Shown here piece after piece: positions 1 to 64,000 of a DNA stretch of 64,000 nucleotides. Source of the stretch: Spirochaetales bacterium. Lineage in GTDB: Bacteria; Spirochaetota; Spirochaetia; JABEVK01. Within the stretch, counting starts at the first letter, position 1; every line of letters begins with the position of its first letter. The notes beneath the pieces are model-generated. The model saw only the letters and a program-made list of their open reading frames with translations. It was not told the origin of the DNA and ran no database searches. Made by a program: the position numbers and the translations under genes. The stretch covers positions 32,001 through 96,000 of the forward strand of contig JBAXAI010000011.1 in the NCBI GenBank assembly GCA_037142615.1, in the 5' to 3' direction.

Positions 1-63
1 CTGCAGAAGCCGTTCACCTTGGCCGAAGTGTCCAGAAAAGTGGCGGGCGTGCTGCAACATTGA
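1..63 (+). CDS. 3' end of a gene ending in a receiver (REC) domain (partial)
   Basis: Frame 1 reads LQKPFTLAEVSRKVAGVLQH-stop, the KPF motif and last helix of a REC domain. Confidence 0.7.
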   Translation: MQKPFTLAEVSRKVAGVLQH

Positions 64-64
64 C

Positions 65-427
65 TTGGTTTCCAAATGTTGCAACAATGGAGCTGTGGAT
101 GCCGCCCAAACCGCCCGGCTCGAGCAAAGTGCCGAGCTTTTCAAAGCCCTTGGCCACCCTATGCGCTTGGCCATGCTCGAAAAACTCAAAGGCCAGCCTT
201 GGTGCGTCTGTGACATCGCGAGCTCGCTGGGTCTGAACAAGTCCATCGCGTCCAAGCACCTTTCGCAACTTCACGATGTTGGTCTGCTCGACGTGGAAAA
301 GCAGGGCACGAAGGTCATTTACACCCTGGCGGCTCCCGAGCTTGTCGATCTTGGGGCGATCGGCCAAGAGGCCCTTGCGAAGCAGAAGCTGCGTCGCGAG
401 GGCCAAAGGTCGACTGCTCCGGCCTAA
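65..427 (+). CDS. ArsR/SmtB family transcriptional regulator
   Basis: FKALGHPMRL, WCVCDIA, SKHLSQL, EKQGTKVIY winged-HTH signature. Start uncertain (TTG 65 or GTG near 95). Confidence 0.9.
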   Translation: MVSKCCNNGAVDAAQTARLEQSAELFKALGHPMRLAMLEKLKGQPWCVCDIASSLGLNKSIASKHLSQLHDVGLLDVEKQGTKVIYTLAAPELVDLGAIGQEALAKQKLRREGQRSTAPA

Positions 428-945
428 CTTCGGCCGTTGCCACCACCATTGCCACCGCCGTTCCCGCCGCCGCCTTGAAACGCGCGCAGGTGGTTTTCCG
501 AGCCGCGCTTGAGTTCCTCAAACACGGTGCGAACCTCTGCAGGGAGCGTGGCCTTCAGGAACTTGTCGTACATGGCAATATTCAGCTGCTCGGCTTCGAC
601 TCCCACAGCCAACGCCTTGGCCCAGTCAGCGGGCGTCAGCGTGACGGCCTTGGGGGCAACAGGCATCGGCAGGCCGTTGCCCGCGAACAGCGGTGTCAGC
701 CAGGTGATGTGGTTCTGTTCCGTGGTCACGATGTTGGCGAACGGGCGCTGGTCGGGCCACTTCTTGAGGATGGCTTCGTACTCGGCCTTGGCGGCCCACT
801 CGTCTTGGATGGCGTAGGTCAGCATTTGCGCCAGAGTAGGGTTTTTCACCTCGGCCGCTGCGGCCCAACCGGTTTTGTCGGCCCCGAACAGGGGCAAGGT
901 CGCCAGCAGCAACGCTGCGGCAAGGTTCAGTCTTGTGGTCTTCAT
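424..945 (-). CDS. Exported ferritin-like (DUF2202-like) protein
   Basis: Signal peptide; DEWAAKAEY, EQNH, EQLNIAMY, SENHLRAF diiron-type motifs; Gly/Asn-rich tail; ATG 945 follows AGGAAGGA. Confidence 0.8.
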   Translation of the reverse strand: MKTTRLNLAAALLLATLPLFGADKTGWAAAAEVKNPTLAQMLTYAIQDEWAAKAEYEAILKKWPDQRPFANIVTTEQNHITWLTPLFAGNGLPMPVAPKAVTLTPADWAKALAVGVEAEQLNIAMYDKFLKATLPAEVRTVFEELKRGSENHLRAFQGGGGNGGGNGGGNGRS

Positions 946-962
946 GATTCGTTCCTTCCTTT

Positions 963-2189
963 TCACTTCATTTCCGTTTCGGCGCTGACGTAGCCTTGGA
1001 TTCCCAGCTTTTCGGCGACAAACACGCGCACGTCGCCGGTGGCAAACGTTCCCAGCGCATTGGCGGAGTCCTTGATGGGCTTTTCGAGGTCAGCCTCGGT
1101 GATGCCGAACTTTTCGACAAAGGCATGGCGTTCGATGCCGGTCAGGTCGGCGACCTCGGCGAACGTGTTCTTGCCCTTGATCAGGTCGGGATCAAACGCA
1201 GGCATCTCGACGCTGGCAGCCAAGGTTGGGCCGCCGGAGCCACGCGCTTCTTCGGCTAAACTCAACGTGCTCGTATGGAACCACCCGGGAATAGCCGTCA
1301 GCGCGACGACGCCGAAGAACACGACGACAGTCGCCAAGGTCAGGAACAGCGGACTGATCTTGGTGTTCTTCGGGCCAGCAAACGCGAGGGTATCCTTGAC
1401 GGGGCAAGCGTTGACGCAAAGCCCGCAGGCCAGGCATTCGGCGCTGGTGACGTCTTTCACCTTGGACACGGGAAGGTCGACGGGGCAGACTTTGTCGCAC
1501 TTGCCGCAGTCGATGCACTTGGTTTCGTCGCGGCGCACCCGGTACAGGCCCAGTTTGCTCACCAGACCGTACATGGCGCCCATGGGGCAAAGGTACTTGC
1601 AGAAGAAGCGGTCGTAGAACAGGCTGGCGATCAGCGATCCGATCAGGATCAGCGCGCCGACCCAGAAGCCTGTCCAAACCTCGGCACTGCTCAGGTGCAT
1701 GAACGCCACCCAAGGGTCGTAGGGGCGAACCACGAGCGTGCCCGCTATCCAGGTCAGTGCGGTAAGGCCGGCCAAGACCACGTACTTGAGCCAGCGAAGC
1801 GGCATGTCGACGACGGCGGGCAGCTTGAACTTGCGGCCGAAGAGCTTTTTGCCGATGCCGGCCGAAGCACCCTGCAGGGCACCGAGCGGGCAAAGTTGGC
1901 CGCAGAAAGCGCGGCGAAACAAGATGGTGATGCCGATCGAGGCGACCAGCAAGATGAAACTCGAGGCCGCAATCTTGGTCATCAGGTCGCCGGTGGTGGC
2001 GAACATCCACAAGGCTTCCAGGCCGCCGAAGGGGCACAGTGCGTCGACGCCCGGTGGGGTCATCCCGAACAAGGGATGCTGGTGCAGATAACCAACGGTG
2101 GCGAGCAAAACCGTCACGGAGCCGAGGACGATCCAGCGCACCCAGCGGTGGCGGCTTTGTCGGGCTTTGTAGGTTTGGATGGGTGTCAT
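963..2189 (-). CDS. Membrane 4Fe-4S binding protein (NapH/MauN/YccM-like)
   Basis: TM helices, CGQLCP and CKYLCP motifs, two CxxCxxCxxxCP ferredoxin motifs; ATG 2189 follows AGGAG. Confidence 0.88.
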   Translation of the reverse strand: MTPIQTYKARQSRHRWVRWIVLGSVTVLLATVGYLHQHPLFGMTPPGVDALCPFGGLEALWMFATTGDLMTKIAASSFILLVASIGITILFRRAFCGQLCPLGALQGASAGIGKKLFGRKFKLPAVVDMPLRWLKYVVLAGLTALTWIAGTLVVRPYDPWVAFMHLSSAEVWTGFWVGALILIGSLIASLFYDRFFCKYLCPMGAMYGLVSKLGLYRVRRDETKCIDCGKCDKVCPVDLPVSKVKDVTSAECLACGLCVNACPVKDTLAFAGPKNTKISPLFLTLATVVVFFGVVALTAIPGWFHTSTLSLAEEARGSGGPTLAASVEMPAFDPDLIKGKNTFAEVADLTGIERHAFVEKFGITEADLEKPIKDSANALGTFATGDVRVFVAEKLGIQGYVSAETEMK

Positions 2190-2211
2190 GGTGAAACTCC
2201 TGCCTCCACCT

Positions 2212-2228
2212 TGCAACCGGCGTGCCAA
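2212..2228 (-). promoter_or_regulatory. Sigma54 (-24/-12) promoter
   Basis: Minus strand reads TTGGCACGCCGGTTGCA, matching TGGCAC-N5-TTGC, about 22 bp upstream of the ATG at 2189. Confidence 0.8.
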
Positions 2229-2404
2229 AAGTTGATCTGCATGAACATCTATCTTTGATGAATATACAACTTTTGGTATATTACCAATCTGGTCGGGTGT
2301 GAAAAACCTTCCGAGCGTCGGCGTGTCGGGAAGTTTTTGCCCATGAAGGGTAGTGGTGGACGGGCGCCGGATCGAAGCCTATGCTGGGGACAAGGAAGGT
2401 GGCC

Positions 2405-2821
2405 ATGATCGAACGCCGTCAAAAGCACTCGTTGTTCAGTTCGCTCCCCCGTCGTCTCATCAGCTGGTCGGAATCCTTCGGCTTGGGGGTGGTGTTTGTG
2501 GCCACCATGATCTCGGTGGGTCAGGAAGTCTGGCACATGATCGAAGCCCAAACGGTCGCGCTGGGCGACCTGCTGCTGCTATTCATCTTCCTCGAGGTCA
2601 TCTCGATGGTGGGAATCTACTACATGTCGCACCGGGTTCCGGTCCGCTACCCGATCTACATCGCCATCACGGCCCTCGCGCGCTACCTTATCCTCGACGC
2701 CAAGTCACTCGACCCTTGGGGACTCCTGGCGGTGGGGGGCACGATTCTGGTGCTGGCCGGCACTGTCTTGCTGATCCGGTACGGCCAAACCAAGTTCCCC
2801 TACAAGGAAGAAGAGTCCTGA
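2405..2821 (+). CDS. psiE: Phosphate-starvation-inducible PsiE family membrane protein
   Basis: LGDLLLLFIFLEVISMVGIYY...PVRYPIYIAITALARYLIL; four TM segments. Confidence 0.88.
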   Translation: MIERRQKHSLFSSLPRRLISWSESFGLGVVFVATMISVGQEVWHMIEAQTVALGDLLLLFIFLEVISMVGIYYMSHRVPVRYPIYIAITALARYLILDAKSLDPWGLLAVGGTILVLAGTVLLIRYGQTKFPYKEEES

Positions 2822-2824
2822 GCC

Positions 2825-4171
2825 TCATTTGTGCAGGCGACTGAGACTGTACACCGCGGCCAAGCCCAAGACGGCAGCGGCGACCAGATAGATGGCGGTC
2901 GCGCTGGTGTAGAAGGCCGAAACCTCCAGCGTCGAAGCGGGACCATGAAGCCAGACAAACGCCGTTCCCGACAGCGAGATTCCGGCGGCCGTTCCCAGGT
3001 TGCGCGCCAATTGCGTGAACCCGGTGGCCGAACCCAAGAGGTTCTTCGGGGCCGCGCCCATGAGAGCGCTGTTGTTCGGCGACTGGAACACGCCCATCGA
3101 GAAGCCCATGAGGGACAGACCTCCGATGACCGCGAAGGGCGACCACCACGGGCCGACGAGGGCCAGAAGGAGCAGGCCCACCGCCCCGACGAACAACCCC
3201 AGCGTGGCGAGCTTCACCGAGCCGAAACGGTCCGAGAGCTTGCCGCTCACCGGTGACACCACCGCCATCACGATGGGAAACGCCATCATCGCCAGCCCAG
3301 TGACCGCCGGACCCCACCCCTGCACCACCTGAAAATAGAACGGAACAAGCACGGTGGGCGTGTACAGCGCCAAAAAGGCAACCAGCGAGAGCCCCCACGA
3401 CGAGGAGAACTTCGGGTTGGCGAACAGTTCCAGCCGCAAGATGGGGTGCTTGGCGCGGCGTTCCCAGACCAGAAAGACCACCAGCAGCGCCAGGGCCACG
3501 AGTTCCCACTCCCACTGGTTCAAGCCCAAGCCGAAGCTGACGATGGCCGCCGCCAGCAGGGCCGCCCCGAACCAGTCGAGCGCAAACTTCGCCGTCGCGA
3601 CTTTGGCGTCGTGAGGAATGTGGAACGCCGAGGCTGCCCAACCCGCTGCGGCCACGGCCGCCGACAGATAGAACACGCTGCGCCAGCCGGCCGCGCCGAT
3701 GAGCAGGCCGCCCAGAGCAGGGCCGAGGATGCTCCCCAGCGCCCCCACGGTGGTCAGCAGACCCAGGTTCCGCCCGCGTTGCGAGGCCGGGTGGTGCTCC
3801 GTCGCCAGCGCCATCCCGTTGGCAATGATCATGGCGCCCCCCAAACCCTGCAAAATGCGGGACACGACAAGCAGCGGCAAGTTCGGCGCCCAGGTGCTCA
3901 GCAGCGAGAACAGCGAGAGGAGCAGAAAACCCAGGTTGAAGATCTTCTTGCGTCCAATCTGGTCGGCCAGACTGCCGAGCAAGGGCAGCAACGCCGAGAT
4001 CGACAGCAGGTACACCGACGCCACCCACTGGATGCCGCCGGGGGTGGTGTGAAACTCGGCAGCCATCGACGGCAGCCCGACGTTGACGATGCCGGCGTCG
4101 AGCATCGAGAGAAAAGGCCCAAACATGATGGTGGGCAAAATCCAGCGGTTCACAGGTTTCTCTTCAGACAT
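2825..4171 (-). CDS. MFS transporter, DHA2 (14-TM) family, copy A
   Basis: LDAGIVNVGLPSM, GSLADQIGRKK (motif A), SRILQGLGGA, GPALGG, FQSPNN. Confidence 0.93.
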   Translation of the reverse strand: MSEEKPVNRWILPTIMFGPFLSMLDAGIVNVGLPSMAAEFHTTPGGIQWVASVYLLSISALLPLLGSLADQIGRKKIFNLGFLLLSLFSLLSTWAPNLPLLVVSRILQGLGGAMIIANGMALATEHHPASQRGRNLGLLTTVGALGSILGPALGGLLIGAAGWRSVFYLSAAVAAAGWAASAFHIPHDAKVATAKFALDWFGAALLAAAIVSFGLGLNQWEWELVALALLVVFLVWERRAKHPILRLELFANPKFSSSWGLSLVAFLALYTPTVLVPFYFQVVQGWGPAVTGLAMMAFPIVMAVVSPVSGKLSDRFGSVKLATLGLFVGAVGLLLLALVGPWWSPFAVIGGLSLMGFSMGVFQSPNNSALMGAAPKNLLGSATGFTQLARNLGTAAGISLSGTAFVWLHGPASTLEVSAFYTSATAIYLVAAAVLGLAAVYSLSRLHK

Positions 4172-4186
4172 GGACTTCTCCATCGT

Positions 4187-4218
4187 AAGAATATAATATA
4201 TATCCTATATAGGAGAAA
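4187..4218. promoter_or_regulatory. Divergent MFS/rhodanese control region with palindrome TCCTATATAGGA
   Basis: A 32 bp AT-rich block identical to 11055-11086 although the flanks have diverged; perfect 12 bp palindrome at 4203-4214. Confidence 0.7.
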
Positions 4219-4220
4219 TG

Positions 4221-4607
4221 ATGAAGTACCTTCAACTTGTGGCCTTGCTGCTTCTGCTGCCGTTTGTCCTCGCGGCCCAAGCCAAGATCGACGAGCCCGC
4301 GCTCAAGGCTCTTTTGGCCAAGGACAAAGCAGTCGTCGTCCTCGATGTGCGGACGCTTGACGAGTACGTGGCAGGCCACCTGGAGGTGGCCAAGTTGCTC
4401 CCCTACGACGCCATCGACGCGAAGTCGGCGGCGCAGGTGGTCCCCAAGAAGGCGACCACCGTCGTCGTGTATTGCCACTCGGGCCGCCGAAGCGCGCTCG
4501 CGGCACAAACTCTCAAGGAGCTCGGTTATACCAACGTGCTCGACATCGGCGGTCTGGCCAACTGGAAAGGTAAACTGGCGACCGGCGCGCCGGCGAAGGC
4601 GCGCTAG
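4221..4607 (+). CDS. Exported single-domain rhodanese (PspE-like), copy A
   Basis: Signal peptide, LDVRTLDEY..GHL, active loop YCHSGRRS. Alternative start 4218. Confidence 0.92.
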   Translation: MKYLQLVALLLLLPFVLAAQAKIDEPALKALLAKDKAVVVLDVRTLDEYVAGHLEVAKLLPYDAIDAKSAAQVVPKKATTVVVYCHSGRRSALAAQTLKELGYTNVLDIGGLANWKGKLATGAPAKAR

Positions 4608-4621
4608 ACTGGCCTTTGGCC

Positions 4622-6565
4622 CTACGGGTACGTCGTGACGTCGCTGGCCGACAGCGCAGTTACCCCCAGCGCCGAGGCTTCGGCGTCGAGCTGAGCCTGG
4701 GCAAGCCCGGTGGCCTGGCGAGCAAGGGCGGTGGCCGCCAAGTCACCGAGCGAGGCATCGACGGTCGCGAGCAGCGTGGCGGTGGCGGTGTCGGGCAAGG
4801 CAAACCCCGGGGGAATCGCTGCCGTGGTGCTGACGACGTACGAAGCCGTGCTGCTTCGGGTCTTGGTCGAGGCGTCCCAGGCCCAGAAGGTCTTGTTGTG
4901 CAAGGCGTTCGACACTTCCAGGTCGCCGAGCCACGGAGCAAACCCCACATCGGTCGTCCGCAACGACGTGCCCGTCTGCGGTTTCTCGAGCCAGTACTGG
5001 AAAGTCGATACCGTCGAGCTCGAGCCGCTGGGACCAGTCACCGTCTCGGTACCCTTCTCCTGCTGGCGAATCACGTAGTTAAGGCTGGTGAGCGCCGCCG
5101 AGAGGCGGAGTGTCTTCAGCGGGAACACGCTGTGCTGAAAGTAGGTGCCGCTGTCGCCGGTGTAGCCCGAGCTGGCCGCCGCGCTGTTGGTAAAGTCCAG
5201 GCTGTAGGTGTAGTCGGTGTAGCCCGAACCGGCGTTGTAGTTGCTGCCGTCGGATTCCGAACTGAAGTACACCCGGTCGCCTTGTGCCCAGGGTGAAGCG
5301 GTGCGGTATACCACGATCCACGGCACGAGATGGGAGTTGCCCGACGAGAAGAGCGTTGTCCACGGGTCGGCGCTCGAGGCGCGGTAGAGCAACTGGGTAA
5401 CCGTGCGAGCCCCGGCCGTACTCCCGGACGTACTCCAGCTCTCGGACGCGCGGAGCTGGAACGTGTCCGCAGGCGATATCGAGTAGTCCTTGAGGTTGAG
5501 AAACTTCTGGTTGGCACTGACGCCGTCGTCGAGCTTGTCGAGAAAGCCGAACTCGCTGCCACGCGCACTCGAGGCGATCTTTTCGCGCAGCAGCTCACCG
5601 GTGCCGTCGTACACTTCTGACCGGTACTGCGTCAGGTCGGTGTTGCCATCGGTCCACGAGCCCTTGGCCAGCACGCCGCCCTGAGCGCCGTCGCCCCAGG
5701 CCGCATTGAACGAGTCGGCGGTGACCTGCACGTACGAGGTTCCGCTCGAACCCATTGTCACTTTTTGGTACTGGCCCGAAGTCTGGTTGGCGACGCTGTT
5801 GCTGTTGGTGACAGGGTCGAACACCACCGTTTGGGTACCGGTGGAGGCGTCGTACAGGCCCCGGAGCGAAACCGTGAATACCGTGCCGCTGGGGTAAGTG
5901 TTCCCGTTGCCGTCGTCGGCCGAAGTCGTGAGCGTGCGGGTACCAAGGAAGGCCACCTTGGCAACCAAGCTAGGCGGTGTGTTGGCCGAGGTGAGCACCA
6001 AATGCAGGTAGTAGTCGTAGGTATCGGCGGCGGCGGCAGCGCTCGAATCGGGCAACCGGCAGTGGCCGTCGCCGCTGAAGTGCCATTTGATGGCGAGCTG
6101 ATCGCCGTCACTCGTGATCTTGGTAACTACCAGCTTGCCGGCGCCGAACTTTTTCGGGACGCCAAGGATGGCGGCCTGGTCCTCGGTGACGGTAACATCC
6201 CCCAGGCTCACGGTCGAGTCGTAGGTCATCTCGGTGAGGCCAGCCATCCCTTGCTGGAACGCCAACAAGATGTTCGACAGCACGCTCTCGGCGAGTTCCT
6301 TCTGGAGCCGGACGTAACCCTCGGAGCGCACTCCGGGCAACGCGGTGGGGTCGAGCGTCGACACGTCGCCGACGGCCCGCAGGGCGGATTTCGTCCAGGC
6401 GGTGGTACCGTCACGCAGGCTGACAGGTAACAGCGCCTGGCCGACGGGGATCGAATTGATGGCCGCCGTCAACGTTGAAAGGGCCGTCGAGTTGCCTCCC
6501 AACGAGCAGGAACTCAGGGCCAGAGCGAGGCCAAAGAACAGGGTAAGGGTCTTGGAAAACTGCAT
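4622..6565 (-). CDS. Large hypothetical lipoprotein, copy A
   Basis: 647 aa ORF, lipobox LALSSC, Ser/Thr/Gly-rich; paralogue at 11479-12895. Confidence 0.82.
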   Translation of the reverse strand: MQFSKTLTLFFGLALALSSCSLGGNSTALSTLTAAINSIPVGQALLPVSLRDGTTAWTKSALRAVGDVSTLDPTALPGVRSEGYVRLQKELAESVLSNILLAFQQGMAGLTEMTYDSTVSLGDVTVTEDQAAILGVPKKFGAGKLVVTKITSDGDQLAIKWHFSGDGHCRLPDSSAAAAADTYDYYLHLVLTSANTPPSLVAKVAFLGTRTLTTSADDGNGNTYPSGTVFTVSLRGLYDASTGTQTVVFDPVTNSNSVANQTSGQYQKVTMGSSGTSYVQVTADSFNAAWGDGAQGGVLAKGSWTDGNTDLTQYRSEVYDGTGELLREKIASSARGSEFGFLDKLDDGVSANQKFLNLKDYSISPADTFQLRASESWSTSGSTAGARTVTQLLYRASSADPWTTLFSSGNSHLVPWIVVYRTASPWAQGDRVYFSSESDGSNYNAGSGYTDYTYSLDFTNSAAASSGYTGDSGTYFQHSVFPLKTLRLSAALTSLNYVIRQQEKGTETVTGPSGSSSTVSTFQYWLEKPQTGTSLRTTDVGFAPWLGDLEVSNALHNKTFWAWDASTKTRSSTASYVVSTTAAIPPGFALPDTATATLLATVDASLGDLAATALARQATGLAQAQLDAEASALGVTALSASDVTTYP

Positions 6566-6601
6566 AGTTTGCTCCTTACCCTCAAGGCTAAAATCGCAAT
6601 G

Positions 6602-7897
6602 TCACAGTTCCGTCGCATCGGGTTCCAAAGTTGGTCGCCGAAGCGTGAACTCAATGACCGTGCCTCGCCCCACTTCGCTCTGCAGAATCAACTCACCGCC
6701 GTGAGCCTTCACCAGGACCCGGACAATCCGCAGACCCAATCCGCTGTGATGGTCTTCGGGGTTCCGGGCCAAGTCGGCACGGTAAAAGGCTTCTCCCAAA
6801 AAAGGCAGGTGCTCGGCGGCGATGCCGCGTCCGGTGTCAGCCACCCCAAGGGTCACCACACTCCCGACCTCGAGGGTGACAGACACCTTGGCGCCCGTCC
6901 CGGCGTGCGAGATCGCGTTCGAGAGCAGATTCTCGAAGACTTGGGCCAAACGATCGGGGTCGGCCAGGACGAGCACCGGCGGACCCCCGGGAACCGGCCG
7001 CAAGTCGATCCCGGCCTTGAGGGCCGGCTCCGCGTAGGCCGCCCGGCACGAGACCGCCAGTTCCCTCGCGTCGACGGTTTGTAGCGTCAGCGGAAGTTCA
7101 TGCAGATCGAGCCGGGCCAGCTCGAGCATGTCGGTGACCAGGCGAAGCAGGCGTTCGGAAGTCGCCACGATGGAGCGCAGGGCCCTCGAACGGCGCACCG
7201 GATCGTCGGCCAAACCGTCCTGCAGGGCCCCCGTCATTGTCCTCAAGGTAGAAAGCGGGGTGCGGAACTCGTGCGCAACGTCGGCGAGAAACTGCCGCCG
7301 GGTTTGAGTCTCTCTTTCCAGGTCGCCAATCTGCTTCGAAACGCGGTCGCCCAGGAAGGTCAACGTGCGTCCGAGTTCGGCAAACTCGCCGGCGCCCTGA
7401 ATCTGGAGGTCGGGCCGAAAGTTCCCCTCGGTCATCGAGTGCGCCGCCTTCATCAACTTGGCCAGAGGCCGCGTGAACAGCAGGCTTGCCCAAATACCAA
7501 AAAGGAGGGCGATCACCAGGGCCATCACCGCCGACAGCGCCAAGTTCTTCGACTGCACCGCGATCTGCTCCGCCGAGAGGGGTTGAGGACCGTCGCGGGT
7601 GGCGGTGTCGAGGGCAGGCACGGTCGCGGTCAATGTGGATTCCCCGGGCAGCGACTTGTCGGGAGCGGGCAACCGGGCGGGATAGCCCATGAAGAACTCG
7701 GCAAGGCCGAACATTGGCTCGGCGAGTGGACGGGTGTACAACTCGGGGTGTTCGACCATCTGAGCGCGGTACGACATCAGCTGCAGGTAGGTCAAAAAGT
7801 GTTCTACACCAGCGCTCACCACCCAAGTCGAGACGATGGCAAGAACCAGCGCCGTCACCACTTGGGTGCGCACATCAATTTTGGGGACGAAACGCAT
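6602..7897 (-). CDS. HAMP sensor histidine kinase, copy A
   Basis: Two TM helices, HAMP, DVAHEFRTPL H-box, NLLSNA, DTGRGI, GLGL. Confidence 0.95.
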   Translation of the reverse strand: MRFVPKIDVRTQVVTALVLAIVSTWVVSAGVEHFLTYLQLMSYRAQMVEHPELYTRPLAEPMFGLAEFFMGYPARLPAPDKSLPGESTLTATVPALDTATRDGPQPLSAEQIAVQSKNLALSAVMALVIALLFGIWASLLFTRPLAKLMKAAHSMTEGNFRPDLQIQGAGEFAELGRTLTFLGDRVSKQIGDLERETQTRRQFLADVAHEFRTPLSTLRTMTGALQDGLADDPVRRSRALRSIVATSERLLRLVTDMLELARLDLHELPLTLQTVDARELAVSCRAAYAEPALKAGIDLRPVPGGPPVLVLADPDRLAQVFENLLSNAISHAGTGAKVSVTLEVGSVVTLGVADTGRGIAAEHLPFLGEAFYRADLARNPEDHHSGLGLRIVRVLVKAHGGELILQSEVGRGTVIEFTLRRPTLEPDATEL

Positions 7898-8567
7898 ACC
7901 CTACCCCCCGAATGGTCACAATAGGAAAGTTCGCCAGGCCTGCCATCTCGAGCTTCTCACGCAGCCGGTAGACGAGGTTGTCGACCTGCCGGGAACCCAC
8001 GTGGTAGGTCTCGCCATCACCCCACGCCTGGTCGATCAGCACCTGGCGGGTATGGACCCGCTGCGGCGCCTTCACCAGGGTCACCAACACGTCGAACTCA
8101 AGGTTGGTCAGGACCACGTCTTTGCCCAACACGAGCACCCGATGTTCGCCCACCCAGATCTCGAGCGTCGACCAGCGGTAGGTCGCTTGCGCTAAAGGCA
8201 CCTGCGACGAGCGACGGAGCAGCGCCTTGATCCTCGAAACCACCTCGGCGGCCGAAAAAGGTTTGGTGACGTAGTCGTCGGCGCCTTTGTCGAGCGCCCT
8301 GACCTTGTCGATTTCCCCGTCCTTCGCCGACAGCATGAGGATGGGTACCTGGGAACGCCGACGAAGCTTTTCGCAGACGGTCACGCCATCGACCAAGGGC
8401 ATCATGATATCGAGAATGACGAGGGCGGGCTGCTCGGCGTCGAACCGGCGCAGCGCTTCGGCGCCGTCGGCGGCCAGCAGAACCTCGAAGCCAGCGGCCT
8501 CGAGGTACCAGCTCAGGCCCTCCGCAAGGTCGGTGTTGTCGTCAGCGACAAGGATGCGTTGGGACAA
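7875..8567 (-). CDS. OmpR/PhoB family response regulator, copy A
   Basis: ILVADD, LDIMMP, GADDYVTKPF, C-terminal TIRGVGY; TTG start after AGGAGG. Confidence 0.95.
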   Translation of the reverse strand: MSQRILVADDNTDLAEGLSWYLEAAGFEVLLAADGAEALRRFDAEQPALVILDIMMPLVDGVTVCEKLRRRSQVPILMLSAKDGEIDKVRALDKGADDYVTKPFSAAEVVSRIKALLRRSSQVPLAQATYRWSTLEIWVGEHRVLVLGKDVVLTNLEFDVLVTLVKAPQRVHTRQVLIDQAWGDGETYHVGSRQVDNLVYRLREKLEMAGLANFPIVTIRGVGYAFRPQN

Positions 8568-8587
8568 GGCTTTCCTCCTGTCGGGGC

Positions 8588-9139
8588 TCAGGGCCGCTTT
8601 TGAGAGAATACCGACTCGGGTCGGGTGTACACAACGCTCAGGCTCGCCTCGGCGAGAACACGGCCCCTCATAGCGTCGAGCAGCACCTGTCGCGTCACCC
8701 GCGAAGAGGGAACCGCCGGTTCGATCGTCGACGAAAGGGCGTACAGCGTCAGCACGTACGTCTTGGGACCAGGGCCCTTCGACATCGGAGGAGCGTACGA
8801 GGGAAGATCATTTTCGTTGTTCTTCCCCCACTCGCCAAGGTCTTTTTGGCCAGACGCCAAGCCCGTGGCGGAGGCAGGGAGGTTGTACAGATTCCAGTAC
8901 TCTTTGATGAGCCCCTGAGGATCGACGTGGTGCATGATGAGCGCCAGCGACTTCGTTCCCGAGGGAACGCCTGACCAGCGGAGCGGCGGCGATGAGCCGG
9001 AGCCGTCGCCGGTGAACTCAGCCGGGAGAGCGCCACCGTCGGAAACCACGGGACTTGAAAGCTGGAACGGCGACTGGGCCGACAGCGCGAGCGAAGGCAG
9101 GAGCAAGAGCAAGAGCGCAGTGACGCGAGGAAGTGTCAT
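8588..9139 (-). CDS. YbhB/YbcL (PEBP, Raf kinase inhibitor-like) exported protein
   Basis: Signal peptide, SPPLRWSGVPSGTKSLALIM, YAPP..GP..YVLTLYAL. Confidence 0.88.
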   Translation of the reverse strand: MTLPRVTALLLLLLPSLALSAQSPFQLSSPVVSDGGALPAEFTGDGSGSSPPLRWSGVPSGTKSLALIMHHVDPQGLIKEYWNLYNLPASATGLASGQKDLGEWGKNNENDLPSYAPPMSKGPGPKTYVLTLYALSSTIEPAVPSSRVTRQVLLDAMRGRVLAEASLSVVYTRPESVFSQKRP

Positions 9140-9155
9140 GAAACCCTCCGTCACC

Positions 9156-9210
9156 AAGCTACCACGCCTGTGTCGCACGGCCATCGGAGTTGTGTCGCAC
9201 GTTGGTCGCA
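9156..9210 (-). promoter_or_regulatory. Extended -10 plus four 11-bp-period repeats (OmpR/PhoB-type boxes), copy A
   Basis: Plus-strand TGTCGCA/CATCGGA/TGTCGCA/GGTCGCA at 9171, 9182, 9193, 9204; minus-strand TGgTAGCTT; same layout at 14312-14366. Confidence 0.7.
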
Positions 9211-9217
9211 GGCCCGC

Positions 9218-9622
9218 CTAGCTGAGGTCGGTCTCCCAGGATTCGGCAAGGGGCACCATCGCCCGCCGCCCCGAAATGATGGGATACTGCCCCAGGTTCT
9301 GGCTGCGGAACACCAACACCGCCAAGCCCAATCCAATGATGACTCCTGCCACGGTGAACCAGGTTCCGACGAGCAGGCCGACCAGCGCCAGCACGCCCGG
9401 CAAGACCAAAAACAGGCTGCCGGCGAGCATCATACGTCCCAGTCCGTCGGAAATATCGACCGCTTCGCCTGGCTGAAGGTCCAGATGGTAGGGATTGCTG
9501 ACCTCCATCCGCACTGACATCACCGAGCAACAAGCCGCACCGCCTCCGGGAGGAGTGTCCTCCCCTACCGACACGAGCACTTTTTCCACTCCGGGTTCGA
9601 TGACGCAGGCTTCTCGATTCAT
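9218..9622 (-). CDS. RseC/MucC-like (SoxR reducing system) membrane protein
   Basis: N-terminal beta domain with Cys (AACCS), LQPGEAVDI, then LFLVLP and two TM helices. Confidence 0.6.
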   Translation of the reverse strand: MNREACVIEPGVEKVLVSVGEDTPPGGGAACCSVMSVRMEVSNPYHLDLQPGEAVDISDGLGRMMLAGSLFLVLPGVLALVGLLVGTWFTVAGVIIGLGLAVLVFRSQNLGQYPIISGRRAMVPLAESWETDLS

Positions 9623-9650
9623 AGCACTTCCTTCTCGAGGAACAGGGCGA

Positions 9651-11039
9651 CTAGATGAACAGGGTCGCGCGGCTCGAGTCAGCGGCTTCGAGCATCGTGG
9701 CCACACCGCCGGATTCGACGCCGTCCACCAGTTCTTCCATTGTGACGCCCATGACGTCCATGCTCATGTTGCAGGCCACGAGACGCACGCCACTCTGAAT
9801 GGCACTGTCGAGCATTTCCTGCAGACTGTCAATCTTGAGGCTCTTCATGCGGCCCTTCATCATCCAGCTGCCCATGCCCACCATATGGAGTTTCGACAGC
9901 GCGAGCTTGTGAAGGCTGCTTGGCATCATCAGGCCGAACATGAGCCCGAGGAAGTCCTTCTTGGCCAACCCCATGAGGGACAGACCTCCGACGACAGCAA
10001 ACGGCGACCACCCCGGACCCACGAATGCCAAAACCAGCAACCCCCCTGCGCCGACGAACAAACCCATGGTCGAGAGTTTCACCGAACCCCAGCGGTCGGA
10101 AAGTTTACCGCTGAGGGGTGACACCAGCGCCATCGTGATGGGAAACGCCATCATCGCCAGGCCCGTGACCGCTGGGCTCCAGCCCTGCACCACCTGGAAG
10201 TAGAACGGGACCAGCACGGTGGGCGTGTAGAGCGCCAAGAAGGCGACCAGCGAAAGGATCCACGGCGACGAAAACTTCGGGTTCGCAAAAAGCTCCAGGC
10301 GGAGAATCGGGTGCTTGGCACGACGCTCCCACAGCAAAAAGGCCCCCAAGAGCGCGGCGGCCAACAGCTCGAACGCCCAACCCGAAGCCAGACCCAAACC
10401 AAACGCGACGATCGCCGTGGCGAGGAGCGCAGCGCCCAACCAGTCCAGGGCGAACTTCGTGTGGGCCACTTTGGCGTCGTGGGGGATGTTGAGCGCCGAA
10501 GCCAGCCAACCGCCGGCCGCAACCGCCGCCGAAAGGTAGAACACGCTGCGCCAACCGGCCGCGCCAATCAGAAGGCCGCCCAGCGCTGGTCCCACGATGC
10601 TCCCCAGGGCTCCCACGGTGGTGAGCAAACCCAGATTGCGTCCGCGCTGCGACGCCGGGTGATGTTCGGTAGCCAGGGCCATCCCGTTGGCAATGATCAT
10701 GGCGCCGCCCAAACCCTGAAGGATGCGCGAAACCACGAGCACCGGCAAATTGGGCGCCCACGTGCTCAACAGGGAAAAAACGGACAGCACCAAGAAGCCG
10801 AGGTTGAAGATCTTTTTGCGGCCGATTTGGTCGGCGAGGCTGCCGAGCAGGGGCAAGAGCGCCGAGATCGACAGCAGGTACACCGAGGCGACCCATTGGA
10901 TGCCGCCCGGCGTGGTGTGAAACTCGGCGGCCATCGAGGGAAGGCCCACGTTGACAATGCCGGCGTCGAGCATCGACAGAAAGGGCCCAAACATGATGGT
11001 GGGCAGAATCCAGCGGTTGACAGCTTTCTCTTCAGGCAT
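9651..11039 (-). CDS. Chimeric ORF: truncated DHA2 MFS (copy B) fused in frame to the C-terminal part of a DsrE/DrsE_2-like domain
   Basis: Matches MFS copy A up to GGLSLMG (about 9969), then switches to KKDFLGLMFGLMMP...LSKLHMVGMG...LVACNMSMDVMG...GGVATML...TLFI. Confidence 0.85.
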   Translation of the reverse strand: MPEEKAVNRWILPTIMFGPFLSMLDAGIVNVGLPSMAAEFHTTPGGIQWVASVYLLSISALLPLLGSLADQIGRKKIFNLGFLVLSVFSLLSTWAPNLPVLVVSRILQGLGGAMIIANGMALATEHHPASQRGRNLGLLTTVGALGSIVGPALGGLLIGAAGWRSVFYLSAAVAAGGWLASALNIPHDAKVAHTKFALDWLGAALLATAIVAFGLGLASGWAFELLAAALLGAFLLWERRAKHPILRLELFANPKFSSPWILSLVAFLALYTPTVLVPFYFQVVQGWSPAVTGLAMMAFPITMALVSPLSGKLSDRWGSVKLSTMGLFVGAGGLLVLAFVGPGWSPFAVVGGLSLMGLAKKDFLGLMFGLMMPSSLHKLALSKLHMVGMGSWMMKGRMKSLKIDSLQEMLDSAIQSGVRLVACNMSMDVMGVTMEELVDGVESGGVATMLEAADSSRATLFI

Positions 11040-11088
11040 GGACTTCTCCTTGGCAAGAATATAATATATATCCTATATAGGAGAAACA

Positions 11089-11466
11089 ATGAAGTACTTG
11101 CCCCTGCTTGTCCTGTTTCTGTTGCCGCTGGGTCTCATTGCCCAGGCGAAGATCGACGAACCGGCGCTCAAGGCCCTGCTGGCGAAGGACAAATCCGCCC
11201 TCGTCCTTGATGTGCGCACGGCCGAAGAGTACGCCGCTGGCCACCTCGAAAAGGCTCTTCTGCTCCCCTTTGACGCCATCGACGCCAAGACTGCGGCCCA
11301 GTTCATTCCCAAGAAGACCACCAAAGTGGTGCTGTACTGCCATTCCGGACGGCGCAGCGGTCTGGCAGCCCAGACCCTGAAGGATCTGGGCTACACCAAC
11401 GTGCTCGACTTTGGTGCCCTGTCCAACTGGAAAGGAAAACTGGCGACAGGGGCACCGCCAAAGTAG
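11089..11466 (+). CDS. Exported rhodanese, copy B (intact)
   Basis: Signal peptide, LDVRT, YCHSGRRS; collinear with copy A. Confidence 0.92.
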   Translation: MKYLPLLVLFLLPLGLIAQAKIDEPALKALLAKDKSALVLDVRTAEEYAAGHLEKALLLPFDAIDAKTAAQFIPKKTTKVVLYCHSGRRSGLAAQTLKDLGYTNVLDFGALSNWKGKLATGAPPK

Positions 11467-11478
11467 AGCACACGACCG

Positions 11479-12895
11479 TTAGGGGTACGAAGTCAGTTCT
11501 GCGGCCGCGAGAGTTCCGAGCGCCGTTTCGACGGTGGAAAGCTGCGTTGCCGTCGCAGTATCGGGCAACGCGAAGCCGGGGGGGAGGTCGGCTGTGGTGC
11601 TCACCACGTACGAGGCTACACCGCTGCGGGTCTTTGTGGTGGAGTCCCACACCCAGAAGGTCTTGTTGTGCAGGGCATTTGACACTTCGAGGTCACCAAG
11701 CCAAGGAGCAAAGCTCAGCGGCGTGGTGCGCATGGTCGTGCCGGTCTGGGGCTTTTCGAGCCAGAACTGGTAGGTCGGCACCGACGTCGTCGAACCGTCG
11801 AGAGCCGTGACGGTTTCGGAGGCCTGTTCCTGCTGCCGGATCGCGTAGTTCAGCGCACTGAGGGTGCTGTCGAGCCTGAGGGTCTTGAGCGGGAACACCG
11901 AATGCTGGTAGTAGGTACCGCTGTCGCCCGTGTAGCCCGAAGCGGCCGCAGCGCTGTTGGTGAAGTCGAGACTGTAGGTGTAGTCGGTGTATCCGGTTCC
12001 GTCAGCCTTGCAGTTGCTGCCGTCGGACTCGGAGGTGAAGTACACGCGGTCGCCCACGGCCCAGGGTGAAGCGGTGCGGAAGACGACGATCCAAAGCACA
12101 AGTTCGTAGGCCCGGAGCTGGAAGGAGTCGGGCGGCGTGGTGGTATACAGCGACGGGTGGTCGTTGAGGTTGAGGAACTTTTGGTGGGCGCTCACGCCGT
12201 CGTCGAGCTTGTCGAGAAAGCCGAACTCGCTGCCCTTGGCCAGCACGCCACCCTGGTTGGCATCGCCCCAGGCCACGTTGAAGGTATCGGCCGATGCGAG
12301 TACGAACGAAGTTTCGCCCGAAGCCGTGGTCACCTTTTGGTACTGGCCGGTGGTCTGATTGGCAATGCTCTTGTCGTTGGTGACAGGGTCGAACACCACG
12401 GTCTGGCTGCCCGTCGTGGCGTCGTAGAGCCCGCGGAGCGAGAGCGTGAACACGGTTCCGACCGGATAAGTGTTGCCGTTACCGTCATCGCCGGCGACGG
12501 TAAGCGTTCGGGTTCCATAGAAGCTCACCTGAGCCACGAGGCTGGCCGGCGTGTTGGCCGACTTCAGAAGCAGGTGCAGGTAGTAGTTGTAGGTATCGGC
12601 CACGGCAGCGGCGCTCGAGTCGGGCAGGCGACAGTTGCCATCACCGGTGAAGTGCCACTTGATGTCGATCTGGTCGTAGTTGAGGGTGGTCAAGCCCGCC
12701 ATGCCCTGCTGAAACGCGGTCAGGATGTTGGAAAGCACGCTTTCGGCGAGCTCCTTTTGCATGCGGACGTAGCCTTCCGAGCGCACGCCGGGCAACGTGG
12801 CAGGATCGAGCGTCGAGACGTCGCCCGCCCAACGAACAGGAACCGAGTGCCAAGGTCAGCCCCAGAATCAAGGTAAGTCCCACGGATAACTTCAT
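11479..12895 (-). pseudogene. Lipoprotein copy B, frameshifted and internally deleted
   Basis: The lipobox (LALGSC) ORF from 12895 is out of frame with the body because of a deletion of about 125 bp at 12825; four further in-frame deletions relative to copy A. Confidence 0.85.
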
Positions 12896-12931
12896 TTATT
12901 ACTCCTTACCGATGACTCTAGCGAGGGATTG

Positions 12932-13814
12932 TCACAGTTCGGTGTAATCGGGTTCCAAAGTTGGTCGTGGCAGGGTGAACTCGATGGTCGTCCCGCGGCC
13001 TTCCTCGCTTTGCAGAATGAGCTCTCCGCCATGGGCCTGCACAAGCACGCGCACAATGCGGAGGCCGAGGCCGCTGTGGTGGTCGTCAGGGGTTCTCACG
13101 GCATCGGCGCGGTAGAAGGCCTCGCCCAGAAACGGCAGGTGTTGCGACGGAATGCCTCGTCCGGTATCGGCCACCGCCAGGGTCACCTGGGCTCCCACAG
13201 AGAACGCGAACGAGACCTTGGCTCCCCGCCCGGCGTGAGCAACGGCGTTCGATAGAAGGTTCTCCAAGATCTGGGCCAACCGGTCGGGGTCGGCCAGAAC
13301 GAACACCGGAGGGCCGGACGGTACGGGCAACAGTTCAATCTCAGCCGTCAGAGCCTGTTCGACGTAGACGGCTCGGCACCAGACCGCCAGTTCGCGGGCA
13401 TCGACCGTCTGGATGGCGAGCGGAACTCGTGCGCCACGTCAGCCAGAAACTGGCGGCGGGTCTGAGTTTCGCGCTCGAGCTCGCCAAGCTGCTGGGCGAC
13501 GCGATCACCACCGCCATCACAGCCGAAAGGGCGAGGTTCTTCGACTGCACGGCGATCTGTTCCTGCGAAAGCGGCTGGGGCCCCTCGCGCGAAGCGGTGT
13601 CGAGGGGGGGCGTGGTCGGCGTAACGGCGACCGGGGTCACAAGATCGGGCGCAGGCAGACGGGCCGGATACCCCATGAAGAACTCGGCCACCCCAAACAT
13701 GGGCTCGGCCATCGCCCGGCTGTAAAGTTCTGGATGGGCGGTCATCTCAGCACGGTACGACATGAGCTGACGGTAGGTGAGGTAGTGTTCCACACCGGCG
13801 CTGAGCACCCACGT
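12932..13814 (-). pseudogene. Histidine kinase copy B remnant
   Basis: HATPase part intact; start, HAMP and most of HisKA removed by deletions at about 13807, 13501 and 13420. Confidence 0.88.
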
Positions 13815-14294
13815 GGTAGGTCTCACCGTCACCCCACACCTGGTCGATCACCACCTGCCGGGTGTGAACGCGCTGGGGCGACTTGATCAAAGCGATTTCC
13901 AGCTGTAATTGGCCTGCACCAGCGGCACCTGCGGCGAGCGGCGCAGCAGGGCCCGGATGCGCGACACCACCTCGGCCGCCGAAAAAGGTTTGGTGACGTA
14001 ATCGTCGGCGCCTTTGTCGAGGGCACGGACCTTGTCGATTTCGCCATCGCGTGCCGACAACATGAGAATGGGAACCTGGGAACGTTTGCGCAGCCGCTCG
14101 CAAACCGTCACACCGTCGACCAAGGGCATCATGATGTCCAGAATCACGAGCGCGGGCTGGTCGGCCTCGAACCGGCGGAGCGCCTCGGCACCGTCGGCGG
14201 CGAGCAGCACTTCGAACCCTGCGGCTTCCAAATACCAGCTAAGGCCTTCGGCGAGGTCGGTGTTGTCATCAGCGACAAGGATGCGCTGGGTCAT
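13807..14294 (-). pseudogene. Response regulator copy B remnant
   Basis: REC domain nearly identical to copy A; DNA-binding domain broken by deletions at about 13896 and 13807 (early stop at 13887). Confidence 0.88.
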
Positions 14295-14311
14295 GCGGCT
14301 CCCCCCCTGTC

Positions 14312-14366
14312 AAACTAACACGGAGGTGTCGCATGTGCATCGGAGTTTTGTCGCAGCTTTGTCACT
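14312..14366 (-). promoter_or_regulatory. Extended -10 plus 11-bp-period repeats, copy B
   Basis: TGTCGCA/CATCGGA/TGTCGCA/TGTCACT at 14327, 14338, 14349, 14360; minus-strand TGtTAGTTT at the same spacing as copy A. Confidence 0.7.
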
Positions 14367-14390
14367 GAGCCTGATCGCCCAGGGTCCTGG

Positions 14391-14858
14391 CTAGCTGTGA
14401 CTCGACCCCTCGGCCACGAACCGTTCGTACTGCCCGAGCTCAAAGGCCTGCTGTGAGATCAGGCCGTCTTTCATCGTCAGCACGGCCTTGACGATGTCGC
14501 CGATCGACACGATACCGACGATTTTGCCGTTTTGTGTCACGGGAAGGTGGCGGAGGCGCCGTTCGGTCATCAGGTTCATGCAGTCCGAGAGTGAAGTCTT
14601 GGTTTCCACGTTGAACATTTCGGTCGACATCACTTCCCTGACGGTGGTGTTGTCGCAGTCTCGTCCCTTGAAGACGATTTTGCGCACCACATCACGCTCA
14701 GAAAAAAGGCCGCACACCTTGCCCGAGGCGTCGATGACCAGGAGGGCGCCGACGTTGCGCTCAACCATTTTTTCGAGCCCGCGGAACAGCGACACCTCGG
14801 GATCAATGCTCAGAACCTCGCTTCCTTTGGTGGCCAGAATGTCTTTGACAGTTTCCAT
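14391..14858 (-). CDS. CBS domain pair protein
   Basis: NVGALLV..GLFSERD, RLRHLPV...GIVSIGDIVK. Confidence 0.93.
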   Translation of the reverse strand: METVKDILATKGSEVLSIDPEVSLFRGLEKMVERNVGALLVIDASGKVCGLFSERDVVRKIVFKGRDCDNTTVREVMSTEMFNVETKTSLSDCMNLMTERRLRHLPVTQNGKIVGIVSIGDIVKAVLTMKDGLISQQAFELGQYERFVAEGSSHS

Positions 14859-14947
14859 AATCGCTCGTCCTCCTACCTGAGTTTAGGCTAGGCCCGCAGG
14901 TCCGAAACTGTCAACAAAGAAAACTTTACCCCCATCAACTATTTCTC

Positions 14948-14983
14948 TTGACAAATCAATCTTACAGTTCAACAATCGTTGAA
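14948..14983 (+). promoter_or_regulatory. Sigma70-type promoter with an overlapping inverted repeat, upstream of the mrp-mbx operon
   Basis: TTGACA (14948) - 17 bp - AACAAT; TTCAAC-N4-GTTGAA at 14968-14983; AGGAGG before ATG 15025. Confidence 0.6.
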
Positions 14984-15024
14984 GTAATGAATTTCGTTGA
15001 TCATCCTTATGGAAAGGAGGCTTC

Positions 15025-15522
15025 ATGAAGTCCCTTTGGAGTCGTCTGGTCGCTGGTGCGGCCGTGATGCTGCTGTGGATCATGTTGACAAGTCCCGCCG
15101 GCGTTCAGGAGCTTGGCACCGCCGTGGTGCTGGGAATCCTGGCCGCAATTGTTCCGCTGCCGGGCAGGCAGGTGTGGGGTCAGATCCGCTTTATGCCCAA
15201 ACGCGTGGGGTACGCCTTCGTGTATTTCTTCGTCTTCTCGTGGGCGCTGCTCAAGAGCACGCTCGACGTCGCCTACCGCGTCGTGGCCCCCAGCCTGCCG
15301 ATCAATCCGGGGTTCGTCACGGTCAAAACCCGCCTCAAGAGCCCGCTGGGGCGCATGTTCCTGGCCAACTCGATCACGCTCACCCCGGGCACGATCACCG
15401 TCGATATCGACGGCGAAACGCTGGTGATCCATTGGATTTACCGGGGTACCGACGACATGGAAGTCGCCACCGCCGAGATCGTCGGAACCTTTGAAAAGTA
15501 CCTGGAGGTGATCTTTGACTGA
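15025..15522 (+). CDS. mnhE: Na+/H+ antiporter subunit E (MbxA-like)
   Basis: INPGFV, LANSITLTPGTITVD, IHWI. Confidence 0.95.
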   Translation: MKSLWSRLVAGAAVMLLWIMLTSPAGVQELGTAVVLGILAAIVPLPGRQVWGQIRFMPKRVGYAFVYFFVFSWALLKSTLDVAYRVVAPSLPINPGFVTVKTRLKSPLGRMFLANSITLTPGTITVDIDGETLVIHWIYRGTDDMEVATAEIVGTFEKYLEVIFD

Positions 15523-15775
15523 CCTCATCCTTTCGATCGCCGGGGGCATCACTCTGCTCGCAATGGCCCTCACCATGGTGCGTTTTGTCGTTGGAAAAGG
15601 CTTCGTGAACCGCGTGGTGGCGCTCGACGTGCTCACCATCATGGCCGTGTCGGTGATCGTGATGCTGTCGTGGCTGCTCGGTCGCGTGTTGTACGTCGAT
15701 GTGGCCCTCGTCTATGGCGTGCTGAGTTTTCTCGGGGTCGTGGCCATCGCCCGTTACCTCGAAGGGGGCCTGTGA
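15515..15775 (+). CDS. mnhF: Na+/H+ antiporter subunit F (MbxB-like)
   Basis: RVVALDVL, YVDVALVYGVLSFLGVVAIARYL. Confidence 0.93.
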   Translation: MTDLILSIAGGITLLAMALTMVRFVVGKGFVNRVVALDVLTIMAVSVIVMLSWLLGRVLYVDVALVYGVLSFLGVVAIARYLEGGL

Positions 15776-16128
15776 TGGATCTTTTTGGCGCCTTCCTTGT
15801 TTTGGCGGGTTCGCTGTTCTTTTTGCTCGCGAGCGTGGGGCTGCTGCGCATGCCCGACGTGTACAACCGCATGCAGGCCGGCACCAAGGCGACCACCCTG
15901 GGTTCGGTGCTGTTCCTTTCGGGCTTCGCCGTGCTGATGCCGTCGGTGTGGCCGAAAATCGTCGTGCTCATCGTGTTCCTGTTTGTCACAAACCCGCTGT
16001 CTTCGCACGCTCTGGCCCGGGCAGCCCGCAAGCGGGGTCTGGTGGCCGAGTTGGGTCCCGACAAAAAAGCGGTGCCTTCGAACGACGAGCTCATGAACTC
16101 TGAAAGCGCAGAAGGAGACGACGCATGA
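15775..16128 (+). CDS. mnhG: Na+/H+ antiporter subunit G (MbxC-like)
   Basis: GLLRMPDVYNRMQAGTKATTLG, TNPLSSHALARA. Confidence 0.93.
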   Translation: MDLFGAFLVLAGSLFFLLASVGLLRMPDVYNRMQAGTKATTLGSVLFLSGFAVLMPSVWPKIVVLIVFLFVTNPLSSHALARAARKRGLVAELGPDKKAVPSNDELMNSESAEGDDA

Positions 16129-16388
16129 TCCTCGCTCTTGTCATCGTATTCGGCCTGATCATGGTGGGGGGTGCCGTGGCGGCGCTCTACACCAAAGACA
16201 TGGTCAGCGCCATCGTCGCCTCGGGCATCGTTTCGTTGCTCGCGAGCGTGCTCTACCTCGTGTACGGCGCCCCCGATGTGGCCATGACCGAAGCCGCCAT
16301 CGGCTCGGCGCTTACCACGGTCGTCTTTCTGTACGCCTGGAACCGCATCGTCAAGCAACGCCAGAAGGACAAGGAGGACCACAAATGA
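16125..16388 (+). CDS. DUF4040 / MbxD-like antiporter subunit
   Basis: APDVAMTEAAIG motif. Confidence 0.9.
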   Translation: MILALVIVFGLIMVGGAVAALYTKDMVSAIVASGIVSLLASVLYLVYGAPDVAMTEAAIGSALTTVVFLYAWNRIVKQRQKDKEDHK

Positions 16389-17098
16389 TCAAGCGACTTC
16401 TGCTGATCGCCGTGTTCGCCGGCGTGGTCCTGAGCTTTTTGCCGCTGACGAGCCTTTTGCAGACCCGCACCGGAGTAACGTCCTTGGCGCAGCAGTATCT
16501 GAACCGCGCGCCGACCGACTACAACATCCCCAACATCGTTACCGCCATCGTCGTGAGCTACCGCGGCCTCGATACGCTGGGTGAGGTGACCGTGCTGTTC
16601 GCTGCCGCCGTGGGCGTCAGCCTGGCGCTGGGCTTCCGACGCAAAGCGCGGCCTGGCAAGGACGAACCCGTTCACGCCGAACCGACCAAAGTGCCCGCCT
16701 CCGAAATCTTGCAGACTGGCGCGGGCCTGTTGCTGCCGCTGATTCTGGCCTTTGGCGTGTACATCTTTTTGCACGGGCACCTCACTCCGGGTGGTGGCTT
16801 TCAAGGTGGCGTCGTGATCGCCTCGGGCCTGCTGCTGGCCCTTTTGGCCGGAACGTTCGCCGATGTGCCGCACGGACTGCTTCAGGTGCTCGAAATGCTC
16901 TCGGGCGCATCGTACGTGGCCATCGGCGCCCTCGGCCTGTGGTTGGGAGCCGGCTTCCTCGACCCGCGCTTTTTGCCCGCCGGTGAGTTTGGCCAGGTGT
17001 ACAGCTCGGGGGCCATCCCGCTGATCTACTCGTTGGTGGGCATCAAGGTGGGTTCCGAGCTCGCCACCGTCATCAGCGACCTCAGGAGGAACTCATGA
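16385..17098 (+). CDS. mnhB: Na+/H+ antiporter subunit B (fused MbxE/F-like)
   Basis: NIVTAIVVSYRGLDTLGE, HGHLTPGGGFQGG. Confidence 0.93.
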   Translation: MIKRLLLIAVFAGVVLSFLPLTSLLQTRTGVTSLAQQYLNRAPTDYNIPNIVTAIVVSYRGLDTLGEVTVLFAAAVGVSLALGFRRKARPGKDEPVHAEPTKVPASEILQTGAGLLLPLILAFGVYIFLHGHLTPGGGFQGGVVIASGLLLALLAGTFADVPHGLLQVLEMLSGASYVAIGALGLWLGAGFLDPRFLPAGEFGQVYSSGAIPLIYSLVGIKVGSELATVISDLRRNS

Positions 17099-17454
17099 TC
17101 GGTCCCGCCCTGTTTGTCTTGGCCTTCGTCATCATGGCCATCGGCGTCTGGGGACTCCTCGTCCGCCGCAACATTTTCCGCATGATCATCGGCTTTTCGC
17201 TGCTCGACACCGGGGTTCACATTTTCATGGTGGCTGCCGGCTACCGTGAGGGGGGCACCGCTCCCATCGTCGACGCCCAGGCCACCGCTGCGCAAGTGGC
17301 CGCCAACGGTGTCGATCCCGTGCCGTCGTCGCTGGTGCTCACGGCCATCGTCATCGGCTTGGCCGTCACCGCGCTGATGCTGAGCTACGCGGTGCGTCTG
17401 CACGCAAGGTCAAAAAGCCTCATGGTCGACAAGAACAAGGAGCTGAAATGGTAA
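17095..17454 (+). CDS. mnhC: Na+/H+ antiporter subunit C (MbxG-like)
   Basis: DPVPSSLVLTAIVIG. Confidence 0.93.
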   Translation: MIGPALFVLAFVIMAIGVWGLLVRRNIFRMIIGFSLLDTGVHIFMVAAGYREGGTAPIVDAQATAAQVAANGVDPVPSSLVLTAIVIGLAVTALMLSYAVRLHARSKSLMVDKNKELKW

Positions 17455-20400
17455 ATCCCCTCCTGTTGATCGCTCTGCCGCTGGGCTGGGCTTTTCTGTA
17501 TCCGCTGATCGCCAAGACGGGCAAATGGGCCTCGGGTCTGTTGTCGGTGGGTGTGATGGTGGTAATGACGGCCAGTTCGGCGGTTTCGCTGGTGGCGCTG
17601 CTGCTCGGCGCTGCCCCGGTGATGATCCAGACCGGTGGCTTTGCGGCCCCGCTCACCATCAACCTGCTGCTCGACACCGAGTCGGCGTGGCTGGTCACCA
17701 TTCTTGGGCTGGCGGGCGCCGGTACGCTGGCGGGCCAGGTGTTCCGCACGCAGTTCGCCTGGAACACCAAGCAAGTCATCCTCTTCTTTGTGCTGATGCT
17801 GGGCGCCTACGGTCTGGTGCTCACCCGCGACCTGTTCAACGTGTTCGTGTTCCTCGAAATCAGCGGCATCGCCGTGTTTGGCCTTTTGAGCACTTCGCGC
17901 GACGGTCGCGTGTTCGAAGCCGGCTTCAAGTACATGGTAGCCGGGGGGCTGAGCTCCACCTTCTTTCTGCTGGGAGTCACCATCCTGTACCTGGCCGGCG
18001 GTACGCTCAACATTGACGGCATGGCCGCCGAAGCCGCCAAGGGAAGCTTCCAAAGCCCGCTTTCGCTGCTGGGGCTGGCCTCGTTGCTGGTTGCCCTGCT
18101 GATCGAGGCAAAGCCTGTGCTCGCCAACGGTTGGGCCATGGACGCCTACGAAGCGGCCGACCCGGGCATCGCCGCGCTCATGTCGGGCGTCGCCGCCACT
18201 GCCGTCGTGGCCGTGCTTGCCAAGATTCTGCCGCTGTACAACGCCATCGGGCCCACCATCGCGGTGGCCTTGATGGTGCTCGGGCTCATCGGCTTCGTGC
18301 TGGGCAACCTGCAGGCCCTCACCCAAAAAAGCCTTCGCCGCACCTTGGGCTACTCGTCGTCGGCGCAAGTGGGGCTCATCGTCGCGCTGTTCGGACTGTT
18401 GAGCACGCCGCTGGCCAACGTGGTCGGCACGCTTCCCATCATTTTTGTGCTGCTGATGAGCCATGCCCTGGCCAAGAGCGGCTTGTTTTGGCTGGCTGAT
18501 CACGTCGGTGACGCCACCGGGACCAAGGATTCGCCCACCCGCTCGCTGCGAAACCGGCCTGTGCTGCTGGTCCTCGCGGCGATCTTCGTGCTGGCTCTCA
18601 TCGGCCTGCCACCCTTCCCGGCTTTCGGTGCCAAGTGGAGCCTGATGGTCAACCTTGCCAATCAGGGCCTGTGGCTGCCCATGGGCCTCATTTTGGTCGG
18701 CAGCCTGCTCGAGGCCGCCTACCTGCTGCGCTGGTTCACTTCGGTGAGCCGAAAAGACAGCGATCCGGGCACGGTCGACGGCCCCCTCCTGCCCGAAGAT
18801 TGGCAGCCCGACCAGTCGGCCCTCGACGTGGCGCCGGTTTCGGCTAACGCCGTGGCCGCGGAGCGCGAAAGCGACCCACCCAGCCGCGCCAACCTGTTGA
18901 TGGCCTTTGTGCCCGCGTTGGCGCTGGTGGGCGGCGGTTTGTTCCTGCTGGGCCAAATGGGCGTTTCACTGCTGGTGTTGCTGCCGGTGGGAGTGCTCGG
19001 AGCCATCGCCCTGCTCGATGTGGCGCGCTTGCCGGTCAAGGTGCAGGTTCCGGTGGCGATCGCCGGCATCGGCGCCCTGGCGTGGTGGGTGCTGCCCGGC
19101 CTGGACTTGCTGCGCCAGATCTTCGGCCTGATGTTCCTCGCCGGTTCGGCCCTGCAAATGGTGGCCCTGATGAACCGCAGGGGCCGGCAACCGGGTGTCG
19201 TCGCTCTGGTGGCGACGCTGGTCGCCGCCCTGACCGGCCTGCTGGTGGCCACAACCAGCCTCGAGTTCTTCGTGTCATGGGAACTCATGACCCTCGCGTC
19301 GTTCTTTTTGGTTCTGCGAGGCCGCCGTGCCAGCGCGGGAGCCTTGTCGTTCATCCTGTTTTCGCTGGGCGGCGCCTTTCTCATCCTGTTTGGCCTGACC
19401 ATCTTGCCCGGGTTGCCGAGCCTGAGCCAGGCTGGAGCGATGCTGATGCAAACCCGTATGGGTGGTCCCCTCGGTCTTGTGGCCGGGCTCGCGCTGGGGC
19501 TGGGCCTGCTCATCAAGGCAGGCGGTTTGGGGCTTCACGTTTGGCTGCCCTCAACCTACGCCGAGGCTGACGACGACATTTCGCCGCTGCTGAGCTCGGT
19601 GCTCAGCAAGGCCGGCGTGCTCGGCCTCTTCTTGGCGGCCGGCTTTTTCGCCCAACCGCTGCTGGCCAACCTCGGTTACCTGCCGGGCGTGCTCGGTGGG
19701 TCCAAGCTCGAAGCCGCGACGCTGGCCGACATTCTGGGCTGGGTCGGGGTGGCCACGGCGGTGGCGGGAGCGCTTTTGGCGCTGTTCCAAGAAGACATCA
19801 AGTACTCGCTGGCCTATTCCTCGATGAGCCAACTGGGCTACATCGTGCTGAGTTTTGCCATGATGACGCACCTGGGCTGGGTCAGCTCGCTGTACTTGTC
19901 GGTGACGCACCTGTTTATCAAGGGGATGATCTTTTTGGCGGTGGCCGGCATCATCCAGCGCACCGGCACACGCTACATGTACCAGATGGGGGGCCTGATC
20001 AAGCGCATGCCGATCAGCTTTGTGTCGGTGCTCATCGGCATTATTGCCCTGTCGGGTGTGCCTCCCCTGGCGGGCTTCGGCGGCAAATGGCTGATGTACA
20101 CCGCCCTGCTCGAAAAAGGCTGGTACCTGCAAGCGGGCCTCGCGATGTTCTCGTCGGCCGTGGCCTTCCTGTATCTGTTCCGCCTCATCCATTCGATGTT
20201 CCTGGGGCAACTCAAAACCCGGCACCGCGAGGTGAAAGAAGCCTCGTTCTGGACCCTGCTGCCGCAGGTGGCGTTCATGCTGCTCATTGTGGGCTTCTCG
20301 ATGTTCCCCACCTACCTCATCCAACCGCTGCAAGCCGCCGTGGAACCCTGGTTCACCTCGACCGTGCATTGGGAAGGGTACACGGTGATTTCGAGCCTCG

Positions 20401-20765
20401 GGTACTGGAACGGCAACTGGGTGATGTACGCCACCATGGGCGTGTTCCTGATTCCGCTGGCATGGCTGATGCTGGCCAAGGGCCGCACCTACTGGGTGAA
20501 GCAGTTCAACATCGTGTTCGCGGCCGAGCGCCCGTACAAGCCCGAAACCACGCATTACGCGTACAACTTCTACGGCCATTACCAAAAGGCTCTCGGCTTT
20601 TTGGCCAAGCCCTTCGTGCGTAATTTCTGGACGCGCGTCGGTAGTGTTGTCCACACGCTTTCGGACGGTTTGCGGCGCTGGAACACCGGCAACGCCCAAG
20701 GCTACGCCCTTCAGGTTTTCGCTTACCTCATCCTCGTCTACCTCGTCTTGAAGGGAGGGTTCTGA
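17448..20765 (+). CDS. Proton-conducting antiporter-like subunit with two fused MrpD/NuoL-M-N modules (MbxH-H'-like)
   Basis: 1105 aa. DLFNVFVFLE...YSSSAQVG...GLPPF and a second SWELMT...YSSMSQLG...GVPPL module, joined by a hydrophilic linker. Confidence 0.9.
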   Translation: MVNPLLLIALPLGWAFLYPLIAKTGKWASGLLSVGVMVVMTASSAVSLVALLLGAAPVMIQTGGFAAPLTINLLLDTESAWLVTILGLAGAGTLAGQVFRTQFAWNTKQVILFFVLMLGAYGLVLTRDLFNVFVFLEISGIAVFGLLSTSRDGRVFEAGFKYMVAGGLSSTFFLLGVTILYLAGGTLNIDGMAAEAAKGSFQSPLSLLGLASLLVALLIEAKPVLANGWAMDAYEAADPGIAALMSGVAATAVVAVLAKILPLYNAIGPTIAVALMVLGLIGFVLGNLQALTQKSLRRTLGYSSSAQVGLIVALFGLLSTPLANVVGTLPIIFVLLMSHALAKSGLFWLADHVGDATGTKDSPTRSLRNRPVLLVLAAIFVLALIGLPPFPAFGAKWSLMVNLANQGLWLPMGLILVGSLLEAAYLLRWFTSVSRKDSDPGTVDGPLLPEDWQPDQSALDVAPVSANAVAAERESDPPSRANLLMAFVPALALVGGGLFLLGQMGVSLLVLLPVGVLGAIALLDVARLPVKVQVPVAIAGIGALAWWVLPGLDLLRQIFGLMFLAGSALQMVALMNRRGRQPGVVALVATLVAALTGLLVATTSLEFFVSWELMTLASFFLVLRGRRASAGALSFILFSLGGAFLILFGLTILPGLPSLSQAGAMLMQTRMGGPLGLVAGLALGLGLLIKAGGLGLHVWLPSTYAEADDDISPLLSSVLSKAGVLGLFLAAGFFAQPLLANLGYLPGVLGGSKLEAATLADILGWVGVATAVAGALLALFQEDIKYSLAYSSMSQLGYIVLSFAMMTHLGWVSSLYLSVTHLFIKGMIFLAVAGIIQRTGTRYMYQMGGLIKRMPISFVSVLIGIIALSGVPPLAGFGGKWLMYTALLEKGWYLQAGLAMFSSAVAFLYLFRLIHSMFLGQLKTRHREVKEASFWTLLPQVAFMLLIVGFSMFPTYLIQPLQAAVEPWFTSTVHWEGYTVISSLGYWNGNWVMYATMGVFLIPLAWLMLAKGRTYWVKQFNIVFAAERPYKPETTHYAYNFYGHYQKALGFLAKPFVRNFWTRVGSVVHTLSDGLRRWNTGNAQGYALQVFAYLILVYLVLKGGF

Positions 20766-20767
20766 TC

Positions 20768-21697
20768 GTGACTGACATCCTGATCAAAGCCGGCTTTCTG
20801 TTCATTTCGCTCATGGTGATCTTGAACTACTCGCTGGTGCTCATCGGCACGATGGCGCGCATCCGGGCCAAGGTGCAGGGTCGCATCGGCCAGCCCTTTT
20901 ACCAGCCCTACATCGACATCATCAAGTCAAACGCCAAGCGCACCACCATCTCGCACGGCGTGATGTTCTACCTCGGACCGGTGTTCCGGTTGGCGGGCGG
21001 CCTGGGCACCTACATGTTCATTCCGGCCATTTACGGTTCGGTGATCTTCTCGAACCTGGCGTTTTCGGGCGACCTGCTGCTGGTGATGTACTTCATCTTT
21101 TTCGGTCAGCTCGGCATGGCGCTGGGCGCCGGCGAAAGTGGGCACCCCCACTCGCCGCTGGGGGTGGCGCGCGGCTTGGCTCAGATGACAGCCTTCGAAC
21201 TGCCCTTCGCGCTGGCCGTGATTTCGATCGCGGCGCAGTTCCATACGCTGTCGATCACTGAAATCGTGGCGCAGCAGCAGGGGGGCTGGCAGCACTGGGT
21301 GGCGTTCACCAACCCGCTGGCCATGGCGGCCGGCATGCTGGCCTTTTTGGGCATGAGCATGAACAACCCGTTCTCGGTGGTCATCGCGCCGCAAGAGATT
21401 CCCATCGGACCGCCCACCGAGTATCAGGGCAGCTTTTTGGGCATGTTGCAGACCAACCGGGCCATCTTTAACGGTGCCAAGATGGTGCTGTTCATGAACC
21501 TGTTCTGGGGCGGCGCCGCGCACGAAATCCTGCTGGTCGCCATCCTCATCATGGTGCTCAAGACCTTCTTGATTTACCTGTACGTGACCATCGTGGGAGC
21601 CAGTTTTCCGCGCTTCCGCACCGAACAGTCGATCCGCTTCTTCCTCGGGGTTCCCACCCTGCTGGGCTTGGCGGCCGTGATCCTTCAGATGCTGTAA
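20768..21697 (+). CDS. nuoH: NuoH-like membrane anchor (MbxM)
   Basis: KVQGRIGQPFYQPYIDIIK, GPPTEY, PRFRTEQ. Confidence 0.88.
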   Translation: MTDILIKAGFLFISLMVILNYSLVLIGTMARIRAKVQGRIGQPFYQPYIDIIKSNAKRTTISHGVMFYLGPVFRLAGGLGTYMFIPAIYGSVIFSNLAFSGDLLLVMYFIFFGQLGMALGAGESGHPHSPLGVARGLAQMTAFELPFALAVISIAAQFHTLSITEIVAQQQGGWQHWVAFTNPLAMAAGMLAFLGMSMNNPFSVVIAPQEIPIGPPTEYQGSFLGMLQTNRAIFNGAKMVLFMNLFWGGAAHEILLVAILIMVLKTFLIYLYVTIVGASFPRFRTEQSIRFFLGVPTLLGLAAVILQML

Positions 21698-21709
21698 AGG
21701 GAGTACCCG

Positions 21710-22465
21710 ATGAGCGACGAACTGAACAAAACAAGCGAATGGGGCGAGCTCGGCGCTCCGGCCGGAACCCCGGTCCGGAATCCTGATCCGCGCACCATCC
21801 CGGGCTCGCCCGAAGCCGACGAGTACTCGGTCGGTCAGCTGCGCATTCTGACCAAGGAACTGACCCTGGCCAACGAAGGCCTGGCCGACGAGGACAAGTA
21901 CCTGTACTGCGACCAGGCGCCTGACGTGATCAAGCCCTTCCGGGGTTTCTGGGAAGACTTTCTGAACTGGGCGCGCGCCGAGAGCCTGTGGATTCTGGGC
22001 TTTGGCACCGGTTGTGGCGCCATCGAGTTGCGCCCCTTGATGACCAGCCGGTTCGACATGTACCGCTTCGGCATTCAGCCCCGGCCCACCCCGCGCCAAT
22101 CGTCGGTGTTCGTCATCGGCGGCTACGCTTCGGTGAAGACCGTGAAGCGCATCGTGCGCAGCTACGAGCAGATGCAGGGACCCAAGTTCGTGGTCGCGCT
22201 GGGCAGCTGCACCATCAACGGCGGCATGTACTGGGACAGCTACAACACCATCAACCGGATCGACCACTACATTCCCGTCGACATTTACATCGCCGGTTGC
22301 ATGCCGCGCCCCGAAGCGCTTCTGGCCGGCTTCAAGAAACTCAAAGAGATGATCAAGGACGGGCAGTGCGAGGGTGCCAACCGCTACGCCGAGCACTTTG
22401 AGTGGTACAAGGGCAACCAGAAGCGCGTCATCAAAGACTGGAACATGCCGGACTACAACTGGTAA
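21710..22465 (+). CDS. nuoB: NuoB-like Fe-S subunit (MbxJ)
   Basis: GTGCGAIE, PRQS, GSCTINGG, GCMPRPE. Confidence 0.9.
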   Translation: MSDELNKTSEWGELGAPAGTPVRNPDPRTIPGSPEADEYSVGQLRILTKELTLANEGLADEDKYLYCDQAPDVIKPFRGFWEDFLNWARAESLWILGFGTGCGAIELRPLMTSRFDMYRFGIQPRPTPRQSSVFVIGGYASVKTVKRIVRSYEQMQGPKFVVALGSCTINGGMYWDSYNTINRIDHYIPVDIYIAGCMPRPEALLAGFKKLKEMIKDGQCEGANRYAEHFEWYKGNQKRVIKDWNMPDYNW

Positions 22466-22476
22466 GGGGAACACAC

Positions 22477-23028
22477 ATGAACGATATGGAAAGGCTTCTG
22501 GAAGAGCTGGCCAGGCGTTTCGGCGCCACCAACCCCCTTCAGGTCAAGATGAACCAGTACTACGTGTCGGTGCCGTCAGCCCAGGCTGTGGCCGCGCTGA
22601 CCCAGCTCAAGACGCTTGAGGGCTTCGGGCACCTCTCGTTTTTCACCTGCGTCGACTACCTGGAAGAAGACCGCTTCGAGCTGCTGTACCTGCTGCACTC
22701 GTACACCCGGGGGACAGACCTCGGCGTGCGTGTGTCGATTCCGCGAACCTTGCCGGTGCAGATGGAAGGCATTCACCACCTGTGGGCCGCCGGCGAAACC
22801 TACCAGCGCGAACTACGCGAAATGTACGGCATCGAGTTTCCAGGCTCGCCCCGGCTCCACGACGACTTCGCGCTCGAAGGCTGGCAGGAAATGCCCCCCA
22901 TGCGCCGCGACTTCGACACCAAGGAATACAGCCTGCGGACCTTTGAGGCGCGGCCCGGGCGCGCGAAGATCGACAACCGTGAGCATATGAAAAAAGAGCT
23001 TTACCCCAGCGAGGCCGAAACATGGTAA
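22477..23028 (+). CDS. nuoC: NuoC-like subunit (MbxK)
   Basis: QRELREMYGIEFPGSP, PPMRRDF. Confidence 0.9.
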   Translation: MNDMERLLEELARRFGATNPLQVKMNQYYVSVPSAQAVAALTQLKTLEGFGHLSFFTCVDYLEEDRFELLYLLHSYTRGTDLGVRVSIPRTLPVQMEGIHHLWAAGETYQRELREMYGIEFPGSPRLHDDFALEGWQEMPPMRRDFDTKEYSLRTFEARPGRAKIDNREHMKKELYPSEAETW

Positions 23029-24257
23029 ACGCCCCCAAAATTTCGCCCAAGGCGGCCCGTGGGGTCGACCTTCGCCGCCGCAACCAGGCCCACATCAACG
23101 ACAACCCGCTGATGCCGCCCATTGTGAACGGCAAGGCGGTGTTCGAGCTCGAGAGCGGCAAGTACCTCAAAACGTGGCAGGGCCCCCAGCACCCCGGCAT
23201 CACCGGCAACATGAGCCTCGAGCTGGTCATCTGCGGCGACGAGATTGTCGAGTGCAAAACCCACGTTGGCTACCTGCACCGCGGGTTCGAAAAGCTCCTG
23301 GAGCGCCGCAAGTACATCCAGTGCTTTCCGGTGGTGTGCCGCATCGCGGTACCCGAGCCCGATTTCAACGAATACCTGTTTGCCGAAACGCTCGAATCGC
23401 TCTCAGGCATACAGATTCCCGAAAAGGCGCAGTGGATCCGCACCATGCAGCTCGAAATGGCGCGGCTGGCGAGCTTTTTCATGTGGTTGGGCGGCCAGGG
23501 TGGCGCCTTCGGCATGGAGACGCAAGGCCAGTGGACGGTCACCATGCGCGACTACCTGCTCGACCGCTTCGAGGAGTTGACTGGTCACCGCATCTACCAC
23601 ATGTACATGTTGCCTGGCGGCGTCCGCTCCGACCTCCCCGAAGGGTTCTTGGGTCGGCTTCGCGACACCCTCGACACTTGCCAGACCACGCTTGACGACG
23701 TGGAACGCACCATGTTTCACAACGCCGTGTTCAAGATGCGGGCCAAGGGCTTGGGCGTGATCAATCCCGCCATCGTCGAAGAGTTTGGCATCACCGGGCC
23801 CAACGCCCGCGCCGCTGGTTTTGCCCGCGACCTGCGCAAGGACGAGCCCTACGGCGTTTACCCGCAACTCGACTTTGCGGTGATCACCCGCACCGATTCC
23901 GACGCCTACGCCCGCGCCGAAGTGCGGCTTGAGGAGATGTACCAGGGCATCAGCCTCTTGCGGCAGATCTGCGACCGCATGCCCAAGGACGGTCCGTTCT
24001 TCACCCCGCTGCCCAACGTGCTGCATTGGCAGGTGCCCAAGGGCTTCATCTACACCAAGGCCGAATGCACCCGGGGCGAGTACGGGTACTACTTGGAGAG
24101 TGATGGCAGCGACAAGCCGCGACGCCTGTACGTTCGGGGCCCGAGCTACACCCACGCTGTGAGCCTGATGGAACACTTGTCGATTGGCTGCAACATTGCC
24201 GATACCGCGGGGCTCATGGTGAGCCTCCACACCTATCCGCCGGAAGTCGAGAGGTAA
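23022..24257 (+). CDS. nuoD: NuoD-like catalytic subunit (MbxL), no NiFe ligands
   Basis: GPQHP, GYLHRGFEK, RIAVPEPD, RGPS, C-terminal YPPEVER. Confidence 0.9.
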   Translation: MVNAPKISPKAARGVDLRRRNQAHINDNPLMPPIVNGKAVFELESGKYLKTWQGPQHPGITGNMSLELVICGDEIVECKTHVGYLHRGFEKLLERRKYIQCFPVVCRIAVPEPDFNEYLFAETLESLSGIQIPEKAQWIRTMQLEMARLASFFMWLGGQGGAFGMETQGQWTVTMRDYLLDRFEELTGHRIYHMYMLPGGVRSDLPEGFLGRLRDTLDTCQTTLDDVERTMFHNAVFKMRAKGLGVINPAIVEEFGITGPNARAAGFARDLRKDEPYGVYPQLDFAVITRTDSDAYARAEVRLEEMYQGISLLRQICDRMPKDGPFFTPLPNVLHWQVPKGFIYTKAECTRGEYGYYLESDGSDKPRRLYVRGPSYTHAVSLMEHLSIGCNIADTAGLMVSLHTYPPEVER

Positions 24258-24260
24258 GTC

Positions 24261-26048
24261 ATGAGCCTGAGAGATATTGTTCAACCCTTTACGGTGTGGA
24301 AGCGTGCCCTCGACAAGCCCTACACCAGCCTTAAACCCCTGGAAGAACGCCCGGGAGCCCCGCGCTACCGGGGGTTCCACATCAACAACACCGCCAAGTG
24401 CATCGGGTGTGGCACCTGCGAAACCATCTGCCAAAACGAGGCCATCGACCTGGTGGCGGTGCTCGGCCAAAAGACCAAGCACGGCGACTCGGGCCTGCGC
24501 CCGCAGATCGACTACGGCCGCTGTTGCTGGTGCGCGCTGTGCGTCGATATGTGCCCCACCTCGAGCCTCGGCATGTCGAACGAGTACGTCTGGATCGAGA
24601 CCGACCCCGAAAAGTACCGGTTCGTGCCTGGGGTCGACGACAAGTCGTGGAACGACTGTGAGCTGGGCTACCGACGTTCCGAGGGTTACGACCTTTTGAC
24701 GGCCAAACGCGTCGAAATGCCCATGCTGCCCTTCGCCGAAAGCCAAAAGAGCTTCGTCGAGATGGTGCAGGGCTACAGCAAAGAGCAGGCCATGAAAGAG
24801 GCCGACCGCTGCATCGAGTGTGGCCTCTGCATCGCCACCTGCCCCGCCCACATGAATGTGCCAGCCTACATCGCGGCCATCCGCAAGGACGAGGTCGAAG
24901 AGGGCCTGCGCATCGTGTACGAGGCCAACCCCCTGCCCGCCAGCTGTGGCCGCATCTGCTCGCACGCCTGCGAATACGTGTGCGCCATGAAGCACCGGGG
25001 CGAGGCGCTGAGCATCCGCTGGCTCAAGCGCTACATCGTCGACCAGATCTACGCCATGGACTACAAAAAGGTGCTCAAGACCGCCGAACCCGACAACGGC
25101 AAGACGATCGCCATCATCGGTTCGGGCCCCGGGGGCCTGGCGGCGGCCTACTACCTGCGCATGCTCGGTTACGGCGTCACCATCTACGACAGCAAAGACA
25201 AAGCCGGCGGCATGTTGCGCTACGGCATCCCCGAATATCGCTTGCCCTACGACCAGATCGACAAGGACATCAACTGGCTCAAGGAGCTCGGCGTCAGCAT
25301 CAACCAGAGCGTGCGCATCGGCCGCGACATCTCGTTTGAGCAGCTGCACCGCGACAACGACGCGCTGTTCTTCTCAACGGGCTTGGGCAAGCCCTTTGGG
25401 CTCGAAATCCCCGGCGACGACCTGCCGGGCGTCAAGGACGGCCTCAAGGTGCTCGAAGACGTCACCAACGGCGTCGACGCCGACCTGGGCGACTCGGTGG
25501 TGGTGGTCGGCGGCGGCAACGTCGCCATGGACGCCGCGCGGACCAGCCGCCGTTTCAATGCCGCCGTGACCATCCTGTACCGTCGCCGCATCGAAGACAT
25601 GCCGGCCGATGTCGAAGAGGTTCACGAAAGCCAGGGCGAGGGCTGCGTCATCCGCGCTCAAGCCATCCCGCTGCGCGTCGAAAAGGGCACCACCAAGCGC
25701 CTGCGCCTCGTGTGGGGCAAGGCCGACATGGTCACCGACGGCAAGGGTGGCCGCCCCGTCCCGGTGCTGATTCCCGGCAGCGAGGAAGTCATCGAGTGCG
25801 ACACCGTGGTCGCCGCTATCGGCCAGGGCGCCGAGTACGAGTTCATTCCGCAAGACATCGCGGCGAAGCTGCAGTTCAACAAGGGCAACGTCGTCGTCAA
25901 CGAGTTCAAACAGACCGGCGACCCCAAAGTGTTCGCGGGTGGCGATATTGTGAATCCGAAGAAAGATGCCATCTCGGGCATCGCCAACGGCCATTCTGCT
26001 GCCAAAGGCATTGACATCTGGCTGACGAACTTCAAGGATAAGGCATGA
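24261..26048 (+). CDS. NuoI/MbxN-like 2x[4Fe-4S] domain fused to a GltD/NfnB-like FAD/NAD(P)H oxidoreductase
   Basis: APRYRGFH, CIGCGTC and CCWCALC; then CIECGLC..CP, CGRICSHACEYVC, GSGPGG, GGGNVA. Confidence 0.9.
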   Translation: MSLRDIVQPFTVWKRALDKPYTSLKPLEERPGAPRYRGFHINNTAKCIGCGTCETICQNEAIDLVAVLGQKTKHGDSGLRPQIDYGRCCWCALCVDMCPTSSLGMSNEYVWIETDPEKYRFVPGVDDKSWNDCELGYRRSEGYDLLTAKRVEMPMLPFAESQKSFVEMVQGYSKEQAMKEADRCIECGLCIATCPAHMNVPAYIAAIRKDEVEEGLRIVYEANPLPASCGRICSHACEYVCAMKHRGEALSIRWLKRYIVDQIYAMDYKKVLKTAEPDNGKTIAIIGSGPGGLAAAYYLRMLGYGVTIYDSKDKAGGMLRYGIPEYRLPYDQIDKDINWLKELGVSINQSVRIGRDISFEQLHRDNDALFFSTGLGKPFGLEIPGDDLPGVKDGLKVLEDVTNGVDADLGDSVVVVGGGNVAMDAARTSRRFNAAVTILYRRRIEDMPADVEEVHESQGEGCVIRAQAIPLRVEKGTTKRLRLVWGKADMVTDGKGGRPVPVLIPGSEEVIECDTVVAAIGQGAEYEFIPQDIAAKLQFNKGNVVVNEFKQTGDPKVFAGGDIVNPKKDAISGIANGHSAAKGIDIWLTNFKDKA

Positions 26049-26923
26049 AGCACACCCCACACACCATCACGGGCAAGAGGCAATTGTCTGCCGACGTTTA
26101 CCGGATGACCTTTTTGGCGCCGTACATTGTCGAGGCCCGCAAGGCCGGTCAGTTCATCATCATCCAGATCGACAGCAACTTTGGCGAGCGCATCCCGCTC
26201 ACCATTGCCGACGCCGATCCCGTGGCCGGATCGATCACCATCATCTTCCAGGCTGTGGGCAAAACGACCCTCAACCTGGCGGCCAAAAACGTGGGCGATG
26301 TGCTGGGCAATGTGCTAGGGCCTTTGGGCAAACCCACCGAAGTGCACCGCTATGGCACCGCCGACAAACCGGGCACCGTGGTGTGCGTCGGCGGCGGCAT
26401 CGGCGTGGCTCCCATGCACCCCATCGTGCAGGCTCACCACGCCATCGGCAACAAGGTCGTCACCATCATGGGCGCCCGCAACAAGGATCTTTTGATTCTC
26501 GAAGACGAAATGAAGGCCATCAGCAATGAGCTGATCGTGTGCACCGACGACGGCAGCTATGGCCGCAAAGATCTGGTCACGATTCCCCTCATCGAATGGT
26601 GCAAAACCGGCGAAGTCAGCGAAGTGATCGCGATCGGCCCGCCCATCATGATGAAGTTTGCCGCCGAGGCCACGCGCCCCTTTGGCGTCAAAACCATGGT
26701 GAGCCTGAACACCATCATGGTCGACGGCACCGGCATGTGCGGCGGCTGCCGGGTGAACGTCGGCGGCGAAACCAAGTTTGTGTGCGTGGATGGGCCCGAG
26801 TTCGACGGCCACAAGGTCGATTTTGACAACATGATGATGCGGCTCAAGGCATACAAGGGCCAGGAAAGTGAGGCGGCGCACAAATGTCGTGTTGGGGCAA
26901 CTCCGGCCGGAGCCGCGTCGTGA
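26045..26923 (+). CDS. nfnA: NfnA/SudB small subunit of the electron-bifurcating transhydrogenase
   Basis: GERIPLTIAD, GGGIGVAP, MVDGTGMCGGCRV, CVDGPEF. Confidence 0.92.
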   Translation: MKHTPHTITGKRQLSADVYRMTFLAPYIVEARKAGQFIIIQIDSNFGERIPLTIADADPVAGSITIIFQAVGKTTLNLAAKNVGDVLGNVLGPLGKPTEVHRYGTADKPGTVVCVGGGIGVAPMHPIVQAHHAIGNKVVTIMGARNKDLLILEDEMKAISNELIVCTDDGSYGRKDLVTIPLIEWCKTGEVSEVIAIGPPIMMKFAAEATRPFGVKTMVSLNTIMVDGTGMCGGCRVNVGGETKFVCVDGPEFDGHKVDFDNMMMRLKAYKGQESEAAHKCRVGATPAGAAS

Positions 26924-28437
26924 GCGAACACCACCACCGCACCCTGGCCGAACTCGACAGCGAGGCCGTCGCCGTCTGGAACGAATACGAGCCCCAAGTG
27001 GCCGCTGGTACCCTCAAGGCCAAGGACCGCGCCAAGATTCCGCAGATGGATATGCCCAGCCAGGACCCGTCGGTCCGTCGTCACAACCAGGGCGAAGTGG
27101 CCCTGGGCTACACCGAGGCGCAAGTGCGCGTCGAAGCGCTGCGCTGTCTGGACTGCAAGAACGCCCCCTGCGTGGCGGGTTGCCCCGTCACCATCGACAT
27201 TCCCGGCTTCGTCAAGTTGGCCGCCGAGGGCAAGTTCCAGGAATCGATTGACCTGATCAAGCAGTCCAGCGTCCTGCCTGCGGTTTGTGGACGCGTGTGC
27301 CCCCAGGAAAGCCAGTGCATGGAACTGTGCACCGTGGGCAAAGTTGCCAAGGACCGCATGAAGTCGGTGGCCATCGGCCGCATCGAGCGCTTTGTGGCCG
27401 ACAGGGAGCGCGAAAGCGGAGCCGTCAACGTTCCTGCCATCGCAGCGCACACCGGCTGCAGCGTCGCCATCATCGGCTCGGGACCCGCGGGGTTGACGGC
27501 TGCCGCCGATTTGCGCAAGGCCGGTCACGAGGTCTCGATCTTCGAAGCCTTCCACAAGGCCGGCGGCGTCATGGTGTACGGCATTCCCGAGTTCCGTCTG
27601 CCCAAGGCCATTGTCGAGCAAGAAATTGCCACGCTGGCTGCCATGGGGGTCGAGTTTCACCACAACTTTTTGATCGGGCGAACGCGTACCATCAAAGACC
27701 TCATCGAGAAGGACGGGTTCGACGCCATCTTCATCGGTTCCGGCGCAGGCCTGCCGCAGTTCATGAACATCGAGGGCGAGAACCTGGTCGGCGTGTTCAG
27801 CGCCAACGAGTACCTCACCCGATCGAACCTGATGAAGGCCTACGACCGCGCCAACGTCGATACCCCCATCTTCCAGTCCAAAAAGGTGGCCGTGCTCGGT
27901 GGTGGCAACGTGGCCATGGACGCCGCCCGCATGGCGTTGCGCCTGGGTGCCGAAGAGGTCAACATCATCTACCGCCGCACCCGCGACGAAATGCCAGCCC
28001 GCGCCGAAGAGGTCGAGCATGCCGCCGAAGAGGGCATCACGTTCCACTTTTTGTCGAACCCGGTGAGGATTTTGGGCGACGAGACCGGCCGCGTGAAGGC
28101 CGTCGAGTGCCAGCGCTACGAACTGGGCGAGGCCGACGCCTCGGGTCGCCGCAAACCCTTGCCCATCGAAGGGGCATTTTTCACCCTTGAAATGGACACC
28201 GTGATTCCGGCGCTTGGCAACGTGTCGAACCCGCTGATCAAGCAGACCACCATCGAACTCGAAACCAACAAGCGGGGCAACATCGTGGTCGATGACCAAA
28301 AGCGCACGTCGATGCCGCGGGTCTACGCGGGCGGCGACATCGTGCTCGGCGCTGCCACGGTCATCCTGGCGATGGGCGAAGGTCGCACCGCCGCCGCTGC
28401 CATCACCAAGGACCTGGCCGAGCGGCGCTGGGGCTGA
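26920..28437 (+). CDS. nfnB: NfnB/SudA large subunit (often annotated as homotetrameric glutamate synthase)
   Basis: RCLDCKNAPCVAGCP, CGRVCPQESQC, YGIPEFRLPK, SANEYLTR, GAATVILAMG; directly follows nfnA; GTG start overlaps its stop. Confidence 0.9.
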   Translation: MSEHHHRTLAELDSEAVAVWNEYEPQVAAGTLKAKDRAKIPQMDMPSQDPSVRRHNQGEVALGYTEAQVRVEALRCLDCKNAPCVAGCPVTIDIPGFVKLAAEGKFQESIDLIKQSSVLPAVCGRVCPQESQCMELCTVGKVAKDRMKSVAIGRIERFVADRERESGAVNVPAIAAHTGCSVAIIGSGPAGLTAAADLRKAGHEVSIFEAFHKAGGVMVYGIPEFRLPKAIVEQEIATLAAMGVEFHHNFLIGRTRTIKDLIEKDGFDAIFIGSGAGLPQFMNIEGENLVGVFSANEYLTRSNLMKAYDRANVDTPIFQSKKVAVLGGGNVAMDAARMALRLGAEEVNIIYRRTRDEMPARAEEVEHAAEEGITFHFLSNPVRILGDETGRVKAVECQRYELGEADASGRRKPLPIEGAFFTLEMDTVIPALGNVSNPLIKQTTIELETNKRGNIVVDDQKRTSMPRVYAGGDIVLGAATVILAMGEGRTAAAAITKDLAERRWG

Positions 28438-28441
28438 CGCC

Positions 28442-28789
28442 ATGGAAACCCGCGAGCTGGTCGCCTCGGTCAAGGAACGCTTTCAAGACATCCGGTGTCT
28501 GCAGGTCGAGCACTACCTGGGCCTGATGTCGAGTCCGTTGCGGTTCCACATCCTGTGTGCGCTGAACACGCACTCGTTCTCGGTGGGCGAACTGGTCGAG
28601 ATCTGCGAAGGCACGCTGTCGAACGTCAGTCAGCAGCTCAAGCTGCTCTGGATGGGCGGCTTGATCACCAAGGCCCGCCAGGGCAAAACCATCGTCTACT
28701 CGCTCGGTGACCAGCGTGTCGCCCAGCTCATCGCCACGCTCGAGGAGCTGTTCGCCAAAGAAGTGACAGCCTGCGTGGACGAGGACTAG
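28442..28789 (+). CDS. ArsR family regulator, BigR/SqrR-like
   Basis: PLRFHILCAL, SVGEL, SNVSQQL, RQGKTIVY; C-terminal Cys. Confidence 0.85.
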   Translation: METRELVASVKERFQDIRCLQVEHYLGLMSSPLRFHILCALNTHSFSVGELVEICEGTLSNVSQQLKLLWMGGLITKARQGKTIVYSLGDQRVAQLIATLEELFAKEVTACVDED

Positions 28790-28815
28790 GAGACTTCAGC
28801 GGCCACCGCGCCTTC

Positions 28816-30162
28816 CTACAGGTCCAGCGCGACGCTCGCACTCACACTGCCCTGCGATTGCGCGCGCTGGGCGGCAGTCATTGACCCGTAGGTGCCCAGT
28901 TCGTAGGCCAAAAGCAGCGGCAAAGTTGCTGACACCGAGGCCCTCACCACCAGGAGTTTGGTGCTGAACCCGGCGGTGACGGCACCGAGCAGGGGGTCGA
29001 AGGTCGAGATCATGGTGCGATACTCACCGGGCAGAGGTTGCTGGTAGCCCAACCGTAAGAGCGCCTCGAGGCCGCTGGCCTTGATTCCAGCTTCGACTCC
29101 GGCCGCCAGTTGGCGAAGATTGACGTCACCCACCCGCGAAAGATCCAAGTCGGCGGCGAGCCAAAACGGGTTCGTGGTATCTGAGAACTTGTCGTCGGAA
29201 GGCATAACAGAGAACCCGACGGTGGTGGTGCTGAGCAAGGCCGTGGCCAACTCGCCGTTATAGGCCTTGTCCAAAAAGGGCAGCACGTTGGCGTTGTAGG
29301 CCGCCGCGTTGAGGATGCCAAGGGTGAACACCACGCCGAGGCCGACCTGAAGGCTTGAGTCGGCACCGAAGTTCGTTTGAGACGGGCCCAGAACCGAAAC
29401 GAGCGACGGACCGCCAGGGTTGGAGAGTTCCTTGAGTCCCAAGAACGCGTCGTAGTGGCTGGTGGTGAAGTACCGAAGGTTCGCCCCCACCGCGACGGGC
29501 CCCAGAGGCAGACCAAGTCCGGCCACGGCGCCCAGCGTGCGCTGCACCGAAACTTCGATCGGGGTGTCGAGCCCCGCGTAGCCGGTCGGCAAAAGCGCCA
29601 CGTGGTAGTCGCCGAGCAACGCAAGCCCCCAGAAACGCCCCCCCAGCAGCACGCGGGGCCTGAGGTCCAGCGGACCGAAGTTGCTCAGGTTGTCGTAGGC
29701 CGAGTACGACGCGTAGTACTGCCGGTAGAGCAGGTACTTGTCGCCTGGGCTCAGCGAATCGAAACTCGCGGCGTCCCTGCCCAGTTCGGTCATCAACGCG
29801 GTCAGCTCGGTGCGGTACACGGCAAAATCAACCGGGATCCAGGCTCCCAAAAAGTTGTCCCAGTACGCGTAGTGTTTGGCATTATCGGCGTACGCGAACC
29901 CGGTGCGTTCTTGCACATCGGGCAACGAGGGAATACCGAGTAAACCCTTGTTGAACGAGGCCGAGGCGTTCAGCTCAGTGTCGAAAAAGCCCTTGCGCAA
30001 ATACGCCAGCCCGGCGGGGTTGTAAAAAAGGGTGTTCATGTCGTCGCCCAAGGCGGTCATCGCCCCGGCCATTCCCTGAGCCCTGGTGTCGCCCGTTTGG
30101 GCCGAGAGCGCGAGCGGGAGCGTCAAGATGAGCGACCCAACGGTTCTGAGGATGTATTTCAT
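28816..30162 (-). CDS. Putative outer-membrane beta-barrel protein (TraF/PorV/FadL-like N-terminus)
   Basis: Signal peptide, RAQGMAGAMTALGDD..LFYNPAGL motif, amphipathic beta strands. Confidence 0.68.
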   Translation of the reverse strand: MKYILRTVGSLILTLPLALSAQTGDTRAQGMAGAMTALGDDMNTLFYNPAGLAYLRKGFFDTELNASASFNKGLLGIPSLPDVQERTGFAYADNAKHYAYWDNFLGAWIPVDFAVYRTELTALMTELGRDAASFDSLSPGDKYLLYRQYYASYSAYDNLSNFGPLDLRPRVLLGGRFWGLALLGDYHVALLPTGYAGLDTPIEVSVQRTLGAVAGLGLPLGPVAVGANLRYFTTSHYDAFLGLKELSNPGGPSLVSVLGPSQTNFGADSSLQVGLGVVFTLGILNAAAYNANVLPFLDKAYNGELATALLSTTTVGFSVMPSDDKFSDTTNPFWLAADLDLSRVGDVNLRQLAAGVEAGIKASGLEALLRLGYQQPLPGEYRTMISTFDPLLGAVTAGFSTKLLVVRASVSATLPLLLAYELGTYGSMTAAQRAQSQGSVSASVALDL

Positions 30163-30743
30163 TGTGAAACCTTGACTTGAACGAAGTTCGACTTGCCCTG
30201 CCCGTCAGGCAGCGTGTCGCGGAACGTGACGCCTTCGACGATGTACCCGGCAGGACCGTAGCCCCACCAGCCATCGGAAGAGACCAAACCATAGCCGGTG
30301 AGTTTGTCAGCCGTCAGGCCAAACATCGAGTCCTTGAGCCATTCGAGACCTTCCCGATGGTCGTTCATCTTGAGCTCGAGAAGGTCAAAGGAGCCCTCGT
30401 AGTGAAGGACGCTCAGGTCTTTCGACAGGGGGAGTTGGTAAATGGCCCGGTAGGTGTCGTTGCCCATCAGGTCGTAAGCGCCGCTTTTCGACTGGGCGGC
30501 GAGCCAGAAGTACAGCACCTCGGGCGAAAGGTAGTCCGACCCGAGTTCCCTCTGGAGCTCCTGGCGAGCCGCAGCGTTGATGTCAACCTGAAACAGAACG
30601 GTCGAAGGCTGGCCCGGCAGCTGGGAGGAACTGAGGGTGTAGATGGCGCGTCCAGGCAGACCTGAATCATTCCCTTGGTTGAGCGAGCACGAGAAAAGGG
30701 CAAAAAAGACAAGCGGTAGAACGCAAAGAGGTTTGCGGCGCAT
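30159..30743 (-). CDS. Hypothetical lipoprotein
   Basis: MRRK..FFALFSC spirochaete-type lipobox; stop overlaps the next start. Confidence 0.7.
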   Translation of the reverse strand: MRRKPLCVLPLVFFALFSCSLNQGNDSGLPGRAIYTLSSSQLPGQPSTVLFQVDINAAARQELQRELGSDYLSPEVLYFWLAAQSKSGAYDLMGNDTYRAIYQLPLSKDLSVLHYEGSFDLLELKMNDHREGLEWLKDSMFGLTADKLTGYGLVSSDGWWGYGPAGYIVEGVTFRDTLPDGQGKSNFVQVKVSQ

Positions 30744-30846
30744 AGAAGCCTCCTGGGAGGACAACTTTTAGCTGATAGGGTGTTTATACACCTTAAACTC
30801 CGAAATTTCGGGGATTTCGCAAACAATTGTGGATTTTTTGGAGAAA

Positions 30847-31239
30847 TTATTCTTGGACCGGCTCGCGTGAGCGTGTCGCGGCCAATTCCCGCTCTTCGAC
30901 CGTAGCGGGAAACAGGCGCTGTTCGCAACCAGCGAGGGTCACAGCCATGTGCTGGCCGGCGACGGTGAGCGAAAGGACCTTGCGGCGGCCGTCGCCCCGG
31001 CTGAGGTCACGGAAAATGAGGCCCTTGAGGTCGAGAGTCTTGATGACCCGCGAAAGGCTGGCACCGTGGATTCGCAGCTCGTCGGCGAGATCACCTGCGC
31101 TGAGCGGACCTTTGGCCAAGCAACACAGGGCGAAGCTCTGGTTGAGATTCAGGCCGGTCTCCGTGCGCAGCGACGACTCCAGCTGCACCACCGTCGCCAT
31201 GAGATCCTTGACCTGACACAGATCCTTGAGGTTCAGCAT
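30847..31239 (-). CDS. MarR family transcriptional regulator
   Basis: SLSRVIKTLDLKGLI.R...DGRRKVLSLT. Confidence 0.88.
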   Translation of the reverse strand: MLNLKDLCQVKDLMATVVQLESSLRTETGLNLNQSFALCCLAKGPLSAGDLADELRIHGASLSRVIKTLDLKGLIFRDLSRGDGRRKVLSLTVAGQHMAVTLAGCEQRLFPATVEERELAATRSREPVQE

Positions 31240-31257
31240 GCGCCCATCCTAACGCCC

Positions 31258-31290
31258 AAGAAAGCCCTCGCCAACCTGCGTTGGCGAGGG
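31258..31290 (-). terminator. Intrinsic terminator after sqr
   Basis: 11 bp stem CCCTCGCCAAC/GTTGGCGAGGG with a 4 nt loop, followed by CTTTCTT on the minus strand. Confidence 0.75.
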
Positions 31291-31298
31291 GTCAGCCT

Positions 31299-32576
31299 CT
31301 ACTTCTTGAAGGTCTTGTAGCCCATCATGCTCAGGCCCATCTTTTCGTAAAAGGGCGCGGCAACCCCGTTGCGGATCTTACGGATGAAGTACTTTTCGAA
31401 AATGATCTTGCCCCAATGCACCCAGATTCCCTTCTTGGCGATGGTGACGTTGCGGGGAGGAATCTGCGGAATGGCCACGAAGCCCATGCTGTTGCCGTCG
31501 CCGGTATCGGCCGCACACAGCGCGTTCCACTCGGGAACCCTGGTCGGAGCCTGACCGTCGAGCTGCGAGCGGATGTTCACCGCGCTGGCAGCGGCCATCG
31601 ATTCGATCATCACGCCCGTTTTGGGGATGCCGGTGGGAACCGCCGTCGGTTCCTTGGGAGCGATGGCCACGCACACCCCCACGCCGTAGATGTTGGGGAA
31701 CTTAGGGTTCTGTTGCTGCGCGTTGATCAGGATGAACCCACGGGGGTTGGTGAGGCCTTCGATGCCCCTTACCGCGTCAACGCCAGTAAAAGCAGGCAGG
31801 ATCATGGAATGCTTGAACGGGAGCTCGTGAACCTTTTTGTCCTTGCCTTCCTCGTCGCATTCCATCACCGTCATTTTGCCGTCTTCGACCTTTTGGATCT
31901 TGGCGTTGGTGATCCAGCGGACGGTGCGGTCGCGCATCATGCCTTCCATCATCCCCTTGGAGTCGCCCACCCCACCCAAGCCGAGGTGCCCGATGTAGGG
32001 TTCGCTGGTGACGTAGGTGATGGGAACTTTGTCGCGGATGCTGCGCCGGCGCAGGTCGGTGTCGGCCTGCAGCATGTACTCGTAGGCAGGGCCAAAGCAA
32101 CTGGCGCCTTGGGCAGCGCCCACGATCATCGGGCCGGGGGCTTCGCAGAACTTAGCCCAGGCGTCGAAGGTTTCGGCGGCGTGATCGACATGGCACACCG
32201 ACTTGGTGAATCCTCCGTGGGGTCCAAGACCCGGGATTTCGTCAAAGGCGAGGCGGGGCCCCGTGGCGATCACGAGGTAATCGTAGGTGATCGAGGTGCC
32301 ATCTTTCATCTCGATGCGATTTTCGGTGGGGTGAACCTTGGCGGCCGCCTGCTGCACAAAGGTGATCTTTTTGCGTTTGAACATGGGGGCGAGCGCCACC
32401 TTGATCTGGTCAGGACGGCGCCAGCCGAAGCCGACCCAAGGGTTCGAAGGGGTAAAGTGGAAAGTCGGACTGTCCGAGATCACCATCACCTCGTCTTCTT
32501 TCCGGGCGTGATGTTTCATTTCGAGCGCAGCCGGTACACCGCCGACGCCAGCGCCAAGGATCACAATGCGTGCCAT
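31299..32576 (-). CDS. sqr: Sulfide:quinone oxidoreductase, type I (SqrA-like)
   Basis: GAGVGG, FTPSNPW, SVCHVDHA, GASCFGPAYE, PKTG.MIE.M, WNALCAAD; all three type I Cys present. Confidence 0.9.
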   Translation of the reverse strand: MARIVILGAGVGGVPAALEMKHHARKEDEVMVISDSPTFHFTPSNPWVGFGWRRPDQIKVALAPMFKRKKITFVQQAAAKVHPTENRIEMKDGTSITYDYLVIATGPRLAFDEIPGLGPHGGFTKSVCHVDHAAETFDAWAKFCEAPGPMIVGAAQGASCFGPAYEYMLQADTDLRRRSIRDKVPITYVTSEPYIGHLGLGGVGDSKGMMEGMMRDRTVRWITNAKIQKVEDGKMTVMECDEEGKDKKVHELPFKHSMILPAFTGVDAVRGIEGLTNPRGFILINAQQQNPKFPNIYGVGVCVAIAPKEPTAVPTGIPKTGVMIESMAAASAVNIRSQLDGQAPTRVPEWNALCAADTGDGNSMGFVAIPQIPPRNVTIAKKGIWVHWGKIIFEKYFIRKIRNGVAAPFYEKMGLSMMGYKTFKK

Positions 32577-32647
32577 GGTTCAAGTCTCCTATGGAGGAAA
32601 TGTTAAGCCCACTTGCAGTATTTAACAAGGTTAAAGGTTAGTCCAGT

Positions 32648-33256
32648 TTATCGGTTCACCCGGGTGCGGAATTGCTCGAGAGCCAGGAGTTCGGGGTCGC
32701 CCGAAAACCCTGCCTCGGACACCCCGACACCCTGGATGTAGCGGGCCCAAAAGTTCACTTGGGCCACCGTGGCCGCAATAACGGTAAAGGCCCTGTCCGA
32801 GAAGTGCCGGTGCAACGCCTCGATCACGGGGTCGGGAAAACGCACCGGCGTGGCACAGACGCACGCGGCGTAGCGCAAGGCAGCCGCCTCGCCGGCGGTT
32901 TCGGGGGTCGAGAACAACGGAGAGTCCCACGGCTTGCCAGTGGCCAGGGCTTTCACCTCGGCAGCTGACACCCCTTCGGCCGCAAAGCCCTGACCGTTCA
33001 GGTCGATGCAAAACGGGCACGACACCTGGTACGAGGCGAACACCCGCAGCAGCTTGAGCAGCCGCCGGGGCACCTCGGGGTCATCGTGAATCACCAGCGC
33101 TTCCATCAGTCCCGTGCCGGCCAAAAGGCGCGGCGACCACGCGAGAATCCGGTTGGCCTCGAGGCGTTTGCCCAGCTTCCGCTCTACCTGCCCCAGCAGC
33201 CAACCCCACGGGAACGGTAGACGGGCCGGCGGGCGAACGAAGGGCTCGGGGGTCAC
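32648..33256 (-). CDS. Carboxymuconolactone decarboxylase/AhpD family protein
   Basis: SYQVSCPFCIDLN CxxC motif, AAALRYA, VNFWAR; GTG start overlaps the upstream stop. Confidence 0.82.
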   Translation of the reverse strand: MTPEPFVRPPARLPFPWGWLLGQVERKLGKRLEANRILAWSPRLLAGTGLMEALVIHDDPEVPRRLLKLLRVFASYQVSCPFCIDLNGQGFAAEGVSAAEVKALATGKPWDSPLFSTPETAGEAAALRYAACVCATPVRFPDPVIEALHRHFSDRAFTVIAATVAQVNFWARYIQGVGVSEAGFSGDPELLALEQFRTRVNR

Positions 33257-33462
33257 AACTTTTTGACCGAAATCGTCTTGACGCCAAAAACGGCCCAAAT
33301 GGGGCACCAGCTGATGCTCGCAGTGACAGCCATAATAACGGCAGCGGCAAGCGCAACCCAAGCCGGCCAGCCGCTCGACCAGAACACGATTCCGGTGATG
33401 ACCAGGCCAACGGCCAGCACGGCGCGGATGATTCGATCCAAAGTCCCTGTGTTTTTTTCCAT
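33253..33462 (-). CDS. DUF2892 (YgaP-like TM) protein
   Basis: MEKNTGTLDRIIR...SWCPIWAVFG. Confidence 0.9.
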   Translation of the reverse strand: MEKNTGTLDRIIRAVLAVGLVITGIVFWSSGWPAWVALAAAVIMAVTASISWCPIWAVFGVKTISVKKL

Positions 33463-33480
33463 GTGTGTACTCCTAGGTTC

Positions 33481-33523
33481 AAGATAACCGGGCCGAGGCC
33501 CCTCGTCGGTGACCGCAGTCACA
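33481..33523 (-). promoter_or_regulatory. Class II Crp/Fnr-dependent promoter
   Basis: GGTGA-N6-TCACA at 33508-33523; minus-strand -10 TATCTT (33486-33481) is 29.5 bp from the site centre, which is -41.5 geometry. Confidence 0.7.
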
Positions 33524-34172
33524 ATTGACGCAAAGTTTCGCGCTCGAGAAGCTTGAGCGAGCCCCGCGACGACTCGATCCACCCCTGACGCTCGAAGTCG
33601 CGCAGGATTCGGGTGACCACCTCGCGGCTCGACCCGACGGCGTCGGCCAGTTCCTGATGGGTTTTGCGCACCGTGTCGTCGGCCGAGGCGACCAGCAGCG
33701 CCGCGACCCGTTGGTCGAGGTGGCGGAAGGCCAGCGCCTCGACCAGTTCGATCACCGAACCCAACCGCTGGGCCAGCTGACCAAACGCCAGCCGCCGGAA
33801 CGACGGCGAGCGGCCGACGAGCGCGACAAACAGTTCGGAAGGCACCATGACGGCCTGCGTGTCGCCATCGACCGAAACCTGAGCAGGGAAGCTGTCGCCG
33901 CCCATCAACGACGTGGCGGTGAGCGGGCAGCATTCGCCGGGACCGAGTGTGTACAGGCGGATGCGACGGGCCGAGTCGGTGGTCTTGGACACTTCCAACA
34001 GGCCTGCGAGCACCAAAGGCGCGGCCGAGCACTCGTCGCCGTCACGAACCAGCACCGTGCCACTTGGCCAGCGGACGACTTGGCGCCGGGTAAGCTCCGA
34101 GGCGAGCAAGGCATCGTCGCGGTCGAGGGAGGGGAAAGCGTTCCAGAATTGCCCGAGCTGAAGAGTGTCCAT
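33519..34172 (-). CDS. Crp/Fnr family transcriptional regulator
   Basis: LYTLGPGECCPLT, THQELADAVGSSREVVTRIL HTH. Confidence 0.93.
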   Translation of the reverse strand: MDTLQLGQFWNAFPSLDRDDALLASELTRRQVVRWPSGTVLVRDGDECSAAPLVLAGLLEVSKTTDSARRIRLYTLGPGECCPLTATSLMGGDSFPAQVSVDGDTQAVMVPSELFVALVGRSPSFRRLAFGQLAQRLGSVIELVEALAFRHLDQRVAALLVASADDTVRKTHQELADAVGSSREVVTRILRDFERQGWIESSRGSLKLLERETLRQL

Positions 34173-34246
34173 GGATCACCTCGGTTTCAGTGTAACAGTT
34201 CAGCCCACGGCTAGACAGTCAGGGCACTTTCGTTCAGGGTTTTGAC

Positions 34247-35164
34247 ATGAAGACCTTTTGCGTCGTTGGCAGCTTGAACATGGACATGGTGACCAGGCTC
34301 GACCACTTCCCGAGGCCGGGGGAAACCTTGACCGGCCAGTCGTTCACCATCTTCCCCGGCGGAAAAGGCGCCAATCAGGCCGTTGCCCTCGCCCGCTTGG
34401 GCTGCGACGTGGTGTTGGTCGGTTCGGTGGGCGACGATTTTCTGGGCCACCGTTACCGCGACACGCTGCGCCAGGAATCGGTGGGAGTCGACAGCGTGGT
34501 GCTGCAGGGCGGCGAAACCGGGACCGCAAGCATTCAAGTCAACGCCACCGGCGAAAACACCATCGTCGTGGTGCCTGGGGCCAACGCCAAGGTGACCCCC
34601 GAAGTGGTCCGGCTGCACGCCGAGCTCATCGCTCGCTCGGAACTCGTGCTGCTGCAGTTGGAAATTCCCATCGAAAGCACTCTCGAAGCGGCCAGGATTG
34701 CCCGCGCGGCGGGCCGCACGGTGCTTCTCGACCCAGCGCCAGCCCGTCCCCTGCCCGACGAGCTGTGGGGTTTGGTCTCGATTCTGACCCCCAACGAAAC
34801 CGAGGCGAGTCTGCTTTCGGGTTGCGACGCCTCGACCGAAGAGGGTCTGCGGGCAGCGGCGCATTGGCTAGTGAACCGGGGGGTCCCGACGGTGGTGATC
34901 AAGGCCGGCAGCCGGGGGGCCTACCTGGCCACCAGTGAGGGCGTGGTCGCGGTGCCGGGGTTTCCCGTCGAAGTGGTCGATACCGTGGCCGCCGGCGATT
35001 CGTTCAACGCCGGTTTAGCCTGCGCGCTGGGCAAAGGACAGCCCCTGGTCCGCGCCATCCGGTTTGCCAACGCGGTCGCGGCGCTATCGACCACGAGCAC
35101 GGGGGCCCAGAGCGCCATGCCCACCTACGCGGCGGCCCGCGAGCTGTTTGAGTCCTGGGACTAG
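34247..35164 (+). CDS. rbsK: Ribokinase
   Basis: GSLNMD, GGKGANQA, LQLEIP, PNETE, DTVAAGDSF. Confidence 0.92.
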   Translation: MKTFCVVGSLNMDMVTRLDHFPRPGETLTGQSFTIFPGGKGANQAVALARLGCDVVLVGSVGDDFLGHRYRDTLRQESVGVDSVVLQGGETGTASIQVNATGENTIVVVPGANAKVTPEVVRLHAELIARSELVLLQLEIPIESTLEAARIARAAGRTVLLDPAPARPLPDELWGLVSILTPNETEASLLSGCDASTEEGLRAAAHWLVNRGVPTVVIKAGSRGAYLATSEGVVAVPGFPVEVVDTVAAGDSFNAGLACALGKGQPLVRAIRFANAVAALSTTSTGAQSAMPTYAAARELFESWD

Positions 35165-35229
35165 CCAGGGAATAGCCCCGCGTTTCGGGCCGCCCTTGAC
35201 ACCTCACCGGGGAAGACCGATGATCGCGC

Positions 35230-36447
35230 ATGGGTGTGGCTATCCCCCTGCGGGAAAGAACGTCGGAAGAACTCTTGACGTCGCTGCTTGCTCTGGCCAA
35301 GGGCCACTCCGTTCTTTATGTCGATGACCATCGGGTGGCGTGCGCCGACATCAAAGGCATGCTGGAGTCGGTGTTCACCCGGGTCGTTTCGGTCGAAACT
35401 GCCGCCGCCGCGCGCGAGGTGTTCGCCCTTGAGCCCTTCGCGCTGGTGATCACCGAACTGCTCCTACCCGATGCCAAGGGCCTTGACTTGATCACTGACC
35501 TGTGGGCAAGCCAGCCGCGACAGGCTTTCCTCGTCACGTCGAACTCGAGCCGGGCCGACGATCTGATCCCCCTGTTCAATTTGGGAATCGGCAGCTTTGT
35601 CCTCAAGCCCCTGAACTGGCGCCTGTTTCTGGGGTTGCTCCACCGGGAGCTGGCCTCGGCACAAGCGCTGCGCGAAGAAAACCGCTACCAGGAGCGCCTC
35701 GAAGCCGAGGTGCGCGAGCGTACGTCCCAATTGCAGGCCAGTCAGGGCCAAGTGCTTCGCTTGCAGGGAGCCAAAGACACGATGCTGAGCCTGATCAGCC
35801 ACGAACTTCGCACGCCGCTGAATGGAATTCTGGGGTTTTTGGAGCTCGTCAAAATGGACCCGACCTCGGCCGACGTGGGAGAGTTCTTGGGGCAGATCGA
35901 AACCTCTGCGCATCGCCTGGAACGGTCGGCGGTGAGAATCCTGGACTACGCCTCGGCTTCCTCGGGGACCAGCGCTTCCCAATTGGGCCTCTACCCGCTG
36001 GCGGACCTGCTCGCCCTGGCCCGGGCGGCCCTGCGTGAGGGGATGGGCGAGTTGCTCGAGATCCGCTGGGCGACCGGGGCGGCCGGCGCCGACCTGCGCA
36101 CCGACCGCGACCTCGCCGTCGAAGTGTTCCGCAGTCTGCTCGAAAACACCGCGAAGTACGCCGCGCACCCGACTGCCGTCGTTCAGGTGTCGTTGGTGCA
36201 GGAAACCAACTGGACCTTCGTTACCCTGCGCGATGATGGGCCCGGCTTCCCGCCAACCCTCCTGGGGACGGAGTTCGCTCCCTTCAGTTCGGGCAACGTG
36301 ATGCATCACAAGGAAGGACTGGGCCTTGGGCTGGCCTTGGTCGATGTCCTCATGCTCGGCCTGGGTGGCTTGGTCGAGGCGCGTAACCCCGAACACGGCG
36401 GCGCTGAGCTGCGGCTCAGGTTCCCTTCGTATAAATCTAGATCATAA
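35230..36447 (+). CDS. Hybrid REC-histidine kinase
   Basis: VLYVDD, KP, SHELRTPLNG, DDGPGF, GLGLGL. Confidence 0.88.
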   Translation: MGVAIPLRERTSEELLTSLLALAKGHSVLYVDDHRVACADIKGMLESVFTRVVSVETAAAAREVFALEPFALVITELLLPDAKGLDLITDLWASQPRQAFLVTSNSSRADDLIPLFNLGIGSFVLKPLNWRLFLGLLHRELASAQALREENRYQERLEAEVRERTSQLQASQGQVLRLQGAKDTMLSLISHELRTPLNGILGFLELVKMDPTSADVGEFLGQIETSAHRLERSAVRILDYASASSGTSASQLGLYPLADLLALARAALREGMGELLEIRWATGAAGADLRTDRDLAVEVFRSLLENTAKYAAHPTAVVQVSLVQETNWTFVTLRDDGPGFPPTLLGTEFAPFSSGNVMHHKEGLGLGLALVDVLMLGLGGLVEARNPEHGGAELRLRFPSYKSRS

Positions 36448-36518
36448 AAATAAATAGGCCCACCAAACCCTAGACACGGACGTCCGATAAACGGAGGATC
36501 AGGGAGGACGTATCCCCC

Positions 36519-38651
36519 ACGAAGAACACCATCAAGATCACCGGTTCCCTCGTTGCCGCGCTACTGCTGATCCTTGCCGTTCTGGCGGTTTCGTTTGCGG
36601 CGTACAACCGGATCGTGCTCGAAGGGGTGGCGCGTGACCACACCAGTGCTGTCATCCACCTGGCCGACGATTGGCTGATGTCGCTCATCGACGCCGAAAC
36701 CGGACAGCGGGGGTACGCCCTCACCGGGGCCGAGACCTTTCTGCAGCCTTACCTGGCAGTGAAAGACACCATTGCCGAAAAAACCGACAACCTGATCCGG
36801 TTGACACAGGATCCCGGGGCCAAGGACCTGCTCAAGACCCTGGCTCCGGTTGTGAACGAAAAAATGGCCGAACTGGCTTTCGTGGTTGAGCTTCGCCGGG
36901 CGGGCGATGCCAAGGCCGTCGCCGCACGCGTGTCCGAGGGTCAGGGCAAGCGGTTGATGGATCAAATCCGTTCGGGAATGGCCAGCTTCGCGGTGATCGA
37001 GCAGGACCTTCTGGCCACTCACAACAAGGAGTTTGAGGCCGGAATGGGGACCTTGTTCCTGCTGATCGCGGGAACCAGCCTTTTGGCGCTGCTGTTTGCC
37101 TTTTCGTTCGCCTATTTTGTGCTCCGCGAAACACAGTTCCGGCTACGGACGTCGGCCTTGGCCGAGTCGGAACGTCAACTCACCGTGCAGGAAAACCTCA
37201 CCGAGCAACTTTCGGTCACCTTGCGTTCGATCGGCGACGCTGTGTTGACCACCGACGCCGAGGGCCGCGTCACGCTGCTCAATCCCCTCGCCGAAACGTT
37301 GACCGGCTGGAGCCAGGACCAAGCCGTCGGTCGACAGGTCGACGATGTCTTTGTCATTATCAACCAGGACACGCGGCTGCCGGTGGCGATCCCCGTGCGG
37401 GAAGTCCTCGCCAAGGGAACCATCCAAGGGCTGGCAAACCACACCGTTCTGCTGGCCCGCAACGGCTCGGGAGAATGCCCCATCGCCGACAGTTGCGCCC
37501 CTATCCGCGACAGCCGAGGCGCGGTGATCGGCTCGGTGTTGGTGTTCCGCGATGTTTCCCGTGAGTACGCCGACCAACTGGCCCTGCGCAACAACGCGGC
37601 CATTATTCAGGCCATCCTCGACACGGTTCCCGACGGCATCCTGACCGTGGTGGCCGCCGACGGCCGCATCGTGACGGCCAACCCGGCGGCCCGCGCCATT
37701 TTCGGCTTCGGCGCGCGGGAAATGGAAGGCCTGGGCATGGCTCAGATTCTGCCCGGCCTCGACTGGGGGCGAACCAAGGAAGGTGCCAAGTTCCCGGTCG
37801 AAATGGCCACCAGCGAAATGTGGCTCGACGGCGAGCTCCACCTGACCTGCATCGTGCGCGACATTTCGGCCCGGCGCGAAATCGAGTCGGGCCTCGAAAA
37901 AAGCCACGAAGAGCTGCGAGTGGTCTCGGCCGAGCTGAAGCGGGCCGCCGAGGCCAAGTCAACGTTTTTGGCGAACATGTCGCACGAACTGAGAACACCG
38001 CTCAACTCGATCAACGGGTTCTCGGAGGTGCTCTCGGACGAGACGTTTGGTCCGCTGAACCCCAAGCAGCGCAAGTACGTGGCCAACGTGCTCACCAGCG
38101 GCAAGCACCTACTGCTGCTGATCAATCAGATCCTCGATGTCGCCCGAATCGAGTCGGGAAAAATGACGTTGCAGCGCACGACGGTTTCGCTCAACAGTTT
38201 GCTGTCCGAAATCCTCGAACTGGTGTCCGACATGGTCGACAAGAAGGGCCTGCAGTTGTCGGTCGAAGGAATCGACGAACTTCCCGACCTCCACATTGAT
38301 GAGCTGAAGATCAAGCAAGTGGTGTACAACCTGCTTTCCAACGCGGTCAAGTTCACCCCGAACGGCGGCAATATCGGTCTGCGGGCCAAAAAAACCGCTC
38401 GCAACGTCGAAGTGTTTGTATGGGACACCGGCGTAGGCATCGCCGACGAGAACATGGAGAAGATCTTCGAGGGGTTTTTCCGGGTCGATACGCCGTACTC
38501 GCGCGTGACCGAGGGCACCGGGCTGGGCCTGCCGCTGTCGAGAAAGATGGTCGAACTGCACGGCGGCAAACTGACCGTCGAATCCCGAGGTCTGGGCTTG
38601 GGCACCTCGGTGAAGTTCACGCTGCCGTTCGAACCCGCTGAGAAATCCTGA
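36519..38651 (+). CDS. CHASE3-PAS-PAS histidine kinase
   Basis: DAETGQRGY..TG..FLQPY (CHASE3), TLRSIGDAV (PAS), MSHELRTPL. The frame is open upstream of GTG 36615 and encodes TM1; start uncertain. Confidence 0.9.
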   Translation, partial: TKNTIKITGSLVAALLLILAVLAVSFAAYNRIVLEGVARDHTSAVIHLADDWLMSLIDAETGQRGYALTGAETFLQPYLAVKDTIAEKTDNLIRLTQDPGAKDLLKTLAPVVNEKMAELAFVVELRRAGDAKAVAARVSEGQGKRLMDQIRSGMASFAVIEQDLLATHNKEFEAGMGTLFLLIAGTSLLALLFAFSFAYFVLRETQFRLRTSALAESERQLTVQENLTEQLSVTLRSIGDAVLTTDAEGRVTLLNPLAETLTGWSQDQAVGRQVDDVFVIINQDTRLPVAIPVREVLAKGTIQGLANHTVLLARNGSGECPIADSCAPIRDSRGAVIGSVLVFRDVSREYADQLALRNNAAIIQAILDTVPDGILTVVAADGRIVTANPAARAIFGFGAREMEGLGMAQILPGLDWGRTKEGAKFPVEMATSEMWLDGELHLTCIVRDISARREIESGLEKSHEELRVVSAELKRAAEAKSTFLANMSHELRTPLNSINGFSEVLSDETFGPLNPKQRKYVANVLTSGKHLLLLINQILDVARIESGKMTLQRTTVSLNSLLSEILELVSDMVDKKGLQLSVEGIDELPDLHIDELKIKQVVYNLLSNAVKFTPNGGNIGLRAKKTARNVEVFVWDTGVGIADENMEKIFEGFFRVDTPYSRVTEGTGLGLPLSRKMVELHGGKLTVESRGLGLGTSVKFTLPFEPAEKS

Positions 38652-38652
38652 A

Positions 38653-39035
38653 ATGGCACGCCGGGTCGTCGTGGTCGATGACAACGCGAACAACCTCGAA
38701 CTCGAGGTCGACCTGTTTGAAGTGGCAGGCTTCGAGGTTTTTGCGGCCATTGACGGCGAATCCGCACTCGAAATGGTCCAAAGGGAACTCCCCGACGTCG
38801 TCGTGCTCGATGTCCGGCTTCCGGGCCTGAGCGGCATCGAAGTGGCCACTGCCCTCCGGCTCGACGGCCGGACCCGGGGTATTCCGATTGTGTTTGTCAC
38901 CGCTTCGGTGATGGCCGACGGCCGCGACTTGATCGCGTCGATTGCCCGCTGCGGGTTCATCGGCAAACCGATCAACACCCGCACGTTTGTGGCCGAAGTC
39001 AGCGCCTATTTTCTGCAAAAGGAGGGGGGACAAGC

Positions 39036-39039
<4 letters not shown>
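38653..39039 (+). CDS. Single-domain response regulator (DivK/CheY-like)
   Basis: VVDD, LDVRLP, VTAS, KPI. Confidence 0.9.
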
Positions 39040-40195
<1,156 letters not shown>

Positions 40196-40199
<4 letters not shown>

Positions 40200-40573
40200 A
40201 CAAGACTGCGCTTGTCGTGGACGACAACCAGAACAACCTCCTGCTCGAAAAAGACTTGCTCGAAGTCGCCGGCTTCAAAGTGCTCGAGGCCACCACCGGG
40301 GAGTCCGGGATCGCCATGGCCCGCCGCGAGCGCCCCGACCTGGTGATCATGGACGTGCGCCTGCCCGACATGCGGGGCTCGGTGGCGGCCAAGATTTTGC
40401 GGCAGGGCCCCTACCCGTACGAAGGCACCATCATCTTTGTCACGGCCTCGGTGCTTGCCGAAGGCCGTAAGGAGCTGGAGGACATCGTCAACACCGGGTT
40501 CATCGGCAAACCGATCAATACGCGAACCTTTGCTCGGGAAGTCCTTCAGTACTGCGGCGGTCAGCTCTCATGA
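40196..40573 (+). CDS. Single-domain response regulator
   Basis: VVDD, MDVRLP, VTAS, KPI. Confidence 0.9.
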
Positions 40574-41715
40574 AAGAACACCCGCTGATCCTCGTTGTCG
40601 ATGACACCTCACAAAACGTAGACCTGCTCGAGGCCCACCTGCTCCCCTTCGGCTACGAGGTGATCAAGGCCTCGAGCGGGGCGCAGGCGCTCGAAATCCT
40701 CGCCACCCAGGCCATCGACCTCGTGCTCCTCGACGTCATGATGCCCGGCCTGGATGGGTTTCAGGTGACCAAGAAAATCCGGGTTCAGCCCAAGTTCCGA
40801 CTGCTGCCCATCGTGCTGGTCACGGCCCTGCGCGACACCGACGACCGCGTGCTGGGCATCGAAGCCGGGTGCGACGATTTCATTTCCAAGCCGGTCGAAA
40901 AGGCAGAATTGCTGGCCCGTGTGAAAGCCCTGCTCGAGGTCAAATCGTACAACGACCTGATGAGCCGGTACCGCGAGGCGTTGGAAAGCGAGGTAGCCCA
41001 GCGCACCGCCGAGCTTTCGCAGGCCTTGGCCAAGGTGAAGGCCTCGAGCCTCGACACCATCATGCGCCTGACGCTGGCAGCCGAGTACCGCGACGGCGAG
41101 ACCGGTGCCCACGTGCAGCGCATGAGCCGCTACGCGGTCGCGATTGCCCGGCAAATGGGCCTGGACGAAGTGGCGCTGGAACAGCTGCTCCATGCGGCCC
41201 CGATGCACGATTTGGGCAAAATCGGCGTGCCCGACGAGATTCTCCTCAAGGCGGGCCAACTCGACCCGCTGGAATGGGAGATCATGAAGAAGCACACCCT
41301 GATCGGTGCCAGCATCTTGGCGCAGGCCGAGACGGACTTTTTCCAGATGGTCGAGACGATCGCGCTGTGCCACCACGAAAAGTGGGACGGCAGTGGCTAT
41401 CCGCAGGGCCTGAGCGGCACGCAGATCCCCCTGGTGGGCCGCATCATCGCGGTCGCCGACGTGTTCGACGCGCTCACCAGCCAACGGCCCTACAAGGCGG
41501 CCTTTTTGGTCGATGAGGCCTTGGCTATCATGCGCGACGGACGCGGTTCGCACTTCGATCCGCAGGTGTGCGACGCCTTCTTCGCCTGCCTCGACGAAAT
41601 CCTCACGATCAAGTCGAACTTCAGCATCAAGACCATGGCCACCGTGCGGGTCGCTGGACTCAAGGAATTGATCGAGCGCTACGCCGAGGGAAAGGCGCCC
41701 GACGCCCTACGGTAA
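40570..41715 (+). CDS. REC-HD-GYP c-di-GMP phosphodiesterase (RpfG-like)
   Basis: ETGAHVQR, MHDLGKIG, HHEKWDGSGYP, ADVFDAL. Confidence 0.93.
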   Translation: MKEHPLILVVDDTSQNVDLLEAHLLPFGYEVIKASSGAQALEILATQAIDLVLLDVMMPGLDGFQVTKKIRVQPKFRLLPIVLVTALRDTDDRVLGIEAGCDDFISKPVEKAELLARVKALLEVKSYNDLMSRYREALESEVAQRTAELSQALAKVKASSLDTIMRLTLAAEYRDGETGAHVQRMSRYAVAIARQMGLDEVALEQLLHAAPMHDLGKIGVPDEILLKAGQLDPLEWEIMKKHTLIGASILAQAETDFFQMVETIALCHHEKWDGSGYPQGLSGTQIPLVGRIIAVADVFDALTSQRPYKAAFLVDEALAIMRDGRGSHFDPQVCDAFFACLDEILTIKSNFSIKTMATVRVAGLKELIERYAEGKAPDALR

Positions 41716-41766
41716 CGTGAACTCCCCAAGGGACTTTTCGTCCCCTGGGTTCCATTGCAGTTCACG
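41716..41766. terminator. Nested stem-loop between convergent genes
   Basis: Outer arms CGTGAACT/AGTTCACG around an inner CCCAAGGGAC/GTCCCCTGGG hairpin. Confidence 0.5.
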
Positions 41767-41792
41767 CGGCTCAACCTTGCGTTGGCGGCTGG

Positions 41793-43154
41793 TTACAGGC
41801 CTTCGGTGGCCAATTCGATGGCCACGCGCCGGTTCTTCCACCGGTTGGCGGGGTCGTCAAAGGGCGCCAGCGGCTCAAGGGCTCCCACACCTTGGGTCAA
41901 CATGCCTGCACCCGAAAGGCCGAGGCCGACAAGGGCCTTGCGCACGGTTTCGGCACGGGCCAACGACAGCGGCAGCAAGGTCTCGCTCTGCTCGAAGGCC
42001 GCCTTGGCCGCGTCGTAATACAGCACCTGGTTGGCGTGCCCGACAACCGTCACCGCTGTGCCGGGGGACTGCATCAAAAGGGCGGCCAACTGCGACAGCG
42101 AACTGTGGTTCAAGGCGTCCAGCTCGGGCGAAGTGGCTTCCAGATCGGCCGTGTTCGGGGCAAACCACACGGGCAAAGCCGCCAATAACTGACCGTCAAG
42201 ACTCACGGTGACCTCCAGCGGATGCTGTTGCACGCTCGGCTCCGGCGTAATGACGACAACCTCAGTAACCGTCGGGGGAGCCTCGGTTCCGGGTGCCGTC
42301 TCGGCGACCACGACCGGTTCCGGGCCCACAATGGCGAGGCCGCCGACCAGCAGGCCTCGGTTTCCGTAGCGCGAAAACACTTCGGCCTGCAGACGATAAG
42401 TGGTTCCTGCCTCAAGCTGTGCGTTGTTCAGGGCGCGGCCGTCCCAGACCACCGTGTTTTGCCGGTGTTCTTCGCTGATAAAGTCACGGAACAGGCGTCC
42501 GTCAGGGTGCAAGACTCCCAGCCGCCAGGTGGCCCAGCCGGTGCCGCCCGAAACCACCTGCAACTGGATCGTAACCAGGAACTCGGGGTTCACCAAAATA
42601 TTGGCTGACACCAGGCGAAACGGCTGCGGGGTCACGGTGATGGTTCCCGAGGGCGGCACAATGTCGACCCAGAACGCCGAGCTCGGCGCTGCGGTCGCCA
42701 CTTGGCCCGAAAGGTCGGTCCACGAAAGTACGGCGTGGTAGCTGCCTTGCTCAACCAACTGTCCGGCATCGTCACGGCCGTTCCAGGCGACCCCTGGCGT
42801 AGCCTTTTCGCCGGCCAGGCTGCGAACAACCCTGCCACCGGCGTCGGCGAAGTCCAACTGCCAGCGGGAGACCTGCGAAGGCTCGCCCCAGCGGAAGCTC
42901 AAAAACAGTTCGTTACCGGGGGCCTGGGCCTTGGGCGAAAAGCCGTCGGTCAGAATCTCGACCCTGCTCTGGGCCGGTTCCTGAACGAGCGCGACGGGCT
43001 CTGGCAGTGCAACGGGAGTGGTCACGGGCTCCACGATCGGGGCGACGATGGCGACAGGTACGTCGGCAACGACGGGTGCCGGCGGGGCCGAACTCTGGCA
43101 CGAGCCCAGTGCAACGAGAAGTACAAGCGCCCCAAAACGAAGGATGGTGTTCAT
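41793..43154 (-). CDS. OmpA-family lipoprotein with FlgD Ig-like domains
   Basis: Lipobox ALGSC, FSP..WNGRDDAG, WDG repeats, VVGHAN...LSLARAETV...NRRV. Confidence 0.88.
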   Translation of the reverse strand: MNTILRFGALVLLVALGSCQSSAPPAPVVADVPVAIVAPIVEPVTTPVALPEPVALVQEPAQSRVEILTDGFSPKAQAPGNELFLSFRWGEPSQVSRWQLDFADAGGRVVRSLAGEKATPGVAWNGRDDAGQLVEQGSYHAVLSWTDLSGQVATAAPSSAFWVDIVPPSGTITVTPQPFRLVSANILVNPEFLVTIQLQVVSGGTGWATWRLGVLHPDGRLFRDFISEEHRQNTVVWDGRALNNAQLEAGTTYRLQAEVFSRYGNRGLLVGGLAIVGPEPVVVAETAPGTEAPPTVTEVVVITPEPSVQQHPLEVTVSLDGQLLAALPVWFAPNTADLEATSPELDALNHSSLSQLAALLMQSPGTAVTVVGHANQVLYYDAAKAAFEQSETLLPLSLARAETVRKALVGLGLSGAGMLTQGVGALEPLAPFDDPANRWKNRRVAIELATEGL

Positions 43155-43300
43155 GATGACCTCTTGAGACCAACATACATTCATTAGAAGAGTACGTCTA
43201 GTATTAATGAAGGCATTTATGATTTCTCTAGATATTTTCTAATTAGTCTTCCTTCACGAATCTTATAAAATGTGCTATGTTGGGAAGTGGAGGGGCCAAC

Positions 43301-43990
43301 ATGCGAGTCCTTGTGGTAGAAGACGAAGCGGGAATCCGTGAGTTGCTGGTCCGAGGGCTGAGCGAGGACGCCCACGAGGTGACAACGGCGGTGACGGCCG
43401 AAAGCGCCATGGGCCTGGTGTCAGAACGCGCCTTTGAGGCGTACCTGCTCGACATCACGCTGCCGGGGCTCTCGGGCAACGAACTGTGCCGGTGGCTGCG
43501 CGATCAAGGTTGCAAACAACCGATCTTGATGCTGACGGCACGATCCACCCTCGATGACAAATTGCTGGGTCTCGACTCCGGAGCCGACGACTACCTGACC
43601 AAGCCCTTCGAAATCGCCGAGGTGCGGGCCAGGCTCAAGGCGTTCCAGCGCAAGAGTCAGGGCTACCCCCGTTCGACGGTGACCGTTGCCGATCTGGTGC
43701 TCGATCCCAACCAGCGCACGGCTGCCCGTGGCGGGGTCGACCTGGACCTTTCCAAAAAGGAGTTCCAACTGTTGGAGTACCTGGCTCGCAACCACGACCG
43801 GGTTGTCAGCCGCTCCATGATCGCTCAGGCCGTTTGGAACTCCGAGACCAATTTGTACACCAACGTCATCGACGTCTTTGTCGCCTACCTGCGCAAGAAG
43901 GTCGACACCGACCAACAGCTCAAACTCATCCACACCGTGCGGGGCAAGGGCTTCGTGCTGTCGGAACAACAACCGGGAGCCAAGCCGTGA
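43301..43990 (+). CDS. OmpR family response regulator (CusR/MprA-like)
   Basis: VVED, GADDYLTKPF, NVIDVFVAYLRKK, TVRGKG. Confidence 0.95.
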   Translation: MRVLVVEDEAGIRELLVRGLSEDAHEVTTAVTAESAMGLVSERAFEAYLLDITLPGLSGNELCRWLRDQGCKQPILMLTARSTLDDKLLGLDSGADDYLTKPFEIAEVRARLKAFQRKSQGYPRSTVTVADLVLDPNQRTAARGGVDLDLSKKEFQLLEYLARNHDRVVSRSMIAQAVWNSETNLYTNVIDVFVAYLRKKVDTDQQLKLIHTVRGKGFVLSEQQPGAKP

Positions 43991-45378
43991 GTTCGTGGCT
44001 CTCGATCACGGGCCGCCTCTATTTGGGCTTTTTGGTCCTGCTGATTCTGGCGCTGGGCATTCTCGGAACCGTTTCGGCCTTCTGGTTCTCGAGCCAGCAA
44101 TCGGCCAGTCTTGACCAGTTTCTGGAAGCCGAGGCCCGGGGGGTCGCCGACCGGTTGGAAGTGTTTTCTAATCCTGCCGAACGTGAGCAGGTGCTGGCGG
44201 GCCTGGTAGAGCAAAGGCTCAACCGACCACGGCCCTACAAGACCACGCTGCTGCTGCTCGATCAAAACCACAACGTGCTCCTTCAGTCCAACAAGGCTCT
44301 CGACCTCGCAAGGCGGCTACCCGGCCTGCGCGCTGGCGAAAGTGTGCTCGAAGACGTGATGGACTCCGGTTCGCCTTACCGCGTCATCTCGGCCACTTAC
44401 TCGCTGGGGGGCGGTCAGGTGGGGATGTTCCGCATCGCCTGCCTGCTTTCGAGCCTCGACGCCGCTCTGCTGAGTTTCTTTTCGAGCCTGGCCGTGGTCT
44501 TGGGCGGAAGTTTTTTGCTGCTGTCGGTGTTGGCGCTGGGCTTGCTGCGCCTCACCCTGGGACCGGTGAACGCCATGGCCCTCGCTGCCGGTTCCATTTC
44601 CGAGAAGGACCTTGGCGCCCGCCTTCCGGTGCCGCCGGGTCGTGACGAACTGGCCCGGCTCGCCACCACGTTCAACAGCCTGCTGGCCCGGCTCGAAGCC
44701 GACTACGCGTTTCAGGAACGCCTGGTGAGCGAGCTGACACACCAGCTCAAGACGCCGTTGACCATCCTTCGCGGGCGCAACGAACTGGGTTTGACCACCC
44801 GCCGGGAACAGACCGAGCTCCGTGAACTGCTGGAAGATAACGTCGCCGACATCGATGCGGTGGTGAATCTGCTCAACACCCTGTTGGAACTGGCGCGCCT
44901 GGATAGCCGCATCGACCGGTTAGCCACGGCGCCTGTGGCCCTGCGGCCCTTCCTCGAGGAACTGAGTGACGAGATGACCCCCCTTTGGCTGGCCCGTAAC
45001 CTGAACTTCTCGCTGCAAGGTGAAGACGTGGTCGTGGCCGCCGATCGCGAGGCGCTGAGGCAGGTGTTTCTCAACCTGTACGACAACGCCTGCAAGTTCG
45101 CCACACAAGGTGGTCGGCTCACCACGTCGTGGGCCCAAGTCGGCGCCGAGGTGACGATCGTCGTGACGAACGACGGCCCGTCGATTCCCGAGGCCGAGCT
45201 GGAACTGGTCTTTCGTCGCTTTTTCCGTTCGGGCACTGTGGATCAAGACCACCCGGGGTCGGGTTTGGGGCTGAGCATCGTGCGCAGTCTGGTGCACCTG
45301 CACGGGGGCAGCATCCGGGCCTACACCCCGGCGCAGGGTGGCGCGGCGTTTGAAATGCGCTGGCCGGTGGCGTCATGA
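43987..45378 (+). CDS. HAMP sensor histidine kinase
   Basis: Two TM helices, DELARLATTFN, THQLKTPL, NLYDNA, GSGLGL. Confidence 0.93.
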   Translation: MSSWLSITGRLYLGFLVLLILALGILGTVSAFWFSSQQSASLDQFLEAEARGVADRLEVFSNPAEREQVLAGLVEQRLNRPRPYKTTLLLLDQNHNVLLQSNKALDLARRLPGLRAGESVLEDVMDSGSPYRVISATYSLGGGQVGMFRIACLLSSLDAALLSFFSSLAVVLGGSFLLLSVLALGLLRLTLGPVNAMALAAGSISEKDLGARLPVPPGRDELARLATTFNSLLARLEADYAFQERLVSELTHQLKTPLTILRGRNELGLTTRREQTELRELLEDNVADIDAVVNLLNTLLELARLDSRIDRLATAPVALRPFLEELSDEMTPLWLARNLNFSLQGEDVVVAADREALRQVFLNLYDNACKFATQGGRLTTSWAQVGAEVTIVVTNDGPSIPEAELELVFRRFFRSGTVDQDHPGSGLGLSIVRSLVHLHGGSIRAYTPAQGGAAFEMRWPVAS

Positions 45379-46355
45379 TCGACAAACAGTTGCGCGTTTC
45401 CGGTTGGATCACCGACCTGATCATCAAGGCCAAGAGCGAGGCCAAGTACCTCGAAAGTGTGCGCAAAGCTAAGGGTGGCATGAAAATCTTGGCCGGTAAG
45501 CCGCTCAAGGGAGCCGATTGCCGCGAGGTCCAGGTGCCCCGCAGCGGCGGTGACGGCTCGGGCGGGACCCTCCGCGCCCGCGTGTACCGGCCTTTGGTCG
45601 CGAACGGAGCGCCTCGGCCGGGCCCATTGCCCGCCCTAGTCTGGCTTCACGGGGGTGGCTACGCCATCGGAGTGCCCGAGCTCGACCACGCAATGCTCAA
45701 GCGGTTCTTGGTAACGAGCCCCTGCGTGGTGGTGGCACCCGACTACCGGCTATCGATCGACGCACCCTACCCCGCCGCGCTCGACGACGGCTACGACGCC
45801 CTGCTGTGGACCAAGGCCCACGCCACGGAACTCGGGGTAAGCACCGACCAGCTCTTTGTGGGCGGCAACAGCGCCGGGGGAGGCCTGACGGCGGCGCTCA
45901 CGCTGCTCGCCCGCGACCGGGGCGAAGTGAACGTCGCGTTCCAAATGCCGCTCTACCCCATGCTCGACGACCGGATGACCCACCCTTCGGCCGTGAACAA
46001 CACTGCTCCCGTGTGGGACTCGAAGCTTAACCTGTGGGCGTGGAAGCTCTACCTCGGCGACCGGTTCGGCGGTGAAGTACCCGCTTACGCGGCCGCAGCC
46101 CGGGCGACCGACTACCGCGGCTTGCCGCCGACAGCGACCTTTGTCGGCGATCAGGAACCCTTTCTCGACGAAACAGTCGAGTACGTGCGCCGACTGCGCG
46201 AGGCCGGGGTGAGCGTCGACTTCAAAGTGTACCCGGGCTGCTACCACGGTTTTGACGCCGTGGCACCCCAGGCCGACGTCAGCAAACGGGCGCTGGCCTT
46301 TCTGATGGGGGCGTACAAGCGCGCAACGGAAACCTGCTTCGCGGCGCAGCGGTAG
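45375..46355 (+). CDS. Alpha/beta hydrolase (HSL-family esterase)
   Basis: HGGG, GNSAGG, YPMLDDR, HGFD. Confidence 0.93.
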   Translation: MIDKQLRVSGWITDLIIKAKSEAKYLESVRKAKGGMKILAGKPLKGADCREVQVPRSGGDGSGGTLRARVYRPLVANGAPRPGPLPALVWLHGGGYAIGVPELDHAMLKRFLVTSPCVVVAPDYRLSIDAPYPAALDDGYDALLWTKAHATELGVSTDQLFVGGNSAGGGLTAALTLLARDRGEVNVAFQMPLYPMLDDRMTHPSAVNNTAPVWDSKLNLWAWKLYLGDRFGGEVPAYAAAARATDYRGLPPTATFVGDQEPFLDETVEYVRRLREAGVSVDFKVYPGCYHGFDAVAPQADVSKRALAFLMGAYKRATETCFAAQR

Positions 46356-46400
46356 TTCGCTACCCTTGCTCCCCCGGGCCTTGCCCTCTATCCTAGGGCC

Positions 46401-47306
46401 GTGGACCAATCTTCGCGCGTTCCCCAGCTGGCCCAGGGCCGATTGCTTCTCGATTACCTCGTCGACCGGTTCCCCTATTTCGACCGCGACGCGTGGGCAG
46501 TGCGGATCTCCGAAGGTCTCCTGGTGCTCGACGGGACGGTGGCCACCGCCACGCAGAAGCTTCACAAAGGCCAGATTCTGACCTATCGGATGCCCGACAT
46601 TCAGGAGCCGCCGGCCGACCTGCGGTGGTCGGTGGCTGCCGAAGACGACTGGTACCTGATCGCGAACAAACCCGGAAATCTTTTGGTGCACCGCAAGGGG
46701 CGTTCGTACACCTCGAATCTGCTGTACCTGGTAAGAAACGCCGGCAACCCCAGTTGGGCCGCAGCCGACCCCGCGCACCGGCTCGACCGCGAGACCTCGG
46801 GCCTTGTGCTGTTCGCCAAGAACAAGCAGGCCCTGGCGGCCATCCTCAACTTGTTCCTGGCCCACCAGATCACCAAGGAATACGTGGCCGTGGTCGCGCC
46901 GGTTCCGGGAGCGCTGGTTCCCGCCGAGGGTGCTCAAGGGACGATCGACCTCCCTCTGGGGCGTACCGACGATCCGGTGAGGGGGCAGATTCAAGCCGTC
47001 GGCGTTCCTGGGGCCCGAGCCGCGCGAACCCACTGGGTTTGGGGGACCGAGGTGGCCCCCGGGCGCCATCAGGTGATCGTTCGGCTCGAAACCGGGCGAA
47101 CCCACCAGATTCGGGTGCACCTGACCGAGCAGGGTTGGCCCTTGGTGGGCGACAAGCTCTACGGCGGTCCAACCGCTGCACGCCATGCGCTGCATGCCCG
47201 ACTCCTGGCCTTTGAACACCCCTTCACGGGAATGGCGGTCAGCTACGAGGCGCCGCTGCCGGACGACTGGCGGGGGCTTTGGGACGAGCGACCGCTGGGC
47301 CGGTGA
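46401..47306 (+). CDS. RluA family pseudouridine synthase
   Basis: NKPGNL.VH, HRLDRETSG, TGRTHQIRVH, GDKLYG. Confidence 0.95.
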   Translation: MDQSSRVPQLAQGRLLLDYLVDRFPYFDRDAWAVRISEGLLVLDGTVATATQKLHKGQILTYRMPDIQEPPADLRWSVAAEDDWYLIANKPGNLLVHRKGRSYTSNLLYLVRNAGNPSWAAADPAHRLDRETSGLVLFAKNKQALAAILNLFLAHQITKEYVAVVAPVPGALVPAEGAQGTIDLPLGRTDDPVRGQIQAVGVPGARAARTHWVWGTEVAPGRHQVIVRLETGRTHQIRVHLTEQGWPLVGDKLYGGPTAARHALHARLLAFEHPFTGMAVSYEAPLPDDWRGLWDERPLGR

Positions 47307-47370
47307 CCCGACGCTGGGGTATCTCGGCTGCCGAACTTGTGGTCTGGGGAATCTGGCCCTATACTGAAGA

Positions 47371-48297
47371 ATGATTCCCAAGAAAGAGTTTCACCTGTCG
47401 CACGTGGATTCGGGCGGGCTGACCTACCTCTTCTGCGGCTCCCACGACTGCCCTTCGGGCTACGCGTATGGCCCCATGGTGCGCGATGAGTACGTGCTTC
47501 ACTTTGTGAACCGGGGTACGGGTCTCTACCGCATCAACAAGACCACCTTTCCGGTTTCGGGTGGCTCGTCGTTCGTGCTGTTTCCAGGGTACATCCTTCA
47601 ATACCAGGCCGACAGGACCGATCCTTGGGAATACTTCTGGGTCGCCTTCGGCGGGCAGAGGGCACGGCACCTGCTCGAGTCCCTGGGGGTCTCGCCAACG
47701 GAACCGGTCATCACCCACCGAAACCCCGAAACCGTGCGTCGGCTGTTTCAGGAACTCCTGGCCAACGTGCAGGAGAAGAGTCTTTGCGCGGACTTTGTCG
47801 CTCTGAGCCTGTTCCACCAACTCTTCGCGGAGGTCGCCCGCGATGCGGAAGTCGGCCGCGAGGCCGAGGTGCAGACGTCAACCTCGCCCAAGCCTGTACC
47901 GGGCCCGGTGGAAGAGCCCATCCAGAAGGCCATCGCCTTTATCCAGGAAAACTACTCGGAGCACGACCTGTCGGTTGAGACCATTGCCAGCCACGTGTGC
48001 CTGGAAAGAACGTATTTCTCGACCTTGTTCAAAGAACAAGTAGGCACTTCGCCGGGGAGTTTCGTGCTGAACGTGCGCATGGAGAATGCCTGCCGCATGC
48101 TCTCCGACTCGGCCAAGCCGGTCAAGCTGGTCGCCATCGAAGTGGGGTTCCACGATCAGGGCTACTTCGACAAGGTGTTCCGCAAGCACATGAACGTCAA
48201 CCCTTCCGAATATCGGCTGAAGGTCACCCAGGAGCAAGCCGGAACAGGGCCGAGTTTCGACTCGACCCAAGAACTCGACCGTTCCTTCTTTTCCTAA
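47371..48297 (+). CDS. AraC family transcriptional regulator
   Basis: Cupin domain YAYGP.VRD..LH, PWEYFWV; double HTH (YFSTLFK, VGF.D..YF.K.FRK). Confidence 0.95.
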   Translation: MIPKKEFHLSHVDSGGLTYLFCGSHDCPSGYAYGPMVRDEYVLHFVNRGTGLYRINKTTFPVSGGSSFVLFPGYILQYQADRTDPWEYFWVAFGGQRARHLLESLGVSPTEPVITHRNPETVRRLFQELLANVQEKSLCADFVALSLFHQLFAEVARDAEVGREAEVQTSTSPKPVPGPVEEPIQKAIAFIQENYSEHDLSVETIASHVCLERTYFSTLFKEQVGTSPGSFVLNVRMENACRMLSDSAKPVKLVAIEVGFHDQGYFDKVFRKHMNVNPSEYRLKVTQEQAGTGPSFDSTQELDRSFFS

Positions 48298-48325
48298 GGG
48301 CGCACCGGGACAGGGGCCCGGGCAC

Positions 48326-50527
48326 TCACGCGTGCCGTGGTGGTGTCGTGAACGGCACCTCGACGCGGCCAAGCGTCTGTTCAAACGTCAGGTCCAGAAA
48401 CACCACGCCGTCGGTCGCCGCGAACGGCCCCAACTTTGCTTCCAGACCGACTCCCGAGGGAGCCTGTGGCCGGAACCCCTGGGGAACCGTCAACCAACAG
48501 CGGAAAGTCTTGCCGGCCACACCGTGCAGTTCCAATAAGAGAGTTTCGCCTTGCCACTGTTCCCCAGCAACAAACTGTAAGCCCATCGAGATGTGCCGAT
48601 TGTCGGCTAGGTAGGCCGGATGAGCGACCAATGGGACCAGGGTGATCACTTGGCAGTTACCGAGGGCCACCTGAGAAAGGTCTAACGATCCGTGTTGTTC
48701 GCCCAGATAGCGTTGCGCCCAGAAGTCGAAGCCATGGTAGGTTCCGCTCGGGTCCAAGCCCAGCTTTTCGAGGCCCAACGATCCGCGCTGAAGCGGCAAC
48801 GTGGCAACCCGAGTGACCACGCACCAGCGGCGCGGGCCCACTTGGTAGTGGGTTGCCCACAGGTTGCCAAAGCTGTGGTCCTGCAGGTCGTCCAGAGGCG
48901 AAGCCGAGATCTGCAAGGCTTCCTGCAAGGTCACGCTCTCGTCGATTCTCCAGGCACCAGGTGTGTAGCCTGAGGCGACCCGGTCCAGCCGCAAGGGACC
49001 GGTTTCCGCGGTCATCACCGGCTGGGTGGGCATCGTCTTGCGGATCATCCCGAGCCGCGTTTCGTCGTAGCAGTCGACGTTGTCGCTGAGCATGTACAGG
49101 CCACCGGTTTGCGACACGAGCGAAAGGAGGCTCCGCGTCCATTCGGGGGTCGACCGGGCGCAAACATGGTCGGGGTCGAGCTGAAACAGGATGCGTTGGG
49201 TGTGGAACCAACGCGCCGTCTCGAACACCTGCATCTGAAACGACCCCCAGGTGGTATTGGCGTCGCTGGCAACACGGCAGGCGTCGGCCAGGCCGATCAC
49301 CTGGGTTAGCACACCCCAGCAAGACAAAAGAAAGGCCTGTTCGCCGATACCCTGTCGCAGGGTTTCGAGGTAATGGCGAAAGCGGAGCTCAGCCTCCTCG
49401 TGGGGGAAGAATCCCTCCTCAACGGCGCCGAGAAGCCCTTCGTACCACAAGTGCCGAAGGCTGTCGGCCTTAAAATAGCTGTAGCCCAGCTTGCGGAGCC
49501 CCTGGAACAGCGGCAAAACCTCGCGCTCCAAAAAAGCCGGTTCGCAAGAAGGCACGAAGTTGACCCACGGTTTGTTGACAAGCTGCCCTTGCTTGTCCAC
49601 CAAACAATTTCCGTCGCGGCCGGCAAACGACTCATCGGTCACCGCCGCGCTGGTCCAGATGCCGGGAACGAGTCCCGCATCGGCGATCACTCCCTGGATC
49701 GACTCATGGCCCTTGGGAAAACGGTCGTTGGGGTTGAGCCAAACTTCTGAAAGGTTAGTTTGGTCTGATGCAGTTGGGGTGTGGCCCTGGTAGCCATCGT
49801 CCACCTGCACGTACTCCAAGCCATAGGGGGCCAGTTCGCGCCTCACGAACTCGACGCTCTTGGCCAGGGCCGGAGCATCGATGGCTTTTCCAAAGGCCTC
49901 CCACGAGCACCAACCCGTGATCGGCGTGAGCTTGGGCCGCCACTGTTGGGGCGCATGCTCGCGGTAGCCCAGGTGGTCGCGGTAGTACCGTGTCCGAATC
50001 TGCAGAACCCAAGGCGCCTCGGAGAGTTCGACCGCGAGCCGGGCTGCCAGGCCCACCACTACGCCATCGCTTGCCGCCTGTTTATCGCTGTCGGAAAACA
50101 CCACGTTGTCGGTGGCGGCCCGGTAGCTGGCGGGCCGTAGCTCACTGTCAAGCCACCGCCAGTTGATGCCTTCCCACGAAACAAGAAGGTCCTGGGTAAC
50201 GTCGTAAAGGCCATTCACTCCATAGAGCAGGGGCCGACCCACCTGGGCCAAGATGGCTTCACCCCGGGAGGCCCTCTGGGGCTTCAAGTTCACGGCGTCG
50301 CGCCCCAGGAACACGGTCAGTACCGTCTCGCCGCCCCCGGCCTTGGCCAGAAACAACTGTTGCACCAGCGGCGTGCTCTGCACGTTTCCATCCGCCTGTT
50401 TGCGGTAGAAGGGGCGGTCGGCTTCGACGAGGTCGGTCAGGATCAGCGGAACACCCGCGTGGTAATAACCTAGGTAACCTGTTGCAGGGCTGAACGCGTG
50501 GCGAAAGTAACCAAAGCGATTTTTCAT
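48326..50527 (-). CDS. Glycoside hydrolase, clan GH-D (GH36/GH27 alpha-galactosidase-like)
   Basis: GWCSW, YVQVDDGYQ, RFPKG, GYSYFKAD, RVASD, LDPD. Confidence 0.8.
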   Translation of the reverse strand: MKNRFGYFRHAFSPATGYLGYYHAGVPLILTDLVEADRPFYRKQADGNVQSTPLVQQLFLAKAGGGETVLTVFLGRDAVNLKPQRASRGEAILAQVGRPLLYGVNGLYDVTQDLLVSWEGINWRWLDSELRPASYRAATDNVVFSDSDKQAASDGVVVGLAARLAVELSEAPWVLQIRTRYYRDHLGYREHAPQQWRPKLTPITGWCSWEAFGKAIDAPALAKSVEFVRRELAPYGLEYVQVDDGYQGHTPTASDQTNLSEVWLNPNDRFPKGHESIQGVIADAGLVPGIWTSAAVTDESFAGRDGNCLVDKQGQLVNKPWVNFVPSCEPAFLEREVLPLFQGLRKLGYSYFKADSLRHLWYEGLLGAVEEGFFPHEEAELRFRHYLETLRQGIGEQAFLLSCWGVLTQVIGLADACRVASDANTTWGSFQMQVFETARWFHTQRILFQLDPDHVCARSTPEWTRSLLSLVSQTGGLYMLSDNVDCYDETRLGMIRKTMPTQPVMTAETGPLRLDRVASGYTPGAWRIDESVTLQEALQISASPLDDLQDHSFGNLWATHYQVGPRRWCVVTRVATLPLQRGSLGLEKLGLDPSGTYHGFDFWAQRYLGEQHGSLDLSQVALGNCQVITLVPLVAHPAYLADNRHISMGLQFVAGEQWQGETLLLELHGVAGKTFRCWLTVPQGFRPQAPSGVGLEAKLGPFAATDGVVFLDLTFEQTLGRVEVPFTTPPRHA

Positions 50528-50529
50528 GT

Positions 50530-51423
50530 TCAACCTTTGACGGAGCCGATTGTCAGGCCACCGATGAAGTATTTCTGGAGGAACGGGTACACCAGCAGCA
50601 CGGGAAGAACGACAACCATGGTCGTGGCCGCGTTGAGAGTGAGCGGCGTCAAGCTGCTGAACTTGTGGTAGAGCAGCTGCTGGTCGCGGATCAGACCGAT
50701 TCCTTCTACCTCCAAAAGGATTCGTCGCAGGAGCACCTGAAGCGTGTCGAAAGCGCCGCTTGGATTGTAGAGAACCACATCAAACCACGAGTTCCAGTGA
50801 GCAACCGCACTGTAGATGCTCACCGCCGCATACACGGGGACGGCGATAGGCATGACGATCCGCAGGTAAATCCGGAACTCGCTGGCTCCATCGATTCGAG
50901 CCGAGTCAAAGATGGCATCGGGAATGTTTTGAAAATACGAGGACATCAGCAGCATGAAGTAGACGTTGAACAGACCAGGCACGATATAAACCAGAAACGT
51001 GTCGGTGAGGCCCAACTTGAGCATCAACAGGTAGGTGGGAATCAGGCCACCATTGAAGTACATCGTAACAAAGAACAGCGTCCGAAGAAACTTCCTCCCG
51101 GAAAAGCGCTGATTGGTTATGACGAAAGCAAGCAAGCCAGTCACAAAAAGTGAAGTCGAGGTGCCGACAACGACCCTCAGCACAGACCACATGAAACCCT
51201 GGGCCATCTTGGGGTTTTGCGCCAGAAGCTCGTACGCTCCCAAAGAAAACTTCCGAGGCCAGAAATAGATCCCACCGCGCATTGCATCGTTGCCTTCGTT
51301 GAGGGAAATTGCCATGAGGTTCACGAAAGGATAGAGGAAAAGCACGACAATACCGAACATAAAGGTGTAGTTAAAGATATCGAAAATCAAGCTAGGAATT
51401 GTCGCTTTTGGGCGAGTGCTCAT
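50530..51423 (-). CDS. Carbohydrate ABC transporter permease (LplC/YtcP-like)
   Basis: TMYFNGGLIPTY, DSARIDGA, HWNSWFD, YPFLQKYF..G...GSVKG. Confidence 0.95.
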   Translation of the reverse strand: MSTRPKATIPSLIFDIFNYTFMFGIVVLFLYPFVNLMAISLNEGNDAMRGGIYFWPRKFSLGAYELLAQNPKMAQGFMWSVLRVVVGTSTSLFVTGLLAFVITNQRFSGRKFLRTLFFVTMYFNGGLIPTYLLMLKLGLTDTFLVYIVPGLFNVYFMLLMSSYFQNIPDAIFDSARIDGASEFRIYLRIVMPIAVPVYAAVSIYSAVAHWNSWFDVVLYNPSGAFDTLQVLLRRILLEVEGIGLIRDQQLLYHKFSSLTPLTLNAATTMVVVLPVLLVYPFLQKYFIGGLTIGSVKG

Positions 51424-51442
51424 GGTCAATATCCCCTTACCT

Positions 51443-52354
51443 TCAAAAAATTGATGTGTCGAGAATCTTCCTGGACAAGCGATTGACCAAGACGACAAGC
51501 GCGACTCCCAAGACCGATTTCATCAGGCCTACGGCCGCCCCGAAGGAGTAGTTGCCAAGTTGGACTCCGTAGCGATAAACATACGTGTCGATGACTTCAT
51601 AGTACTCGCGCGTCATTGGATTACCAAGCAATAGATGTTGCTCAAAGCCCGCATTGAGAATCCCGCCCAGCCCCAAGATCCAAAGAAGAACTATAGTTGT
51701 CCTAATTCCTGGAAGAGTGATGTGCCAGACCAGACCGAAGCGCCCCAAGCCATCGATCCTCCCGGCCTCATACAGCTCTGAGTCGACTGCAGCGATGGCG
51801 GAAAGGTAGATAATCGTGTTGAAGCCCACATCTTTCCAGAGGTTGGCAAGGGCGATCATGATCCAATAGAACTTGCCCTCGCCGAGAAACAAAATTGGTT
51901 TGTTGGTCAGGCCTAATGACTGGAGCAACTCGTTGAATACGCCCTCAGTCCGCAGGAAAGTAAACAGAATATTGGTGACGACAACCCAGGAGATGAAGTA
52001 CGGAATATAGGAGACCGTCTGGGTGAACTTCTTGATTCTCCGGCCGCGCAATTCGCTGAACATCAGGGCGAGAATGATCGGACCAGGAAGGCTGAAGGCC
52101 ATGGTTAGGAGACTCATGGCTATGGTATTCCGCATGATATTTCCGAACTCAGGGATGTCGAAAAAGCGGACAAAGTTATCAAGACCCACCCAAGGTCCTG
52201 CAAGATAGGAGTTCCCGGGGATGAAGTTCTGGAACGCGATGATCAGCCCATAGATGGGCAGGTAGGAAAACGTGAACACCCAGATCAGCATGGGAATCAC
52301 TAAGATCCAGATCTGCCGTTCTACCCAGAACCGGCGAAGGAGCCGTTTGACCAT
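51443..52354 (-). CDS. Carbohydrate ABC transporter permease (LplB/YteP-like)
   Basis: WVGLDNF, PYFISWVV, ELYEAGRIDG, VIDTYVY. Confidence 0.95.
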   Translation of the reverse strand: MVKRLLRRFWVERQIWILVIPMLIWVFTFSYLPIYGLIIAFQNFIPGNSYLAGPWVGLDNFVRFFDIPEFGNIMRNTIAMSLLTMAFSLPGPIILALMFSELRGRRIKKFTQTVSYIPYFISWVVVTNILFTFLRTEGVFNELLQSLGLTNKPILFLGEGKFYWIMIALANLWKDVGFNTIIYLSAIAAVDSELYEAGRIDGLGRFGLVWHITLPGIRTTIVLLWILGLGGILNAGFEQHLLLGNPMTREYYEVIDTYVYRYGVQLGNYSFGAAVGLMKSVLGVALVVLVNRLSRKILDTSIF

Positions 52355-52377
52355 GATTCCATTCTCCTTGCTACACA

Positions 52378-52420
52378 AAAGTGGGGGAAGAGGCCACAAG
52401 TGGAGTCACCCCTTCCCCCA
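52378..52420 (-). terminator. Stem-loop between the binding-protein and permease genes
   Basis: TGGGGGAAG/CTTCCCCCA arms followed by TTTT on the minus strand; typical partial terminator or mRNA stabiliser position. Confidence 0.62.
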
Positions 52421-52437
52421 GAAGAAACGTCGTGCTA

Positions 52438-54090
52438 CTAGAGCTTCATCTTTGCGAGGTTCTTCTTGTATTCCACGTTCTGGAACTTCTCAAGATCGGC
52501 CAGACCCAACTTGTTCAAGGTGGCCTTGAGCGCGTTGAAGTTGGCGGTAGCTTCGGCTACGGTGTTGCTCTGAACAGCCTTCACAAAGCCCGTGTACTCG
52601 GCGTCCTTGATCTGCTGGCGCTTGGTTGTCAAAACATTTTCCGGCAAGAACTTGATGGCTTCGAAAGCCGTGAAGTCAAACTCGGTACCTTCCAGGTTCT
52701 TGTTCATCAGCACGCGCCACTTGGCTTCGGGAGCCGGGTCGGAATTGAAGTTCTGGTCGGCCCAGACGGTCGAAGGCTTGGCATCCTTGGTCAGCGCCTG
52801 GCCCTGGGTGATAAAGAACTCACCCGTACCGCGAAGATTCCAGTTCGGCACCTGGTCGTAGGCACCGGCCATGATGATCTTCTTCATCTGGTCGTTGAAC
52901 TCCCAGTTCTTGCCATCGGTGGTCCAGAACGAAGCCTTACCGTCGCTGGCGTCGGTCAGGTTGGGAACGCCCCAGCCAAAGATCCGCACAGCCATCGGAC
53001 TGATCGCCCATTCGAAGAAGCGCATGTAGTCGGCGCGGTCCTGAGCGGTTGCCTTGTTGGTGATGACCGTATAGTTCCAGCCCAAGGTATTCTTGGGGGT
53101 GAAATAGGCGACCTTGGCTGCAGGATCCTTGATGCTGATCTGCACGTAGCGCTTGTCGTCGGTCCAGCCGGGTGACTTGCTCCAAATTTCGTGCCCGGCA
53201 TTCCAGGACTGCCACCAGCCACCAATGTGACCGACGATCCGCTCGGCGGAGAACTTGGCCTTCCAGTTGTCGTACTTGTTGACGAACGCTTCGGGATCCA
53301 TGAGTCCTTCGCGGTAGAACTTGTTCAGCCACAGCACGGCCTGCAGGCCTTCGGGGGTGTTGACCCAGTGACTCAAGTTGTTCTGAGCGTCTTCCTTGTA
53401 GCCATCTTTGAGACCCCAGATAGCCATCAGGTCGGCGACCTTAACCTGGTCAGTGCTCCACGAAATGCCGTAGACTTTTTCGCCGTTGGCGTTCTTGGGG
53501 TGGGCGGCTACCATCTTCTTGATGACGTTGTAGTAGTCATCGGGAGTGGCGATCTTCGGCGAGCCCATCTCTTGGTACCAGTCCCAGCGGATGTGGGCGC
53601 TCTGGTCGGGAATCGGGAGCAGACCCCAGCCACGCGGCAGGCCAAAGAGTTCTTTCTTGTCGGTCAGGTACATGCCGTACAAGTAGCCGAGTGTCGACTT
53701 GATTCCCTTGTAGGTTTTTTCCACATCGGGAGCCATGTTGTACAGGTGGCCCTGAGCAGCCCACTGCGAAACCGTATCGGCGCTCATGGCCATGATGATC
53801 TTCGGGTAATTGCCCGAAGCCAGCATCAGGTTGAGCTTTTCGGTGGTGTCAACATCGCTGACATTCTTGACCAGCTTAACGTTGAACTCCTTGAGCATAA
53901 AGTCGCGGATCTGCTGGGTGTCGCGATCGTGCTGAGCCTGGTCACCACGGTCGGCCTGGTAGAAATTGATTTCGAGGGTCTTCTCGGGTACCACCCATCC
54001 GAACATATTCGTCTTGCCGGGTGCGGTCTGCGCGAAAACCAAAATCGGTATACACGCGATCACGGCTAGAACAACTAATCTCTTGATCAT
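52438..54090 (-). CDS. Carbohydrate ABC transporter solute-binding protein
   Basis: Signal peptide, KLNLMLASGNYP, IRWDW, NKFYREGLMDPEAF. Confidence 0.92.
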   Translation of the reverse strand: MIKRLVVLAVIACIPILVFAQTAPGKTNMFGWVVPEKTLEINFYQADRGDQAQHDRDTQQIRDFMLKEFNVKLVKNVSDVDTTEKLNLMLASGNYPKIIMAMSADTVSQWAAQGHLYNMAPDVEKTYKGIKSTLGYLYGMYLTDKKELFGLPRGWGLLPIPDQSAHIRWDWYQEMGSPKIATPDDYYNVIKKMVAAHPKNANGEKVYGISWSTDQVKVADLMAIWGLKDGYKEDAQNNLSHWVNTPEGLQAVLWLNKFYREGLMDPEAFVNKYDNWKAKFSAERIVGHIGGWWQSWNAGHEIWSKSPGWTDDKRYVQISIKDPAAKVAYFTPKNTLGWNYTVITNKATAQDRADYMRFFEWAISPMAVRIFGWGVPNLTDASDGKASFWTTDGKNWEFNDQMKKIIMAGAYDQVPNWNLRGTGEFFITQGQALTKDAKPSTVWADQNFNSDPAPEAKWRVLMNKNLEGTEFDFTAFEAIKFLPENVLTTKRQQIKDAEYTGFVKAVQSNTVAEATANFNALKATLNKLGLADLEKFQNVEYKKNLAKMKL

Positions 54091-54230
54091 TCTTGTCCTC
54101 CTGTTTCTGTCGGTGTTCACAACGTGAACTTTTGCTTCATCCTAAGCGTACATCTGCTTTGCAAAACGCGAACTTGTAATATTGTTGGCTCGTGCAGGAC
54201 ATTTGTTGGTACACCCGCCCTCCTTTTTCA

Positions 54231-56804
54231 CTAGTTGCGAAACTTCACTCGGATATTGAGCAGCGCACCGGCCACAGCGTTCACCGTCAGGCTGTCGGCT
54301 CGTACCACGAGTTCGTTCAACGGTTGATCGAGCGTATCGACGAGCCAGGCCTGCCCAAGGGTGCGTTTTGGAAACCTCAAACGAGCCTGAACCCCGGTGG
54401 CCGAGACACTCTTCAGCCGCACCAGAAGAGTCTCCGGTTCCTTGGCGGGCCTGACGTACAGCAGCGTCAGTCCGGCGCCCTCGAGCTCGAGCAGGCAGCC
54501 CTGCTCGGCGGCCGGGCAGGTGACGGCGGCGGCCAACTGCACCGCCCGCGCGGCCCGGTGGCCACAGGCCAGGGCCTGCTGGGGGTCGAAGGTCTCGAAG
54601 GTCTCGAGCTCATAGTGAAAGCGGTTGAGTCCAGGCTGCTTGACGGGAAAGTTGGTCTCCCAGTAGTTGTTCATGGGCCAGGCCAGCAGCAAGGGCGGCG
54701 AGTTGCGCGGGATCGAGCTTCGCTTTTTGCCGAAGCCGAAACCACCGGGTTGAACCAGGGGTGCGTCGGGGCACGCCAGAGTGACGCCGTGTTTGCCGTC
54801 GTACACCGAGAGGGTTTGATCCACCGTGACCCAGTCGCGCGAGGCTCCCGGAAGCTGCTCGTCATCGAGTTCGACAAAAACGCCGGCCGTGTCGAACTTG
54901 GCTTTCCAGGTTCCCAGGGCCAGCGGAAAGGCAAAGTAGAGGCCCTCGGGGGTGCGCGTGTCGAGTTTGTCGAACAGAACATCGAACCCCAGGCCCGGCC
55001 GATGGTCGTACAGGGTGATCCTCTGTTCCAGGCTCCGAACCCCCGGGGCCTCCCAGTTGAGGATGAGTTGGGCCCCCTCGGGTGCGAACTCGGCGCGGCA
55101 GCCGAGCAGGCGGCTCGCACCCAGGCGGCGGGCCTGCCAATCGGGGTTCCAGGCTCCGTCGCGGTAGAAGGTTTTGCGGGTGTCGGGGTTCCGGAGGGTA
55201 TCGATCGACTCATGCACGTACTGGAAGAAGTTCCAGTCACTGGCGGTGTCAACCAGTTGCCAGTTGCGGGCCTTGTCCCAGAGCTCGAGGATGCGGCCCG
55301 TCCTGGAGTCGAACTTCAGCCGGTAGCGGGCGTTTTCGAGCGAGTCGTCGGTGACCGTCGCGCTGCGTTTGGCCTCCTGGGCAGCGAGGCCGGCCAGGGG
55401 GAGCTTTTTCCAGGTAAAGGGCGCGAGGTCCACCTCGCCGACGTAGGTAGCCTCGGCCTGCCGGTCTTCGAGGTCGGTACTTTGGGTGTAGAACTCCAGT
55501 CGCTTGCAGGCCAGGTGGCGGCCCTCGGCCCAGTACGCCTTGGGCACGTACAGGCTGTGGGTCTGCGCCGTCGGCGTGGGGTTGAACACCAGCACCCCTT
55601 CGGGAGGCCCCGACTGCTCGGGGTTACCGGCCAGGTGCTCCATCTGCTTGCCCAAAAGGTAGGTGGTAAGCCCCGCCGCGTCGTAGGCGTAGTGGGCCTT
55701 GTGGTTCCAAGCTTCGTCCACGTCGGGGCGGTCTGGAGAGTCGGCGTTGGCGGCGTGGCCCCAGGTATGCTCGGTGTAGAGGTTGGTCTGGTCCCAGGCT
55801 CGCTTGGCCGCATCACGGTACTGCGGACTCAAGGTGCCCTGAAGCGAGGCCAGCAGATCGGCGGCGGCCAGCCCCTGTCGCGCCTTGCGGTGAAGCCGGG
55901 TCTGCTTTGCCGAGCTTCCGCTGCCGAAGTTCCAGTAGTCGGTCCAGTCGCCGCCGTGCACGGGGATGGCCTCGCGAGGGACGGTCGCCACGCGGTCGAG
56001 CAGCATTTCCGACGTGGCGAAGCGGATTTTGACCTCGTGGCCGGTCTCGTTCCAGCGGCGGATCACCTCGGCCAGCGTGTGGTCGGGTGCGTTGTTGTCG
56101 GGCATCGGGGGGTTGGTCGCGGTAAGGAACACGAAGTCGTGCGGGTAGCCGCTGTTCTCGAGCTCGGCGACGTAGGCCTCCAGCTTCTCGCGCAGGTAGT
56201 CCAGGTCGTTGAGTTCGGGCTTGAACATCCAGTTGAACAGCACGTAGATTTCGCCGTTGAACGCGAGCAGTTCCCGGTTGTCGGGGGTTCGCCAGCGAAA
56301 CAGGTAGCGCCGTTCGAGCGGAAAGCCGCCAAAGTGGGTGTTGATGCCCATGATGTGGAGCTTGATGCCGGCATCGAGCAAGAGTTGGCTCATTGGCCAA
56401 GGTTGGCCATTGACGTCGTGGTTGATCGAGGTGTCGAGGCGGATGCCAAAGCGGTCGCGCAGGTATTTCACGGGCTGCAGCATCTGGTTGATCTGCTCGG
56501 CGTTCGCCAGCGGCGTCGCGTGGAAGGGCTGGGCGGCAATGCAGATCTGTCCGTTGGTGAGGAAGTGTTGCAGCCGTGCCACCGACTCGGGTTCGGCCAC
56601 TTCAAGCCACTTCATCACCGGCAAGGTGGTTTCGCACGTCCAGCGGAAGCGCGACTCCTCGGGCCAGGTTTCGGTCTTGGCGCAAAGCTCGAGCACCTGG
56701 TCAAGGTAGTCGAGATGCATCTGGATCAGGGCCGGCTGCACGTGCGTGTAGCCGACATCGAGGTGGGTGTGGTGCATGCAAAGCACCTCTTTGATTTTTC
56801 CCAT
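54231..56804 (-). CDS. GH38-like glycoside hydrolase (alpha-mannosidase fold)
   Basis: HHTHLDVGYT, DVNG, GDWTDYW, EHTWG, MNNYWETNF. Confidence 0.85.
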   Translation of the reverse strand: MGKIKEVLCMHHTHLDVGYTHVQPALIQMHLDYLDQVLELCAKTETWPEESRFRWTCETTLPVMKWLEVAEPESVARLQHFLTNGQICIAAQPFHATPLANAEQINQMLQPVKYLRDRFGIRLDTSINHDVNGQPWPMSQLLLDAGIKLHIMGINTHFGGFPLERRYLFRWRTPDNRELLAFNGEIYVLFNWMFKPELNDLDYLREKLEAYVAELENSGYPHDFVFLTATNPPMPDNNAPDHTLAEVIRRWNETGHEVKIRFATSEMLLDRVATVPREAIPVHGGDWTDYWNFGSGSSAKQTRLHRKARQGLAAADLLASLQGTLSPQYRDAAKRAWDQTNLYTEHTWGHAANADSPDRPDVDEAWNHKAHYAYDAAGLTTYLLGKQMEHLAGNPEQSGPPEGVLVFNPTPTAQTHSLYVPKAYWAEGRHLACKRLEFYTQSTDLEDRQAEATYVGEVDLAPFTWKKLPLAGLAAQEAKRSATVTDDSLENARYRLKFDSRTGRILELWDKARNWQLVDTASDWNFFQYVHESIDTLRNPDTRKTFYRDGAWNPDWQARRLGASRLLGCRAEFAPEGAQLILNWEAPGVRSLEQRITLYDHRPGLGFDVLFDKLDTRTPEGLYFAFPLALGTWKAKFDTAGVFVELDDEQLPGASRDWVTVDQTLSVYDGKHGVTLACPDAPLVQPGGFGFGKKRSSIPRNSPPLLLAWPMNNYWETNFPVKQPGLNRFHYELETFETFDPQQALACGHRAARAVQLAAAVTCPAAEQGCLLELEGAGLTLLYVRPAKEPETLLVRLKSVSATGVQARLRFPKRTLGQAWLVDTLDQPLNELVVRADSLTVNAVAGALLNIRVKFRN

Positions 56805-56807
56805 GGG

Positions 56808-58247
56808 TTACTCCTGGTCGGGTGAAAGTGAGACTTGAAAGTCCGAACTCGTAACAGTGGCCCTCAGGAGGTACCCGCCCGCCGGCCCAGGCCGCAGGAT
56901 GTCGGTCAACCCCGTGCCTGAAGCATGGTGCGTGGCGGCCGAACTTCCAGTCCAAAGCAAAAGTTCGGTGCCAGGGGTTGCCCCCGTGGCCCTCAGGGAG
57001 AAACGGCCGGTCTGGAAGTCGCTCTCGAGGGTGACCACCCGCCCAGGCACCGCCCTGGGGTACGGCCGTGAAAGGATGGCCAACAGCGGCGTGTTGGGCC
57101 CCAGGGGCACGTTTCCGGGGCACTCGAGAACCTGCAGGTGCCCTTGAACACTCACGGCCCCGCGGCGAAACGCCGGGTCGTCTGGCACCGAGTGAGGGTC
57201 GCCGCACGACTGGCACCATTGCCACCAGGCGCCGCCCTGGGCCTTGGCGTCTTGGTCGGCCGCAAAACGCCTGGCGGCGTCGACGCTGGCCGCTTCGGCG
57301 TCCCACCAGCCGTACTCGCCCACCCACAGGCCGATTTTGAGGCCCATGGACACCTGAACGAACAGGTCGCTGCCCTGCTCGAGGGACAGACCTCCCTGCT
57401 GGATCGAGTCGAAGTAGTTGTGGGGGGCCGCCACGAGGTTGTCACCCGGATAGCCCCAGCGGGCCGGGTCGGGGACGCAGTAACCCCACTCGGGGTGGGC
57501 CGTGGCCAGAGCGGGCTCCAGGAACAGCAGGTGCCCAAAAGCAGCAACCGACTCGGCCTTGCGAAGGGCCAGCAGGGTTTCGCCCACGAGCCGCTGATAG
57601 AGGGGCTCGAAGGTTTCGAGCGGCTGCGACATCTCGGGCTCGTTGAGCAGGTCGTAGCCGGCCACCTCGCTGCGGCCCGCGAACCGCTGGGCCACAAAGG
57701 CCCACGCCTGGATGAACTCGTCGCGCAGCCCTTCGGTATTGTGGTAGAAGTTGTTCCAAGCTGTTTGTACCGCCTCGGAATCGTTTCGCTCGGTGCGGAT
57801 GCAGGTGCTCTTGCCCTCAGTGAGGCAGGCCCAGGCTGGGGCACCGTCCCAGCCCTTGGCGGGCTTGTAGCCCGGGGGACAGACCTCGCCTTCGGGGGTA
57901 AAAATGTACGCGCTGTAGGCGTCTTGATGCATGTCGATCAGGGTGTACATTCCGTGGCGGGCGGCCGAGCGCACGTAGCCATCAATGGCGTCGAGGTACG
58001 CGGTATCGAAGAAGCCCCGGCGAGGCTCCAGCAGCGACCAATGAACAATCAGCCGGATCACCGAGAAACCGCAGTCTGCCAAGGCAGCCCAGTCGTCTTC
58101 TTCAAGAGGCAAGGTAGGGGGCGTGTCGGCGAGGCCCTGCCAATATTCCCCGAGCGAGGTGATGTTGACGCCACGAAGAAGCACCTCACGGTCCAGGTCG
58201 TCTACGATGCGCAGGTCGGCCGACAGCGAGAGCGGGCGCAGCGTCAT
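56808..58247 (-). CDS. GH5 endoglycoceramidase-like hydrolase
   Basis: VLLRGVN, IDMHQD, GAPAWA, YDLLNEP, VGEYG, LSRPYPRAVPG. Confidence 0.88.
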   Translation of the reverse strand: MTLRPLSLSADLRIVDDLDREVLLRGVNITSLGEYWQGLADTPPTLPLEEDDWAALADCGFSVIRLIVHWSLLEPRRGFFDTAYLDAIDGYVRSAARHGMYTLIDMHQDAYSAYIFTPEGEVCPPGYKPAKGWDGAPAWACLTEGKSTCIRTERNDSEAVQTAWNNFYHNTEGLRDEFIQAWAFVAQRFAGRSEVAGYDLLNEPEMSQPLETFEPLYQRLVGETLLALRKAESVAAFGHLLFLEPALATAHPEWGYCVPDPARWGYPGDNLVAAPHNYFDSIQQGGLSLEQGSDLFVQVSMGLKIGLWVGEYGWWDAEAASVDAARRFAADQDAKAQGGAWWQWCQSCGDPHSVPDDPAFRRGAVSVQGHLQVLECPGNVPLGPNTPLLAILSRPYPRAVPGRVVTLESDFQTGRFSLRATGATPGTELLLWTGSSAATHHASGTGLTDILRPGPAGGYLLRATVTSSDFQVSLSPDQE

Positions 58248-60322
58248 GCCAGGGCCCTCCGCAAGGCCACTCCGGCAAACGAGGCAAACCCGTGGTTCAA
58301 ACTTGCCGACGTGTTCTTATGCTCCCAGAGGGTGCCGCTGCTCTCGGCCATCGGGCCAAAGAACGCCTCGACCTCGTCGATAAGCCTTTGGTGTTCACCC
58401 AGCTTGAGCAGCACTTCCAGACGCAAGTACAGGCCCATGAAGGCGTTGGCTGGCTCTACCCCGGCATGGACCCCGGCCGCCCGCTTCGGCCCCAGCTCGG
58501 TGAGGAGGCGCTCACGGAACTCCGACCACGCTGGCTGCTCCAGGTCGACCAACCCGAAAACACTGGCGTAGTACTGGCAGACCTCCGACACGTTGCCCGT
58601 GTTGACCAGGTTCCCCGCAGGGTCGCGGACGGCGTTGTCGGTGAAGAAGGTGCCGTTGTACGAGAGCCTGAGCACCACTTCGCGGATCTTACGGCAACGC
58701 TCCAAGAGCGCTGGCTGGTCGTACAGGTTGCCCAGGATTTCGAGTACCCGGGCGTACAGCATGTTGGTGGGGTAGTTGACGTCTTGAACCCAGTCGTTGG
58801 CCTTCGACCACTCGACGAAGTTCCAGCCGGGGAGCCGCTCCAGCAGGCCTTGGCCGTTGGCGTATTGTTCCAGGAGGCCCACCAGGTCAAGGCACAGCCG
58901 CTGGAACTCGCTTTTGTCCACGTCTGGGCACCGCACCAGGAACTGGTCGAGTTCGAGCACGTACCAAAGGCACCATTGCGGAATCCAGGCCGCGTCGCCG
59001 TGGTCGGCCGGGTAGCACATGGGCAGCGCTCCCGGTGGCAAGGCAGGGTTGCGCTCGTTCAGCACGAAGTTCTTCAGAAACACCCGCTCGACGTCGGACT
59101 TGCCGGTGAAGAAGAACTCGGCCTGCGCCAGGAAGTAGCTGTCGCACAGCCAACCGCCCCGCTCGCGCGACGGGCAGTCCATGTAGACGTCGAGGGTGTT
59201 CTGCCGCCAGGTTTCCTGCGCCGCTTGGTAGATGCCATCCAGCACCGGCCGTCCGCTGCCCAAGCTCTGGATCTCGAGCGGATAGATGTAGCTTCGAAGC
59301 CCCACGTGCGAGAGTTCCAACTCGCCCTCGAGCACCGACAGCAGCACGTAGCGGAACTCGTACACCTCGAAGGTTTCCAGGTGGTAGGGTTGAGCTTGGC
59401 CGGGAAGCCGGTAGTCGACCACGTTGACCATGTCGATGTGCTGGGGATCCACCACCCCGTCGACCAATTTCTCGTCCCAAGTCACCAGGAAGCGGCAAGA
59501 CTTCGCGGCCTTGACCTGGCACTGCAGGAACCCGGTGAAGTTGCGCCCCGCATCGAGAACCACGTAGTCCCCGGCCGAAAGGCGCTCCCCAGCAAGGGTG
59601 CGGGGTGGATTGCCAGACGGTGTGAACCGCTGCTGCTGGTTCACATAGGTGGGCGTAGCCTCGAGTTCGGCTTCCGGGAAGCCGCTGAGAATGTGGGACA
59701 CCCCCTGGATATAGCGGTTCTTCTTCGCGGGAACCGAAGGATCGAGCACAAAGGTACCGTCTGAGACAACGCGCTCCACCGTCGTCCGGGTGTAATCGGG
59801 CGGCGCCGTCCCCCGGGGCAGCCATTTTTGGGCCGGGCGCACCTGCAGCGTCGCCTCGACGGCAGGGCGCTCAAGGTCCCAGACCTCTGAAAAGGTCCGC
59901 TGGAAGCTGTAGCGCATCACTTTTTGCAGGCGCGCCAGGTTCCGCTTGCCGGTGAAATGTCGTCCCGTCCAGACCACCGGCTTGTCGTTCACCAAAACCT
60001 CGGCGCACAGGAACGAGCCCTGCTTGAGGGTGTAGAACGAAAGGCAGTGGTACCCTGCCACCTCGACCTGAAGACGGTTGGGTCCGGGTACGACGAGCCC
60101 CGAAAGGTCGAGCTGATCAACTCGGGCGTAGTCGTGCGGAGCGCGGGCGGGGCCGTAGGCCACAAAGGCGCCATTGAGCGTGAGCCGGTACAGCGAGGCG
60201 GCCGTAAGGGTCACAGCTACCGGCTGGTGGGCCTCGACCTCAAACTCGACGTCAAAGTTCGCCTGCACGTTCATCACCGAGCTCAGGCCATCGAGCCACA
60301 CCGGGAGGGCTTTCTTAAACAT
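58244..60322 (-). CDS. GH78 alpha-L-rhamnosidase-like hydrolase
   Basis: YGPARAP, MDCPSRERGGW, GTLWE, SLNHG. Confidence 0.85.
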   Translation of the reverse strand: MFKKALPVWLDGLSSVMNVQANFDVEFEVEAHQPVAVTLTAASLYRLTLNGAFVAYGPARAPHDYARVDQLDLSGLVVPGPNRLQVEVAGYHCLSFYTLKQGSFLCAEVLVNDKPVVWTGRHFTGKRNLARLQKVMRYSFQRTFSEVWDLERPAVEATLQVRPAQKWLPRGTAPPDYTRTTVERVVSDGTFVLDPSVPAKKNRYIQGVSHILSGFPEAELEATPTYVNQQQRFTPSGNPPRTLAGERLSAGDYVVLDAGRNFTGFLQCQVKAAKSCRFLVTWDEKLVDGVVDPQHIDMVNVVDYRLPGQAQPYHLETFEVYEFRYVLLSVLEGELELSHVGLRSYIYPLEIQSLGSGRPVLDGIYQAAQETWRQNTLDVYMDCPSRERGGWLCDSYFLAQAEFFFTGKSDVERVFLKNFVLNERNPALPPGALPMCYPADHGDAAWIPQWCLWYVLELDQFLVRCPDVDKSEFQRLCLDLVGLLEQYANGQGLLERLPGWNFVEWSKANDWVQDVNYPTNMLYARVLEILGNLYDQPALLERCRKIREVVLRLSYNGTFFTDNAVRDPAGNLVNTGNVSEVCQYYASVFGLVDLEQPAWSEFRERLLTELGPKRAAGVHAGVEPANAFMGLYLRLEVLLKLGEHQRLIDEVEAFFGPMAESSGTLWEHKNTSASLNHGFASFAGVALRRALA

Positions 60323-62261
60323 GGTTCACCTCGAGCAGCAGGGGAGTTCGCGCCGGTACGTGGAGCCTGACAAGCCCGCTGGACACGTGGACCGTGGGCG
60401 CAGCGACGTTTCCACCCAGCGCCCTCACCTTCAGGTCCTTGTCGCGCCAGGTTGGCGGCAAAAGGCGTTCCAGGTCGGTGTCGAGGGTCGAGTACACGTA
60501 GATGCGATCGGGAAACGGAAGAAACCGCGTGGTCAGGTCGGCGATCAGCGTTTGGTTGCACAGAACAAGAAGCGCCTCAGGGCCCAGCGAGCCCCGGGCC
60601 GAAACGCCGTCGGAATAGCGGGCCAGGGCCCACGACTTGCGGTCACTGCGGAACTCCAGCAGGTCGTACTGCAGCAGGAACCGGTAAAGCATGCTATCGA
60701 GGGCAATCTGGTCGACGAGTTCGTTCGACAAGCCTGCCAGGTGGTCGCCGCGGTAGTCGGTATTGAGCGCTGAGCCCGCCGCCGAAGCCAGGGGGTTGTG
60801 CCCGCGAGCGCCACCGTACACCCGGTTGTGGTACAAGACCGGCAACAGGTCACCGTGATGCCATAAACCGCTGTACACGCCCGCCATTTCAAAGCCAACT
60901 CCGTTGAGGCTTTCGGTGGTGACGTCGAGGCCCTTGGCTTTCAGAAAGGCCAGAATGGGCAGAACGCCGCAGAACAGTTCCTCGGCCTCACCGATGAAGC
61001 CGTCGGGTTCCCAGCTGAAGTTCCTCGTCCGAAACGCGTCCAGGTGCACCGTCTCGGTGATCGGGAACAGTTCGAGCATCGACTCCAGCCGACGGAAAAC
61101 GCTGCCCGACTCGACGTCTTTGGTGTGGCTCAGGTGGTAGCACTGCACGCCGTTGAAAACCTCCCAGGGCATGGGCGAACCGTCGAGGTCGAGGCTCATC
61201 AGGGCCGGGTCCCACAAGGGATGCAGGGGATAGGCGTCGTCGAGGTTGGCGTGAAGGCTGACGTTGCAGCGGTAGAGCTTCTTGGCCTCGGCGATCAGGT
61301 GCAGCAGGTCGTCGCGGGTTCCGAGGGCGGGGTTGAGCCGGTCGAGCGCCGGGTAGCCGGTGTCATGGCCGTCGTACTGCCAGCCGGTCAGGTACATGAC
61401 CTGGGGGCAGCCACCCGAGACTTCCCAGACGCGGCGGGCGAGGGACAGACACTGGGCAAAGGTGGTGTCGGCCCTTCCAGGCGAAGCGCAGAAGACCTTG
61501 TACCAGATTGCTTCGCGGTACAGGGGCAAGGGTTGCGGCAGGCGGGCCCGGAGCGCCAGTTGGTACTCGTTCTCATCGGCCTTGCCGTCGCCGTTGAGGT
61601 CCTCGGCAAACACCACTTCGGCCCGAAACAGGTCGGTCGTCTTGTCGCGCACCCGATATTGCCACGGGTTGAGCCCCAGCTCAAAAAACGAGCTGCGGCC
61701 CGGCACGGCCGAATCGGAACCCAGGCGAGACCAGAGGGGAAGCAGGGGCCAATTGGAGTGGACGAAGCAGCACAAGTCACCGGCAAAGCCACAGGCATGC
61801 ACCGAGCTTTCGGGTCCCGTGTCGGGCCAGCCCGAGTCGGCCCGCCCCTGCTCGTGGGTAACGTCGCGCAAGCCCCTGCCAATCGGGTTGTCCCAGGCGC
61901 GCTGCGTTTGGCGGTCGCGGAAGTACGACCAGGTTCGGTCGAACACGACGAAGGCGCCTTTCCAGCCCAAGGTGCGCACCTTCTGGGCTCCCTCGGTGAG
62001 GTGTTCCAGTTGGTAGAGCAGCGAGGCTTCCAGCAGCGAGAACCGGAACCGCAGCAGCAGGCCGTCGGGGCCCAGCAGTTCGTAGACCACCGCGTCCGCC
62101 TGCGGCAGGGCTGTGCAAGCTTTCCAGGTGACCTCGAGGCCGTTCACGAGCAGGCCTTCGACGGCGCACCCCAGGGTTCGCCCTGTCGGCTTGTGAACGT
62201 AGGAAACCGGTGCCGCAAACGCGCCGAACTCAACTCGAAGAACTTCGTTTTCCAGGATCAT
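60315..62261 (-). CDS. GH101-like (endo-alpha-N-acetylgalactosaminidase family) hydrolase
   Basis: YLTGWQYDGHDTGYP, SLHANLDDAY, HLDAF, VTTE. Confidence 0.7.
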   Translation of the reverse strand: MILENEVLRVEFGAFAAPVSYVHKPTGRTLGCAVEGLLVNGLEVTWKACTALPQADAVVYELLGPDGLLLRFRFSLLEASLLYQLEHLTEGAQKVRTLGWKGAFVVFDRTWSYFRDRQTQRAWDNPIGRGLRDVTHEQGRADSGWPDTGPESSVHACGFAGDLCCFVHSNWPLLPLWSRLGSDSAVPGRSSFFELGLNPWQYRVRDKTTDLFRAEVVFAEDLNGDGKADENEYQLALRARLPQPLPLYREAIWYKVFCASPGRADTTFAQCLSLARRVWEVSGGCPQVMYLTGWQYDGHDTGYPALDRLNPALGTRDDLLHLIAEAKKLYRCNVSLHANLDDAYPLHPLWDPALMSLDLDGSPMPWEVFNGVQCYHLSHTKDVESGSVFRRLESMLELFPITETVHLDAFRTRNFSWEPDGFIGEAEELFCGVLPILAFLKAKGLDVTTESLNGVGFEMAGVYSGLWHHGDLLPVLYHNRVYGGARGHNPLASAAGSALNTDYRGDHLAGLSNELVDQIALDSMLYRFLLQYDLLEFRSDRKSWALARYSDGVSARGSLGPEALLVLCNQTLIADLTTRFLPFPDRIYVYSTLDTDLERLLPPTWRDKDLKVRALGGNVAAPTVHVSSGLVRLHVPARTPLLLEVNHV

Positions 62262-63640
62262 TTTTTTACCCTCGCTGTCAGTTGAGCCGTGTGACCAAGC
62301 GGCAGGCGAACCTCGGCCCAGGTGACGGCACGGCCGTCCCAGCGCCGCTCCGCCGTCGTTTCGAGTTTGCGGCCGTCGCAGAGAACCTCGAGGTTCTCGC
62401 CCCAGAACCCGGCCTGCCAGCGGAGGTCTGTCCCCACCAGGTTGGTGAGGCAGCTCTTGCTCCCCCCTGGGGACTGGGTGTGCTCGAGCTGGATTTCGCC
62501 GTCAAACACCGGCAGGTGGTCCAAGGCGGCGCGATGGAGGCCCGTGGGAAGCTGGGCCAAGGTGCGGACCGTCCGTTGGTAGGCCACGGGCTGTACGCCC
62601 ATCAGGCCCGAGGCCACGGCGCCCACCACAGAAAAACCGACTTCGGGGTACTCGCGTCGTCCCAAGCCCGGATCGGTGAGCTTCAACAGGTACTCCCGGG
62701 CTTTGTCGGGCCTGCCGTAGGCGTAGAACACCTCGGGAATGTAGGCCAGCGTTTCGACTTGCGGGTCTGTCGCTCCCAGGAGTTCCAGATGCCGGGCGAT
62801 CCGTTCGGGGTTGGCGAGCAACCGGTAGTACAGCGGCAGGTGACCCGGGTTGCTCCCCTCGGAATACTGGAACCGGCCGTCACGCAGCAGCACGTTGAAG
62901 AAGCGCTGCTGGGCAGGGTCCCACCAGCCGTTCTCGAACCTCTGCCGCAGTTCGGTGGCCCGGGCCTGAAACACGGCAGTACGGTTCCGGTTGTACTTCT
63001 CGCGATGAAGATGGCCGTAAGCCTCGTAGGCGGCCGCCTGCGTTGCCAAGAGGTCGCTGAGCATCAGCGCATCGTCGAGCCCCGGGCCCTCGTCGTACGA
63101 GGCCAGGCCCCGGCGACTGCCCGGTTGCTGCCGCTCGGGCACACCGTCGCCGTTGCGATCCCAGGTCTCGACGTACTGGTTCACCGTCCAGTCGTAGAAC
63201 CGGTTGAAGTCGGCATCGTGAAGGTAGTCCGGCTCGTCGGTCCAAAGGTACATGCGCCAGCACGCGTCGAGCACGTCGAAGTTGGCCGGCAGGTTGTACC
63301 AGAAGTCACTGTCGTCGGTGTAGTCGATGGGGGCGGGCTTGCCATCGCCGTTGATTTCCCAGTAGCCGCAGTAGTCGCGCGAAGGCTGAACGCTGCGGGC
63401 AAACTGACCAAGCATGTTGAGGTTGTGCCGGGCCAAACCCAGAACTTGCGCGCCGGTGGCCTGATGCGCGACGTCGCGCATGCAAAAGGCGTTGCGTCCG
63501 GGGAGAGCGGCTTCGTACCAGTCGCCCGCGGGGGTGCCTTCGTTAACATACGAGAGTGCCATGGCCTTGGCCCAGTAAAAACCGCGCTCGAGTCGAAGAT
63601 CATCGCAACTGAACTCGACTTTTCCCTTTGCTGGTTTCAT
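62258..63640 (-). CDS. Six-hairpin (alpha/alpha)6 glycosidase-like protein of unknown family
   Basis: WYEAALPGRNAFCMRDVAHQ, ASYDE, RREYPEV; first gene of the glycosidase operon. Confidence 0.62.
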   Translation of the reverse strand: MKPAKGKVEFSCDDLRLERGFYWAKAMALSYVNEGTPAGDWYEAALPGRNAFCMRDVAHQATGAQVLGLARHNLNMLGQFARSVQPSRDYCGYWEINGDGKPAPIDYTDDSDFWYNLPANFDVLDACWRMYLWTDEPDYLHDADFNRFYDWTVNQYVETWDRNGDGVPERQQPGSRRGLASYDEGPGLDDALMLSDLLATQAAAYEAYGHLHREKYNRNRTAVFQARATELRQRFENGWWDPAQQRFFNVLLRDGRFQYSEGSNPGHLPLYYRLLANPERIARHLELLGATDPQVETLAYIPEVFYAYGRPDKAREYLLKLTDPGLGRREYPEVGFSVVGAVASGLMGVQPVAYQRTVRTLAQLPTGLHRAALDHLPVFDGEIQLEHTQSPGGSKSCLTNLVGTDLRWQAGFWGENLEVLCDGRKLETTAERRWDGRAVTWAEVRLPLGHTAQLTARVKK

Positions 63641-63815
63641 GTACCCTCCCGGAGTAGACTCAACTGACTATACCAGCGGACCCGGAAGTCACGGTGGTAA
63701 GGTTGTGGGATGGAATGGTGTAAATGTTGGTCTGGCCGGAAAAACAATTGGGAGTTGCTTGCTGAGTTTGCCGGGAGTGCGTAAGAGTTAGGAGAACCAC
63801 CCGGGAGGAGCCCTG

Positions 63816-64000
63816 TTGAGACTATTTTACCAGCAGCCCGCACAAAAATGGGAGCAGGCACTCCCTTTGGGCAACGGACGCCTCGGGGCCATGGTCTACG
63901 GCGGAACAAGCAAAGAACTCATTATGCTCAATGAAGATACACTTTGGTCTGGCTTCCCCCGCGACGTGCAGAATCCGACAGCGCTCTCGCACCTGCCCCG
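63816..64000 (+). CDS. GH95 alpha-L-fucosidase, N-terminal part (runs off the window; not in the ORF track)
   Basis: TTG after GGAGGAG; LFYQQPAQKWEQALPLGNGRLGAMVYGG...LNEDTLWSG. Confidence 0.9.
   Translation, partial: MRLFYQQPAQKWEQALPLGNGRLGAMVYGGTSKELIMLNEDTLWSGFPRDVQNPTALSHLP

Follow-up and report, generated by a model that had tools for sequence, protein, structure and literature searches.

A second copy of a two-component and lipoprotein operon in a Spirochaetales bacterium carries ten deletions of 85-573 nt and no internal stop codons

The window analysed here, a stretch of 64,000 nucleotides from a Spirochaetales bacterium, contains two copies of one gene block. Copy B (window positions 9967-14365) is homologous to copy A (3102-9209), with 71-90% identity per block according to blastn of positions 10001-16000 against the window and global alignment. 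The unit would consist of a promoter, a PEBP gene, an OmpR-type regulator, a HAMP histidine kinase, and a 647-aa lipoprotein. The following features were annotated for copy A.

2825..4183, minus strand: MFS_A, intact (Pfam MFS_1, 8e-62), with homology to copy B from 3102
4218..4607, plus strand: Rhodanese_A, intact, from a domain search
4622..6565, minus strand: lipo_A, a 647-aa lipobox protein and the reference for five of the deletions
6602..7897, minus strand: HK_A, an intact HAMP-HisKA-HATPase histidine kinase (Pfam)
7875..8567, minus strand: RR_A, an intact OmpR-type response regulator (Response_reg and Trans_reg_C)
8588..9209, minus strand: PEBP_A gene (Pfam PBP, 1e-20) and the operon promoter/operator of copy A, the promoter being homologous to that of copy B

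The MFS_A protein shares 88% amino acid identity with the MFS part of copy B, and the closest relatives of HK_A (67-68% identical) are found on the same contigs as the outgroup lipoproteins used below. The lipo_A protein belongs to a small, uncharacterised family of 20 library representatives for which no Pfam or NCBIfam match was retrieved. An AF2 model of lipo_A has a pLDDT of 82.6 (an earlier model from only 5 sequences had 43.6), and Foldseek comparison of the model to known structures yielded TM values of at most 0.15. A wider VIA structure search returned mostly membrane beta-barrels, with a best Z of 7.8, which is below the noise level of that tool.

The corresponding features of copy B are as follows.

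9651..11039, minus strand: the N-terminal 357 residues of MFS_B, fused in frame at about 9962 to a DsrE_2-like protein
11089..11466, plus strand: Rhodanese_B, intact (Pfam Rhodanese, 1e-16)
11479..12895, minus strand: lipo_B, remnant of a 647-aa lipoprotein-like gene
12932..13886, minus strand: HK_B fragments and a regulator island, with HATPase_c the sole detected domain
13887..14294, minus strand: RR_B, a receiver-only remnant of an OmpR-type response regulator, 135 aa
14312..14365, minus strand: promoter/operator remnant with the first 10 PEBP codons, 76% identical to A 9156-9209

In the promoter remnant of copy B, a GTGTCGCA-like direct repeat occurs twice. RR_B matches Pfam Response_reg (4e-30) with Trans_reg_C absent, is 90% identical in amino acid sequence to residues 1-135 of RR_A, and has its stop codon at the junction of an 85-nt deletion (13889|13890). 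In the kinase region, 174 nt comprising the end of the regulator and the start of the kinase are lost at 13802|13803, 166 nt encoding HAMP at 13500|13501, and 172 nt encoding the remainder of HisKA at 13413|13414; islands of 87 nt each (13803-13889 and 13414-13500) are kept, and the coding of HK_B is spread over three frames. The signal peptide of lipo_B (12825-12895) is severed by a frameshifting 125-nt deletion at 12824|12825, beyond which there is a 438-codon open frame with four in-frame deletions (117 nt at 12672|12673, 102 nt at 12231|12232, 111 nt at 12102|12103, and 87 nt at about 11498|11499).

The original prediction, made from the letters of the window, had claimed nine gaps of about 85-174 nt in copy B relative to copy A. 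All nine were recovered, eight of them aligning at the predicted positions in copy B with lengths of 111, 102, 117, 125, 172, 166, 174, and 85 nt in the nucleotide alignment. The first gap in lipo_B spans 29 codons (87 nt) when the proteins are aligned and is split by the nucleotide alignment as 67+20+10. A tenth deletion, absent from that prediction, corresponds to A 8583-9155 (573 nt) and removes PEBP codons 11-198 plus the spacer, with its junction at 14311|14312. In total, ten deletions ranging from 85 to 573 nt have removed about 1.7 kb from a 4.5-kb operon; six are multiples of three and four shift the frame. Other indels within the retained codons (+3, +12, and a net -6) are all in frame, and outgroup lipoproteins place the +12 indel between A and B as a loss on the A side. 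No frameshifting small indel is present in copy B, nor any post-inactivation event shorter than 85 nt, and the description of the scars as size-restricted was accordingly accurate. The adjacent rhodanese and MFS genes, described at the outset as lacking such gaps, were both gap-poor by blastn and by realignment of the paralogue pairs.

All lipoprotein segments deleted in copy B are present in three outgroup lipoproteins of 648-669 aa, and 9 of the 12 protein-library matches to the lipoprotein at E<=1e-10 are 595-658 aa long. By Pfam, copy A has complete HAMP, HisKA, and HATPase domains as well as receiver and wHTH domains, and copy B lacks parts of these. Based on the outgroup proteins and the Pfam domains, the segments were lost in copy B and not gained in copy A. 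A single 15,040-nt contig from metagenome study X2 spans all ten junctions with no gaps and four SNPs, contigs from study X3 also span all ten (the junction of the 573-nt deletion and every HK_B junction being spanned in both studies), and five of the ten are spanned among the contigs listed for study X6. The same four in-frame lipo_B gaps are found in proteins P0004, P0006, P0007, and P0008 (six contigs), and populations sampled between 2018 and 2025 in the three studies have the deletions in common, being about 99.9% identical. Lake time series from 11 studies contain copy B. Lack of read support for the junctions had been set in advance as grounds for dismissing the deletions as artefacts; since the same junctions occur in contigs of three other studies, the deletions are not assembly artefacts. 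They are real, derived in copy B, and common to several populations. Searches for further instances of copy B returned no orthologue in the DNA of 40 relatives (short regulator or rhodanese matches only), none among 185,579 species genomes scanned with a peptide pattern, and, in a metagenome scan, a single contig (2,397 nt, identical to the window) and nothing else. The protein collections examined contained no intact lipoprotein or kinase of the B lineage.

The arrangement of the two copies relative to each other is less secure. A and B are linked on the window's contig only, and copy A has approximately zero depth in X2, X3, and X6, where depth means contig cover and a gap in cover is not proof of absence. 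The X2 contig departs from the window left of 9962, where its MFS gene continues and resembles that of copy A at 26/30. In the window, the MFS_B fusion partner is a DsrE_2-like protein reduced to its C-terminal two thirds (Pfam MFS_1 and DrsE_2), and this exact fusion protein was found on one contig only. A protein identical to Rhodanese_A (P0020) and a lipo_B allele are both listed on a 78,852-nt contig, and synteny with a same-genus genome is limited to the far-left flank (DUF2202 and an Fe-S protein). The placement of A and B on one chromosome is tentative. A duplicated block at the right contig end was considered as a sign of bin mixing and set aside as uninformative, as it contains defence-type accessory genes and not core genes. 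Misassembly or bin chimerism could in principle have made the deletions or the A/B pairing itself, and the 76-contig draft state of the genome, the depth of copy A, and the restriction of the 9962 junction to the window's contig would fit this. Nevertheless, we consider this explanation very improbable, given that another assembler reproduced all ten junctions gap-free in two studies and five in another, that lipo_B occurs with identical gaps on six contigs, and that the doubtful join at 9962 touches the location of copy A and not the existence of the copy B deletions. For the deletions, the artefact reading is already refuted.

The retained codons of copy B number 901, all in the frame of copy A and with no internal stops, so that the claim of no substitution-derived stops held in full. 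Between A and B, dN/dS is 0.14 for the lipoprotein, 0.10 for the kinase, and 0.085 for the regulator, compared with 0.07 for the intact MFS neighbour and 0.115 for the intact rhodanese, with dS at about 0.9-1.4. Lineage-specific amino acid changes number 22 in B vs 28 in A, with no excess in B. The absence of stops in the retained codons together with neighbour-like dN/dS of 0.09-0.14, without acceleration specific to copy B, indicates that B was functional for a long time, as originally proposed. The further proposal that B was then cut down quickly did not fare as well: zero stops bounds the neutral period only to <0.034-0.07 substitutions/site (about 3-7% divergence), which allows about 90 hidden substitutions. 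Several essential elements are missing in copy B: in the kinase, HAMP, most of HisKA, and the start codon; in the regulator, part of the wHTH; the PEBP body; and, in the lipoprotein, the connection between signal peptide and body. Across 15 relatives, conservation is similar in deleted and retained lipoprotein segments (0.286 vs 0.315, P=0.17), and the deleted ones include core strands modelled with confidence in the AF2 model of copy A. Two of the four SNPs between the window's contig and the X2 and X3 contigs are non-synonymous, and P0008 differs from the other lipo_B alleles by one more non-synonymous change (Q to P); three of the five recent differences in copy B, few as they are, are thus non-synonymous, including both lipo_B polymorphisms. 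The promoter of copy B is kept, and contigs from RNA libraries map on B, possibly through DNA carry-over. An intact homologue exists and ten losses are seen relative to A and the outgroups, as is expected of a pseudogene. The best reading of these sequence comparisons is that copy B is probably a dead operon copy that spent most of its history under purifying selection.

The junctions themselves were read on copy A as a proxy, which is about 78% identical to B and lies at about 22% divergence from B's ancestor. On copy A, exact in-register runs at nine junctions are 2, 3, 3, 3, 2, 6, 3, 5, and 2 nt, and in-register repeats reach 6 exact nt or 7/9. Compared with random placement, P was 0.139, 0.089, 0.011, 0.007, and 0.011 for windows of 6, 8, 10, 12, and 14 nt, falling below 0.05 only at 10-14 nt with this 78%-identical proxy. 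Short runs are present, but support for the statement that most deletions lie at microhomologies is weak (P 0.007-0.139). Short repeats 80-180 nt apart share codon phase in 46-59% of cases (k=3-6), and the excess of in-frame deletions (6/10) follows from such codon-phased repeats with no need for selection. Tests of end complementarity and of folding energy of the deleted segments, again with copy A as proxy, gave P=0.24 and 0.19, and GC content is the same in deleted segments (0.637 vs 0.636). No common sequence motif is visible at the nine junctions. Rfam produced no matches over 2500-15500 at E<=0.1, a promoter and terminator scan was at background level, and a repeat search of 2500-15000 revealed neither a mobile element nor hairpin repeats, only the homology of A to B and repeats of a size expected by chance.

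The layout of the scars is more regular. Eight of the deletions form four pairs, each around an island of 87-152 nt, and the pairs are evenly spaced (post hoc P of about 0.01). Retained intervals alternate between long and short without exception (P of about 0.008, also post hoc), and the long retained blocks are unusually uniform in length.

Gene-content searches were run on the draft genome of 76 contigs, which is 96.7% complete. No match to Ku (PF02735) was found in this genome by a search that was positive in a B. subtilis control, and Cas1 (PF01867) and Piwi (PF02171) likewise had no matches. The suggested involvement of nuclease cutting with Ku-type joining, of Cas proteins, or of Argonaute is therefore unsupported, while slippage or template jumping remains the best of the proposed candidates, though unproven. 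Three reverse transcriptase genes were detected on other contigs, all below every NCBIfam cut-off, and none lies within the window; with dS at about 1, copy B is an old copy that was under selection and not a recent retrocopy. RecA, MutS, and MutL are present and intact, so there is no sign of repair loss of the Sodalis type. Among 104 other diverged paralogue pairs of the genome, none showed the same scar pattern in a broken gene, and the one other multi-gap pair (contig C35) is a toxin-antitoxin array. Upon strict realignment of these 104 pairs, 26 of about 275 listed gaps were at least 80 nt, the pairs being mostly functional genes or repeat families. An indel background derived from blastn HSPs was discarded, being dominated by alignment noise. 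With respect to a lineage-wide deletion spectrum of this type, the pattern is so far at a single locus.

The explanation we favour, to which we assign an even chance, is that an unused operon was lost in the ordinary way, through RecA-independent template switching at short repeats. Unusual under this reading are the lack of small indels and the evenly spaced pairs. The B operon would have been under purifying selection for a long time and then no longer needed, after which deletions of 85-573 nt alone would have eroded it. Selection would continue to act on the rhodanese, MFS transporter, and CBS genes at its flanks, which would explain why the scars end at the operon borders. No dedicated nuclease would be required; replication slippage at short, often imperfect direct repeats would suffice, with two jumps in four cases bracketing a copied island of 87-152 nt. 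The mechanism (slippage or template switching), the grouping of paired scars into complex events, and any narrowing of the size range through selection for DNA loss are inferences. Against slippage, published spectra consist mostly of small events, and none after inactivation is small in copy B. It is possible, though we think it unlikely, that the scars reflect a few complex events or an undescribed local process, or that the limit of about 85 nt is the threshold of selection for DNA loss. Complex events may have struck a silenced operon at intervals of about 0.8 kb, skipping about 100-170 nt, keeping an island of 87-152 nt, and skipping again, and the scars would then not be independent random hits but the bacterial equivalent of serial template switching. 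The lower size limit may instead reveal how large a loss must be before selection for it takes effect in a free-living bacterium.

In an account that we regard as a distant second, deletions of all sizes arise and a very large free-living population fixes only those removing enough expressed DNA. Small indels and nonsense mutations would be effectively neutral with too little time to fix, and the narrow range would result from a supply that falls with size multiplied by an advantage that rises with it. Such a filter accounts for the missing small indels and stops alongside unremarkable repair genes, as well as for ten deletions shared at about 99.9% identity by populations of three studies, as after sweeps, and selection against young pseudogenes has been published (in the portion of PMC2916853 drawn on here). 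The kept promoter and the RNA-library contigs suggest that the unit may still be costly, although those contigs are possibly DNA carry-over; the pairing and even spacing are left unexplained, and a single 3-kb deletion would be better still, yet has not occurred. Double-strand breaks, whether spontaneous or from restriction systems, followed by RecBCD-type resection to microhomology and Ku-independent alternative end joining could also leave one scar of 85-570 nt per break, and this we find improbable. Only the alternative pathway is possible where Ku is not found, restriction-type islands are present in the genome, and microhomologies of 1-12 nt and a 3n bias were so attributed in Burkholderia pseudogenes, mostly without Ku/LigD (in the sections of PMC6054270 consulted). 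However, at least 10 breaks in 4.5 kb would be needed without a common junction motif, resection should yield a broad size range, and collinear islands between paired deletions are not expected from simple resection. Still less probable is functional remodelling, by which the retained blocks still work (for example as a stand-alone receiver, RR_B, or a trimmed cytoplasmic lipoprotein fragment) and deletions were tolerated or favoured. RR_B has an intact receiver domain and a ribosome-binding site of its own and ends one codon past a junction, the 438-codon lipo_B frame outlives four deletions, and the long retained blocks are unusually even, but the kinase lies in three frames without HAMP and most of HisKA, lipo_B has lost its signal peptide along with conserved core strands, the in-frame excess can be explained by mutation, and both recent lipo_B polymorphisms are non-synonymous.

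In the prevailing view, bacterial genomes shrink under a deletion bias in which small events predominate, and this bias is observed mainly through pseudogenes. Copy B is a clean natural case of mid-sized deletions only, without point damage, in a regular layout, and fixed across lakes and years. If recurrent in the species, the pattern would point to a distinct mutational pathway (multi-jump template switching in a repair-proficient cell) or to selection that sorts by size; if confined to one locus, it is an anecdote.

As an operon, copy A is similar to OmpR/BaeS-type two-component operons with an adjacent exported protein, having a receiver and wHTH gene and a HAMP-HisKA-HATPase gene, and its kinase-lipoprotein linkage is also seen on two outgroup contigs. 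Unlike in those operons, no Pfam or NCBIfam model covers the partner lipoprotein family, and it has no clear solved fold. As for the deletions, in the G+C-rich DNA of Ca. Sodalis pierantonius those formed by slippage between repeats (direct, gapped or imperfect) outnumber nonsense mutations (Clayton et al. 2016, PMC4948707, in the part used here), and copy B resembles that case in that deletions, putatively at short repeats, and not nonsense mutations dominate inactivation. The Sodalis deletions, as given in the same part of that paper, are 2-100 bp, genome-wide, and in a host-restricted symbiont that has lost recombination genes, whereas those of copy B are 85-573 nt, at one locus, and in a free-living lake bacterium whose RecA, MutS, and MutL are intact. 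In multi-taxon pseudogenes, 81 of 104 deletions are at most 15 nt with power-law sizes (Danneels et al. 2018, PMC6054270, in the results excerpted here). Copy B shares with that set putative microhomologies at deletion ends and a genome in which Ku was not found, its absence being reported there for most genomes, and the 3n excess attributed in its Burkholderia pseudogenes to k-mers recurring at multiples of three was reproduced here; in contrast to that spectrum, with few events above 15 nt in the excerpt, copy B has none below 85 nt after inactivation. A limited literature search found no bacterial pseudogene example of serial template switching. Serial replication slippage and MMBIR, in the portion of Hastings et al. 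2009 (PMC2621351) considered, leave collinear pieces after multi-switch events, much like the four pairs of copy B, and the cases described there are human copy-number variants, usually with duplications and at larger scales.

Two homologous minus-strand units lie in the window, copy A (~3102-9209) and copy B (9967-14365), with equal gene order and with copy B 1.7 kb shorter. The copy A set is intact and consists of:

Minus strand: promoter with two GTGTCGCA-like direct repeats
8588-9184, minus strand: PEBP-family gene
7875-8567, minus strand: OmpR-type response regulator
6602-7897, minus strand: HAMP-HisKA-HATPase histidine kinase
4622-6565, minus strand: lipo_A, a 647-aa lipobox protein with no Pfam or NCBIfam model
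4218-4607, plus strand: Rhodanese_A, convergent to the operon genes
2825-4183: MFS transporter, transcribed divergently from Rhodanese_A

A 54-nt block upstream of the operon is kept in both copies (9156-9209 in A, 14312-14365 in B), each with the two GTGTCGCA-like direct repeats ~21 nt apart; as OmpR-family operators are typically laid out in this way, the dead copy B may still bind the regulator of copy A. A conserved palindrome with a TCCTATATAGGA core, found in the MFS/rhodanese divergent promoter region of both copies (4203-4219 and 11066-11082), is probably a regulator site common to both. Immediately to the right of copy B, 15025-24257 holds an Mrp/Mbh-type membrane complex cluster (MnhE, MrpF, MbhD/E, a large antiporter-like subunit and NuoH/B/D-like genes), which was not found in four same-genus genomes using the large subunit as query. 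The nearest named homologues of the copy A kinase (6602-7897) come from Armatimonadota MAGs (38-54% identity). Lipo_A belongs to a small, uncharacterised family, with 20 representatives among 1.84 billion at E<=0.001; two outgroup contigs carry it linked to that same family of kinases. The lipo_A structure is predicted confidently as beta-rich; searches with the model retrieved no convincing solved fold (Foldseek TM <=0.15), and the best VIA match (Z 7.8) fell below that tool's noise level, with rows mostly of membrane beta-barrels.

Global alignment of the two copies returned eight of the nine gaps originally predicted in copy B, of 111, 102, 117, 125, 172, 166, 174 and 85 nt; the ninth, at the lipo_B C-terminus, measures 29 codons in the protein alignment. 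A tenth was also found, A 8583-9155 (573 nt), which leaves copy B with its promoter and only ten codons from the start of the PEBP gene. On sequence comparison the gaps are losses in B rather than gains in A, since all segments are present in three outgroup lipoproteins (648-669 aa), 9 of the 12 library matches to the lipoprotein at E<=1e-10 measure 595-658 aa, and the kinase and regulator domain sets are complete in A and incomplete in B, which is without HAMP, most of HisKA, part of the wHTH and the kinase start. All blocks retained by B read in the frame of A, and the 901 retained codons, which differ mostly at third positions, show 76-90% amino acid identity to A (62-90% per individual block) and, as predicted, no internal stop. 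The only small indels between the copies are +3, +12 and net -6, all in frame; the outgroups attribute the +12 to a loss on the A side.

The deletions are not an assembly artefact, as the same junctions occur in contigs from metagenome runs of three other studies (X2, X3 and X6). A single 15,040-nt X2 contig covers 10498-14500 with four SNPs and no gaps, thus bridging all ten junctions; four X3 contigs together also bridge all ten, and X6 contigs bridge at least five among the matches listed. Six contigs carry the lipo_B protein with the identical four in-frame gaps, in four near-identical versions.

The linkage of A and B is less certain. Essentially no contig covers 2800-9837 at >=90% likeness in X2, X3 or X6 (for X6, among the matches listed), the sole clean piece being a 234-nt X2 contig at depth 2, against a depth of 8.5 for B. 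At ~9962 the window turns in frame into DsrE_2-like sequence, yielding a fusion (9651-11039) in which residues 1-357 of MFS_B, the copy B transporter, are followed by the C-terminal two thirds of a DsrE_2-like protein. The X2 contig leaves the window sequence to the left of 9962 and resembles the MFS C-terminus of A (26/30), its MFS gene running normally past this point. The fusion was seen on the window's contig alone, and no B-type MFS C-terminus was found elsewhere in the genome; the fusion reflects a rearrangement specific to one strain or else a mis-join. Pointing the other way, a 78,852-nt contig is the longest listed both for a protein identical to Rhodanese_A and for a common lipo_B allele. 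A and B may share a chromosome in most cells, or in one strain only, or be joined by mis-assembly. The deletion analysis is unaffected, because copy A serves only as reference; the idea that B decayed through redundancy with A is weakened.

The original prediction that B was long functional agrees with the substitution data. At a dS of ~0.9-1.4, dN/dS between the copies is 0.14 for the lipoprotein, 0.10 for the kinase and 0.085 for the regulator, similar to the intact MFS (0.07) and rhodanese (0.115) genes, and outgroup-polarised private amino acid changes number 22 in B and 28 in A; B was therefore a working operon through nearly all of the A-B divergence. That it was then cut down quickly cannot be claimed: as 3.2-3.3% of random changes in the retained codons create stops, the lack of stops is compatible with as many as 0.034-0.07 neutral substitutions at each site, and over such a span ten deletions do not make the ratio of deletions to substitutions abnormal. 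Two of the four SNPs between the window's contig and the X2/X3 contigs are non-synonymous, as is one further difference among lipo_B alleles.

We propose that operon copy B would have become dispensable and been removed via RecA-independent switching between short repeats at replication, where some events may make two jumps; on this reading the scars end at the rhodanese and CBS genes because these are still under selection. Nine junctions have exact in-register repeats of 2-6 nt in A, and two imperfect ones match at 7/9 and 7/8. The predicted microhomology is thus present, but its enrichment over random placement, scored on copy A as a proxy for the ancestor of B, varies with the search window (P 0.139 to 0.007), which amounts to weak to moderate support. 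Tests for hairpins, end complementarity, GC content, motifs and RNA families gave no signal. A weaker alternative is that breaks were repaired by Ku-independent end joining. Searches of the host genome (96.7% complete) detected no Ku, Cas1 or Piwi, leaving the suggested Ku, Cas and Argonaute agents unsupported; long open frames encode RecA, MutS and MutL. Three reverse-transcriptase genes (340-404 aa; C67:3169-3750, C55:3763-4344 and C3:51140-51811), all on contigs other than the window's and below all NCBIfam cut-offs, are most similar to group II intron RTs and may be of the diversity-generating type. A defence-type island (UvrD-like helicase, DUF4276 with AAA_21 ATPase, 937-aa N6/N4 methylase) occurs in two copies 70-82% identical (C11:106000-115417 and C7:65000-78000).

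Functional trimming of B is unlikely. All four deletions inside the lipo_B open frame are multiples of three (1/81 by naive expectation), which has a mutational explanation in codon-phased short repeats: at distances of 80-180 nt, short direct repeats of this GC3-rich DNA fall in the same codon phase in 46-59% of cases (k=3-6), so six of ten deletions in multiples of three is expected, an argument already made in PMC6054270. The lipo_B remnant is probably not functional: its signal peptide was lost via the 125-nt frameshifting deletion, the deletions would remove core strands of the lipoprotein model (pLDDT 82.6), and the deleted segments are conserved equally to the remainder in 15 relatives (0.286 vs 0.315, P=0.17), which counts against a living lipo_B. 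Contigs of the X11 metatranscriptome overlap Rhodanese_B, the remnant of lipo_B and the 5' end of the copy B regulator (11087-11819, 12463-12624 and 14242-14500); the dead unit may still be transcribed, with DNA carry-over in X11 as the alternative.

At the level of description the predicted size restriction is borne out, with all ten deletions >=85 nt and no frameshifting small indel in copy B. A selection filter on deletion size is a serious complement to repeat switching here, as in large populations only deletions of consequential size can reach fixation. The retained intervals along the operon (420, 87, 308, 87, 589, 152, 441, 117 and 601 nt) alternate perfectly between long and short (P ~0.008; ~0.001 if a two-fold class gap is required) and the long ones are unusually even (CV 0.23, P ~0.0065), statistics that are post hoc and give a lead rather than a result. 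The alternation arranges eight deletions as four pairs around short collinear islands, which are clearly homologous to A (77-84% identity). No comparable pattern in a broken gene was found on realigning 104 other diverged paralogue pairs of the genome. Elsewhere in the genome, C35:27000-38817 holds an array of toxin-antitoxin modules (PIN, BrnT/CopG) that looks like a cassette array, its repeated spacers differing by 138-190-nt gaps, and a 25-nt unit is tandemly repeated close to where the contig ends. A limited literature search turned up no bacterial pseudogene reported to carry paired mid-sized deletions, which does not establish their absence. Published bacterial pseudogene deletions follow a power law with few >15 nt (in a multi-taxon set, 81 of 104 deletions measured <=15 nt; PMC6054270), and slippage deletions in Sodalis span 2-100 bp (PMC4948707); copy B, where every deletion is >=85 nt, differs from both.
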